In this document: positions 1 to 35,258 of the stretch, piece by piece
Layout of the letters: each line of letters begins with the position of its first letter
How positions within the stretch are numbered: the first letter of the stretch is position 1
Assembly (NCBI GenBank): GCA_048885865.1
Contig: JBHLLF010000027.1
Location: forward strand, 1-35,258
DNA from: Candidatus Hermodarchaeota archaeon
GTDB taxonomy: Archaea; Asgardarchaeota; Thorarchaeia; Thorarchaeales; Thorarchaeaceae
DNA: 35,258 nt
Direction: 5' to 3'
Translations under genes and position numbers: made by a program
The notes under the pieces: generated by a model
Databases searched by the model: none
What the model was told of the DNA's origin: nothing
Seen by the model: the letters and a program-made list of their open reading frames with translations, nothing else

Positions 1-539
1 TCTCGAGCCGCGAATTCCTCAAGTCTCTCTACAAGCCAGCCTCCACTTTGACTTATTATCGCAACGCATCCCCTTCTGGGACGCGCAACACGTTCAGATG
101 GGAGAAAGAATGTGTCTAGCTGGTCCGGCACGAAGACACCGATGCAGTTAGGACCAACCATTGAGATGCCATTGCTGTTAGCAATTTCCACAATCTCATC
201 TTGGAGAGACGCTCCGGACTCTCCAACTTCGCTGAATCCTCCTGAAACCACTATCACAGACTTGATTCCCTTGTCAGCGCATTGTTGTAGAACACTAGGT
301 ACGTATCTCGCCGGGACTGATATCACGACTAGCTCAATGTCATCTGGTGCTTCGCTAATGCTCTTGTAAACCTGTCTTCCTTCTACAAATCCCCCCTTGG
401 GATTTATCGGATATGTAGGGAGGTCGTTCTCGAAAGCGAGCTTCCTAAAGATAACATTTCCCGGCGAAAATGGATTGGATGTTGAAACCCCAACTACAGC
501 TGTGACTTTTGGACTAAGCATTGTCTTGAGACCTGACAT
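1..539 (-). CDS. Acyl/acetyl-CoA synthetase (ADP-forming) alpha-type, N-terminal CoA-binding domain (runs off window)
   Basis: Manual translation from ATG 539: MSGLKTMLSPKVTAVVGVS...YPINPKGG...ELVVISVPARYVPSVLQQCADKGIKSVIVVSGGFSEVG...MVGPNCIG...AIISQSGG, typical AcdA/CoA-binding motifs. Absent from the ORF track because it is truncated. Confidence 0.9.
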   Translation of the reverse strand, partial: MSGLKTMLSPKVTAVVGVSTSNPFSPGNVIFRKLAFENDLPTYPINPKGGFVEGRQVYKSISEAPDDIELVVISVPARYVPSVLQQCADKGIKSVIVVSGGFSEVGESGASLQDEIVEIANSNGISMVGPNCIGVFVPDQLDTFFLPSERVARPRRGCVAIISQSGGWLVERLEEFAAR

Positions 540-614
540 GGACTTCCCTCAACTGTCTTGAGTCGTCTTTGAAGTTGCTCCTTATATCAAATATGCTGCT
601 GGACGTGCAATATC

Positions 615-1703
615 TCAAGGTTTCATTTGAGCTAGAATCTCTCTTAATCTAGGCTCTGCAAGGATTGCATGCTGAAGTTTAGTCAGGAGTTTGGCAATCT
701 CAGAATAGATTACCTGTCTTGGAGGATCACTAGCAGACTCTGCATTCTGAATTGCTTCCTGGACCTGCTGATTTATCCTCTTGATGATTCGCTTCTCCAG
801 CTCTGGCCCTCCCCAGCCGAATGAATCAAAGCTCGCTTGCGCCTCTCCAATCTTTTCATCCACGTCGAATTCGCTCTCAGTAAGAACATCCACTACGCCG
901 GAAAAATACCTGGCCACAGCGCGTTCAATCCGTTCCATCTCAGAAGGATTCAGATAGTTCTCTTGGGGGCGCTTCTTGGATAGATCTTGAAGAAGTCTTG
1001 CTCCCGGAGCTTCCGTGAGAAGCCCCTTTACAATCTTAACAAGAACTCGGCCTGGAATTTCAATGACATCTCCATAGAATGGCGAGTCAGACCGATACTT
1101 GTGGAGTTCCCGAAGGGTATCAACCCAGAACGTCGGCAGAAGGACATGGCATCTCTTGCTGTATTGTGTGATCATCCTCTGCATCTGCCCTATGAGACCC
1201 CATTCGTCATTCTCAACTTCCACCTTTCGATAAGGCTCTGGGGGCGGTTCCTCCTCTTCCCCTATAAGAGGAATCACGCCGGATTCCTGTGTTGCTGTTG
1301 TCTTTTTGCCGGGTGCTGTTGATGAGGTCTTGGTAGTCGTAGTTGTCGTGACCTTAGCACCATCATCCAATAGGGAGATTATCTCTGCAGCTGGAGCTCC
1401 CTTTGCTTCAGCTTCTTTTGCCCTGGCTGATAGCTTTGGCAAAAGGCTCTCAATCTGGGAAAGCCTCTTGATTATTAGACTAATGATGTTCTGTGTTGAT
1501 GGAGTTATGTTCTTCAGTTCAGTTGCTTCCTCCATCCATCGACGAGTTCTCAGGAGTCCTTGAATCAATGAGTCTACTCTGTCGGGATCAACGGTGCCAT
1601 CTACCTGGGTGCTTAGAAGAAAATGAAGGAGAGTTGAATTCAAAGTCACTATCAAGAGGACTCTATCAAGGAGGTCCTCTGCAATGTTGGTTCCTTCAGT
1701 CAA
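615..1703 (-). CDS. Hypothetical alpha-helical protein (helical N-domain, Thr/Lys-rich and EEEEPPPEP linker, helical C-domain); last gene of tubulin operon
   Basis: 362-aa ORF, 19 nt downstream of the tubulin-like gene on the same strand; low-complexity linker TTTTTTKTSSTAPGKKTTAT. Confidence 0.8.
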   Translation of the reverse strand: MTEGTNIAEDLLDRVLLIVTLNSTLLHFLLSTQVDGTVDPDRVDSLIQGLLRTRRWMEEATELKNITPSTQNIISLIIKRLSQIESLLPKLSARAKEAEAKGAPAAEIISLLDDGAKVTTTTTTKTSSTAPGKKTTATQESGVIPLIGEEEEPPPEPYRKVEVENDEWGLIGQMQRMITQYSKRCHVLLPTFWVDTLRELHKYRSDSPFYGDVIEIPGRVLVKIVKGLLTEAPGARLLQDLSKKRPQENYLNPSEMERIERAVARYFSGVVDVLTESEFDVDEKIGEAQASFDSFGWGGPELEKRIIKRINQQVQEAIQNAESASDPPRQVIYSEIAKLLTKLQHAILAEPRLREILAQMKP

Positions 1704-1722
1704 GTCCGCACCATCCCATCAT

Positions 1723-3108
1723 CTACATCGGTTCAGCTGCATCACCAGGTGTCATGTAGTAGGAGAACAGCTCACGGAAGTCAGCAATGGCATCAACAAG
1801 CTCCTTTCTACTTGTTCCCTTCGCGCGCATGAACCACCCCTGCTTGAGTGGTGAAGAACCGCTGTGAAGATTAACGAGTTGCGTTGCCTCGTTGATGATT
1901 TGTACAAGCTCCGGAATCTTTGGCAAACCAAGAAGAACAAGAAGGTTTGTGGTAGGATCTTTGATGTTATATTGAACATAGCATGGAGTGATGGCAGCGC
2001 CAGGTGCAATGAATCCATTGAGTGCTTCCTTAAGGTGCATTCCATATTCTGCTTTGGAGATGTGCCTTGGGCCAGAGAAAACATAGTACACACTCTCTGC
2101 ATTTGGCTCTGCACCTACATCAGCATAGGAGCATTCCTTCACTGCAAAATCCATCATTGTCTTGAGTTGCTTTGGCATGCTGCCTGCATCTGGTATCAAT
2201 CCAACATCTGTGTAGAGTGCTGGAACAACGACAGGGTCAAGCTTTCTTGCATAGTCAGCAAGGTCTGTTGTCGGGAACACATCCTTATGAGGTTCATATA
2301 CTCCTGGTGAGAGCATTGCCTCAACAACATCTAGTGCTAGTGGGTTCACCAACTCAACAAATGCCTGTTCAGTTCGCGCCTCAAGTTCGCCGCCCTCATC
2401 CAGAGTGGATGGTACCATGCTTTCAATTTGGTTGACATTGGCAATATCAATCTCTAGCTCACGTTGAAGATAGTCGACACTGTCAGCTCCTCTTGATTGG
2501 AGGATTCGCTTTAGCATAGTTCTGTTGCTTAGGAGAATTGTAAGGTCTGCTCCGCGTTCTTGGAGCTGTGCTCTGAGAAGACGGGATACAGCCCAGATTG
2601 AGTTCAGAGCCTCACTCGATTGTCCTTCAAATGGCAAAATGCCTACAACGTAAACGAAGATTCGGCGGCCTTCTTCTTCTTGGAATCTCTGCTTTAGCAG
2701 TTCGATTATGGCGGGAGTTCCGCCGCAACCTGTACCACCGCCAAGACTTGTGAAGATGCAGAATCCCGAGACTCCTTCGAATCCTAGGTCTTTGAGCTGT
2801 TCGAAGATGATGTCCTTCGACTCAAGGACGGCATTATATCCGTCCATGAATCTTCCACCAACGCCTATTTCTGATGCACCATAGAGCATCGTATGCTCCT
2901 TGGGGATACCATATTTCTGTCTCACCTTGGTAAGGTCTGCTCTATCAGTGTTCATGAGCAAATAGCCTCTGACTCTGGAAGGCAGTTTCCTATCCTCACT
3001 GGCTTTCAGATAGGAGCCTACAATATTGCTCCCACACTCACCAATCCCAATTGCAAAGACCTCCGCGGCCTTTGTCAGATCATCATCACTCGATGTTCCT
3101 CGTAGCAT
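1723..3108 (-). CDS. Tubulin/FtsZ/CetZ superfamily GTPase, divergent tubulin-like protein
   Basis: T1 GIGECGSNI, T2 NTD, T3 GVGG, T4 signature SLGGGTGCGG, GILPF, LNS, DLTILLSN, T7 TTDLADY, C-terminal H11/H12-like helices. Confidence 0.93.
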   Translation of the reverse strand: MLRGTSSDDDLTKAAEVFAIGIGECGSNIVGSYLKASEDRKLPSRVRGYLLMNTDRADLTKVRQKYGIPKEHTMLYGASEIGVGGRFMDGYNAVLESKDIIFEQLKDLGFEGVSGFCIFTSLGGGTGCGGTPAIIELLKQRFQEEEGRRIFVYVVGILPFEGQSSEALNSIWAVSRLLRAQLQERGADLTILLSNRTMLKRILQSRGADSVDYLQRELEIDIANVNQIESMVPSTLDEGGELEARTEQAFVELVNPLALDVVEAMLSPGVYEPHKDVFPTTDLADYARKLDPVVVPALYTDVGLIPDAGSMPKQLKTMMDFAVKECSYADVGAEPNAESVYYVFSGPRHISKAEYGMHLKEALNGFIAPGAAITPCYVQYNIKDPTTNLLVLLGLPKIPELVQIINEATQLVNLHSGSSPLKQGWFMRAKGTSRKELVDAIADFRELFSYYMTPGDAAEPM

Positions 3109-3127
3109 TGTTTGTGTCCCCTTTCAG

Positions 3128-5815
3128 CTAACCTCTCTTTTCTACCATTCTATTGGCAATCTCCCGAATCGCCCAAGTCAGATAGGAACTGATGTCCTCT
3201 CTGCTGTATGTTTCCTTGACCTTCTTGATTGCATCAGTAAGGAATGTTTCACGTTGGTCGGGTGTGCCGGATGGACTGAAACCTGTCATAAAGACCTTCA
3301 TGGACTTGTGCCAGTCATCCATCTTCGCTGCTTTCTCGACCCATTCCAATCGAAGTCCCTTCAGCTCGTTGAAGTTCTGAATAGCATCCTCGAGTACTTT
3401 GGCCTCAGCTAGGTCAGTTTCAAGATTCTTGAGCTTCTGGAGTGGGAATATGAGCTTACTGAAGTCCTTAGGATGCTTATTGTAGACTGCTTCGATGGTT
3501 GAATAATACTCCGACTGCTTCTTAATCTCTTCTTGATGTGATTCTCCATCCTTGGTTGCGATTCCCTTTATGACCTGCAACATTTCATCTTGGATGTTTG
3601 CCAACGTCAAACACACATCAAGCACTTCGAAGATGTGCTTTGAGTCCTTGGCGAGTTGATCTGGAACCTGTTCCAGCAGTCCTTTTAGACGACCAACAAA
3701 GTCAGACATCCCTTGTTCCTCAAAGATAGATACGGCACCTTGAATCTGGCGATACGCCTCTTCTGCACGAGTCTTGATCTTCTTGTGCACATCTGGTGAT
3801 GTGGTTAGACCCATGAGCTGGTCAAACGAATCAGCTGCAGATTCTAGTTCTTCTGGAGGAGTTTCCCGCAATTTCTTCAGCAACTTGAGCTCATCTTTGA
3901 CTGGGACTCCAATCGCGTCTGCTTGATCGAATGATTTCTGAAGCTTGGCAACCTCTTCCTTCAATGACTCAATGACTTCCGCACTAATCTTGTGTTCATA
4001 GAGCTCAATCATTTTACGAGCAATCGCAGGAAGACTGAAGACTGTGTCAGCAGCCACACCGATGCTATTGAGTTCACCGATGGCTTCTTGGGCTTCCTTG
4101 GGAATCTCAACGCCAGCTCCCATAAGCTTTGCAGCAGCAAGTCGAATCTTGACTCCAAGCCTGTAACGAAGATTCTCCAATGACTCTTGTGCCTTGACAA
4201 GAATTGTGTCCTTGATTGTTCTCATCTCAGACCTGATTTCTCCGAACTCATCCAGTTTCTCTATTCTCATGGATCCTTCATCAAGTTCAGTAATGATTGG
4301 CATGAAAATCTCCGCATATGCAGGCTTGATTGTCTGAAGGTCCTCAACAATGACTTCGATCTCCTGCTTGCAAGCATCTCGGAATGTAGCAACTCCATCT
4401 TCAACAGCTACGCGAAGACTTGCCAATGATTGGAGCAGATAGACTATGCCTCCCTCAAGGTCTTCGACTTTCGGCGCTTTCTTACTAAGCTGGGCGTAAT
4501 CCAAAACTCGATCTGCTGAAGTGGCAAGTTCATTGAATCTTGTTATGTAGCTTCGAATGGTATCTGTCAGGTTCTTTCGGTACTCTTCACGCATACCATT
4601 TGCTTTCACGTAAGTTGCAACCATGCTGTCAATCTCTGGCTTCTTCAAGGTCTTCTTTGCATCAGCAATCCATTTCCTTACTTCGACGACATCCTTGATG
4701 CCAGTGTCGTCTGGAGCATCTGCGGCTTTCTCAAGTTCCTCCAGCACTTCTTCAACATGGTCCTTCAATGAAATCTTGACTTGAGATTCCCATTCAACCA
4801 TCTTCTGATAGCCTGATAATTGACTGGCAACATCTTCAGATTCCACTCCTACTATGGGCGCTTCAGGGATGATTGCTGCAGTGACAGGAATGCCTCCTTC
4901 AACTATCTTGGAAGTGACTTCGTGCTTCATATTGATGATTCTGTCCCTGAGAAGATTTGACATCTTCACCTTTGCAGAGTGAAGCTGATTCTCCAAGGCA
5001 ATGAGAGAGGTCAGATTGGTTGTCTTCGATGAATCCCTCGCGATAATTCTGAGTTGCTGGCCGAAGTCCATTGGCAATTCTAGACCCAATCTGGAGGCTG
5101 TTTCAACGGATGCCTGCAATGACTCTACCTCTGTTATCAAGGCGGTTCCAATCATCTTGCTAACTTCGTCTTTTCGCCCATCCAGGTATGTCCGTTCAGC
5201 TTGAAGTTTATCTGATAGCCCGATGATATCCCCGACTGGTAGTTGGGCTACTTCTTCATATGACAAAGTGGCGGCAACTTCGCCCCGGTCGATGGTGATG
5301 TGTCTCTCATAGGTTTCAACAATTCTCTTGCTTTCATCTAGAAATTCTTTGACTTCCTTGGCAAGATCGTGATGGACACCCAGTGTGAGCTTAGAGAAAT
5401 TCTTGGCAAAAGTAAGGAGCGTTTCTAGGTCTTTCGCATCCCCAGTTCCAGTTGATGGAAAAGTCAACACACTGATTGCTTTCGCCTCATTTGGTTTCTG
5501 TGCTTGAAGCTTTGGAAGAACTGCAGCTGTTTCTCTATGCTCCTTTCGCAGCAAGTCTGAGAAATCCCTGACCGCTCTCATGAAGTCCTCTTCGAGAGCA
5601 TTTTTGGTCGTTTCCATCTGTGACACTAACTTTCTCTTTTTCATGAAACCTGCTGAACCTGCATCACTCTCGAACTTTGCGAACTTCGCCAGTGTGTCGT
5701 ACAAATGGCGCACGGTCCTGTCAGTCTGGTCCTCAAGAGATTTGTTGAGCTGAATCAACAATCCTTTTATTTCAGCGACCTTGTCGATTTCGCGTCTCCA
5801 TGCGTGACTATCCAA
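3128..5815 (-). CDS. Large alpha-helical / coiled-coil repeat protein; first gene of tubulin operon
   Basis: 895-aa E/K/L/A-rich ORF with TTG start preceded by GGAGGT; ends 19 nt before the tubulin-like gene; no Walker motifs. Confidence 0.88.
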   Translation of the reverse strand: MDSHAWRREIDKVAEIKGLLIQLNKSLEDQTDRTVRHLYDTLAKFAKFESDAGSAGFMKKRKLVSQMETTKNALEEDFMRAVRDFSDLLRKEHRETAAVLPKLQAQKPNEAKAISVLTFPSTGTGDAKDLETLLTFAKNFSKLTLGVHHDLAKEVKEFLDESKRIVETYERHITIDRGEVAATLSYEEVAQLPVGDIIGLSDKLQAERTYLDGRKDEVSKMIGTALITEVESLQASVETASRLGLELPMDFGQQLRIIARDSSKTTNLTSLIALENQLHSAKVKMSNLLRDRIINMKHEVTSKIVEGGIPVTAAIIPEAPIVGVESEDVASQLSGYQKMVEWESQVKISLKDHVEEVLEELEKAADAPDDTGIKDVVEVRKWIADAKKTLKKPEIDSMVATYVKANGMREEYRKNLTDTIRSYITRFNELATSADRVLDYAQLSKKAPKVEDLEGGIVYLLQSLASLRVAVEDGVATFRDACKQEIEVIVEDLQTIKPAYAEIFMPIITELDEGSMRIEKLDEFGEIRSEMRTIKDTILVKAQESLENLRYRLGVKIRLAAAKLMGAGVEIPKEAQEAIGELNSIGVAADTVFSLPAIARKMIELYEHKISAEVIESLKEEVAKLQKSFDQADAIGVPVKDELKLLKKLRETPPEELESAADSFDQLMGLTTSPDVHKKIKTRAEEAYRQIQGAVSIFEEQGMSDFVGRLKGLLEQVPDQLAKDSKHIFEVLDVCLTLANIQDEMLQVIKGIATKDGESHQEEIKKQSEYYSTIEAVYNKHPKDFSKLIFPLQKLKNLETDLAEAKVLEDAIQNFNELKGLRLEWVEKAAKMDDWHKSMKVFMTGFSPSGTPDQRETFLTDAIKKVKETYSREDISSYLTWAIREIANRMVEKRG

Positions 5816-6017
5816 AATGACTACCTCCAGCCTAGGGATTGATATCTTCTATTTTTCGAGCTATAAAAGTATGTTTCGCGCATTGCTCCATAAACTAACA
5901 ATTCCTTTTCAACAAATCCCGCGTGGACTCGAGAATGCGCAATTTGGCCCCAATTTGAGTTTTATAGGCTAGGAACCAAAGACTTAAGCACTAAAGCAGA
6001 AGAAGCGAGATAGAATT
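5816..6017. promoter_or_regulatory. Divergent promoter region with TATA-like boxes on both strands
   Basis: Minus-strand CTTTTATA (plus tataaaag ~5862-5869) and SD GGAGGT (~5823-5828); plus-strand TTTTTATA ~5960-5967. Confidence 0.5.
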
Positions 6018-7976
6018 ATGCCCATCTCTGCAGGAGGCAGCAAAGGTGAGGCTTTACCACTTGGTCATGAAGTCATTGCCGTCTTAGAGGCGGATGCAGT
6101 TCATATTGTTCATGATGAGAGGTTTCTATACGCTGCCTGTAGAGACCTGAAGGTAAGAGTCTGGTCAAAGGAAGACTGGCAACTGGTAGCGGAGCTTGGC
6201 GAAACTAGTACAGAGCCGCTTGTTGTTCATGTCGATGAAGACAGAGTCTATGCTACATGCGAACGCCGTGTATATGTCTGGAAGAAAGAAACATGGGGCA
6301 TGACCGGATGGTTTGAACTGACATATCATGCTATAACATCCACCCTCCAAGGTGACAGCTTCTATGTCGGTGCACGTGATGGAAGGCTGGTTTCCATAAA
6401 GAAAGACACTCACGAGACCTCGAGTTGGCAGCTTCACAAGTCTGACATTTCAACGCTATGGTCAGACGATAGGGTCATACTTACTGGAGGTCGGAAGGAA
6501 GAGCCTAGAGTTTGGCTTCATGAACCCAATAAGGCACCCACAGAGCTAGCAAGACTCGATAAGAAGATTCGTCCTACTGTTTTTGTTGGGAATTCTGAAT
6601 TCGTGATTATAGGGTCTGAATCTGGGGAGATAGGCATATGGGATCGAGTTGAATGGCAGCTCATTCGCACACTTCAAGATAAGTCCTCGAACCCCGTTGT
6701 TTCCATGTGGTCAAACAGCTCCTATCTAGTCGCCGTAATGAACTCAGGGCTCATCACGGTCTGGGATCTAACTAGAGGAAATGAGATGGGCCGATTCCTA
6801 ATTGAGAATTACAAGATAGGATACATCGAAGCAGACAAACTTCACGTATATGCAGTGGGAGCTGATGGAATCCTCGTTCTCTCTCTGACTATTGGCGAGG
6901 TTCCGCTTGATCTAAGTATGTCAAGCGAGTCGCGATATGGAATTAACCTTCTTAGAACCTCTCCCTATGATGTCTTAGAATCTGTGCTAGTATTTCAGAG
7001 ACAAGGAGATGGATACTTCGATGAGGGAAATCATCAAGAAGCAGTTGCCTCCTATGAGAAAGCACTCCAATACCTGATAGATAATACGCATGCACTGCTG
7101 GAGGTACCGGAAGAGCGTCAACAATTAACGGAAGAGCTCAATGAACGACTTGGTCGCTCTCTCCTAAAGTCCAAGATTCAAGAGCTTGGGATACTAACTG
7201 AGAGAATCAGCGAGATATCTGCGCAGGTTGAGCCGGGTACGCATGTTCGTCTCCAAGATGAAATGATTGACAAGCTTTGGGATGAAACTGCCAGAGCTAT
7301 CAAAGAGAGTCGGGTCTTATCCGATGCACAGGCCGGCGATATTCTGAGTTACCAGCTAACTGATGTTGCTGACACCTTGGAAGCCGAATTGAAGGAAGCA
7401 ATGGCAAACGTAAATGAATACAGAGAAACGGTCAATCAAGCACTGACTTTGACTCATGGAATCATGAATGAATGGCGTTGGATGGAGAGAAAGAAGACCA
7501 GTCTGAATGAGCGAAAAGCATTCCTGGAGGATGCTATGGCGAAAATAAGTGACAGACTAAAGCAAGCAGAGCCTGGAAGCGAAGTGGAGTCAATTCTCAG
7601 TGACGCTCTTGAAGAACACAGACAAATATACTCGCAAATCTGCCGGATTATTGAAGCTACTGAAACCGATCCAGTGGATGAGCTTGTCAGCAAAGAGGAA
7701 GCTATGGCAGCTATCGAGGGCCTATTACGAGTGCTCCCCAAACGCAAAGACGCTATTGCTGAAATGACGGATCCAGAAGAACAGAAAGTCGAGACAGAGC
7801 GCCTTCAGGGAGCATTGAGGCAGGCGCTTGAGTCAGCTAAGAAGTTCAAGATGAAGGACCAGCAAAAGACCATCCAGGAGCTAATAGATGGAATTGAACC
7901 TCCTAAGCCAAAGAAGCGGAGAAAATCAAGTAGGAAGAAGAAAGCTGAAGCGACTACGAATGAAAACACTAGCTAG
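6018..7976 (+). CDS. WD40-like beta-propeller + MIT/TPR-like helical domain + coiled coil, basic C-terminal tail
   Basis: Repeats DLKVRVWS, RRVYVWK, HKSDISTLWSD, SGEIGIWD, SGLITVWD in aa ~15-290; then DEGNHQEAVASYEKALQYL; long helical region; tail PKPKKRRKSSRKKK. Confidence 0.85.
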   Translation: MPISAGGSKGEALPLGHEVIAVLEADAVHIVHDERFLYAACRDLKVRVWSKEDWQLVAELGETSTEPLVVHVDEDRVYATCERRVYVWKKETWGMTGWFELTYHAITSTLQGDSFYVGARDGRLVSIKKDTHETSSWQLHKSDISTLWSDDRVILTGGRKEEPRVWLHEPNKAPTELARLDKKIRPTVFVGNSEFVIIGSESGEIGIWDRVEWQLIRTLQDKSSNPVVSMWSNSSYLVAVMNSGLITVWDLTRGNEMGRFLIENYKIGYIEADKLHVYAVGADGILVLSLTIGEVPLDLSMSSESRYGINLLRTSPYDVLESVLVFQRQGDGYFDEGNHQEAVASYEKALQYLIDNTHALLEVPEERQQLTEELNERLGRSLLKSKIQELGILTERISEISAQVEPGTHVRLQDEMIDKLWDETARAIKESRVLSDAQAGDILSYQLTDVADTLEAELKEAMANVNEYRETVNQALTLTHGIMNEWRWMERKKTSLNERKAFLEDAMAKISDRLKQAEPGSEVESILSDALEEHRQIYSQICRIIEATETDPVDELVSKEEAMAAIEGLLRVLPKRKDAIAEMTDPEEQKVETERLQGALRQALESAKKFKMKDQQKTIQELIDGIEPPKPKKRRKSSRKKKAEATTNENTS

Positions 7977-8610
7977 CTTGAGTTTCATAATCATCCATAT
8001 AATCAATGCCCAGCTCATCTGCGGCGTCCTGTAAAATGGTCACCCATTCTTCTGCCAATTCTCTGAGGTCTGGATCAAGTGAGAACGACTGCTCCACGGA
8101 AGCAAGCGCTTCCTGGAAGTATTCAAGAAAGAAGAAGCACACTGCACGGTTGTACCAAGTGATGGCTGAGTTTGGATCCAAAAGCAACGAACGTTCAAAG
8201 GCGTCGAGCCCCTCTGCCCAATTTTCTTCTCCCATGAGTGCAAGACCGAGCAGCTGCCAGACATGACTATTTCGTGAGTCCAATTCAATACTTTTTGTTA
8301 GAGCTTCAATCCCCTCTTTGTTCTCATTCAGAAGCAAGTGCAAGAATCCCTTGTCTGACCAAGCGGATAGCTCGCCGGGAGCGGTCTTTGTAATTCTGTC
8401 TAGCATGTACAGCGCACTCTGAGGTCTTTTTAGCTCAATATTGCACACAACAAGCTGCTGCAGAATCTCTTTATTGCTGGGGTATTTTGTCAGAGCATCT
8501 TCTAGTGCATTCGCAGCTTCAAGGAATCTTGATTTCTTCATCAGGCCTGAAGCCTGGTTAAGAATTTGAACAACTCCTTGGGACTCAACATTTCCTATGG
8601 TCAAATTCAA
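7969..8610 (-). CDS. Tetratricopeptide repeat (TPR) protein
   Basis: TPR motifs AWSDKGFLHLLLNENKEGIEALTKSIELDS, VWQLLGLALMGEENWAEGLDAFERSLLLDP, TWYNRAVCFFFLEYFQEALASVEQSFSLDP. Confidence 0.9.
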   Translation of the reverse strand: MNLTIGNVESQGVVQILNQASGLMKKSRFLEAANALEDALTKYPSNKEILQQLVVCNIELKRPQSALYMLDRITKTAPGELSAWSDKGFLHLLLNENKEGIEALTKSIELDSRNSHVWQLLGLALMGEENWAEGLDAFERSLLLDPNSAITWYNRAVCFFFLEYFQEALASVEQSFSLDPDLRELAEEWVTILQDAADELGIDYMDDYETQAS

Positions 8611-8732
8611 ACCCCCACGAGATGCATCAACGATCTAACGTGGTCCAACCCTTGATTGGGACGCCAGAAAATCCCTAGAAAAGGTTTGTTCTCATGGTAA
8701 AATTCCGCTGAGGGATTCTTGATAGCAATATC

Positions 8733-9113
8733 CTATTGCATCGCAATCGCTTCTATCTCGATATCTACATCCTTTGGCAATCTGGCCACTTGCACTGCTG
8801 CTCTGGCTGGTGGATTCTCACCAAACCACTTTGCGTATTCTTCGTTCATCTCGCTGAAGTCATCCATGTCTTTCAGGAACACAGAGACCTTGACAACTTT
8901 ATCCATGCTTGTGCCAGCAGCCTCAAGAACTGCTTTGATATTCTTCAGCGCCTGCCTGGTCTGGTCAGTAATGGAGCCTGTTACCATCTCATCCTTTTCC
9001 CGGTCATAGGGTATCTGCCCTGAGCAGAATACAAAGCCGTTTGCCTTGACACCTTGTGAATAAGGACCAATTGCCTTTGGTGCCTTATCTGATGATACTA
9101 CTTCTCGACTCAT
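8733..9113 (-). CDS. ridA: RidA/YjgF/UK114 reactive intermediate deaminase
   Basis: [37 protein letters not shown]. Confidence 0.95.
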
Positions 9114-9159
9114 TGGAGTTCATGTAGTGCGGCATCAATCTTCAGCATTAATGTAGCGG

Positions 9160-10137
9160 TCAATGCCTCACTGGGGGCGGTGGAGGTACCGCATGTCCTC
9201 CGACAATCCTGGTGCCGGTTTCTCCCCGAAGGGCCTTGGTGATGTTTGGAGGATCGGTGATTATAGCCATCTCTCCGCCATTCTTGATGAACTCGATGCA
9301 TGCCTCAACCTTTGGCTTCATACTTCCTGGAGCAAAGTGTCCCTCGTCTAGATATCTTTGAGCCTCAATATGATCCATCTTATCAATCGCCTCTTGATTT
9401 TCCTCACCGAAATTGAGATACACCTTTTCAACAGCAGTTGAAATTAGAAGGAGGTCTGCGTCAAGCCCGGTAGCGAGAAGACTTGATGCTCTGTCTTTAT
9501 CGATAACAGCCGCAACGCCTTCGAGCTGACCATCGGTGCCTGCAACAACGGGGATTCCCCCTCCACCCACTGCATAAACGATAATGCCGTTCTTGTTGAG
9601 AGTTTTGATTGCCAGAAGTTCAATAATCTCTTTGGGGATAGGTGAGGCTACGACTCTTCTCCACCCCCTTCCAGAGTCCTCCCTAATTTGCCAGTTGTTC
9701 GCCTCAGCACGCTTCTTTGCAGTCTTCTCATCCATGAATGAACCGATGGGCTTTGCTGGGTTCTCAAATGCTGGATCGTCTCGGGCAACTCTTACTTGCG
9801 TTACCACTGTTGCAACATGCTTGTCGATTGTCCGCTTATGGAACTCATTGTAAAGTGCCCGCTGAATCATATATCCAATTGCACCTTGTGTGTCAGCTCC
9901 GCAATAATCCAGAGGCACCGGATGGAGCTCATGTTCAGAGAGTTCTGACCTACGGAGAATGAACCCAACCTGTGGGCCATTGCCTGAAGTGATGACTACA
10001 TCCCACCCTTCAGCTATCATATCCGCTATGTGTTTGCAGGTTTCCGCTGTGGCGGCATATTGATCAGGAACCGTCTTCTTCGTCTTATCTCGAATGAGAG
10101 AATTTCCGCCTATTGCGACTACAGCCTTCTTTGTCAT
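9160..10137 (-). CDS. arcC: Carbamate kinase
   Basis: VAIGGNSL, GNGPQVG, ADTQGAIGY, PAKPIG, GRGWRRVVASP, GGGGIPV, VIDKD, GHFAPGSMKPKVEA. Confidence 0.96.
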   Translation of the reverse strand: MTKKAVVAIGGNSLIRDKTKKTVPDQYAATAETCKHIADMIAEGWDVVITSGNGPQVGFILRRSELSEHELHPVPLDYCGADTQGAIGYMIQRALYNEFHKRTIDKHVATVVTQVRVARDDPAFENPAKPIGSFMDEKTAKKRAEANNWQIREDSGRGWRRVVASPIPKEIIELLAIKTLNKNGIIVYAVGGGGIPVVAGTDGQLEGVAAVIDKDRASSLLATGLDADLLLISTAVEKVYLNFGEENQEAIDKMDHIEAQRYLDEGHFAPGSMKPKVEACIEFIKNGGEMAIITDPPNITKALRGETGTRIVGGHAVPPPPPVRH

Positions 10138-10330
10138 TCAAATCATCTCACTTGAACAGAGGTCAATTTGGGGACATTATTCCTAATTAACGATTTCTCC
10201 ATGCCTAGTTTACTGATATTATGTTCGTGGATCATTTAGGTGTCAAAATAGCAATGGCAGCGATGATGACTATGAAGGAAAGTGAGAACGAACCGGGAGA
10301 AGGGCATGGCTTATTAGCATAGAGCCAGTT

Positions 10331-10543
10331 GTGGGAGTGCGTGGATGTGTTATCGTGGATTGCGACAGAATGCTGGTTTTGTTGCTATATACATTCATAT
10401 TCTCAATGCTGTGGTTTGTACTACTGAGTTTGACAATTCTGCCGAGCATTGGAATTGTTTCGGACCGATTGCTAGAAATATCTCTAAGCTTGATTTTAGG
10501 AGTCATAACAGCGGCTTTGGCATATGCTGCACAACAGAAATGA
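10331..10543 (+). CDS. Small two-TM membrane protein or gene remnant
   Basis: Two hydrophobic stretches, LVLLLYTFIFSMLWFVLLSLTIL and LLEISLSLILGVITAALAYAA; start uncertain (ATG 10370 possible). Confidence 0.35.
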   Translation: MGVRGCVIVDCDRMLVLLLYTFIFSMLWFVLLSLTILPSIGIVSDRLLEISLSLILGVITAALAYAAQQK

Positions 10544-10751
10544 TAGGCGTTCTCCACGAGTGACAGGAGGGTTGTTAGAAACATCGATTTTGGGGCATCA
10601 ATCCTAATTAGACGAATTGGTTGACTTGGTTTTTGGGGTTCAATGCTTGAGTGGGATTGATAACGCAATCTTCGCGACATTATCGCTGAGAAATGAGGCA
10701 TGTTAAAAGTCATTGTGTATTTTCGAGTGCTGTAAGGAAGATGAAGCAACG

Positions 10752-12809
10752 ATGACCAAAGATGAACTTAGACCTGACATTGATGTTGACAAAATCACCT
10801 CCAAGAAGAATGCCAAGCATGCTATCAGTAGATTATCAAAATCCATCAGGTATCACAATCATAGATACTATGTTCTTGATTCACCAGTGATTGATGACTC
10901 AGAGTATGATGCATTGTTGCTGAATTTGATAGCTCTTGAGGAGAAATTCCCTGAGCTTCGGAGTTCTGACTCGCCAACGCAAAAGGTCGGCGGAGAGCCG
11001 CTATCAGAATTGGGGATCGTCGAGCACGCAATTCCTATGCTGAGTCTTCAGACAGTCTACGAAGAATCGGTGGTTCGAAAATTCGATACTAGATGTCGAA
11101 CCGAATTGGGTGTGGATGATGTTGAGTACATTGCAGAGCCCAAGTTTGATGGTCTTGCAGTCGAACTGATCTATGAGAATGGCTCGTTGACTGTTGCATC
11201 CACTAGGGGCGATGGTCAGACTGGCGAGGATGTCACTGCAAATGTGAAGACAATTCGAGAACTGCCCCTTGTCCTGCTTGATGACGATGATGATGACATT
11301 CCATCTCGCATTACAGTTCGCGGTGAGGTGTATATGGGGCTTGAGGATTTTGAGAAATTGAATGTCCAACGCGAGGCCGCTGACGAGCCAATCTTTGCTA
11401 ATCCGCGCAACGCGGCAGCTGGTTCCATAAGGCAACTGGATCCCAAGATTACAGCCAGTAGACCACTCCGGATATACATCTACGATGTGATGGAATCTGA
11501 AGGACGAGCTTTCGATACGCAATGGCAGGTGTTGGAATCTCTACCCAAATGGGGTCTCCCAACTCAGATTATACTCTCTCGACTCTGCCGAGGTGTTGAC
11601 GAGCTTCTAGAGTATCATCGTGAACTCGAAGGCAAAAGAGATGACCTAGCCTTTGAAATAGATGGAGTAGTCTTCAAGGTCAACTCCAAGTCGAATCAGG
11701 AGAGGATGGGTTTCAGAGCTAGAGACCCTCGATGGGCTATTGCCTACAAATTCAAGCCGAGGGCGGCAACAACCAGGCTGCTTGATATCAAGGTGCAGGT
11801 AGGAAGAACTGGCCGACTCACACCAGTAGCTGAACTTGATCCCGTTAACATAGGTGGAGTCACAGTCAGCAGAGCATCACTCCACAATCAGAGTGAGATT
11901 GAACGTAAAGACATCCGAATTGGCGATACTGTCATTGTTATTCGAGCTGGTGATGTTATACCACAGGTTGAGCGTCCAGTTCTTGACTCAAGGGATGGTT
12001 CTGAAAGAGTGTTTGACATGCCAATGACATGCCCTATCTGCAACTCTCCAATCCATATGAGCAATGATAAGAAGTTGGCTCAGTGTCCAAACCTCAATTG
12101 TCCTGCTCAGCTACGAAGAAGCATCAAGCATTTTGCATCTCGCAGTGGCATGGATATAGAGGGACTTGGGTCTAAGCGCGTAGACCAGCTCGTTGATGCT
12201 GGGATTGTGACAAGTCTCCATTCTCTCTATACACTGGATATTGATGACCTATTGGGCTTGGAGCGATTTGGAGAGCGTCTTGCCCTCAAGCTTCTTGAAC
12301 AGATTGAAGCCTCAAAGAGCCTTCCTCTAAATCGATTCATCTTTGCACTTGGGATACCAAATGTTGGAGAACAGACAGCGAAGATTCTTGCCGACAACTT
12401 CGAGTCTGTTAGCGAGCTGATTTCTGCAACTGAAAGCGACCTGTCAAGACTTGATACAATTGGGCCTGAAATTGCCAGAAGTATTGTAGAGTACTTTCAA
12501 TATGAAGATACGAGAAGTATGGTTGAGGATTTGGTTGAGGCGGGCTTGGGAAAGAAGACAGTTCTTGAAGAAGCTGCTCAGACTCTAGCTGGTAGTACGT
12601 TCGTATTTACTGGGGCTTTGGAGAAAATGAATAGAAGCAAAGCAAAGGAATTGGTCGAGAGTCTTGGTGCGAAGACTTCCTCAAGCGTGTCCAAGAATAC
12701 GACCTATGTTGTAGCAGGCCCTGGCGCAGGCTCAAAGCTTGAGAAGGCAAAGAAGCTTGGCATTGAAATTCTCAGTGAAGATGAGTTCATTGATCTGGTT
12801 GGTTTCTAG
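10752..12809 (+). CDS. ligA: NAD-dependent DNA ligase
   Basis: YHNHRYYVLDSP, PMLSL, adenylation motif EPKFDG, TRGDG, NPRNAAAGSIRQLD, PRWAIAYKF, VGRTGRLTP, C4 zinc finger (CPIC...CPNLNC), HhH, BRCT (FVFTGAL...GSKLEKAKKLGI). Start moved to ATG 10752. Confidence 0.97.
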   Translation: MTKDELRPDIDVDKITSKKNAKHAISRLSKSIRYHNHRYYVLDSPVIDDSEYDALLLNLIALEEKFPELRSSDSPTQKVGGEPLSELGIVEHAIPMLSLQTVYEESVVRKFDTRCRTELGVDDVEYIAEPKFDGLAVELIYENGSLTVASTRGDGQTGEDVTANVKTIRELPLVLLDDDDDDIPSRITVRGEVYMGLEDFEKLNVQREAADEPIFANPRNAAAGSIRQLDPKITASRPLRIYIYDVMESEGRAFDTQWQVLESLPKWGLPTQIILSRLCRGVDELLEYHRELEGKRDDLAFEIDGVVFKVNSKSNQERMGFRARDPRWAIAYKFKPRAATTRLLDIKVQVGRTGRLTPVAELDPVNIGGVTVSRASLHNQSEIERKDIRIGDTVIVIRAGDVIPQVERPVLDSRDGSERVFDMPMTCPICNSPIHMSNDKKLAQCPNLNCPAQLRRSIKHFASRSGMDIEGLGSKRVDQLVDAGIVTSLHSLYTLDIDDLLGLERFGERLALKLLEQIEASKSLPLNRFIFALGIPNVGEQTAKILADNFESVSELISATESDLSRLDTIGPEIARSIVEYFQYEDTRSMVEDLVEAGLGKKTVLEEAAQTLAGSTFVFTGALEKMNRSKAKELVESLGAKTSSSVSKNTTYVVAGPGAGSKLEKAKKLGIEILSEDEFIDLVGF

Positions 12810-12816
12810 GAGCGAA

Positions 12817-13548
12817 TTAGTCGTCCCGTTTCTCTCTAAGCCACTCCTCGCTGTAAGCTGATTCCATCTCAGCAGCACCGAAGACGGTCTTTCCAGTCAT
12901 TCCGTCGACTAGCGTTTTCGTTCGAAACAGAAGCTTTCTGTCCTTTTGAGTCAATTCCTTGGCGAATTCCATTGTCTTCTCGAGAAGATCAGCGTGTTCG
13001 AAGACTCTATCAGCGAGGCCAATCTGCAAAGCTTCTTCAGCTTCAATTGTTCTTCCTGAAAGCAAGAGATCCTTTGCTCTTGATGGCCCCACTAGATGGA
13101 GCAGATTCGAGGCTGCACCCATTCCTGGGAAAATACTGAGATCAATCTCTGGAAAACGGAGCGCGCCAGTTTTAGTGAAGAACCGAAAGTCACAGGCAGA
13201 GGCTACCATGGCACCAAACCCAACTGCATAGCCATTTATTGCTGCAAGAGTAATGCAGGTCTTGGCCTCTCGTATCGTCTTTGTCGTCTTCTCTAAAAGG
13301 AGAAAGAAGTCCATGTAAGCATCCGGAGCTAGGCCCATCATCATCTCCAAATCAAAGCCCGCAGAGAACGCCTTCTCACCCACTCCAGTGAAGATAATCG
13401 CCGCAATAGCAGGGTCATTAGTCAATTGAGAAGCCTTCTCCTCAAATGAAACGAACATATCATAAGTTACTGAGTTGAGTTTGTCTGGTCTAGATATTGT
13501 AACTATAGCAATAGGGTCTTCTCGCGTAACGATAATCTCGCCGTCCAT
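12817..13548 (-). CDS. Enoyl-CoA hydratase/isomerase (crotonase) family protein
   Basis: ISRPDKLNS, AFSAGFDL, AAINGYAVG, ACDFR, FPEIDLSIFPG, AEEALQIGL. Confidence 0.92.
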   Translation of the reverse strand: MDGEIIVTREDPIAIVTISRPDKLNSVTYDMFVSFEEKASQLTNDPAIAAIIFTGVGEKAFSAGFDLEMMMGLAPDAYMDFFLLLEKTTKTIREAKTCITLAAINGYAVGFGAMVASACDFRFFTKTGALRFPEIDLSIFPGMGAASNLLHLVGPSRAKDLLLSGRTIEAEEALQIGLADRVFEHADLLEKTMEFAKELTQKDRKLLFRTKTLVDGMTGKTVFGAAEMESAYSEEWLREKRDD

Positions 13549-13636
13549 TTTGACTCACAGCCTTTCCTCAGCTTGGTTTTTTCATCACATTAACTATGAA
13601 TAAAGGCTTTCGGGATAAAGCGTTGACTCTCAAAAA

Positions 13637-15649
13637 TCACGAATTCTCAGTTGCACTTCGCCATTTTAGGAAGAAGACAGCTGCAGCCATTGCGACGATG
13701 CCTATTCCCACTCCCGCTGCAAGCGCCACTGCAAACAATGGCTCTAATGAAGGGGGGGCAGTTCTAGCTGGGGTCACCGTGATGATTAGAGTTGCTGAGC
13801 AATAGTTGGCAAAAGGATCATAGGCTCTCACCTCAAGGCTGTATACTCCTACATCAAGAATTGTGGCATTTGTGATAAGCCCTGATTCATCAATTGCAAA
13901 GTTTACGGTATCGCTAATCCAGTAATTCTCAATATTTGATTCATCCCATGCGCTCATCTGCTTTGAGAATGGTTCTCCAAACTCAAGCGTTTCAGTTAGT
14001 GATGCAATGACCCAAGACGGTGATGTTGTATCAGCAGCCGGTTGTCTAATGATTACTCCAAATACTGATGATAGCTTGTTATTGTGGGCGTCAAAGACGC
14101 TGATATTGAGTGCGTAGGAACCGGGGTCAAGAACGGAGGCGTTAGTCAATCGTGCAGTACTGCCCCCTTCATAGTAATACTCTGTAATTGCAAACTGAAT
14201 TGTGTTGTTGAGGATCCAGCCTGCGATTCCTGATGGATCACTAGCTACCACATAGTAATCGAATGCTTCTCGAAATTCAAGCGTCTGAGAGTGCGGTGCA
14301 ATCATCCAATTTGGTGAAACGTCCTCTCTCACTCTGATTGCGAAGTCAGCAGAAATGGAAATTCCATAGATATTGCTTACAACAATTTTGAGGTTATAGG
14401 AGATTGCCTCCAGGAAGTACTTGGATATCAACTGGCCAGTACCATCAATTGTGAAGTGGACCCCGTCACTGACCCACCATGTGATAGGGGACGGAGCGTA
14501 TGCTTGATACAAGGCACTGAATATCTCATCCTTCTGCTCTATTGTGACATCCTCCGGAGCTATAATCCATATTGGAGGAGTAGGATTGTACATCAAAGGA
14601 TACGAGTCAATAATGGTTGGAAGAATGTGAGGCGTATCTCCAATTCCGTCGCCATTTGAATCCATGCCTCCATAATCCGACCAGTAATTGTACCAAAACA
14701 CATCTGAGCTAATGCCTGTATTCTCACCATTAGAAACTCTGTTGTCTGCGACTATGTTCCATGAGAACTCGCAATCCGAAGGCCCACCTCCAATGTATAT
14801 CCCATAATCATTATTCACGAATGTGTTATTCGTAATCAAAGAGTTGGATGTACCATCTAGCTCTATTCCACACCATGTATTATTCCTGCATGTGTTGTTG
14901 GCGATTACTCCCCCACTTGAGAAAACGAATCGAATGCCTGCGCCATCACTGAAGAGGCAAGTGTTATTCGATACAGAACAGAAATCCGTGCCATCAACAT
15001 GAATTCCCCACCAATCACTATTATTTATCCAATTCTGACTTACCTTGGACCAAACAACTGCTAACAGCCAGATTCCCTGTGTGTTGCTTTCACAGATGTT
15101 GTCCTCGATAGTATTGTGATGGCCTGAGAAATCCCTGATTCCTTCTTCATTGAATTTGCATGTATTATTGATTATTGAATTATGACTTGACCCAGAATCT
15201 AACCAAATCCCATTCATGTTGGTGCTGCAGTTATTTTTGGAGATCTCAGCATATGACACATTATAGAGGAGAATGCCTGATCCAAGATCAGCACCAGTAA
15301 GGTGACAGCCACTGATCGTGAAGTTGACACGTGTATCTCGAATATAGATGCAATGACCCGTTGGACCACCATGATCAATTTCAAGGCTATCAATAATGAA
15401 TGGACTTTGTGCCGAACCGTTTCCCGGCCATCCTTCCGCCTGTGCTGTGTCGGTAAAATTCTGGTCACTAGTTATGGTTATTGGGGAATGCGGTGTGCGC
15501 GAGGTTATAGTCACAGTCTGGTTCTTCAATTCCATAGTTTCGTGCGTAATCCAATTGACATCTGAGCTTGCAGGAATTTGATACAAGGATAGTAGTAACG
15601 AAACTACAATAGCAAGCGAATAGACATAGAACCTATGCTGCATATGCAA
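13637..15649 (-). CDS. Membrane-anchored surface protein: parallel beta-helix (NosD-like) + three Ig/cadherin-like repeats + C-terminal TM
   Basis: Signal peptide; GWPGNGSAQSPFII; repeated NNTC/GI beta-helix rungs; NYWSDYGGMDSNGDGIGDTPH; repeated PxW...FxIDxxGxI units; TM LFAVALAAGVGIGIVAMAAAVFFL. Confidence 0.88.
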   Translation of the reverse strand: MHMQHRFYVYSLAIVVSLLLSLYQIPASSDVNWITHETMELKNQTVTITSRTPHSPITITSDQNFTDTAQAEGWPGNGSAQSPFIIDSLEIDHGGPTGHCIYIRDTRVNFTISGCHLTGADLGSGILLYNVSYAEISKNNCSTNMNGIWLDSGSSHNSIINNTCKFNEEGIRDFSGHHNTIEDNICESNTQGIWLLAVVWSKVSQNWINNSDWWGIHVDGTDFCSVSNNTCLFSDGAGIRFVFSSGGVIANNTCRNNTWCGIELDGTSNSLITNNTFVNNDYGIYIGGGPSDCEFSWNIVADNRVSNGENTGISSDVFWYNYWSDYGGMDSNGDGIGDTPHILPTIIDSYPLMYNPTPPIWIIAPEDVTIEQKDEIFSALYQAYAPSPITWWVSDGVHFTIDGTGQLISKYFLEAISYNLKIVVSNIYGISISADFAIRVREDVSPNWMIAPHSQTLEFREAFDYYVVASDPSGIAGWILNNTIQFAITEYYYEGGSTARLTNASVLDPGSYALNISVFDAHNNKLSSVFGVIIRQPAADTTSPSWVIASLTETLEFGEPFSKQMSAWDESNIENYWISDTVNFAIDESGLITNATILDVGVYSLEVRAYDPFANYCSATLIITVTPARTAPPSLEPLFAVALAAGVGIGIVAMAAAVFFLKWRSATENS

Positions 15650-15730
15650 TCTCCCACGTTCTATTGCTTGGTTCGACTTTAAATCTATAGTCCGTTCTTA
15701 TCTCGGTTCATCTGAACACCAAAATCTGAA

Positions 15731-16012
15731 TCACTTCGTCCAAACGTGGTCGCGAATAATACCGCTCAATACAACCAAACTAACGAAGAATCCAAACAAG
15801 GCTTGCCCTAAATCAACGAATATAGAGGTCGGAATGATATAGAGCACAAGGAGGAATGACCAGATAACGAGGATACCTCCCACTATGACGGAAACCTTGC
15901 CTAGCAAATCGACTCTTTCAAGTGTGCGGTCGCCCTTCTGTTTTATGTAAAACAGTCCTAACACAAATGGCAAGACCATCACAATTTGCAGCTGTGTCAC
16001 GAGTGGTATCAA
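15731..16012 (-). CDS. Small three-TM membrane protein
   Basis: 93-aa ORF with three hydrophobic segments; GAGGGAG-like RBS upstream of the TTG start. Confidence 0.6.
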   Translation of the reverse strand: MIPLVTQLQIVMVLPFVLGLFYIKQKGDRTLERVDLLGKVSVIVGGILVIWSFLLVLYIIPTSIFVDLGQALFGFFVSLVVLSGIIRDHVWTK

Positions 16013-16190
16013 GCAGCTCCCTCAAAGCCTCTATGGAACAGTGTATACTTATGCATACCTGAAGGCGTAAACGGGGAGAAACAGTAGGCTTTGTAGTCCT
16101 TGAATACTTGGTACCAGTAGTATCCGTGCATTGGGTTGCTACTAAATGACAATTTCATTTATCTTGTTCAGAACCTGAATCGACATACCG

Positions 16191-16409
16191 ATGAACGAGA
16201 GCAGGTATAGCGCAGCTATTGATGAGATTCAGGCAGCCTTCAGAAGGGCTTCAGCCATTATCAGTAGCTTGGATACTGATGACCCGAAGCAGGCAGAGCG
16301 GCAAAGGCAACTCCTCCTGATATTCTTCGATAGAGTAGGGTATGCTCTGGATGAAATGAATGACCAGTATATTGAATCCGCTAAACGTGTGATAGGAGAA
16401 GAAGGATAG
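16191..16409 (+). CDS. Small helical hypothetical protein
   Basis: 72-aa ATG ORF with helical-hairpin pattern, convergent on the distal iscU remnant. Confidence 0.6.
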   Translation: MNESRYSAAIDEIQAAFRRASAIISSLDTDDPKQAERQRQLLLIFFDRVGYALDEMNDQYIESAKRVIGEEG

Positions 16410-16428
16410 TCTTCATCAAGAACTTGTC

Positions 16429-16500
16429 CTAGGATTGTTTGCTTTCATAGTCTTCGATCGCTTTGTGAAGAGCATCAGCTGCCAGATTGCTGCAGTGCAT
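16429..16500 (-). pseudogene. iscU: iscU 3'-end remnant (24 codons)
   Basis: Translates MHCSNLAADALHKAIEDYESKQS*; 60/72 nt identical to 18771-18842 by manual alignment. Confidence 0.9.
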
Positions 16501-16590
16501 AAATCCGTACACCCTGCTCCTGAACAACCATCATGGGAGTTCATGGATAGAATAGAAAAGAATAGACCAAGGAAACGAAATGCTTACTGT

Positions 16591-17379
16591 CTATATCCAC
16601 TTCTTGTGTAGCGTACCTCGCGCAAATTTGGGTCTATAGCCCTCGAGGAAATCCTTTATTCCGTCCTGATAGGTCATATACACGGGAACGTGATCATATT
16701 TCTGATTGATTCCTGAGCGATTATATGCATGGAATGAATATGGCCAACTTGGTGGGGGGGTTATTTTGATCTTCCTACTCACCTCATAACTGCCGAATTT
16801 CTCAACCCATGCACCTATGTCCAGAAATTCAATTAGATTTCCATAGAGAATGATTTCCGGTATTGATTCCAAATCCGGATACAAATCGATGAATGAGAGG
16901 TCGATGAATCTAATCCGATTTCCTGAAAGATCTATCAACTCTATGTTCTGTGATTCCGATAGTTGGTTTAAATCGAGAGGGTGGTTGTACTCATCTAATT
17001 CAAAATGCGATGGATATTCCCTATTTAATTCACATTCTCTCTTAGTAACAAGTTCATTATTCTGCAAGTCCAAAGTCTTTAATGAGAGAGATTTTGGTAG
17101 GACAATCTCTTTGAGAGAACGGTTATTTTCTACTAGGATAGTTTCTAGTTTCTTCAACGATGAAACTGGCCTAAAGTCCAAAATTGCTATATTTCTGCAG
17201 CCTGTAATTTCCAAACTTTTTAGGTTCTGAAAATTGGCTAGTCCTTTTAGAGAAAGTGATTCCACTGGACCTTTAATTGTGATGTCTTCAACTTCCTGTT
17301 TGTCAGAAATGATTGAGAACTCTACATCATCCAAGTTTTCGAAAATGAATTCTCTCTTCCGTTCCATCCAATTAACCAT
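16591..17379 (-). CDS. Leucine-rich repeat protein
   Basis: LxxLxLxxN-type repeats LKSLEITGC, LETILVENN, LKTLDLQNN, IELIDLSGNRI, IILYGNLI; visibly AT-richer than its neighbours. Confidence 0.85.
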   Translation of the reverse strand: MVNWMERKREFIFENLDDVEFSIISDKQEVEDITIKGPVESLSLKGLANFQNLKSLEITGCRNIAILDFRPVSSLKKLETILVENNRSLKEIVLPKSLSLKTLDLQNNELVTKRECELNREYPSHFELDEYNHPLDLNQLSESQNIELIDLSGNRIRFIDLSFIDLYPDLESIPEIILYGNLIEFLDIGAWVEKFGSYEVSRKIKITPPPSWPYSFHAYNRSGINQKYDHVPVYMTYQDGIKDFLEGYRPKFARGTLHKKWI

Positions 17380-17401
17380 GAGGAATTCGCATTTTGATTT
17401 A

Positions 17402-17613
17402 TCAAATTTCCTGTTTTGATTCGTAATCCTTTATTGCCTTGTGAAGCGCATCAGCCGCCAGATTACTGCAGTGCATTTTCTGAGGAGGAAGTCCATCGAG
17501 GGCGTCAGCGCCATCTTTACGATTCAACTCTTTGCTTCTTCAAGTGTCATGCCTAAAGCCATCTGAGTGGTCACTGAAGAAGTAGCAATGGCAGCGACAC
17601 AACCAAAGGTCTC
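17402..17613 (-). pseudogene. iscU: iscU C-terminal-half remnant with a 1-nt frameshift
   Basis: Translates ETFGCVAAIATSSVTTQMALGMTLEEA/frameshift/ELNRKDGADALDGLPPQKMHCSNLAADALHKAIKDYESKQEI*. Confidence 0.92.
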
Positions 17614-17740
17614 TCTCTTTGATGATTTCCTCCGGCATCATGAAGGATGATGACCACCAATATATGACTTAATAGGAAACAAAACTAACGCACAATTGAA
17701 CAAAGACAGTATAATAGTTCACACTTCCAGGACTTCGGAA

Positions 17741-18715
17741 CTACTCTCCCCTCTTCCAGACATGACTAATTGAGCCTTTTGTCTGTTTGAACCCAACCTT
17801 CTCATAGAGGTTGATTGCCATCTTGTTTTCTATATCGACTTCGAGAATCAATTTGCTTACGCCGCTTTCAGCAGCACGTTTCATACTTGTAAGAATCATC
17901 TTCTTCCCAAGACCCTTTCCTCTGAAATCAGGATGAATTCCTATTCCGTTGAAGAACCCTCCCTCCTCAATGATGATGATTTGATTGTATCCGATTATTC
18001 TCTCACCATACTTCACTAGTATTGATGCATTCTCCACCCTTGACCGAGATTTATCAAAGAACTTCTCAAAATTCTCCTTTCGTTGCGCATCGGTTTGATC
18101 CAGGAAGCGACCGTCACCACTTGACATGAAGGTTTCATAATAACAGGGCCATATCTCCTCGTTTGGCACATCCTTGATTAGCACCAAAGTATGACCTTCA
18201 GGAAATTCAACATCTGGAATCTCCATCTCTGAAACTGAAGCCTCCATATACGCCCATTCTCCTCCTAGAGGCATTCCAGCAGTTTCATACCAATGACGAT
18301 ACTTCTCGTACAAAGAGCGTCTATCTTCTGTCAGGTCCATGAGAAAGACCTCCATCCTGTCTTTGCCGCTACTTCGCGCGTACTTCACACTCTCTTTTAT
18401 CAAGTCGATGGCAATCTTGCTTTCATCAGGACCTGGTGCAACAACTGGATGCCAAGATTCAATGTAGATCATAGAATCCGTATAGTGGAAAAGAAACATC
18501 CATCCAACTATCTCAGAACCCATCATGGCAATGCTGCACCAATCTTTTTGCTGGAAGTAGCTCCCAAATTGATCTCGAATGGAGTCCAAAGTATGAGCGC
18601 TTTTGTGTTCTCTGGCTTGTAGGGCATTGAAGAGAAACTCAGAGATCTTGTTGATATCCACATCTTTGAGTTGCTCTATTTTAGTTGTTATCATGGAATT
18701 AGCTTTAATTATCAT
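17741..18715 (-). CDS. Tandem GNAT-family N-acetyltransferase
   Basis: C-terminal GIHPDFRGKGLGKKMI, LEVDIENKMAINLYEKVGF; degenerate N-terminal GNAT domain. Start may be ATG 18694. Confidence 0.9.
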   Translation of the reverse strand: MIIKANSMITTKIEQLKDVDINKISEFLFNALQAREHKSAHTLDSIRDQFGSYFQQKDWCSIAMMGSEIVGWMFLFHYTDSMIYIESWHPVVAPGPDESKIAIDLIKESVKYARSSGKDRMEVFLMDLTEDRRSLYEKYRHWYETAGMPLGGEWAYMEASVSEMEIPDVEFPEGHTLVLIKDVPNEEIWPCYYETFMSSGDGRFLDQTDAQRKENFEKFFDKSRSRVENASILVKYGERIIGYNQIIIIEEGGFFNGIGIHPDFRGKGLGKKMILTSMKRAAESGVSKLILEVDIENKMAINLYEKVGFKQTKGSISHVWKRGE

Positions 18716-18770
18716 GGTGTAGATTAATCTTCTCTGAGGTACGAATCGTCAAACTACCTGAGAGCACACA

Positions 18771-19148
18771 CTAAGATTGCCTGCTTTCATAATCTTCGAT
18801 GGCTTTGTGCAGTGCGTCTGCAGCAAGATTACTGCAGTGCATCTTCTGAGGAGGCAATCCATCCAAGGCATCAGCGACTTCCTTCCTCGTTAATTCCTTG
18901 GCTTCTTCAAGAGTCATCCCTATTGCCATCTGTGTAGTGACTGATGATGTGGCAATAGCTGCGACGCAGCCGAAGGTCTCGATTTTGGCATCAGCGATTT
19001 TTCCATCCTCGACTTTGATATACATTCGGAGCATGTCCCCGCAGACTGGATTCCCGACAGTTCCAACTCCATCAGGATTCTCCATTTTACCCATGTTCTG
19101 CGGATTCTTGAACTCCTCCATCACCTTGTCGCTGTACACTTTGAGCAC
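18771..19148 (-). CDS. iscU: Fe-S cluster scaffold IscU/NifU
   Basis: YSDKVMEEFKNPQNMG, GNPVCGD, TFGCVAAIATSS, LPPQKMHCSNLA; all three Cys present. Confidence 0.97.
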   Translation of the reverse strand: MLKVYSDKVMEEFKNPQNMGKMENPDGVGTVGNPVCGDMLRMYIKVEDGKIADAKIETFGCVAAIATSSVTTQMAIGMTLEEAKELTRKEVADALDGLPPQKMHCSNLAADALHKAIEDYESRQS

Positions 19149-19196
19149 CCCTAATAGGAAACTAAAATTCGCGTATATTGTTTTCCTTCTAGTCCC

Positions 19197-21608
19197 TCAA
19201 GACTTCTTCTTGACGAACACGATGACGATTATCAATACAACAACTGCTCCTATTCCTCCGAGAGCAATGAACAACATGGGATCAAGGCCACCAGGTGTGG
19301 TGCCAGTAGGAGTTGTGGGTGAGGTGGGCGTTGTGGTGTCCGTAGTTGGTGTCGTTGTAGTTGGTAGTTCTTCAACTGTCACAGTAATAGTTGCACTCAA
19401 CACATTCCCATGCGTGTCGTTGCAAGAAATCTCCAGACCGTAGCTACCCGCTGCAAGGACTGTGGCATTGGTGATCACACCATTGCCATCAATTTCAAAG
19501 TCAGTAGTGTTCAGCCACCAGTTATCAATACCTGCAAGATCAGTCGCATCTACATCATAAGTAAAGTGTTCACCATACTCGATTACCTGGTTCTCAGGGG
19601 CTATAACCCAGCTTGGAAGAATTGTGTCCTCTACCGTTATGCCAATTAAAGCGCCCCGTGTATTCCCATAAGTATCATTCACATTGATAATTATGATGTA
19701 GATGTTCACTGCGAGGAACGTACTATTTGTAATCACTCCATCTGAGTCGATTGAGAACCCGCCACCGCCATATGTCAACCACCAGTGACTGATAGCAGAG
19801 GAGTCTGTTACATCTAGGTCATAATAGAAGGGATCACCATACTCAATTACTTGATCCTCAGGGGTGATAACCCAATCTGGAGGAGTTGTGTCCCAAGGCA
19901 CCACATAGATTGTGAACTCTGCTTGAATAGTGAAATTGTAGATATTAGTGACATTGACCATCAATTCGTATTCACCAAAAGCTAGAGCCCCTATCGGCTC
20001 AAGAGTGCCGTTCTCATCAATGGTAAAATGCACTACATCATTCACAGACCAAGTAACTGGAGCATAAGTGGTGATGTTGAGTTTGTAATAGAGAACGTCT
20101 AAATCAGTAATAGTCTGATCTTTTGGCGTTTCATTCCATCGGAATGGAATTGATCTGAACATCAATGGATGTGCATCTGAATGTCCAGCACTACCGCTGA
20201 TTGTATGGGGTGAGTCTCCAATACCATTCCCATTAGCATCTACACCAGCATAATCTGAATAGTAGTTGTAATCATACACATTGTCGTCATAGGCTGAATA
20301 CTGTCCGTCCTCTGCATCTACTGAGTTATCTTCAAAGATGTTCCACGAGATGGTATTGTTAATTGAATAGTAGTCGACCAAGACTCCTCGTGACCAGGGT
20401 AAACCGTCATTCTTACGACAGATGTTTTGAGTCACATCATTCCCTAATGTGTAGGGGCCGATGTGTATACCGTGGTCATTATTGTTGTTACACTCGTTGT
20501 TGGTCACATTCGTGTTATCCAAGTTCGTAAAGTACATCCCTGAATCGCCATTACCATCGCAGGTGTTATTGGTTAAGGTGCCGTCCGTACCGGCGTCAAA
20601 GTATATCCCTGAACCGACATTGAAACTGAAGTTGTTATTCGCTATTGTATGCTCTCCACCATTTGCGAATAAACCTCCACCCGAATTGCCAGTACCGGAG
20701 TTATTGATCACAGAGAGATAACTAGAGCTGAAATATATGCCATAATCTGCATTGTAATTACAGGTGTTGTTGACAAGAGTGCTATACATTGAACCCATAT
20801 GGGTGATACCCCTGAAGTTGTCATTACAAGTATTATTTGCCAGAGTGACATATTGCGCAAAATTTTCAACATATATTCCATAAGAATCCTGTCCGCTGAC
20901 ATTATTATTGGCAATAGTACTATAATCCGAATCAGATACAAGCATTCCATTATAGTTGCCAATAAGAGTACAATTGTCTACCGTGGTGTGTGGACTATGC
21001 CACAGATGAATTCCAAAACTAGGATTGTTTGAACAGATGTTGTCGATGATGGTGTTGTACCAACTATAATCAATTGACATGCCATAATCATTGAGGCTGC
21101 AATTATTGTCTACAATTGTATTATACCATGAATCAACGAGGTAGATGCCAAAATAGTTGCCAGTGCAGGTGTTGTTTATGATTCTCCCATTTTGTACGTT
21201 ATCCAGATTCAAACCCCTACTACTAGATGCATAAGCGAACTCGCAATTCTGTATCACAAAGTGGACTCTGGTATTTGATATATCGACACGTGGTGTCGCA
21301 CTCCCCCCAGAGGTTATACTTAGGTTTTCAATGATGAAGGGGTCTTCTAGTGTTCCATTTCCTTGCCACCCTTCAAGAAGAGCCGTGTCAGTGAAGTTGG
21401 TATCACCATCAATGTAGATTGGATCATGCGGGATACCTGAAAGAACCGCATTATTTCTTTCCTCTAAATCGAAAATAATCGATTGCGTTTCTGCATTATC
21501 AACAATAGCAGTGGGTGAGGATAGCGCTAGAAAAATTACGAATCCTAGCGCTGTGATAAACCAAAGTGGACCATTCTCTCCAGACATGATTATAATCATC
21601 CTTAGCAA
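19197..21608 (-). CDS. Membrane-anchored surface protein: parallel beta-helix + three Ig/cadherin-like repeats + Thr/Pro linker + TM; paralog of 13637-15649
   Basis: GWQGNGTLEDPFIIENL, many NNTC rungs, YNYYSDYAGVDANGNGIGDSPH, PxWVIxPExQVIEYG repeats, TTTTPTTDTTTPTSPTTPTG, TM followed by KKKS. True start may be ATG 21587. Confidence 0.9.
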   Translation of the reverse strand: MLRMIIIMSGENGPLWFITALGFVIFLALSSPTAIVDNAETQSIIFDLEERNNAVLSGIPHDPIYIDGDTNFTDTALLEGWQGNGTLEDPFIIENLSITSGGSATPRVDISNTRVHFVIQNCEFAYASSSRGLNLDNVQNGRIINNTCTGNYFGIYLVDSWYNTIVDNNCSLNDYGMSIDYSWYNTIIDNICSNNPSFGIHLWHSPHTTVDNCTLIGNYNGMLVSDSDYSTIANNNVSGQDSYGIYVENFAQYVTLANNTCNDNFRGITHMGSMYSTLVNNTCNYNADYGIYFSSSYLSVINNSGTGNSGGGLFANGGEHTIANNNFSFNVGSGIYFDAGTDGTLTNNTCDGNGDSGMYFTNLDNTNVTNNECNNNNDHGIHIGPYTLGNDVTQNICRKNDGLPWSRGVLVDYYSINNTISWNIFEDNSVDAEDGQYSAYDDNVYDYNYYSDYAGVDANGNGIGDSPHTISGSAGHSDAHPLMFRSIPFRWNETPKDQTITDLDVLYYKLNITTYAPVTWSVNDVVHFTIDENGTLEPIGALAFGEYELMVNVTNIYNFTIQAEFTIYVVPWDTTPPDWVITPEDQVIEYGDPFYYDLDVTDSSAISHWWLTYGGGGFSIDSDGVITNSTFLAVNIYIIIINVNDTYGNTRGALIGITVEDTILPSWVIAPENQVIEYGEHFTYDVDATDLAGIDNWWLNTTDFEIDGNGVITNATVLAAGSYGLEISCNDTHGNVLSATITVTVEELPTTTTPTTDTTTPTSPTTPTGTTPGGLDPMLFIALGGIGAVVVLIIVIVFVKKKS

Positions 21609-21747
21609 AGAAGTTACAAGACATCAACGAGCAAACTACAGCTTGCAATCCTAGTCTGGCGACTAATCTCCAACTCCTTTATACGCGTTCTTTGTGAATC
21701 AGGTAAATCTCCTATTAAATCAGAGGATTTTCTGAGTATATAGGGTC

Positions 21748-22434
21748 TTACTGTGACTTCTTTCTACGCTTGACAGATTTGGCAAGGGAAAGGATGAATT
21801 TCTCAAAGGGCTCCATAGCTTCTGGAACAAGAACCACAGAAGCGAACACATGAGGTTCCTTCCGGGAAATGGACAGGCGAGTTAAGAAAGGCGCGATGGC
21901 TTTGAAATCCGCGTAGAACTCCTGTTTCTCAAAGAGGCGCTCACCGGCTTCTAGATCGGATACTACAACATAGAACTGATCACTCAGATCGTCAATCAGT
22001 AGCTCGCTGGCACCTTCTATCTTGGGCTTCAATAACTCTTCCAGATTCTTCTTTTCTCTCTGAGTTGCCAGTTCGAGATTGAATAATGCAGGTCTTCCCA
22101 GGTTCGCCCGTATTTGGAGTTGGTCGGTTCGGCCGCGAATTTTGCAGTATGCAAAATGGAAGATGTTGGACCTGTCAAGCAATAGGATAGTTGATTCGAG
22201 TTTTGGCAGAGGACTATTTGATTTCTGATGATAGGAGAATTTGGCTCCAGTATTTCCAAGAAGTCTGACACTGACTTTTGAAGTCGTTGCTTCAAATCGA
22301 TTTGCTACATTCTGTGCAATCCTACTACGTAGCTTTGGTGTCTTCCATCGTCCTATCATCCATGTCCCAATCAAGAAGATTGCCACACCAAAGAGGACCA
22401 AATAACCTGTTTCAGCCAAGTTCTGCAATAGCAT
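21748..22434 (-). CDS. Single-pass membrane protein, CCDC47/DUF1682-like (PAT complex subunit-like)
   Basis: N-terminal TM then IGRWKTPKL; LLLDRSNIFHFAYCKIRGRTDQLQIRANL resembles remembered CCDC47 [30 protein letters not shown]. By-eye match only. Confidence 0.55.
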   Translation of the reverse strand: MLLQNLAETGYLVLFGVAIFLIGTWMIGRWKTPKLRSRIAQNVANRFEATTSKVSVRLLGNTGAKFSYHQKSNSPLPKLESTILLLDRSNIFHFAYCKIRGRTDQLQIRANLGRPALFNLELATQREKKNLEELLKPKIEGASELLIDDLSDQFYVVVSDLEAGERLFEKQEFYADFKAIAPFLTRLSISRKEPHVFASVVLVPEAMEPFEKFILSLAKSVKRRKKSQ

Positions 22435-22552
22435 ATACTCCAGTAAGCGATTAGGGGATAAATGACGTCTGTTTCTGTTCCTCCCTTTAAGACTTTGTGA
22501 ATCAAAATCGATATATTAGCCCTATTCCGAGGAATTGCGCAGTTGAATTGAG

Positions 22553-23170
22553 ATGAGAACAAACGAACAGGTAGATGATATGCGTGAGGTCTGTGTCGAA
22601 GCCTGGAACATGCTTTTTGGTCGTGCCATTTTCGCCTTTCTCTTTCTACCTGATTCCTGGGTGACCGGATATCAAATGAACGATCCGCTGGTCACCAATA
22701 GATTCCTCTACAAAGACCGTGTATGGGTTGGTTCGGGAGAGATTGAATGTCTTATTTCACGAAGACACAGCACGGAGAAGCGTCCCAACCTTGATTTCAG
22801 AGCCAAGATTGTCGTGGAATTGAAGAAGGATACGCCTATTGCACCGAGCCCGGAAACACTTCTTGAACATCACTTCAACAAAGGTCGAGAAGTAGTGGAA
22901 CATGGTGAATTGCATAGTGGAGATCATATTGGCAGCTATATTCTCTGGGCTTCCAAGCGTCCTCGCTTCGGATTCTTTGGATCCCCCCGCCTCAATGCAC
23001 AATTGATAGGCTTTGTCCCGTGTGACGAAACTTCTCGACTCATAAAGGTCATTTGGACTTCACCTACTCCTGAGTTGATTATTGAAGAATCCGATGTGTT
23101 GATTTCGTCATTGAACTCTCTTTTATGTCATGGACACGACATAGAATCATACGAAGATGACCTTCTATAG
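22553..23170 (+). CDS. Hypothetical protein upstream of cstA
   Basis: 205-aa ORF (start may be ATG 22580) with beta-rich pattern, C-terminal CDET...LCHGH. Confidence 0.7.
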   Translation: MRTNEQVDDMREVCVEAWNMLFGRAIFAFLFLPDSWVTGYQMNDPLVTNRFLYKDRVWVGSGEIECLISRRHSTEKRPNLDFRAKIVVELKKDTPIAPSPETLLEHHFNKGREVVEHGELHSGDHIGSYILWASKRPRFGFFGSPRLNAQLIGFVPCDETSRLIKVIWTSPTPELIIEESDVLISSLNSLLCHGHDIESYEDDLL

Positions 23171-23246
23171 ACATATAGTTCCTGAAGAGATTGGAAAACA
23201 ATAGAAAACGAAGTATTTAATGGGGACCAATGCTACTCGTTTGCAA

Positions 23247-23295
23247 CCGAGACCGAGAATCCCCGAGGAGAGAGAGGGTTTCGGCCTTGGAGGTG
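23247..23295 (+). promoter_or_regulatory. Imperfect leader hairpin abutting the cstA Shine-Dalgarno
   Basis: CCGAGACCGAGAATCC pairs (with G-U and one mismatch) with GGGTTTCGGCCTTGG; SD GGAGGTG at 23289-23295; TATA-like TATTTAAT at 23214-23221. Confidence 0.45.
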
Positions 23296-23302
23296 GTTAG
23301 GT

Positions 23303-25084
23303 ATGCAAACACTTTCACCTGCAATATTTATCGGGGTCGGACTTGTAATCTACATATTTGGCTATTGGTTATACGCCAGATACGTAGATCGCAATGTTTG
23401 GGGCCCTGATGCAAAAGTAAAAACGCCTGCGCACATGTACATGGATGGTGTTGAGTTCTTCCCCACCTCAAAGAGTGTATTGTTCGGTTTCCAATTCAAA
23501 TCCATAGCAGCTCTCGGTCCTATTAGCGGTCCGTTTATAGCGCTAGTATTTGGCTGGTTGCCAGCATTCCTCTGGATAGTATTTGGCACATTCTTCATTG
23601 GTTGGATTCATGATTACACATCGGTCATGATAACAGTGCGCAGTGAGGGAGAATCCTTTGGTCCGATTGCCTATCGGATGGTAGGATCCCGAGCCCGCAA
23701 AGGTTTGATGGGCTTCATCATCTTCTATCTGATTCTAGTGATGGCTGTCTTCGCATACATCTGTGGAGCGTTCTTTAGAGCATTCCCACAGAGTATCATT
23801 CCGACAATCTTCGTGATTGCTGGAGGGGCATTTGCTGGAATCATGATGTACAGAAGAAAGATGAGCATTGTAATCTCCACTATTGTAGGCATGCTGTTCA
23901 TGGTTGTTGGCATCATATTGGGCATCTGGCTCTATGTAGAGGGCTATTTGGCCTGGGTGTCCACAACTCCGGTAGAATGGTGGATTATACTATCCCTGGT
24001 ACTAGTGTACTTTGGTGCTACATTAGCAATAACAGATTGGGCGCAACCAGTAAATTACGTTGCTTTCTGGCCATGTTTTGTAGCGGTGCTACTCATCATT
24101 GCCGGAGCTCTGCTTAGTCCACTTACACAGACAGTGGCAGAACCAGTTGCGGTTCAGATAGATCCGGTGATCACTCTGTTTACAGAGTCAAGTGGACCTA
24201 TTTGGCCAATTCTTTTCGTGGCAATTGCCTGTGGTGCTGTTTCTGGCTGGCATAGCCTAGTGGGAAGCAGTGCAACTGGAAAGCAAATCGCATCTGAGGT
24301 CGATGCTCTTCCTGTTGCTGGTGGCTCTATGTTCCTAGAAGGAGTCCTGGCAATGTGTGCGATGTCAGCATATGTTGTCATTCCAGAGGCACAAAGAGTA
24401 GGAGCATGGTTCGCCAACTTCCCGACCGGTGCAGCGATTCTCACTCAAGGTATGTTTGGTGGTGCTGCTGTATCCGGTATCGTGTTAGTTGCGTTCTTTG
24501 CTATGGTTCTAGAGCTCTATGCAATTACAGTGTTGCAGCTCATGCCTCGGTTCTTCCGTTTGGCTGCAGCTGACCTCGCTGGGCAATCGGTGATTGCTCC
24601 TCTGTTTCGAAATAAATGGATTGGGGCATTCATTGGAGTTCTAATTGCGTTCATCTTCGCGGCTACTGGCGCCTGGTATCACATATGGCTATTGTTCGGC
24701 GGCAGCAACCAGCTGCTTGCAGGACTTGCTCTGATGCTTGCGTCGGTGTATCTGGTACGTGCAAAGAAACCCACATACTATACGCTTGTCCCTGCTGTCT
24801 TCATGATTTTCACATGTGAGGCAGCACTCGTATGGGAAGCATGGGTGTTTGTCCAAGCCCTCATGAGTGCCACAGGCTATTATGCACAAGCCGGTAGTCT
24901 AGTAGACCTTCTAGCCCAAGGAGGCAATGCGTTGCCAGCAATCGCACTGACTTGGACTTTCCTCGGCATCGCAATAATATTGTTCTTCCTTGGATGGCTC
25001 GTCTTTGCCGACGCCTGGGCTGCATTAAGACGCGGTCCTGAGCAAACAGATGTATCAGTGGAAGTATCGACTCCAGTACAGTAG
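23303..25084 (+). CDS. cstA: Carbon starvation protein A (CstA) family transporter, atypical motif variant
   Basis: TPAHMYMDGVEFFPT, VLFGFQFKSIAALGPISGP, FGWLPAFLWI, GWIHDY, IACGAVSGWHSLVGS, WLLFGGSNQLLAG; many TM helices. Confidence 0.93.
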   Translation: MQTLSPAIFIGVGLVIYIFGYWLYARYVDRNVWGPDAKVKTPAHMYMDGVEFFPTSKSVLFGFQFKSIAALGPISGPFIALVFGWLPAFLWIVFGTFFIGWIHDYTSVMITVRSEGESFGPIAYRMVGSRARKGLMGFIIFYLILVMAVFAYICGAFFRAFPQSIIPTIFVIAGGAFAGIMMYRRKMSIVISTIVGMLFMVVGIILGIWLYVEGYLAWVSTTPVEWWIILSLVLVYFGATLAITDWAQPVNYVAFWPCFVAVLLIIAGALLSPLTQTVAEPVAVQIDPVITLFTESSGPIWPILFVAIACGAVSGWHSLVGSSATGKQIASEVDALPVAGGSMFLEGVLAMCAMSAYVVIPEAQRVGAWFANFPTGAAILTQGMFGGAAVSGIVLVAFFAMVLELYAITVLQLMPRFFRLAAADLAGQSVIAPLFRNKWIGAFIGVLIAFIFAATGAWYHIWLLFGGSNQLLAGLALMLASVYLVRAKKPTYYTLVPAVFMIFTCEAALVWEAWVFVQALMSATGYYAQAGSLVDLLAQGGNALPAIALTWTFLGIAIILFFLGWLVFADAWAALRRGPEQTDVSVEVSTPVQ

Positions 25085-25089
25085 AATAG

Positions 25090-25123
25090 AGTAGCCGAAA
25101 GGCTACTTCTTCTTTTTATTTTT
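25090..25123 (+). terminator. Hairpin (GAAA tetraloop) + T-tract after cstA
   Basis: AGTAGCC-GAAA-GGCTACT perfect 7-bp stem followed by TCTTCTTTTTATTTTT. Confidence 0.7.
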
Positions 25124-25191
25124 GTAAAAGGTACAAGTCATAATACTAATCTGCATTATATGATACCGCAGAGCTATCGGGTGGATATCAT

Positions 25192-25443
25192 TTGCATGTT
25201 TTCAAGAAGCTCAAAGAGTTTTGGGACGGAGTCTGGGCCGCTCAAAAGGAGAACCTTGCGCGCCCACTCATCAAGGCTACAACGTATCAGAATGATGCAA
25301 TGATTGTGACAATCTTTGGTGATTTCTTGGGATACCCATTTCAGTCAAATTTCTATTCTAGAAGATTATTCGTCTACTGGTTGGACAAGATTGATCCATG
25401 GCGCAAGCGAATACTAAAGGAAAAGGACTTCACTGATATGTAG
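25192..25443 (+). CDS. Small CstA/ArsA-associated protein (cory-CC-star-like), paralog 1
   Basis: DAMIVTIFGDFLGYPFQSNFYSRRLF..W....PWRKRILKEKDF; TTG start. Confidence 0.75.
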   Translation: MHVFKKLKEFWDGVWAAQKENLARPLIKATTYQNDAMIVTIFGDFLGYPFQSNFYSRRLFVYWLDKIDPWRKRILKEKDFTDM

Positions 25444-25566
25444 ATTTCACCTGGGCGTAGTTCTGTGGCACCTGAAGTTTTTTCACTTCAATTGAAATAG
25501 GGATAGTCCATAACACTAATTTGTGCTAACGCAGTAATCAGCTGTAATACCATAGGTGACTGTCAT

Positions 25567-25827
25567 TTGCAAGTTATCAAGGCTATTAGAGAATTCCTAC
25601 TAGGAGTTTGGGAGTCGCAAAAAGCTAGTCTTGCTGGACCTTTAATTAAGACTAAGGTTCATCTCGATGATGCCATGATGCTCGTGATCTTGGGCGAGCT
25701 CCTGGGGTATCCATTTCAATCAACTTTCTATTCCAGGCTTTTCTTTGTACACCTATTAGAGGAGCTGACTCCTTGGAAGAGACGGCTTTTGAGAGAGCAA
25801 GATGTCATCCTTTGCATGGAAGATTGA
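25567..25827 (+). CDS. Small CstA/ArsA-associated protein, paralog 2
   Basis: DAMMLVILGELLGYPFQSTFYSRLFF...PWKRRLLREQD; closest to paralog 1; TTG start. Confidence 0.75.
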   Translation: MQVIKAIREFLLGVWESQKASLAGPLIKTKVHLDDAMMLVILGELLGYPFQSTFYSRLFFVHLLEELTPWKRRLLREQDVILCMED

Positions 25828-25892
25828 ATCCGCCTTCGTTTGATGAAAAGAGTTATAGCAGGTTTCTATCTGTCAACGAAGGGGATTGAGAT

Positions 25893-26180
25893 ATGAACGC
25901 ACACAAGGATGTTGAAGAACCTGAACAGGAACGAGGCGCAAAAGGGGCTGTGAAAGACTTCTTCTATGGTATGGCAATGCAAGGCATGGCTAGGTATGCC
26001 TTGAAGACACGAATGTACCTTGAACAGCTCTTCATGCTCATCACTCTGGGCGATATGCTAGGTATTCCCATCCTTCCTCCATACTATTCACTTAAGCTTC
26101 TACCCTATGCTGTGCCGAATATTAAGACTTGGAAGCGAACCCTGTTCAAGGAACGTGACTTCACGGACGCCCTCTTTTAG
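25893..26180 (+). CDS. Small CstA/ArsA-associated protein, paralog 3
   Basis: LEQLFMLITLGDMLGIPILPPYYSLKLLPY...WKR; matches the remembered LFMLL..LG.P.P..YY.L.LLP pattern of small genes found between cstA and arsA. Confidence 0.8.
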   Translation: MNAHKDVEEPEQERGAKGAVKDFFYGMAMQGMARYALKTRMYLEQLFMLITLGDMLGIPILPPYYSLKLLPYAVPNIKTWKRTLFKERDFTDALF

Positions 26181-26227
26181 GCTGGTGATTCATAATCTCT
26201 GCTACATATCCAATTGGGTGAATTATA

Positions 26228-27235
26228 TTGTCCAAAAAAATGAGTACCTTCTTCGAATCTAATCCGGACTTAAAAATCGCGGTCTTTGCCGGAAAGGGAG
26301 GTCTGGGTAAAACCACATGTAGTGCCGCATTAGCGTCTTGGCTTGCAAAGAAGAGACAACGAATCCTTTGCTTTAGTACTGACCCCCAAGCATCATTATC
26401 TGACATCTTTGAGAAAGATGTTTTTGGAAAGGGGTCTGTTACTCTAGCCAAGAATCTGCACGTTATGGAAATTGACGCAGACAAGCGCATCGCCGCTTTT
26501 CAGGAAGAGATTCGACAGCAAATCAAGGACATGTATGGCATTGATGAGATTCCCAAGGAGATTGATGAATACATAAATGCGGCAGGGGCCGAGCCAGCGA
26601 TGCATGAATCCGCCACTTATGATGCGATGGCTGGATTGCTCGCCTCTGATGAATATGGTTTTCATGTCTTTGATATGCCCCCCTTTGGTCATGGCATTCG
26701 AATCGTATCAATGGCTCGAATACTCGATGTCTGGGTAGAGAAGATGGAAGAAACGCGAAAGAAAGCTCAAGAATATGGCGAGTCAGCCTGGCAGATGCAG
26801 CGAAGAACCTCCGGCGCTGGGCAAGACGAGATGCTTGCTGAATTAATAGAGATCCGGAAGAAGCTAAGCTTCTTCCAGAGTATTCTTACTGATGCCAAAC
26901 GAACCGCTTTCTATATGGTTGTCACTCCTGAGAAGATGTCAATTCTAGACACCGAACGTGCATTGAAAATGTTTGAGCAAATGGACATCACACTAACCGG
27001 CGTCATTATCAACCAAGTGTATCCAAGAGAGCTGCTTAAGCGGGATGATCTTAGTCAGTTTCTTCGTGAGCGCATTGAAATGCAGCAGAGGTATATGGTT
27101 GAGATCAAAGAGAAACTAGGCAAGCGTGTATGCGCAGTAATCCCGATGTTTGACAGAGAGCCAAAGGGTCTCGAGATGATAGGCAAAGTTGCTGATGTTA
27201 TGATGAATTGGGATGGAAAGATAACGGAGGAGTAG
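26228..27235 (+). CDS. ArsA/GET3 family ATPase (catalytic Asp retained)
   Basis: GKGGLGKTT, STDPQASLSD, MEIDA, FDMPPFGH, VVTPEKMSILDTER, GVIINQ, EPKGL. Confidence 0.93.
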   Translation: MSKKMSTFFESNPDLKIAVFAGKGGLGKTTCSAALASWLAKKRQRILCFSTDPQASLSDIFEKDVFGKGSVTLAKNLHVMEIDADKRIAAFQEEIRQQIKDMYGIDEIPKEIDEYINAAGAEPAMHESATYDAMAGLLASDEYGFHVFDMPPFGHGIRIVSMARILDVWVEKMEETRKKAQEYGESAWQMQRRTSGAGQDEMLAELIEIRKKLSFFQSILTDAKRTAFYMVVTPEKMSILDTERALKMFEQMDITLTGVIINQVYPRELLKRDDLSQFLRERIEMQQRYMVEIKEKLGKRVCAVIPMFDREPKGLEMIGKVADVMMNWDGKITEE

Positions 27236-27239
27236 AAGA

Positions 27240-28250
27240 ATGACTGAATCCAAATGGGAAGAATTTGTAAAACAGCATCCGAAAATCAAGTTCTTCTTTA
27301 CCGGTGGTAAAGGTGGTGTAGGAAAGACCGTCAGTGCTGCGGCGATTGCCCAATACTTTGTTTCTCGAGGGAAAAAGACTCTTCTTGCCTCTTTGAATCC
27401 AGTGCATTCTCTGTCCACCCTATATGGTCAGGACATTTGGGGACGCGGCATCCAAAAGATCGAAGGAGCGGAGAACTTGTGGGGTGTTGAGGTTGATATC
27501 ACAAAAAAGATGACGACTTATAGAAGCCAGCTCACAGAACGCATTACCTCGTTTCTCAAGTGGGCTGATATTCCTGTGAATCCCGAGGCATTTATCGAAA
27601 TTGCTGTCACAAATCCGGCTTTTGAGGAATCTGCTCAATTTGACACAATGACTGACATTATGCTTGAACAGGGCGATGAATATGATGTAATTGTCTTTGA
27701 CTGCGCCGCAGTGGCTAACGCTATTCGGCTACTTGGTCTCAGTAAAATCTACGACCTTTGGCTCAGTCGTATGATTGAGAGCAGAAAGGAGGCTCTATCC
27801 CTCAGAGTGCAGCTCTCTTTCAGAAAAGATAAGATTGCGGAAGAGGTAAAGAGTGATCCGATGCTGGGTGACCTGCTACGTCAACATGAGAAGAACCGCA
27901 AGGCAAAGGAGATACTTAGCGATGTTGAGAGGACTGCATTCGTATTTGTGACAATTCCCCTAGCGCTTCCAATTGCTGTTGTGCAGCGGTTCATTAAGAT
28001 GGTTCAAGCATTCGATATCCCGGTTGGAGGAGTGTTTGTAAACAGAATTATCCCGAAGATGGCTGCTGATGAAGACGCAACTGAATACATGAAGAACAGC
28101 TATCTTCAGCAGTCTAGATATATGGATATGATTAGCGAGCAGCTCGGAGAGATGGTCAACGCCTATGTGCCTCTATACCCCTCTGAAGTAGCAGGTGTGG
28201 AGGGTATTGAGAGATTCTGTCAGGACATGCTTACTTTCAATCCTGAATGA
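27240..28250 (+). CDS. ArsA/GET3 family ATPase with degenerate switch motifs
   Basis: GGKGGVGKT, SLNPVHSLS (D to N), VIVFDCAAVAN, GVFVNR, EVAG; 4 nt after the previous gene. Confidence 0.92.
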   Translation: MTESKWEEFVKQHPKIKFFFTGGKGGVGKTVSAAAIAQYFVSRGKKTLLASLNPVHSLSTLYGQDIWGRGIQKIEGAENLWGVEVDITKKMTTYRSQLTERITSFLKWADIPVNPEAFIEIAVTNPAFEESAQFDTMTDIMLEQGDEYDVIVFDCAAVANAIRLLGLSKIYDLWLSRMIESRKEALSLRVQLSFRKDKIAEEVKSDPMLGDLLRQHEKNRKAKEILSDVERTAFVFVTIPLALPIAVVQRFIKMVQAFDIPVGGVFVNRIIPKMAADEDATEYMKNSYLQQSRYMDMISEQLGEMVNAYVPLYPSEVAGVEGIERFCQDMLTFNPE

Positions 28251-28411
28251 CCAATCAATGGTTTAGTGTAGCTCTGCATTGAATGAAACGAAATAGGCAA
28301 TTCAGAATTATCGCTAATCCCTTGAAATAGAGCCTTGCCTAAAAATATCACTATAGTTAACCTTTAAAGCATTTTTCTACATGCTGGCTCTGGGAATGGT
28401 GTGTATTACCA

Positions 28412-28771
28412 ATGGCAATTATGGTTGGACCCGAAGACATCCTGAGTATTGATATTCGCTATCGCGAGAAGGGTGATACTACTGATGGCTATGCAGTCGT
28501 CCGCCTTCGAGAGCATGTGGAGAATGCTAGTATCTTTCATTTCATGTTCTCGATGAGCAATGACGCCTTTTACAAGCAAGTATCAGAATTGAGTACGGTA
28601 TCCAAGAAATCTGGCTACCATCTGGACCTACGTGAGAAATCCAGATTCACGTTGGCTTTAGAGAAGATGATGGTAGGTGCCCTCGCAGGGACTGAGTATC
28701 AAAGCTATGGCTGTCCTTCTTGCCGAATGATTGATGCATTCATCTCATCTGAGCGGCATGTAATGCCATAG
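28412..28771 (+). CDS. Hypothetical protein with C-terminal CPSC motif
   Basis: 119-aa ATG ORF with TATA-like TTTAAA upstream. Confidence 0.65.
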   Translation: MAIMVGPEDILSIDIRYREKGDTTDGYAVVRLREHVENASIFHFMFSMSNDAFYKQVSELSTVSKKSGYHLDLREKSRFTLALEKMMVGALAGTEYQSYGCPSCRMIDAFISSERHVMP

Positions 28772-28897
28772 GAAAGATATCCTTGTCGAGAGACAAGGAT
28801 TTGTGCATTGCAATTCATCCGCGCGACGTTCAGATGCATCTCTGTTAAGCATACTTAAGAGAGTGAAGTCCTTTATTCGATCAACTCGCTGCTGGGG

Positions 28898-29836
28898 TTG
28901 GTCTGTGAATTGCGAATTGCTATTATGGGAACAGGCGGTGTTGGTGGGTACTTTGGAGGATTACTGGCCAAATCTGGTCAAGATGTTGTTTTCATTGCTA
29001 GAGGAGAGCATCTTAAGGCAATCAAGAAGAACGGATTGCAGATTCGGAGTCCAAAGGGTGATTTCACAGTTCAATCAGTAGCGACAGATAAACCATCTGA
29101 GATTGATCCGGTTGATCTGATTCTCTTCTGTGTTAAGGGCTACGACACAGAAGATGCTGCCTATCAGGTCAAACCATTAGTGTCAAAAGGCACCATAGTT
29201 GTGTCATTGCAGAATGGTGTAGAGAAGGAGGAGATACTTGGCAGCATTCTTGGTGCTGACAATGTGATGGGCGGATTGTGCGCCTTGAGCGCCTATATTG
29301 AAGCGCCCGGAATAATCAATCATGAAGGACTAGAAAGGCTTGCTTTTGGTGAAATAGACGGGAGAGAATCTGAGCGAGGAAAGCAAATTCTTGAAGTATT
29401 CAAAAGCGCAGGAATAAATGCAAGCCTATCAACGAATATTGTTGCTGAGGAGTGGGAGAAATTCGCTTTCATTTGTGCGGTTGGAGGTCTCTGCAGCCTA
29501 ACAGGATTACCTGTGGGCCCAATCCTAGGCTATGAAGGAACGAAACAGCTGTATGAGCAGACTATGGCTGAAATCATTGAGATTGCTAGAGTAAAGGGTG
29601 TTTCATTGTCTGATGATGTTCTGCAGAAACTCATGAGCTTCTCACTTGGTCTTAATCCTGATATTAGACCGTCGATGTATCGCGACCTGATGAATAAGAG
29701 GAGAATTGAGATTGATATCCTAAACGGTGCAGTGGTGCGTCTTGGTCGCGCATTTCATGTTTCCACTCCGACAAATGACTTCATCTTTGCATGCCTTGAT
29801 GCCGTAAACAAAGTGAATCTGGGAATCAGAACCTAG
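28898..29836 (+). CDS. panE: 2-dehydropantoate 2-reductase (ketopantoate reductase)
   Basis: IAIMGTGGVGGYFG, CVKGYD, LQNGV, WEKF, PSMYRDL..KRRIEIDILNGAVV. Confidence 0.93.
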   Translation: MVCELRIAIMGTGGVGGYFGGLLAKSGQDVVFIARGEHLKAIKKNGLQIRSPKGDFTVQSVATDKPSEIDPVDLILFCVKGYDTEDAAYQVKPLVSKGTIVVSLQNGVEKEEILGSILGADNVMGGLCALSAYIEAPGIINHEGLERLAFGEIDGRESERGKQILEVFKSAGINASLSTNIVAEEWEKFAFICAVGGLCSLTGLPVGPILGYEGTKQLYEQTMAEIIEIARVKGVSLSDDVLQKLMSFSLGLNPDIRPSMYRDLMNKRRIEIDILNGAVVRLGRAFHVSTPTNDFIFACLDAVNKVNLGIRT

Positions 29837-29897
29837 TTTGGACGGTCCACGGCAAAGGCTATAGGTTGCCGATATAGACCAGACATCCGGTGATATC

Positions 29898-30446
29898 ATG
29901 CGTATCTCAGGCTTGGATGAAGAGAGCAAGGCAGTAATTGATGTAGCACGTCTTATGCTTCTCGCGGCTAGGACTGCTCCCAAGGCCGCAGGCAAAGATG
30001 ACATTGAAACCGTTATTCTTACTGGAAAGGAGAAGGACGACATTGCTAAGGAGATGAGGGGAATGGCGGAAAAATACGGAGAGCATTATATTCGAGATGC
30101 AATAAATGTGGAGCAATCGTCGGCACTTGTTCTTCTGGGACTGAAGGGTTTCAAGTCTGTGGGAGTCAACTGTGGAGCTTGCGGTCATGAAACCTGTTCT
30201 GATTTCTCAAAAGCTGAGCAGAAGAAAGGAGCAGCATATGAGGGACCCATCTGCACAATTAAGGCGCTTGACCTCGGTATTGCATTGGGAAGCGCAGTCA
30301 AGACGGCACAGATTCACAATGTGGATAACCGAATCTTCTATCGAGCTGGTGCTGCAGCTCACAAGATGAAATTGATGCCTGACTGTCCAATTATCCTTTG
30401 CATTCCGCTGTCTGCAACTGGAAAGAGTGTCTTCTTCGATCGATAG
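29898..30446 (+). CDS. Ferredoxin-domain-containing protein (DUF2148/COG4739 type)
   Basis: AARTAPKAAG, NCGACG..C, GPIC, DLGIALGSA, VDNRIFYRAG, IPLSATGKSVFFDR. Confidence 0.88.
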   Translation: MRISGLDEESKAVIDVARLMLLAARTAPKAAGKDDIETVILTGKEKDDIAKEMRGMAEKYGEHYIRDAINVEQSSALVLLGLKGFKSVGVNCGACGHETCSDFSKAEQKKGAAYEGPICTIKALDLGIALGSAVKTAQIHNVDNRIFYRAGAAAHKMKLMPDCPIILCIPLSATGKSVFFDR

Positions 30447-30644
30447 TATTGTGGGTGTTAGCGGCTCCATGTCTTGAATCAAAAGCGGTTCATTTCATCG
30501 GTTTATGCTTGCTCGATTCCTAGCAAGTGTCAGTGCGATTGAAGCTTCTATTTAGAAGCCTTCAGACCATGAAATCAGAGATGTCCGGCCCTTTAGAATG
30601 AAAATACTTCCAAACCATCTGTTCCTTTGAATAGATATGGCAAT

Positions 30645-31055
30645 TCATAGCTGTGCGATGAGCTTCTTTATGACTGAATGGTGACGTTTCTCATCCTCAA
30701 GAACATGCTCAAGCAGGTTTCGAACTGTTTCGTCATCCACTGATTTGACATTCTTCTTGATTAGTTCAATCATTCCCTCTTCTAGTTTGATGTGCCTTTC
30801 AAGCTCGATGGGGGAAACATATTCTCCAATTTTCCTACTCACAGCTAAATCCCAATCAGATGGAGGAAGAAGAATGTTCTCTTTAAGGACTTCGAATATT
30901 CTCTTGTGTTTCTTGGAGTCCATTAAGAGCCCTTCAAAAATGAGTCTGAATGCGAAATTCCCAATCATCGCCAATGCATCCTCATATGCCTTGATAGCTC
31001 TATCTTCGACTTCTATCTGTCTGTCAAGCAATTTGACAAGCTGATCACGATCCAT
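30645..31055 (-). CDS. Ferritin-like/rubrerythrin-like diiron four-helix protein
   Basis: Internally duplicated E...(D/E)xxH motifs: VEDRAIKAY...DSKKH and LEEGMIE...DEKRH. Confidence 0.82.
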   Translation of the reverse strand: MDRDQLVKLLDRQIEVEDRAIKAYEDALAMIGNFAFRLIFEGLLMDSKKHKRIFEVLKENILLPPSDWDLAVSRKIGEYVSPIELERHIKLEEGMIELIKKNVKSVDDETVRNLLEHVLEDEKRHHSVIKKLIAQL

Positions 31056-31191
31056 ATTATTCCCTCATGCTCTTCTTCTAGATTGAGGGATATCAAACAC
31101 CCCTATTTGGCATTTATTATCTGACAATATCATGCGTGGAACCCAAGCCCTCACAAGAAGCGGTTCCAAATTGAGCATCTACATGCTGACC

Positions 31192-31455
31192 TCAATAAAG
31201 CGCGTCTGTGAAATCACGTTCCTTGAACAGTGATCGTTTCCAGTATCTGATATTGGGAACCGCATAAGGTAGGAGCTTCAATGAATAATAGGGTGGAAGA
31301 ATCGGTATTCCTAACATATCGCCATGTGTTATTATCATAAACAGGTTTTCAAGGTACATCCGTGTCTTTAGAGCATATCTTGCCATGCCATGAAATGCCA
31401 TGCCATAGATGAAGTCTCTTACAGCTTTTGCTATTTCTTGTCTCGTCCAAACCAA
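31192..31455 (-). CDS. Small CstA/ArsA-associated protein, detached inverted copy of paralog 3
   Basis: Near-identical to 25893-26180 (GMARYALKTRMYLE.LFM.IT.GDMLGIPILPPYYSLKLLPYAVPNI..WKR.LFKERDFTDAL). Confidence 0.82.
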   Translation of the reverse strand: MVWTRQEIAKAVRDFIYGMAFHGMARYALKTRMYLENLFMIITHGDMLGIPILPPYYSLKLLPYAVPNIRYWKRSLFKERDFTDALY

Positions 31456-31594
31456 GAGAATAACCTCTCATGCGGTATTGCTGACCTTGAGTCTTCCTGA
31501 GCATTTGAACTTAGCTTGTCTGTTACGAGCTCAACTCCATTTAGCAAAGACAATTAGGTTGGTCCTGCAAGAAGATCAAGACATCTCCATCGAG

Positions 31595-32455
31595 TCATTG
31601 CCTGCTAAGGTCATCTCGAGTGCTGAGTGCAAGTGTGTCATTCCTGCAAAGGATTTCCAAGCCGACTAATAGCTTTAGAATTGAGAAACCTTGCCTTTCT
31701 ACTATCCTTATTAAACTCAATAGACTTGATTTGCCATCAAGTTTGTCACTGACGAATTTGATTTCATTAGCTCCATAATTGTCAGTAAGAGTATGTTCAC
31801 ACATGACATCAAATACATTGCGTTTTAATGCTGTAATCGGTGCTATAGAAGTGCTTTCAGCAATCCTTTTGATTATTTCACGATCCAAATCATAGTTAAT
31901 AGCAATAGATTCCTCAATCACCTTCAGAAGCGGAACTATAGTTGCTGGGGACAGAGGAGCCGCACCATCAAGAGCTGAGAGCATACTACTCAGTGTAGCT
32001 GTGAGTTCTAGCCTTTTGTCTTCACTCTTGATAACGAAACGACCTTTCAGTCTGCCAGAAGGAGATGTAAGGATTCCAATTGTTGGTCCTGGTGCAGAAA
32101 GCGATACTATAGCGACACCCTTATTGTCGGCATACTCAATGCCGCGAATGCTTATCAGGTCATCTAGCAAATCCGGCATTTCGGCGAACCTGTTGAGGGA
32201 TTTACGCTCTGCAAGAGCTAATTCCAAGGCGTCATGCTTTGAGTCTTCAGTTAACACTACATCATGGCCTTCTATACCTCGAATTCGATAGTCTCCATCA
32301 ATATAGACAATCATGGTATGGCTTGGCTTTCCATGCTGCATTACTATGGACAAGGGAAAGTTAGTCGCGTTTTCCACAAGCTCAGTATCAACCTCGACCA
32401 TTATCTGATTCTTGCATATGGGGCATTTGGCTGAAATATTCCTTATCGGTGACAT
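31595..32455 (-). CDS. Hypothetical protein with N-terminal CxxC...H...H Zn-binding-like domain and possible C-terminal winged helix
   Basis: CPICK...FPLSIVMQHGKPSHTMIVYIDGDYRIRGIE; C-terminal KLDGKSSLLSLIRI. Confidence 0.75.
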   Translation of the reverse strand: MSPIRNISAKCPICKNQIMVEVDTELVENATNFPLSIVMQHGKPSHTMIVYIDGDYRIRGIEGHDVVLTEDSKHDALELALAERKSLNRFAEMPDLLDDLISIRGIEYADNKGVAIVSLSAPGPTIGILTSPSGRLKGRFVIKSEDKRLELTATLSSMLSALDGAAPLSPATIVPLLKVIEESIAINYDLDREIIKRIAESTSIAPITALKRNVFDVMCEHTLTDNYGANEIKFVSDKLDGKSSLLSLIRIVERQGFSILKLLVGLEILCRNDTLALSTRDDLSRQ

Positions 32456-32587
32456 GATTCAAACAACTCCAAGCCATGATGGTACTCAAATGGAAATCAT
32501 TAGAACTGTATATGAGGTTGTCACGATGAGCAAAAATAAGAATCAATTTGGTATTATCCCATAGAGCGACTCAGATGACCTCAACTG

Positions 32588-33103
32588 TCATTCAGAAATA
32601 CAATCCCTAATCATCGTTCTAATTCGAGTCTCCAATTCATCGAAATTAGTCCCATCTTTAGCGCTCACCATCAAATATTCGAGATTGTATTTCTCTGAAA
32701 ATCTACGAATTTCTTCTTGATCTATCAAGTTTGGATTATCGATTTTATTAGCGATAAGCAACTTGTATTGGTCTGGGATGCCACAAGTAATTGGCATCCA
32801 CTCCTCAATAGCTAGCAATGTTCTGTATGAGCTACAGTCAAACACTATTAATGCAATCTTTGCTCCAACCATAAGAGGCGCTTGGAAGAACCTGAATTGC
32901 TCTTGTCCTCCAAAATCAAAGAATGTTATTTTGCTAGCTGGCAAATCATCAAAAAGAACCATCCAGGTATCAATATCGACTCCGACGGTCATTGACCTTT
33001 CAATGAAATTTCCACTTACCAGCCTGGCAACTAGTGTGCTCTTTCCTACTCCACCAGCACCTAACAGGCTTATTTTTATGATGTCTTGTCGAGTCAATCC
33101 CAT
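32588..33103 (-). CDS. Small Ras-superfamily GTPase (Rab/Roc-like)
   Basis: G1 GAGGVGKS, G2 TVGVD, G3 DFGGQ, G4 NKID, G5 SAK. Confidence 0.95.
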   Translation of the reverse strand: MGLTRQDIIKISLLGAGGVGKSTLVARLVSGNFIERSMTVGVDIDTWMVLFDDLPASKITFFDFGGQEQFRFFQAPLMVGAKIALIVFDCSSYRTLLAIEEWMPITCGIPDQYKLLIANKIDNPNLIDQEEIRRFSEKYNLEYLMVSAKDGTNFDELETRIRTMIRDCISE

Positions 33104-33327
33104 TCATGCCCCAAAAAGCGCCAATCCTTTTTACAATATGGTGGATGGAGCATTTACTCTAAAAAGGCAAATCCTGATTTAGACTTTTGAAAGTAGTTTG
33201 CATCACTATGTGCCCAGCCTCGGATGTTTGGCAATATCATCCATTTTCATATTGGCAATGCTATTACATAGATAGCATCTACTGGTGCAACTATGGAATA
33301 TTGACGAAAGCTATGTGAATAGAAGCT

Positions 33328-34539
33328 TCACCAGTCGTCCTCATCTAGATTATGATGATGTTCTTCATCCTCAGTATCAGCAAAGTAGCCTCCAGTTCGC
33401 AATGGGCTGAACTCTCTGAGACGTTCAACAACTGGAACAAGGGTTTCCACAAATCTGTCTATCTCTTCTTTTATGTTGAAGCGTGAGAATGACGCCCTTA
33501 TGGAGCCATGAGAGACCTCTGGAGGCAGCCCGATTGCCTTCAGAACATGACTACCTACAAGCGTCTTCGAGGAACAAGCTGATCCAGTGGAAACAGCAAA
33601 TCCCTCCATATCCAGATGAACGAGTATCGCCTCTCCTTCTATCATTTCTATGACCATGCTGAAGATGTGCGGGACTCTTTGTGTTGGGTGGCCCGTTATC
33701 TTATACCCGGTCAGAGATTCTGCGATTCTCTTCTCCATGTACTTCCGTAGTGAAAGGAGGTGTTCATTTTCAGTCTCACCCCACACTTCAATAGCCTTAC
33801 CCATTCCAACAGCTGCTGGAATGTTCTCCACACCCGGCCTTAATCGACGTTCTTCATCTCCGCCTTCCATGACTTTGGTTATTCGCGTCTTTCTTCTGAT
33901 GAATAGAGCTCCCACTCCTTTAGGCCCATGAATATGATGTGCATCTATGGTGATAAGATTGACCCGATTGGACTCCGTATCGATTGGCACTTTCAAATAT
34001 GTATGAGTGGCATCAGTATGAAACATGATGTCCTTTTCAGCAGCTATCTTAGCAATCTCATCAATAGGCTGGAGGGTGCCTATCTCTCCGTTGGCATGTT
34101 GAACTGAAATCAGCTGAGTGTCCTTCCTAATCATGCTAAGAAGTTCATCGATGTCCACAAGTCCATATTCATCTACGCTGAGATATGAGATGTCATATCC
34201 TGCATTCGATAGCCTGCGGCAGGACTCCATTACTGATTGATGCTCAATTGGAGTTGTAATGATATGCTTACCTCGCTTCTTGTTGGCAATAGCTGTCCCT
34301 CGGATAGCGAGATTGTTTGACTCTGTAGAGCCTGAGGTGAACACTATCGCTCTCGGATCCGCATTGAGCGAGTCTGCCACTATCTTCCTAGCGTTCTCGA
34401 GCCCAGTAAGTGCTGCGACATCTCTTGAATGACTGAGTTCAAGACCGGCTGTTCCATAATACTCCCTGAAATAGGGGAGCATTGCTTCAATCACGCGTTC
34501 ATCTACCTGAGTAGAATTAGCGTTGTCAAAATAGGCCAC
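33328..34539 (-). CDS. iscS: Cysteine desulfurase IscS/NifS-like protein lacking the PLP lysine
   Basis: YFDNA, FTSGSTESNN, EHQSV, NGEIGTLQP, HTDA, DAHHIHGPKG, STGSACSS, SIRASFSR. Start reassigned to GTG 34539, 7 nt after the upstream stop. Confidence 0.92.
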   Translation of the reverse strand: MAYFDNANSTQVDERVIEAMLPYFREYYGTAGLELSHSRDVAALTGLENARKIVADSLNADPRAIVFTSGSTESNNLAIRGTAIANKKRGKHIITTPIEHQSVMESCRRLSNAGYDISYLSVDEYGLVDIDELLSMIRKDTQLISVQHANGEIGTLQPIDEIAKIAAEKDIMFHTDATHTYLKVPIDTESNRVNLITIDAHHIHGPKGVGALFIRRKTRITKVMEGGDEERRLRPGVENIPAAVGMGKAIEVWGETENEHLLSLRKYMEKRIAESLTGYKITGHPTQRVPHIFSMVIEMIEGEAILVHLDMEGFAVSTGSACSSKTLVGSHVLKAIGLPPEVSHGSIRASFSRFNIKEEIDRFVETLVPVVERLREFSPLRTGGYFADTEDEEHHHNLDEDDW

Positions 34540-34546
34540 ACCTATC

Positions 34547-35008
34547 TTACTCCGTATTGCAAGCATTGCAGTCCATATGGACACCTTCACAGTGCTCTCT
34601 GTGGATGTCGCATAGGGCTCCATCATCTCGCAGGACCTCAATGAGGTGATTTATCTCTCTAGTTGTAGTTTCGTAGGCGTGGTCACTTGGGTCGCTTGGG
34701 CTCGTCTTGCTCCAAGCTTCAATCATTCTATCGGCCGACTTCAGAAGCTCCGGCTTTAAACTCTCAGGAATGTCCACCTGATCGCCTCGTGATCGTTTAG
34801 GCTTGTCCTTCTTGCTGAGCATATATTGGGTTACAGCAGGCTCTGTCACTCCAAGCATGCGAGCAATGGTCTTCTGAGCTTGTCCTCTCTCAAACTTCAT
34901 CACCTTGGCAAGCTCTCTTCTTATTGCAGGGAGAATATACCAGACTTCTACTTCTTGAGGCATTAACCATTTCCTTACTTTCCGCTGCTTGGGTTTCGAC
35001 TGTGACAT
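34547..35008 (-). CDS. Archaeal HTH transcriptional regulator (COG2522-like) with C-terminal Cys/His cluster
   Basis: PQEVEVWYILPAIRRELA, QKTIARMLGVTEPAVTQY...RG, LCDIH...C.....C..C. Confidence 0.82.
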   Translation of the reverse strand: MSQSKPKQRKVRKWLMPQEVEVWYILPAIRRELAKVMKFERGQAQKTIARMLGVTEPAVTQYMLSKKDKPKRSRGDQVDIPESLKPELLKSADRMIEAWSKTSPSDPSDHAYETTTREINHLIEVLRDDGALCDIHREHCEGVHMDCNACNTE

Positions 35009-35157
35009 CCATCTGACCCTCATTCACTATTGTTTCATTCACAATAGTGAAGAAAAGTCCCATATAAGCATGATGGCGATGGCAGGGCCATTGGATTACA
35101 AATTGACATGAAACGAGTTAAGAGGTTTCATAACACGAAGATGGATGGTGGAAGTGC

Positions 35158-35258
35158 TTGATTTCTGAAACAATGAGGGAAGCAGCAAAGATCATCATCG
35201 ATGCGGAATACCTGATTGCTCTAACAGGTGCTGGTGTGTCGAGAGAATCAAATGTGCC
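35158..35258 (+). CDS. cobB: Sir2/CobB NAD-dependent deacylase, N-terminus (runs off window)
   Basis: Manual translation (L)ISETMREAAKIIIDAEYLIALTGAGVSRESNV; sirtuin TGAGxSxES motif. Start is TTG 35158 or ATG 35173. Confidence 0.82.
   Translation, partial: MISETMREAAKIIIDAEYLIALTGAGVSRESNV

Follow-up and report, generated by a model that had tools for sequence, protein, structure and literature searches.

The tubulin-superfamily gene and its operon

The window analysed here is a 35,258-nt stretch of contig JBHLLF010000027.1 from a Candidatus Hermodarchaeota archaeon, and it carries a three-gene operon on the reverse (-) strand. The middle gene (1723..3108, -; stop codon 1723-1725) encodes a 461-aa GTPase of the tubulin superfamily that matches PF00091 with an E value of 2.2e-20. 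Upstream, across a gap of 19 nt, lies the gene for an 895-aa helical protein (3128..5815, -). Downstream, across a second 19-nt gap, is the gene for a 362-aa helical protein with a conserved C-terminal domain at ~aa 166-362 (615..1703, -). Neither the 895-aa protein nor the 362-aa protein matched a Pfam or NCBIfam family at the curated cut-off.

The N-terminal GTP-binding domain of the 461-aa protein (aa 16-200; 2509..3063, -) covers positions 1-187 of the 190 in the Pfam Tubulin/FtsZ GTPase profile. Its nucleotide loops read GECGSN (T1), NTD (T2), GVGG (T3), GGGTGCGG (T4) and QSSEALN (T5), and all nucleotide-loop residues are invariant across 30 aligned family members, for which mean column identity is 60%. 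A first-pass annotation made from the DNA had listed the motifs GECGSNI, NTD, GVGG and, in T7, TTDLAD; each is present and invariant or nearly so in the same 30 sequences. Its description of T1 as tubulin-like reads too much into the motif: GQCG-type T1 loops are found in CetZ too.

The T7 loop, PTTDLAD (aa 279-285; 2254..2274, -), has two aspartates, D282 and D285, that are invariant in the family. In a MAFFT alignment these residues line up with FtsZ NLDYAD (NxDxxD), CetZ VDASE and tubulin LDLGK/TDMKE, and the T7 acids align with the glutamate that is catalytic in CetZ and in alpha-tubulin. Because both acids are kept, the earlier suggestion of a homopolymer that activates its own GTP hydrolysis is plausible as judged from the sequence and, as a point of difference from true tubulins, the loop gives no hint of a split of roles between alpha- and beta-type subunits. 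Between H6 and H7 the protein has a family-specific insert (~aa 205-245; 2374..2496, -) whose length and sequence differ from member to member and which is modelled at low confidence (pLDDT 49-74). In the MAFFT alignment, CetZ, FtsZ, tubulins and a distant relative, P0127, all lack this insert. The AlphaFold2 model as a whole has a pLDDT of 83.5 and a pTM of 0.85.

FtsZ and the 461-aa protein both have the GTPase domain and, in T7, a D-x-x-D type loop, and the hhalign match to FtsZ covers residues 10-407. However, the protein scores 34.1 bits against a TIGR00065 cut-off of 295.2, and the alignment stops before the C-terminal helices; FtsZ is without H11-H12. No FtsZ-style linker and C-terminal peptide were seen in the 461-aa protein. 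The source genome has two stronger PF00091 matches at other loci, which both fall in the FtsZ group of our tree and which we take to be FtsZ1 and FtsZ2.

The 461-aa protein is a member of the published Asg.Tub clade, the "CetZ-like group in Asgardarchaeota" of Santana-Molina, del Saz-Navarro & Devos 2023 (PMC9871819). As the family is already named, it is not new. The C-terminal half of the protein (~240 residues) is near-identical, with few differences, to KXH77455.1 of Thorarchaeote SMTZ1-83 in the Asg.Tub-C alignment of PMC9871819, and a Heimdall LC-3 protein in that alignment is also among the homologues found here. The published Asg.Tub model was built on four sequences; its tail was left unmatched to any other family, with "limited similarity to CetZ" noted. 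What we add is the indication, from 30 sequences, structure prediction and profile-profile comparison, of an H11-H12 hairpin. The literature labels the group CetZ-like or CetZ-related, and the "CetZ-related Asgard archaeal clade" that serves as an outgroup in a 2026 preprint (10.64898/2026.02.15.705738) is probably Asg.Tub. No bench study (purification, imaging) of Asg.Tub was reported in the literature searched.

Homologues that are 96-50% identical occur in Thor-, Hod-, Heimdall-, Hermod- and other Asgard bins, and every homologue with a named source comes from an Asgard bin. Asg.Tub is present in 126 of 400 Asgard genomes. Among 1.84 billion representatives searched, two full-length clusters and fragments match, and no more. 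The next full-length match is P0127, which stands alone (E 3e-40), and past it the matches, at E 1e-16 or worse, mainly align the N-terminal domain. P0127 was excluded from Asg.Tub: it lacks the H6-H7 insert, and the gene for the giant partner is missing upstream of it.

Predicted C-terminal helices

Positions 1753-1920 (-) translate to KIPELVQIINEATQLV...GWFMRAKGTSRKELVDAIADFRELFSYYM, residues 397-452 of the open reading frame, in agreement with the C-terminal sequence quoted in the first-pass annotation. Past the last strand, AlphaFold2 predicts three helices, at residues 399-414, 420-429 and 434-449 (pLDDT 76-91). The first, H11 (aa 399-414; 1867..1914, -; pLDDT 85-91), matches the last ordered helix of the solved CetZs, for which the aligned model range ends at residue 417 (CetZ2, 4b45), 413 (CetZ1, 4b46) or 423 (M. 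thermophila, 3zid). By hhalign, residues 395-415 fall onto CetZ 343-363 (P 0.022). CetZ has a tubulin-like H11, as the aligned ranges also indicate. The short helix H11' and the basic loop after it (aa 420-433; 1810..1851, -; helix 420-429) have the motif LKxxWFxRSKG and align to tubulin HW[FY]..G in both hhalign and MAFFT. The predicted H12 (aa 434-449; 1762..1809, -; pLDDT 76-91) follows the pattern E-L-x-x-A-x-x-D-x-x-x-L-F. The protein ends in a short variable tail that is mostly disordered (aa 450-461; 1726..1761, -; pLDDT <50 for 453-461). Across the family this end tail is 1-17 aa long with a mean net charge of -0.8, and a long acidic tail such as that of eukaryotic tubulins is absent. 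The mean net charge of the H11' loop is +2.9 in the family versus -0.8 in Asgard tubulins, so that the surface chemistry, and any partners, differ from those of tubulin.

Structural alignments of the model to OdinTubulin, BtubA/B, AtubB and beta-tubulin run to model residues 454-461. The true tubulins OdinTubulin (7evl), AtubA/B (9f6t), BtubA/B (2btq) and alpha/beta-tubulin have the same fold as the model and align through the C-terminal helices with a Z of 33.7-35.3. In VIA-align, OdinTubulin gave a Z of 35.3 with 367 aligned residues (model 15-458 on chain 4-425) and beta-tubulin a Z of 34.3 (model 15-461 on 2-441), whereas the alignment to CetZ2 (Z 35.2) stops at model residue 417. The last 50 residues are predicted to form two outer-surface helices like those of true tubulins, although AlphaFold2 has met many tubulins and could impose tubulin topology on C-terminal helices. 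The model and the structural alignments are consistent with the earlier proposal of a tubulin-like H11/H12 that is absent from FtsZ, here as an H11-H11'-H12 arrangement.

A sequence match to tubulin was detected in the same segment. When the last 67 residues are run in hhalign against a profile built from 11 true tubulins of Asgard archaea, they score 28.2 (P 7e-4), and the best local alignment places residues 424-458 on tubulin 393-426, which is H11'-loop-H12. None of 200 column shuffles reached this score (mean 13.2, sd 2.4, maximum 25.5), and the reversed segment scores 11.7. The match exceeds chance for a single positional comparison, and its register at H11'-H12 is reproduced by MAFFT, with a shared W-[FY]...G...E-[LF]..A......L pattern. 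The tubulin register that had been drawn by eye in the first-pass annotation is borne out to this extent, with an hhalign probability of 26% and a signal that is weak in absolute terms. A search of all PDB sequences with the 67-residue tail profile (hmmsearch) found no tubulin at E<=10, so the similarity is invisible to profile-sequence search. The top matches of that search, by chance, were proteasome alpha-5 (E 0.027) and the Fe-hydrogenase small subunit.

It could be argued from these figures that the tail is a generic helix-loop-helix, laid out tubulin-wise by AlphaFold2 and paired with a chance sequence match. The two chance PDB matches have "hWF...AV..L" of similar quality where no tubulin was found, and the hhalign probability is low. 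We consider this reading highly improbable. Few stretches of the protein are as well conserved as the last 67 positions, ten of them invariant and ten nearly so: W425, F426, K430 and G431 are invariant in the 30 family members, and L437, A440, D443, L447 and F448 are invariant or nearly so. Such strong conservation argues for a packed, functional element. Furthermore, pLDDT is 85-91 over most of the tail, the profile match that beats 200/200 shuffles falls at the topologically equivalent place, and the alignments of two more archaeal families also extend across these helices.

Archaeal relatives, CetZ and true tubulins

The first of these two families comprises proteins of ~410 aa from Halobacteria, Methanosarcinales/ANME-2 and Hydrothermarchaeota, and it too is predicted to have the two helices, at 356-375 and 391-409. 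All 50 of its 50 best structural matches are tubulins, and OdinTubulin (Z 39.2) aligns to the last residue. This euryarchaeal family is the best full-length profile match of Asg.Tub, over residues 19-445 and including H12, and it falls in the same large tree clade. It differs in having neither the H6-H7 insert nor the H11' WF motif (MAFFT), and the tail-to-tail match with Asg.Tub is weak (P 0.022-0.31). The second is a small group, including Korarchaeota- and Thermoproteota-labelled proteins, that also aligns through H12. As the euryarchaeal family is predicted to have the hairpin, H11-H12 is probably ancestral and not the eukaryote-type feature named in the first-pass annotation; the comparison is a warning against using the hairpin as a eukaryotic signature. 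We rejected an identification of the ~410-aa group with "Halo.Tub" of PMC9871819, as Halo.Tub proteins are 540-630 aa long and their C-terminal motifs differ. Few clusters of remote relatives carry labels; these are Bathyarchaeota, Korarchaeota and Thermoproteota. An NCBIfam scan of the remote relatives gave weak matches to FtsZ models and nothing else.

Ranked by full-length hhalign, the closest profile to Asg.Tub is that of the euryarchaeal group (2.6e-29), followed by CetZ (2.1e-28), the Korarchaeota-containing group (1.4e-23), FtsZ (4.9e-20) and, last, true tubulin (4.5e-11). Over its full length, by this profile comparison, the Asg.Tub protein resembles CetZ-like proteins far more than it does true tubulins. 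The label of "intermediate-grade tubulin" given in the first-pass annotation fits poorly with this order. It also fits poorly with the 461-aa protein lacking both a match to Tubulin_C (PF03953) at E<=1 and the H1-S2 insert. In the MAFFT alignment this insert is a long stretch that follows H1 in true tubulins and is absent from Asg.Tub, CetZ and FtsZ alike. PF03953 was not found anywhere in the source genome, while 8 other Asgard genomes are over the cut-off.

Among solved proteins, the closest by sequence are the CetZs of Haloferax volcanii (4b46, 4b45) and Methanosaeta thermophila (3zid), with 4b46 at 3e-9 and 3zid at 5e-6. Structural alignments to CetZ have a Z of 34.6-35.2 over 323-327 residues, and the best Foldseek match of the Asg.Tub model is 4b46 (TM on target 0.80-0.82). 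The type of T1 loop, the lack of an H1-S2 insert and the C-terminal helix H11 are likewise common to both. The sequence and Foldseek matches, the CetZ profile score, the "Tubulin-like protein CetZ" annotation on one Heimdall homologue and the labels used in the literature could indicate a divergent CetZ, that is, a cell-shape protein whose tail is a longer version of CetZ H11 plus tail. We regard this as very unlikely. The structural and hhalign alignments to CetZ end after H11, and the solved CetZ chains have no ordered residues beyond it. Asg.Tub is found only in Asgard archaea, has the H6-H7 insert and sits beside a fixed pair of partner genes, whereas the genomic contexts of CetZ and of the CetZ-like groups are unrelated according to PMC9871819, which describes the neighbours of Asg.Tub as unknown helical or coiled-coil genes.

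The tree also separates Asg.Tub from canonical CetZ. This tree comes from a "quick" search and contains long branches, with SH-aLRT values of 87-92, not starred, on the key branches. Its canonical CetZ clade is anchored by a CetZ1 orthologue (E 3e-113 to 4b46), in a sample with no identified Thermococcales sequence; Brown & Duggin 2023 (PMC9856176) bound the CetZ clade by Thermococcales CetZs and, in section 3.3, describe CetZ-specific residues as clustered around the GTP/GDP pocket. Asg.Tub falls outside both CetZ and FtsZ, so that the nesting which the first-pass annotation had named beforehand as speaking against its reading was not seen. It lies within a larger clade that holds the true tubulins (SH-aLRT 92), and the tubulin clade proper (SH-aLRT 100) leaves it out. 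The larger clade also contains the euryarchaeal and Korarchaeota-containing groups, in an internal order that the tree does not resolve. In AU tests of groups named after the tree was seen, joining Asg.Tub with CetZ in one clade costs 38.1 lnL and is rejected (p-AU 0.024), while joining it with tubulin (delta lnL 14.9, p-AU 0.108) is not rejected, which is not the same as support.

A true proto-tubulin would account for this placement. Asg.Tub would then be the closest archaeal sister of tubulins, with H11/H12 as a shared derived character leading toward eukaryotic tubulin, which corresponds to the "intermediate-grade tubulin" of the first-pass annotation. The clade with true tubulins and not CetZ, the pair of AU results and the best local profile match of the tail, to tubulin H11'-H12, all fit such a relationship, as do those trees in PMC9871819 that put Asg.Tub between CetZ and tubulins. 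Nevertheless, we judge the proto-tubulin reading to be unlikely. The full-length tubulin score trails CetZ, the euryarchaeal group and even FtsZ, the Tubulin_C match and the H1-S2 insert are lacking, and two other groups with the hairpin sit in the same clade. Moreover, true tubulins are found in other Asgard lineages, and in PMC9871819 indels and rooting led the authors to place Asg.Tub nearer to CetZ. A broader version of the idea, which we offer as a speculation of rather low probability, is that tubulins have no nearer sister among surviving archaeal lineages than Asg.Tub, which would represent a pre-microtubule stage, at which a CetZ-sized GTPase had the H11-H12 outer ridge and dedicated helical partners before the tubulin inserts and the alpha/beta split. 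If this were true, the surface to which microtubule partners bind would be older than microtubules themselves, and the operon could show what bound it first.

Among the 400 Asgard genomes, no genome family has both Asg.Tub and a true tubulin, with tubulins present in four families alone. A functional replacement of one by the other was set aside as an explanation for this complementary distribution, as by a rough estimate four misses would occur by chance with a probability of ~0.3.

Proposed filament and co-inherited candidate partners

The interpretation that we favor, and think likely, is that the 461-aa protein belongs to an Asgard-only Asg.Tub branch with an intact GTP-binding core, a CetZ-like sequence and a predicted hairpin in the tubulin position, and that it works as a homopolymer with its operon partners. 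We infer polymerisation, GTPase activity and partner binding. Asg.Tub would bind GTP and assemble into a head-to-tail homopolymer, in which each subunit's T7 aspartates would complete the GTPase site of its neighbour. The resulting filament would be distinct from the cell-division FtsZ1/FtsZ2 of the same genome. On the outside of the filament would lie the H11/H12 ridge and its invariant basic WF-x-RSKG loop, most likely as a docking surface for at least one of the two co-inherited helical operon proteins. The hairpin itself is most readily understood as an old trait of the CetZ/tubulin side that canonical CetZ no longer has in ordered form.

Asg.Tub has spread widely across Thor-, Hod-, Heimdall- and related lineages, is strongly conserved and is always accompanied by two helical proteins. 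If the predicted ridge is real and binds these proteins, Asg.Tub would be a simple homopolymer in which to study how proteins that associate with filaments came to recognise such a surface. A prediction of a complex between Asg.Tub and the 362-aa protein, run without controls and with both supplied as alignments, gave 0.00 and 0.30, where the mark is 0.32. Homologues of the 895-aa and 362-aa proteins neighbour Asg.Tub in distant Asgard loci, and the trio is adjacent in Heimdall-type and other loci. The three genes share one distribution among the 400 genomes, with all of them present in nine Asgard genome families and none in any other family, and the 362-aa gene lies next to Asg.Tub wherever adjacency was checked.

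The 461-aa ORF as a member of Asg.Tub

The 461-aa tubulin-superfamily ORF (1723-3108, minus strand) is an ordinary, intact member of a family already named Asg.Tub by Santana-Molina et al. 2023 (PMC9871819). Pfam places a Tubulin/FtsZ GTPase domain at residues 16-200 (E 2.2e-20), neither Tubulin_C nor FtsZ_C is among the matches listed for the protein, and it scores 34 bits for the FtsZ equivalog compared to a 295-bit cut-off. On other contigs of the source genome (3.58 Mb, 117 contigs, 87% complete), two proteins match PF00091 more strongly. Since both cluster with FtsZ in a 78-sequence tree and are taken to be FtsZ1 and FtsZ2, the 461-aa gene is a third, separate superfamily member in this genome.

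Homologues of 437-479 aa, with identity falling to about 50%, occur in bins of Thorarchaeota (83-96% identity), Promethearchaeota, Hodarchaeales, Heimdallarchaeota, Hermodarchaeota and Asgardarchaeia. Searching 1.84 billion representatives with a family profile gave fragments and two clusters of full-length sequences. A solitary distant relative, P0127 (E 3e-40), ranked next among full-length matches; after it, matches had E 1e-16 or worse and mostly aligned over the N-terminal domain. This drop in score outside the two clusters indicates a tight and isolated family. Of 400 Asgard species genomes, 126 carry Asg.Tub, and they are concentrated in nine genome families. The window's own family has it in 75/85 genomes and the others in 21/22 (often two copies), 15/19, 5/5, 4/4 and 2/2, with three singletons besides. 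None was detected in the remaining genome families of this set, one of which comprises 135 genomes. The supplementary Asg.Tub-C alignment of PMC9871819 includes a Thorarchaeote sequence with a tail almost identical to that of the 461-aa protein; our literature search found no paper on purification or imaging of Asg.Tub.

Published placement of Asg.Tub shifts between CetZ and tubulins and was judged nearer CetZ (PMC9871819). Full-length profile comparison gave the best score to a euryarchaeal group of ~410-aa proteins (2.6e-29, residues 19-445), followed by CetZ (2.1e-28, residues 17-417), a Korarchaeota-containing group (1.4e-23), FtsZ (4.9e-20) and true tubulin (4.5e-11). The 78-sequence tree, from an IQ-TREE quick search under LG+C20 PMSF with FtsZ as outgroup, splits into a clade dominated by CetZ (SH-aLRT 92; core canonical CetZ group, 95) and a second clade (SH-aLRT 92) of the Korarchaeota-containing group, the euryarchaeal group, true tubulins and Asg.Tub, whose internal branching order it does not settle. 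Forcing Asg.Tub together with CetZ cost 38.1 lnL (p-AU 0.024) and with tubulins 14.9 lnL (p-AU 0.108), in a tree of moderate support and long branches, for groups chosen after its inspection. MAFFT alignment shows that the protein lacks the H1-S2 insert carried by true tubulins and has a variable H6-H7 insert of its own.

The first-pass annotation had also read the T1 loop, GECG, as tubulin-like, but this motif is unspecific, as CetZ proteins carry GQCG or GQAG. T7, TTDLAD, lines up with the FtsZ N-x-D-x-x-D (MAFFT), and the two aspartates are invariant in the family. Given the established function of T7 in FtsZ and tubulin, these aspartates fit a homopolymer in which each subunit could activate its neighbour. 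The family alignment also shows an invariant Cys within the T4 signature, GGGTGCGG.

A predicted tubulin-style tail

Translation of 1753-1920 (minus strand) gives residues 397-452, identical to the C-terminal segment first reported. The original observation is confirmed, and the interpretation offered with it finds partial support. AlphaFold2, run on a 30-sequence family alignment (pLDDT 83.5, pTM 0.85), places helices at 399-414, 420-429 and 434-449 (pLDDT 76-91) beyond the last strand (388-394) and models the remaining tail as disordered. In Foldseek, CetZ and tubulins score alike (about 1e-18), with target TM-scores of 0.80-0.82 for CetZ versus 0.64-0.72 for tubulins. They are also tied in VIA-align: OdinTubulin (Z 35.3, 367 aligned, model 15-458 versus chain 4-425), CetZ2 (Z 35.2, 327 aligned, model 15-417), M. 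thermophila CetZ (Z 34.6, model range up to 423), beta-tubulin (Z 34.3, model 15-461 versus 2-441) and AtubB (Z 33.7). From these ranges, the tubulin alignments span the last two helices and solved CetZ chains stop after the first; VIA-align gives only first and last aligned residues, so the superposition of H12 follows indirectly, from those end points and the aligned lengths.

In hhalign against a profile of 11 true tubulins from Asgard genomes, the family's last 67 residues matched best at 424-458 on tubulin 393-426 (score 28.2, P 7e-4, probability only 26%), which covers H11' ending W-[FY], a Gly-containing loop and then H12. By comparison, 200 column shuffles scored 13.2 +/- 2.4 (maximum 25.5) and the reversed segment 11.7. 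MAFFT of 15 representatives gave the same register. Against CetZ, the tail matched over H11 only (395-415 on 343-363, P 0.022); against the small group including Korarchaeota- and Thermoproteota-labelled proteins, it matched through H12 (P 0.001). Searching the tail profile against every PDB sequence returned chance matches only, with no tubulin. Ten tail positions are invariant and ten nearly so, W425, F426, K430 and G431 among them. The weight of evidence for the H11'-H12 match lies in the agreement of position, predicted structure and strong conservation. The surface is no copy of tubulin's, because the H11'-loop is basic (mean +2.9 versus -0.8 in Asgard tubulins) and the short extreme tail no more than slightly acidic.

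The predicted tubulin-style tail is a real, conserved feature of Asg.Tub; what does not stand is its description as eukaryote-type, since the ~410-aa euryarchaeal group is predicted to have H11-H12 helices too. This group (alignment A3; loci L021-L100, e.g. L021, L024, L047 and L081) is hosted by Halobacteria, Methanosarcinales/ANME-2, Methanoperedens and Hydrothermarchaeota. AF2 models the group (pLDDT 87.7) with helices at 356-375 and 391-409 past the last strand, and its best 50 structural matches are all tubulins (Z 37.5-39.2), with no CetZ among the 50. The top match, OdinTubulin (Z 39.2, 367 residues aligned), is reached to its very last residue, and true tubulins fit this model better than they fit that of Asg.Tub. 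The simplest reading makes the predicted hairpin an old feature of the superfamily's CetZ/tubulin side; canonical CetZ would have retained H11 and a flexible tail, and the Asg.Tub tail is probably an ancestral archaeal feature. One copy of the ~410-aa group lies on a Natrinema plasmid. Identity with the 'Halo.Tub' of PMC9871819 was ruled out, as Halo.Tub is longer and its motifs differ.

Operon partners and other Asgard tubulin-like genes

Coiled-coil neighbours of no known identity have been described beside Asg.Tub genes (PMC9871819). In the window, a gene for an 895-aa helical protein ends 19 nt upstream of the tubulin-like gene and one for a 362-aa protein starts 19 nt downstream; neither product matched a known family. 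A Heimdall-type locus and another Asgard lineage share this gene order, and the proteins on either side are homologous there (20-29% identity). Partner profiles match 123 and 129 of the 400 genomes, confined to exactly the nine Asg.Tub genome families, and partner and tubulin-like genes adjoin wherever coordinates were compared.

Many genomes of one family (G057, G061, G067, G068, G072-G074, G077; e.g. G067:C1:2897425-2900706) have an additional Asg.Tub copy of ~445-452 aa that is more divergent. In several of them it sits beside its own ~1143-aa copy of the giant helical protein; the 362-aa partner was detected only once per genome. In the window (3-539, minus strand) as well as at a distant Asgard locus (L006:10684-12102), the operon is followed by a CoA-binding/ADP-forming acyl-CoA ligase-type gene, a pattern that points to conserved gene order extending somewhat beyond the three genes. 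For the divergent 652-aa gene at 6018-7976 (plus strand), the genes listed around the operon at two distant loci (L004, L006) include no counterpart, and it is probably outside the conserved module.

P0127 (L020:8001-9374; 457 aa, from a Logan run; also P0138), the lone distant sister of Asg.Tub, differs from the family in having neither an H6-H7 insert nor the giant partner. Upstream, its gene adjoins those for SMC, ScpA and dihydroorotate dehydrogenase; downstream comes a 262-aa gene of unknown type.

No genome family among the 400 genomes has both a true tubulin and Asg.Tub. True tubulins (Tubulin_C match) are found in 8 genomes of 4 families, compared to 126 genomes of 9 families for Asg.Tub, and with so few tubulin-bearing families the non-overlap may be chance. 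A hypothetical neighbour of OdinTubulin has been mentioned (PMC9871819); each Odin-type tubulin gene at loci L010-L015 lies beside a same-strand ORF of ~443-448 aa, and the N-terminal sequences of these ORFs are alike.

Follow-up and report, generated by a model that had tools for sequence, protein, structure and literature searches.

The question raised by this locus is what a CstA-family permease, a set of small proteins and a pair of Get3/ArsA-type ATPases do together. The window, that is the whole stretch of DNA analysed, comprises 35,258 nucleotides of a Candidatus Hermodarchaeota archaeon (GCA_048885865.1, JBHLLF010000027.1:1-35258). An earlier note on this DNA had described a hypothetical gene, cstA, three small paralogs and two ATPase genes in one orientation and had read them as an uncharacterised ATPase-coupled transport or membrane-targeting system. 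The ORF check found all of these genes at the positions given, together with a fourth small copy. Furthermore, the divergently oriented gene upstream, which had been overlooked, belongs to the module. The features are the following.

21748-22434, minus strand: CstY candidate, 228 aa, with an N-terminal membrane anchor and a cytoplasmic alpha/beta domain of CCDC47/TtfA-like predicted fold
22553-23170, plus strand: hyp205, conserved hypothetical protein of 205 aa, 5' of cstA
23303-25084, plus strand: CstA-family permease, 593 aa (Pfam: PF02554, E-value 1.8e-99)
25089-25108, plus strand: terminator-like hairpin and T-rich tail immediately 3' of the cstA stop, a consensus match only
25192-25443, plus strand: small protein copy 1, 83 aa, divergent B-type DUF7990/CstX
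25567-25827, plus strand: small protein copy 2, 86 aa, divergent B-type DUF7990/CstX
25893-26180, plus strand: small protein copy 3, 95 aa, conserved A-type DUF7990/CstX, directly 5' of ATPase 1
26228-27235, plus strand: ATPase 1 (ArsA1), Get3/ArsA-type, catalytic motifs intact
27240-28250, plus strand: ATPase 2 (ArsA2), P-loop intact, switch I and switch II degenerate
28898-29836, plus strand: PanE/ApbA-family reductase (Pfam), a recurrent neighbour of uncertain membership
29898-30446, plus strand: DUF2148 ferredoxin-domain protein (Pfam), a recurrent neighbour of uncertain membership
31192-31455, minus strand: small protein copy 4, 87 aa, second A-type copy, adjoining a rubrerythrin-like gene and apart from the ATPases

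The CstY gene is transcribed divergently from the hyp205-cstA unit, and the hairpin 3' of cstA suggests that cstA and the block of small genes and ATPases form separate transcripts. CstA has many hydrophobic segments and its gene is present in only one copy in the whole genome. The hyp205 protein has no Pfam or NCBIfam match, and its orthologues are found at 12 loci in Asgard and a few Bathyarchaeia/Thermoproteota; it was considered as a second CstY and rejected (hhalign probability 0.13%). PanE-like genes adjoin the module in seven Asgard loci, eight Chloroflexota loci and one Desulforhabdus locus, and the DUF2148 gene is a neighbour at loci L045, L049 and L081 and in close relatives.

The arrangement recurs in 78 loci of archaea and bacteria and is therefore far beyond chance. 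The pair ArsA1 and ArsA2 lies directly 3' of an A-type small gene in 62 of 63 related loci, a count that includes our reading of the rows marked 'no pair', and cstA is found within 6 kb in all 29 loci with enough flanking sequence. A CstY-family ORF accompanies cstA in 51 of 66 loci, mostly at a distance of about 110 nt or less. Where cstA lies with respect to the ATPases differs between loci. Among 201 Asgard genomes, 12 have cstA, all within the 14 that carry the small gene; the two without cstA are 69-80% complete. The module is present in about 6-7% of these genomes and absent from about 93%, and every cstA in the sample is accompanied by it, so that there is no ATPase-free cstA for comparison. 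In archaea and bacteria alike, cstA, cstY, the genes of the two DUF7990/CstX types and the two ATPase genes are co-inherited. The neighbourhood survey proposed in the earlier note bears out its view of one conserved functional unit, in which the small proteins are linked to CstA as well as to the ATPases.

Clusters of cstA, cstX, in some cases cstY, and an arsA homologue were noted by genome comparison in 2010, and CstX was proposed to connect the ATPase with CstA (Castillo & Saier 2010, Int J Microbiol 2010:187373, PMC2963123). As described there, CstX has about 90 aa and sometimes occurs as two paralogs, the ArsA homologues are single-domain proteins of about 330 aa that are sometimes adjacent pairs, CstY is an archaeal protein of about 210 aa with one TMS, and ars genes are absent (PMC2963123). 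Carriers named in that paper include Thermococcus kodakarensis, Pyrobaculum, Symbiobacterium thermophilum and Wolinella succinogenes. All of these components are present here: the CstA-family permease, small proteins of 83-95 aa that co-occur with cstA (29 of 29 loci, 12 of 12 Asgard cstA genomes), single-domain ATPases of 335 and 336 aa and a 228-aa CstY with one N-terminal TM. We equate the small proteins with the published CstX by size and co-occurrence. The locus is a further copy of a widely conserved module, and the idea of ATPase-CstX-CstA coupling was already published in 2010 (PMC2963123), so that the system is not newly recognised. Our literature search found no bench test of the module. 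From the gene context, the small proteins may be adaptors or clients and the ATPases may energise CstA.

The two ATPase genes are 4 nt apart, and each product carries one ArsA_ATPase domain (Pfam: PF02374, E-values 4e-68 and 3e-56), as had been described. Both score above the cut-off of the Get3/TRC40 model (TIGR00345: 219.5 and 210.5 bits, cut-off 135). In the PDB both match archaeal Get3 with E-values of 1e-44 to 1e-53, compared to 1e-21 to 1e-27 for ArsA, and the nearest solved structures to ArsA1 are the archaeal Get3 entries 3ZQ6 and 3UG6 (E-values 4e-53 and 2e-52). Judged by these sequence matches, the pair is nearer to archaeal Get3 than to ArsA. The third paralog of the genome is a canonical Get3 with the CxxC zinc motif, encoded on another contig (C4). 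CxxC, which lies at the homodimer interface of Get3, is absent from both ATPases of the module. Get3 binds tail anchors in a hydrophobic, Met-rich client groove; the helical subdomains of the two ATPases equal that of the canonical paralog in length, are more charged (0.34-0.39 versus 0.26) and contain fewer Met.

The deviant Walker A P-loop, GKGG(L/V)GKT, is invariant in the ATPases. ArsA1 in addition has the switch I motif STDPQASL and the switch II motif D..P.GH, with the switch-I Asp conserved in 67 of 67 sequences, whereas ArsA2 lacks both the Get3 switch-I Asp and the switch-II DTAPTGH. At the switch-I position ArsA2 has Asn in 63 of 64 sequences (here residue 53, nt 27396-27398), and its switch II, DCAAVAN in this protein and DxAxxA(N/H) in the family, shows Gly to Ala in 64 of 64 and His to Asn in 48 of 64 sequences. 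ArsA1 and ArsA2 are 30% identical. ArsA2 forms its own clade (SH-aLRT 96-97), and a branch with support 97 separates the two mirrored clades. The ATPases are therefore an ancient pair of one intact and one degenerate subunit.

One degenerate site would fit stable ATP binding combined with a single regulated site. MinD, ParA and Get3, deviant Walker A ATPases of this superfamily, are nucleotide switches, and the CstA family owes its name to carbon-starvation induction in E. coli. Both are in line with an energy-state sensor, in which the heterodimer would toggle CstA according to the ATP/ADP ratio through CstX binding and release and would not power transport. Two ATPases and two adaptors are, however, heavy for a regulator, and this explanation overlaps with ATP-driven transport, from which our data do not separate it. 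We regard it as quite unlikely.

The Pfam name ArsA_ATPase would also suggest an arsenite/antimonite pump, whose ATPase would work with remote Acr3 or ArsB-like carriers. The genome does encode Acr3 (290 bits, above cut-off) and has weak ArsB-family matches elsewhere, but Acr3 is encoded on a different contig, next to an ArsR-family gene of its own. Moreover, the ATPases score 95.5 and 92.8 bits with the true-ArsA model TIGR04291 (cut-off 650), they are single-domain proteins, and they have no conserved Cys column, with a median of 1 and 0.5 Cys per protein. The scan of window ORFs (7969-32455) turned up no ars gene, in agreement with the absence of arsB, arsC, arsD and arsR stated earlier, and the linkage to cstA and CstX is near-invariant in the 78 loci. 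An arsenic role is unlikely, and a pump with remote carriers is highly improbable.

The small proteins share 16 invariant alignment columns and the motif LG(Y/I)P...(F/Y)YS. A precomputed match to DUF7990 (Pfam: PF25952) exists for the window's own copies and for all 120 listed relatives, and the DUF7990 clusters have an atlas score of 0.98 for copy 3. A whole-genome profile search found exactly four copies. Two small copies are found in 63 of 78 loci, and four only in the nearest relatives, of the same genus, which makes the expansion as unusual as had been supposed. Copies 4 and 3 are 78% identical, and copy 4 has an orthologous site in L015-L017 and L025. Copies 1 and 2 are 51% identical and share upstream sequence; copy 2 arose from copy 1 by a tandem duplication that took in some of the sequence 5' of the gene. 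Copy 3 is 55-97% identical across archaea and bacteria, above the ATPases of the same loci (42-98%). Its dN/dS is 0.02-0.03, compared to about 0.16-0.22 against orthologues for copy 1, about 0.14-0.15 for copy 2 and 0.14-0.15 for copy 4. All four copies are under purifying selection.

In the AF2 model of copy 3, helices 13-55 and 63-94 are joined at GIPILPP (pLDDT 78.5). The helix described earlier as central and hydrophobic reaches a best Kyte-Doolittle 19-residue mean of 0.85-1.54; it is moderately hydrophobic and no classical transmembrane helix. Across the family, hydrophobicity is mostly under the TM threshold and an acidic residue lies in the core of 154 of 161 members, and for these reasons the core looks more like an element for protein contact than like a lipid anchor. 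The CstX model has no Foldseek match at an E-value of 0.001 or below, and a wide fold search gave single long helices only (Z about 5), matches that speak neither for nor against a link to the Get1 coiled coil.

Two families of small proteins were tried as relatives and found no support. The cory-CC-star model (NF041419) gives 17-31 bits against a cut-off of 80, its matches are weak (best E-value 2e-7), and the C-terminal ends in the window (DALF, DALY, FTDM and CMED) have no Cys-Cys. Homology to E. coli YbdD/YjiX (DUF466, Pfam: PF04328) is at an hhalign probability of 0.3-0.5% over 10 columns, with no Pfam match of the small proteins to DUF466 at E-values up to 10, and only a motif, M(L/I)G(I/M)P..Y, is alignable. 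DUF466 genes were not found in 151 genomes from the phylum of one bacterial module carrier, and five module-bearing bacterial genomes also lack them; a complementary distribution of module and DUF466 is only hinted at.

Natural fusions were set aside as evidence of contact since every clean example rests on one record and is too weak. In most long 'CstX-ArsA' and 'CstA-CstX' proteins there is Arg/Ser-rich junk of frameshift type or a deletion at the junction (P0126, P0148, P0149, P0150, P0152 and P0153). P0127, a single and ambiguous record, has the CstA C-terminus in frame with a CstX that lacks the usual N-terminal part. The clean-looking ones are P0143, a read-through of CstX and ArsA1, and the double CstX proteins P0121 and P0122, with a single record each.

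CstY has a hydrophobic segment at residues 10-28 (KD19 2.01), and its AF2 model (pLDDT 91.3, pTM 0.84) starts nine residues before the TM and ends at residue 228 with one short helix. The top three Foldseek matches are CCDC47 chains (E-values 1.6e-9 to 5.7e-7). In the structure comparison (VIA), CCDC47 gives Z-scores of 17.3, 15.1 and 13.1, followed by TtfA with 11.2 and the next best with 5.9. The best alignment, to 7TM3 chain 4, covers 218 residues with an rmsd of 3.1 Å, and chain 4 of 9I78, which is named CCDC47, has the Z-score of 15.1. CstY is thus predicted to fold like CCDC47. The CCDC47 family (Pfam: PF07946) matches 17 of 31 CstY family members, with a best E-value of 2.8e-7; the CstY protein of the window has no match to it at E-values up to 10. 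Our literature search found no paper linking CCDC47 to archaea, bacteria or TtfA.

Taken together, we tentatively favour the explanation that the locus encodes one multi-subunit membrane machine around CstA, which may be an ATP-switched or ATP-driven transporter complex. The ATPases would pair as a heterodimer in which one ATP site is hydrolytic and the other degenerate, and this dimer would act as an ATP-dependent switch or motor at the cytoplasmic face. The two-helix CstX proteins, whose conserved and divergent types match the two ATPase types, would bind the dimer by their invariant tip and basic C-terminal helix and connect it to CstA. The membrane-anchored CstY would flank CstA as an accessory subunit, as TtfA does for MmpL3. 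ATP binding and hydrolysis would then drive or gate CstA transport of a small carboxylate or peptide, and the four selected small copies of this genus may permit alternative adaptor combinations.

Precedents for such a complex are ArsA, which docks on ArsB, and TtfA, an accessory of MmpL3. The separate canonical Get3 with CxxC elsewhere in the genome also counts in its favour, and the patchy spread over the Asgard genomes argues for an accessory transporter rather than general biogenesis machinery. On the other hand, E. coli CstA and BtsT are proton symporters that work without an ATPase, so the CstA family does not require one. The documented activity of Get3 is to hold hydrophobic helices, not to energise transport. 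The closeness of the ATPases to archaeal Get3 and the membrane-protein biogenesis factor that is the nearest structural relative of the CstY model count against it as well. Moreover, the terminator-like site 3' of cstA and the variable cstA position indicate that CstA is coupled to the ATPases more loosely than CstX.

The main rival is a dedicated membrane-assembly module. Here the Get3-like heterodimer would be a chaperone or targeting factor with the CstX hairpins or the CstA hydrophobic segments as clients, CstY would be a CCDC47-like assembly scaffold, and the ATPases would make the CstA complex rather than run it. The Get3-type E-values, the helical subdomain of canonical Get3 length, the predicted CCDC47 fold of CstY (Z 17.3) and a CstX linkage that is tighter to the ATPases than to cstA are in its favour. 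So is the CstX core: it is a hairpin of moderate hydrophobicity that lies about 20 residues before the C-terminus and carries a conserved acidic residue, the type of segment on which the GET and PAT systems act. However, six genes dedicated to one permease are uneconomical, and the module is absent from most sampled Asgard genomes, though it is there with every cstA. The extreme conservation of CstX (dN/dS 0.02-0.03) is more what one expects of a permanent subunit than of a passive client, the helical regions of the ATPases have more charge and less Met than those of canonical Get3, and CstY lacks the coiled coil by which CCDC47 reaches the ribosome. We consider this explanation somewhat unlikely. 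A prokaryotic membrane-protein assembly machine, in which a Get3-type heterodimer and a CCDC47-type scaffold act jointly on hydrophobic hairpins and a multipass permease, is in our view improbable; if true, the GET and PAT factors, which act separately at the eukaryotic ER, would have cooperating relatives among archaea and bacteria, and CCDC47 would be of prokaryotic origin.

The role of Get3/ArsA-type ATPases in prokaryotes beyond arsenic resistance can be addressed in this conserved module, since their likely partners are encoded next to one another. Should CstA be driven or gated by the ATPases, it would join ArsAB as the second example of a secondary-type carrier made ATP-dependent. If they assemble CstA, it would be a dedicated prokaryotic GET-like pathway with a CCDC47-like protein, which is relevant to how the ER factors for membrane-protein biogenesis arose.

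The locus differs from the clusters of Castillo & Saier 2010 in its four small copies. That paper does not state as a general feature that one ATPase is intact and the other degenerate, nor does it describe how close the ATPases are to Get3, a model of CstX with two helices or the predicted CCDC47 fold of CstY. The archaeal Get3 proteins of M. thermautotrophicus (3ZQ6) and M. jannaschii (3UG6) and eukaryotic Get3/TRC40 resemble the ATPases in sequence and in domain length, the TRC40-insert region included. Get3 is, however, a homodimer with CxxC and a less charged helical subdomain, whereas here two diverged paralogs lack CxxC and one lacks the catalytic Asp.

BagA/BagB (Rv3679/Rv3680) of M. 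tuberculosis are adjacent Get3/ArsA-fold ATPases that act as a heterodimer. The adjacent pairing is shared but the relation is only distant: membership in BagAB (NF053622/NF053621) was rejected, as the scores of 30-49 bits fall far short of the cut-offs (400 and 521), and PDB entry 6BS3 is matched by ArsA2 only (E-value 5e-6). The ArsA-ArsB pump combines an ATPase of the same superfamily with a secondary-type carrier, as proposed here, and its pseudo-dimer likewise has two unequal nucleotide sites. ArsA differs in its two fused domains and metalloid-binding cysteines; the module has another carrier family, extra small subunits and no ars regulator or reductase. YbdD/YjiX, encoded beside E. coli CstA/BtsT as CstX is beside cstA, and cory-CC-star are like CstX in a short (L/I)G(I/M)P..Y stretch.

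CCDC47 of the PAT complex and multipass translocon (7TM3 chain 4, 6W6L chain 7 and 9I78 chain 4) combines a membrane anchor with a cytoplasmic alpha/beta domain, as CstY does. It also has a luminal acidic N-domain and a C-terminal coiled coil, both missing in CstY, and an Asterix partner, for which no similar gene was recognised among the genes of the CstY locus. Unlike CCDC47, CstY is linked to a transporter and also occurs in bacteria. TtfA (PDB: 6T84), the mycobacterial MmpL3 accessory and second-best fold family, is 6% identical to CstY over the aligned part. It serves another transporter family than CstA and to our knowledge has no ATPase partner, but it is, like CstY, N-terminally anchored, and it is an accessory of a multipass transporter.

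The locus is a real and well-conserved system, already described and experimentally untouched, whose small subunits have expanded in a genus-specific manner. Its features in the window are listed here, with CstX denoting the small proteins, CstY the divergent upstream gene and ArsA1 and ArsA2 the two ATPases.

21748-22434, - strand: CstY candidate, 228 aa, transcribed divergently, single strong N-terminal TM
22553-23170, + strand: hypothetical protein, 205 aa
23303-25084, + strand: CstA-family permease, 593 aa (PF02554, E 1.8e-99)
25089-25108: terminator-like hairpin directly 3' of the cstA stop
25192-25443, + strand: CstX copy 1, 83 aa
25567-25827, + strand: CstX copy 2, 86 aa
25893-26180, + strand: CstX copy 3, 95 aa
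26228-27235, + strand: ATPase 1 (ArsA1), single-domain ArsA/Get3-type, 335 aa
27240-28250, + strand: ATPase 2 (ArsA2), single-domain ArsA/Get3-type, 336 aa
31192-31455, - strand: CstX copy 4, 78% identical to copy 3

The earlier note had described the hypothetical gene, cstA, three small paralogs and two ATPases 4 nt apart as co-oriented, and all are present on the + strand with that spacing. cstA is single-copy in this genome. The neighbourhood survey that the note proposed was run by collecting relatives of the small protein with a pattern scan, using one genome per GTDB species, and the arrangement recurs with near-constant gene linkage in 78 archaeal and bacterial loci. The archaeal hosts are Asgard lineages (Thor-, Hermod-, Sif- and Baldrarchaeia), Bathyarchaeia, Korarchaeia, other Thermoproteota, Nitrososphaeria, Methanomethylicia and Thermoplasmata; the bacterial hosts are Chloroflexota, Thermodesulfobacteriota, Acidobacteriota and one Pseudomonadota-labelled MAG.

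Both ATPase types lie directly 3' of the conserved small gene in 62 of the 63 loci with enough downstream sequence (the automated count was 52, and 10 of its 11 'no pair' rows were artefacts of overlapping start calls). The sole true exception, L025, is an orthologue of the distal copy 4. In all 29 loci with wide flanks cstA is found within 6 kb, in some as an upstream gene of like orientation and in the others as a convergent downstream gene. Among 201 sampled genomes of the window's phylum, 14 carry the small gene and 12 carry cstA, all of them within the 14, and the two without cstA are 69-80% complete. The module, present in ~6-7% of sampled Asgard genomes, is therefore patchy yet internally tightly linked.

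Both single-domain ArsA/Get3-type ATPases score above the cut-off of TIGR00345 (219.5 bits for ATPase 1 and 210.5 for ATPase 2, cut-off 135). Against the true ArsA model they score 95.5 and 92.8 bits, far under its cut-off of 650; E. coli ArsA matches them with E 1e-21 to 3e-27, and the closest solved structures are the archaeal Get3 proteins 3ZQ6 and 3UG6 (E 4e-53 to 3e-44). BagA matches ATPase 2 only (E 5e-6). That the pair is an arsenic pump is very unlikely: the genome does encode Acr3 on another contig (290 bits, adjoining an ArsR-family gene) and has weak ArsB-family matches elsewhere, and no link between these genes and the ATPase pair was seen, the linkage of the pair being to cstA.

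Comparison of 67 ArsA1 and 64 ArsA2 orthologues showed no variation in the P-loop of either type. ArsA1 keeps the switch-I Asp in 67/67 and has a switch II of the form D..P.GH. ArsA2 has Asn in place of this Asp in 63/64 (residue 53 in the window, nt 27396-27398), and in its switch II Gly is replaced by Ala in 64/64 and His by Asn in 48/64. Neither the CxxC of Get3 nor any other conserved cysteine occurs in ArsA1 or ArsA2. When the corresponding Asp of yeast Get3 is changed to Asn, ATP can still bind and is not hydrolysed, and because of this we infer that the ATPases form a heterodimer in which one site is hydrolytic and the other degenerate. A maximum-likelihood tree places the two types on opposite sides of one branch (SH-aLRT 97) with mirrored internal topologies; therefore the duplication took place before the module spread, and the types were inherited as a pair. 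A third paralog (contig C4 of the same genome, 27306-28352; 1378-2424 in locus L005) stands alone and is a canonical archaeal Get3 with STDPAHSL, DTAPTGH and CxxC, so the genome carries three Get3/ArsA-type proteins with distinct signatures and ~30% pairwise identity. The helical subdomains are equally long in the pair and in canonical Get3, those of the pair being more charged and with fewer Met.

The small proteins belong to Pfam PF25952 (DUF7990), according to database annotation and the Atlas, with ~3,900 relatives. The LG(Y/I)P...(F/Y)YS motif noted before is indeed common to the paralogs, whose alignment has 16 invariant columns. A highly conserved A-type and a divergent B-type can be distinguished: the A-type has the core ..LGD(M/L)(L/I)G(I/V)P(I/V)LPPYYSL(K/R)LLPY...WKRR..(K/R)E(K/R)D, shows 55-97% identity over a range that runs from bacteria to Asgard, and is invariably adjacent to ArsA1. 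The window has two of each: copies 1 and 2 belong to the B-type, copies 3 and 4 to the A-type. Four copies are unusual, as the earlier note held: two are found in 63 of the 78 loci, one in 7, three in 4 and four in 4. When the entire assembly (a MAG of 3.58 Mb, 87% complete) was searched with a profile, exactly four were found, and this state is confined to the window's own genus (four each in genomes G307 and G325, two in G289). Copies 1 and 2 are a tandem duplicate; the repeat CATAA(T/C)ACTAAT(C/T)TG is common to the regions 5' of both (25085-25191 and 25444-25566), so the duplication also took in some of the upstream sequence, perhaps with a promoter. All four copies are under purifying selection, with dN/dS against the orthologues in loci L015 and L017 of ~0.16-0.22 (copy 1), 0.14-0.15 (copies 2 and 4) and 0.02-0.03 (copy 3).

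The AlphaFold2 model of CstX (114 sequences; mean pLDDT 78.5, core 85-92, pTM 0.51) has two long helices, 13-55 and 63-94, meeting at GIPILPP. Of the central hydrophobic helix claimed before, the hydrophobic stretch is present, just moderately hydrophobic: the best 19-residue Kyte-Doolittle mean is 0.85-1.54 in the window, with medians of 1.53 for A-type and 1.27 for B-type. An acidic residue lies within the stretch in 154 of 161 members and both flanks are basic. Given these features and the two-helix model, we read CstX as a probable cytoplasm-facing hairpin, its invariant tip touching a protein or dipping into the membrane, rather than a spanning helix. Fold searches with the model were uninformative. 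Matches to NCBIfam 'cory-CC-star' are weak and fall under the cut-off (best E 2e-7, 30.9 bits vs 80), and the kinship they suggested to the CC-ended CstA partners found no support in a profile comparison with YbdD/YjiX.

Copy 4 always adjoins a 136-aa rubrerythrin/ferritin-like gene (PF02915, E 1.3e-6), apart from the ATPases (30645-31455, - strand); the two genes are likewise side by side in the closest relatives (L015, L016, L017 and L025), so that copy 4 may serve a purpose of its own. Clean read-through fusions, of two CstX types or of CstX with ArsA1, are rare single records (proteins P0121, P0122 and P0143), and the majority of the remaining long 'fusions' appear to be frameshift artefacts.

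The divergent upstream gene is part of the module and fits the published CstY; a gene of its family is next to cstA in 51 of 66 loci, in most cases no more than ~110 nt away. Its confident AlphaFold2 model (pLDDT 91.3, pTM 0.84) predicts a CCDC47-like fold. The best three Foldseek matches are the translocon chains 7TM3_4, 9I78_4 and 6W6L_7 (E 1.6e-9 to 5.7e-7), and VIA-align gave Z 17.3 (rmsd 3.1 A, 218 residues), 15.1 and 13.1, followed after the CCDC47 chains by mycobacterial TtfA (PDB 6T84) at 11.2 and then by 5.9. The sole return of a profile search of PDB sequences was 9I78_4, named CCDC47, at a non-significant E of 3; the match serves to identify that chain. The Pfam CCDC47 model matches 17 of 31 family members (best E 2.8e-7), the window's own protein not among them, and the Atlas links CstY to CCDC47 clusters at a lead-level 0.79. 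CstY differs from CCDC47 in having neither the luminal N-domain nor the C-terminal coiled coil. The positive-inside rule predicts that the CstY domain lies on the cytoplasmic side, which is that of the ATPases. TtfA is an accessory factor of mycobacterial MmpL3; it and eukaryotic CCDC47 are both strong matches to the CstY model (Z 11.2 and 17.3), and our literature search found no paper naming the two together.

What is established is that six gene types are inherited together and that the ATPase pair is asymmetric in a conserved manner, to which the predicted folds can be added; all else we infer. We tentatively favour a CstA transporter complex, in which the asymmetric Get3-like heterodimer would dock on CstA through a CstX pair, its use of ATP would drive or gate transport, and CstY would be an accessory subunit after the manner of TtfA with MmpL3. 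We favour it because so patchy a distribution is more in keeping with an accessory transporter than with machinery for general biogenesis, because CstX is extremely conserved and because the genome has a canonical Get3 besides the pair. The main rival, which we consider possible and less probable, is a dedicated assembly module, where CstY would be the scaffold for assembly and the ATPases would act as chaperones of CstX hairpins or of segments in CstA. The closeness of the ATPases to Get3, the predicted CCDC47 fold of CstY and the tighter linkage of CstX to the ATPases than to cstA all point this way; the hairpin after the cstA stop and the varying position of cstA between loci are consistent with looser coupling of cstA. 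A nucleotide-state sensor pure and simple, which overlaps with the transporter complex, seems improbable.

Near the module, PanE/ApbA-family 2-oxoacid reductase-like and DUF2148 ferredoxin-domain genes (28898-30446, + strand) recur, one or both, in Asgard and Chloroflexota/Thermodesulfobacteriota loci (L064, L073, L078, L082, L084, L086-L088, L090, L045, L049 and L081), which hints at a 2-oxo or 2-hydroxy acid substrate. The window of this Asgard genome also encodes a full NAD-dependent, bacterial LigA-type DNA ligase (10713-12809, + strand) with adenylation, OB, zinc-finger, HhH and BRCT domains, and two large NosD/parallel beta-helix repeat proteins less than 6 kb apart (13637-15649 and 19197-21608, both - strand), one with a weak cadherin-like match.

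That cstA, small-protein and arsA neighbourhoods exist elsewhere with no established mechanism, as the earlier note stated, matches Castillo & Saier 2010 (PMC2963123), who reported 26 genomes with cstA in the company of small CstX and ArsA homologues. Their CstX has roughly 90 aa, with two paralogs in some genomes; their ArsA homologues are single-domain proteins of roughly 330 aa, in adjacent pairs in some genomes; their CstY, from five archaea, has roughly 210 aa and one TMS; and ars genes were not found in the clusters (PMC2963123). Our literature search found no paper after 2010 using the names CstX or CstY and no bench test of the module. The earlier note's idea that small proteins couple an ATPase to CstA is not new: it is the 2010 proposal of Castillo & Saier, in which CstA is powered by the ArsA homologue and CstX links the two (PMC2963123).

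Follow-up and report, generated by a model that had tools for sequence, protein, structure and literature searches.

Get3/ArsA ATPases are textbook examples of symmetric or pseudo-symmetric dimers, and the substitution D57N is a standard laboratory trick by which Get3 is frozen in its ATP-bound state. An asymmetric arrangement is well known from heterodimeric ABC transporters, whose nucleotide-sandwich dimers contain one consensus and one degenerate, but conserved, ATP site. In Alkaliphilus metalliredigens, half-size ArsA1 and ArsA2 are reportedly encoded by adjacent genes, and their products are said to form a complex (work attributed to Fu, Rosen and Bhattacharjee, 2010); this split ArsA is said to serve arsenic resistance, with no natural change of the catalytic Asp to Asn having been reported. 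The adjacent Get3-like genes bagA and bagB of Mycobacterium tuberculosis (Rv3679/Rv3680, PDB 6bs3-6bs5) are likewise said to encode a heteromeric ATPase, without ars genes.

The gene cluster that is the subject of this study has been known since 2010, when Castillo and Saier (PMC2963123), in a purely bioinformatic work, described cstA-cstX(-cstY)-arsA clusters in 26 genomes (their clusters 14-18). In these, CstX has ~90 aa, CstY ~210 aa and the single-domain ArsA ~330 aa, and ars genes are lacking. Adjacent tandem ArsA genes were recorded in two organisms ("cluster 15"), and the D of the SxD motif was found to be replaceable only by N. On their proposal, ArsA would energise CstA through CstX as the linker, and the CstA-associated ArsAs "may function as homodimers" (PMC2963123).

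In this study, a window (the whole stretch of DNA that was analysed) of 35,258 nucleotides from a Candidatus Hermodarchaeota archaeon was examined. A CstY-like gene, cstA, three cstX genes, two ArsA/Get3-family genes (designated A and B) and a gene for a 119-aa protein follow one another in this order:

22553-23170, plus strand: CstY-like protein of 205 aa, 5' of cstA; its position is kept in the Thor and Hermod loci and weakly in others
23303-25084, plus strand: cstA, a CstA-family membrane transporter (PF02554, E=1.8e-99)
25192-25443, plus strand: divergent CstX paralogue with a weak CC_star_Cory match
25567-25827, plus strand: divergent CstX paralogue with a weak CC_star_Cory match
25893-26180, plus strand: CstX of 95 aa, adjoining A (DUF7990/PF25952 on its orthologues)
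26228-27235, plus strand: A, ArsA/Get3-family ATPase of 335 aa with catalytic Asp52, STDPQASL and DMPPFGH
26381-26383, plus strand: codon of Asp52 of A, within STDPQASL
27240-28250, plus strand: B, ArsA/Get3-family ATPase of 336 aa with an intact P-loop, Asn at switch I and a remodelled switch II
27303-27329, plus strand: P-loop of B, GGKGGVGKT (residues 22-30), including signature Lys24 and Lys29
27396-27398, plus strand: codon AAT of Asn53 of B, in the place of the catalytic Asp of switch I (D57 of yeast Get3)
27699-27719, plus strand: switch II of B, DCAAVAN (D154-N160), replacing DTAPTGH
28412-28771, plus strand: protein of 119 aa with a C-terminal CPSC and without a family match, just 3' of B

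Profile searches place both ATPases in the TRC40/GET3/ArsA superfamily: B matches PF02374 with E=3.4e-56 and 191 bits (cut-off 24.3) and TIGR00345 with 210.5 bits (cut-off 135), and the corresponding values for A are E=4.2e-68 with 230 bits, and 219.5 bits. The AlphaFold model of B (pLDDT 81.6) has the Get3/ArsA fold, with an NTPase core and a helical subdomain, and the top PDB matches found with Foldseek are the archaeal Get3 structures 3ug6 and 3zq6 (E ~1e-23, TM-scores 0.69-0.83). Switch I of B reads SLNPVHSL, the catalytic Asp of (S/T)(T/S)DPA being replaced by Asn53, and its switch II, FDCAAVANAIRLLGL in context, carries D(C/T)AAVANA and departs from the family motif DTAPTGHT. The HMMER alignment of B to 3ug6 and 3zq6 puts N53 beneath the D of STDPAHSL and CAAVAN beneath TAPTGH. 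In yeast Get3 the equivalent D57 is the catalytic residue, and the D57N variant binds ATP without hydrolysing it (PMC12506534).

The upstream subunit A, the real start of which may be the ATG at 26240, has the deviant Walker A motif AGKGGLGKT, which is invariant among its orthologues. Its switch II is FDMPPFGHGIRIV in context, in which DMPPFGHG keeps both the Asp and the Gly-His. Only 4 nt separate the stop codon of A from the ATG with which B begins; 8 nt 5' of this ATG there is a GGAGGAG motif.

The first-pass annotation had described B as a paralogue with an intact P-loop and signature Lys, SLNPVHSL with the Asn codon at 27396-27398 and DCAAVAN in place of DTAPTGH, lying downstream of a paralogue with STDP and DMPPFGH, and had pointed to the effect of D57N in yeast Get3; each of these readings agrees with the sequence or the literature. 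Its view of the two genes as a GET3/ArsA paralogue pair was upheld as regards the family and the Asn/Asp split, but they are not a lone Get3 pair: they form the ATPase core of a cstA-cstX-A-B module, and the real Get3 is encoded on another contig. This third family member (contig C4, L007:1378-2424), with STDPAHSL, DTAPTGHTLKLL and CVFC, is on its motifs the ordinary Get3 orthologue of the genome. Its ORF as listed starts ~30 codons before the likely start.

The module is the gene cluster of Castillo and Saier. The CstY-like protein fits their CstY of ~210 aa, and A and B are single-domain proteins of ~330 aa accompanied by cstA and a ~90-aa cstX; no arsB, acr3, arsC, arsD or arsR gene was found in the cluster within the window, where the neighbours are cstA and cstX. 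A and B thus constitute a CstA-CstX-associated ArsA pair. In the 2010 work, however, the Asn was tied neither to a fixed member of a pair nor to a loss of hydrolysis, and a literature search, which fell short of many subscription papers, found no paper in which the Asn is taken as the mark of a fixed, non-catalytic heterodimer subunit. What is new here is the reading of the Asn and of the pair.

We propose that A and B are the halves of an obligate, translationally coupled nucleotide-sandwich ATPase of the Get3/ArsA type. The catalytic site would be centred on A and would be built from the P-loop, Asp52 and switch II Gly-His of A together with the signature Lys contributed by B. The site on B would retain ATP binding, as the P-loop, Asp154 of Walker B, the base-contacting Asn268 and the A-loop are all invariant, and its hydrolysis would be very slow or nil, because the water-activating Asp (Asn53 in B) and the switch II Gly-His are missing. 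ATP in the B site would hold the dimer closed or primed, and a single hydrolysis event on A would power the conformational cycle, by a logic like that of fused ArsA (A1/A2) and of the degenerate-site ABC heterodimers; within the conserved CstA-CstX module, the pair would act as motor or switch. On the comparative evidence, an obligate A/B heterodimer in which the A-centred site alone turns over ATP and the B-centred site holds it is probable, and we infer a regulatory part for the latter.

The best functional analogy is offered by E. coli ArsA (1f48), in which, as proposed for A/B, two non-equivalent ArsA-type sites in one unit serve a secondary transporter (ArsB). In ArsA, unlike A/B, the halves are fused, switch I Asp and DTAP are present in both, and there are a metalloid-binding Cys site and an ars operon. 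B is not an ArsA pump of this kind, as it is a single domain and scores 92.8 bits against the ArsA equivalog model TIGR04291 (cut-off 650). The split ArsA1/ArsA2 of Alkaliphilus reportedly differs from A/B in belonging to an arsenic-resistance system. BagA and BagB are distant relatives without a CstA/CstX context; B reaches 45.6 and 31.5 bits against their NCBIfam models NF053622 and NF053621, about a tenth of the respective cut-offs (400 and 521). Get3/TRC40 shares its fold with B and provides the nearest solved structures (3ug6 and 3zq6), and B naturally bears the D57N-type change. Get3, however, is homodimeric and symmetric and has a CxxC zinc clasp at its dimer interface; no CxxC occurs in the sequence of A or of B. 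The heterodimeric ABC transporters have an unrelated ATPase fold and are an analogy only.

The gene order recurs in 80 loci of other genomes, the neighbourhoods of which were surveyed by ORF calling and phmmer. CstX is encoded directly 5' of A in 65 of 67 loci, and cstA lies within ~5 kb of the A/B pair in 28 of the 29 that have enough flank. CstX has 26 invariant columns from archaea to Bacillota. Three cstX genes occur here and in close relatives, where most lineages have a single well-conserved one, accompanied at most by one that is divergent. The extra two, which are far more divergent than the one adjoining A, are kept in the closest Thorarchaeota loci. The position of the 119-aa gene is conserved solely in the Thorarchaeota and Hermodarchaeia loci. 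A Pfam scan of the small proteins of the window gave no match with the models scanned, which did not include PF25952. CstX proteins match NCBIfam NF041419 (the Corynebacterium "cory-CC-star") with E=2e-7 to 3e-3, far under the cut-off; this similarity hints at a distant link to small proteins from actinobacteria, a group in which the Get3-like BagAB pair is found as well.

The likeliest role of the pair, and one that is quite conceivable by analogy with the action of ArsA on ArsB, is that A/B acts on the secondary transporter CstA via the small adaptor CstX. More tentatively, the one-site machine, with its ATP-locked B subunit and CstX, might turn the proton-driven carrier CstA into an ATP-gated or ATP-driven one. 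In a complex prediction of A, B, CstX and two ATP, CstX scored 0.57, against 0.42 when B was replaced as a control; the prediction yielded no interface and gives no answer either way. A basal pair of an A-like and a B-like gene (L094:2080-4057; SIDPQASL, and STNPIHSL with DTAPVAL) lies among gas-vesicle-like genes, with faint GvpG, GvpO and HSP20 neighbours and neither CstX nor CstA in view. Apparently an asymmetric pair can serve another module, so the tie to CstA is not absolute.

A different role, which we rank below action on CstA via CstX and regard as rather unlikely, is that the pair serves CstX or CstA as a dedicated chaperone of the Get3 type, for targeting or assembly; Get3 proper takes up the transmembrane segments of tail-anchored proteins in a composite hydrophobic groove. 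It is favoured by the nearest relatives in sequence and fold, which are archaeal Get3 tail-anchor chaperones, by the hydrophobic segment of CstX ~20-50 residues from the C-terminus and by the Met-rich composition of A (5.3% Met; B, 3.7%). The CstX segment, however, reaches a maximum Kyte-Doolittle value of only 1.54 (19-residue window) and contains an invariant Gly-Asp and Pro-Pro-Tyr-Tyr, unlike a plain membrane anchor. The 26 invariant positions of CstX suggest a specific adaptor, and a canonical Get3 is already present in the genome. This alternative bears on the role of the module, and not on the asymmetry of the ATPase.

The two subunits could also work unpaired, A as a homodimer with ordinary ATPase activity and B as an ATP-binding, non-hydrolysing homodimer that serves as a switch or scaffold in the same pathway. 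Such separate homodimers, suggested for these proteins by Castillo and Saier (PMC2963123), would be in keeping with Get3/TRC40 and most deviant Walker A ATPases, which are homodimeric (including the PDB matches of B), and with the lack of a natural A-B fusion. They are nevertheless improbable in view of how strictly the genes are paired. An A-type gene stands directly 5' of B in all 78 loci that have upstream DNA, an invariant 1:1 adjacency in which the junctions overlap or measure 4-12 nt (projected distance from A stop to B start mostly -4 to +12 nt). Mean pairwise identity amounts to 0.634 in A and 0.648 in B, and B has the higher value in 63% of genome pairs; the divergence of the two is tightly correlated (r=0.925). 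In maximum-likelihood trees A is monophyletic with an SH-aLRT support of 100 and B with 99; the two clades are sisters (99), as expected from one duplication, and their sub-clades are congruent. The two lineages have evolved in parallel. Moreover, B keeps the trans-acting signature Lys, which would be catalytically useless between two dead sites.

Regarding fusions, no clean natural A-B fusion was found among the longer proteins searched. The only candidate, P0121 (693 aa, from a metagenome assembly), contains Arg/Pro/Gly-rich, out-of-frame stretches and was rejected as an artefact of assembly or of frameshifts. Double-domain proteins of the P0122/P0172 type, considered as B-A fusions, are alike in motifs but belong to a different clade in the tree, so they are no Rosetta stone for A/B. 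This fused ArsA-like family of ~640-660 aa (P0122, P0171, P0172, P0178, P0184, P0187 and P0193) has a degenerate switch II, D(T/M/L)AAGAH, in the N-terminal half, to which P0172 adds Asn in switch I (SVNPAHSL), and keeps STDPQ(R/H)SL and DTAPTGH in the C-terminal half. As the family is not derived from A/B in the tree, this looks like a convergent, independent case of one-sided degeneration.

The conservation of B was assessed in two sets of sequences, the 120 top-ranking homologues in the database (56-95% identity) and the best 80 of 172 loci encoding a relative in a scan of one genome per species. Asn occupies the switch I position in 119 of the 120 homologues, and switch I reads SLNP[VI]HSL in 79 of the 80 loci, a strongly positive outcome of the check on orthologues that the first-pass annotation had put forward. 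Switch II is D[TC]AAVAN in 77 of these loci (DTAAVAN in 50, DCAAVAN in 27) and DTAAIAN in one, and the remaining two are misreads of the motif scan, one of which (L024) reads DTAAVAN by eye. The P-loop is invariant in 120 of 120 homologues, and also in 27 diverse orthologues. Further residues invariant in the 120 homologues are S51, L52, P54, H56, S57, T124-F128, E130-A132 and A156-A161, and TNPAFEESA is essentially invariant. A orthologues, for their part, have FSTDPQAS in 68 of 68 cases and DMPPFGH in 64 of 65.

The 120 homologues come from Thorarchaeota, Hermodarchaeia, Bathyarchaeia, Baldrarchaeia, Thermofilum, Geothermarchaeota and one Anaerolineae MAG. The loci represent Asgard archaea (Thor, Hermod, Heimdall, Sif and Baldr), Thermoproteota (Bathy, Kor, Geothermarchaeota, Pyrodictiaceae and Nitrososphaeria), Thermoplasmatota (Thermoplasmata and Methanomassiliicoccales) and bacteria (Anaerolineae, Thermodesulfobacteriota, Thermaerobacter, Symbiobacterium and other Bacillota). 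An Asn-bearing B is thus spread over at least three archaeal and four bacterial phyla, and its distribution within the Asgard phylum is patchy (14 of 201 sampled genomes, or 6 of 85 if those of high quality are counted). The sole B orthologue with Asp (SLDPVHSI; L024:5944-6978, a Geothermarchaeales MAG) keeps DTAAVAN and the B-type helix motif described below. Both this B and its partner A form long branches, and the Asp looks like a secondary reversion.

A profile search of wider scope, covering 1.84 billion cluster representatives, yielded more divergent sequences that branch at the base of the B clade. Of these, P0154 and P0161 have STNPVHSL and DTAPTAN, and P0155 has STNPIHSL and DTAPVAL; in all three the Asn is already present and the switch II Gly-His is lost. 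The contigs of P0154 and P0155 each show, directly 5' of the B-like gene, an A-like one with the Asp retained. Since basal B-like proteins already bear Asn next to Asp-bearing partners, the asymmetry goes back to the duplication and was retained afterwards; it is ancient and selected, and not a product of decay.

The two families were also compared column by column, using the 74 alignment columns conserved at >=90% in both. In 41 of these A and B are identical. Among them are the entire P-loop, the Walker B Phe-Asp, a conserved Arg and a Trp that follow switch II, the Asn in the VN motif that binds the base, and the C-terminal P..E..G loop (A-loop); B retains every nucleotide-binding element that is common with A. 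The other 33 are fixed but different. They include the switch I Asp/Asn, each of the six positions that follow the Walker B Asp, the Glu/Asn in (E/N)PA(M/F)xES and a helix stretch that reads PE.M.I.DT.R in A and PL.L.I.VV.R in B. In this stretch A resembles canonical archaeal Get3 (PEEMSILESERA in 3ug6), and B does not. The corresponding helix of Get3 presumably contacts the Get3 receptors; no literature support was found for the Get3 helix motif lost in B (PE..S..ETER) as a receptor-binding patch. The column comparison revealed no position with conserved opposite charges between A and B. From these patterns it looks as if B must still bind nucleotide and donate its signature Lys, and as if it has lost both the catalytic base and the sensor of the gamma-phosphate and exposes a different surface.

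The same invariance could be read in another way, namely that SLNPVHSL, TNPAFEESA and D(T/C)AAVAN form a remodelled functional site with which B still hydrolyses. Such a site might be slow or activated by the partner, or might use another general base or another nucleotide. The altered motifs are conserved more strictly than a passive site would predict, the invariant His56, Glu130 and Asn160 could join in catalysis, and one lineage (L024) tolerates Asp. We nonetheless consider an active B site hardly likely. Degenerate yet conserved sites are the rule among other asymmetric ATPase dimers, and in B the switch II Gly-His is gone as well. In addition, the change from Asp to Asn at this very position kills hydrolysis in Get3 while ATP binding is kept (PMC12506534).

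That the Asn is strain-specific or a sequencing error, as the first-pass annotation had allowed for, or that B is a decaying pseudogene, is excluded, because, of 80 independent genomes, 79 share the Asn, as do 119 of 120 protein clusters, and the open frame of B is as conserved as that of its partner A, the sole point in favour being that AAT is one base from GAT. Taken together, the conservation of the Asn, the invariant pairing, the parallel trees and the basal pairs make an asymmetric A/B heterodimer, with one putatively catalytic and one putatively non-hydrolysing ATP site, well supported by comparative evidence; the enzyme/pseudoenzyme heterodimer put forward in the first-pass annotation is thereby supported in part.

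One subunit of this pair combines a D57N-type change and a rebuilt switch II, which nature has fixed under strong selection in archaea and bacteria. The A/B pair is a natural system in which to ask what a single hydrolysis event per cycle achieves in the Get3/ArsA fold, and its asymmetry is a handle on the function of the little-explored CstA-CstX-ATPase module. The heterodimer that we infer would correct the published suggestion of homodimers. As the pair is not Asgard-specific and is patchy there (14 of 201 genomes), it has little bearing on the origin of eukaryotes. If the reading of CstA as the target is true, the module would be a second case, after ArsA/ArsB, of a secondary carrier captured by a soluble ATPase, extending from Asgard archaea to Bacillota.
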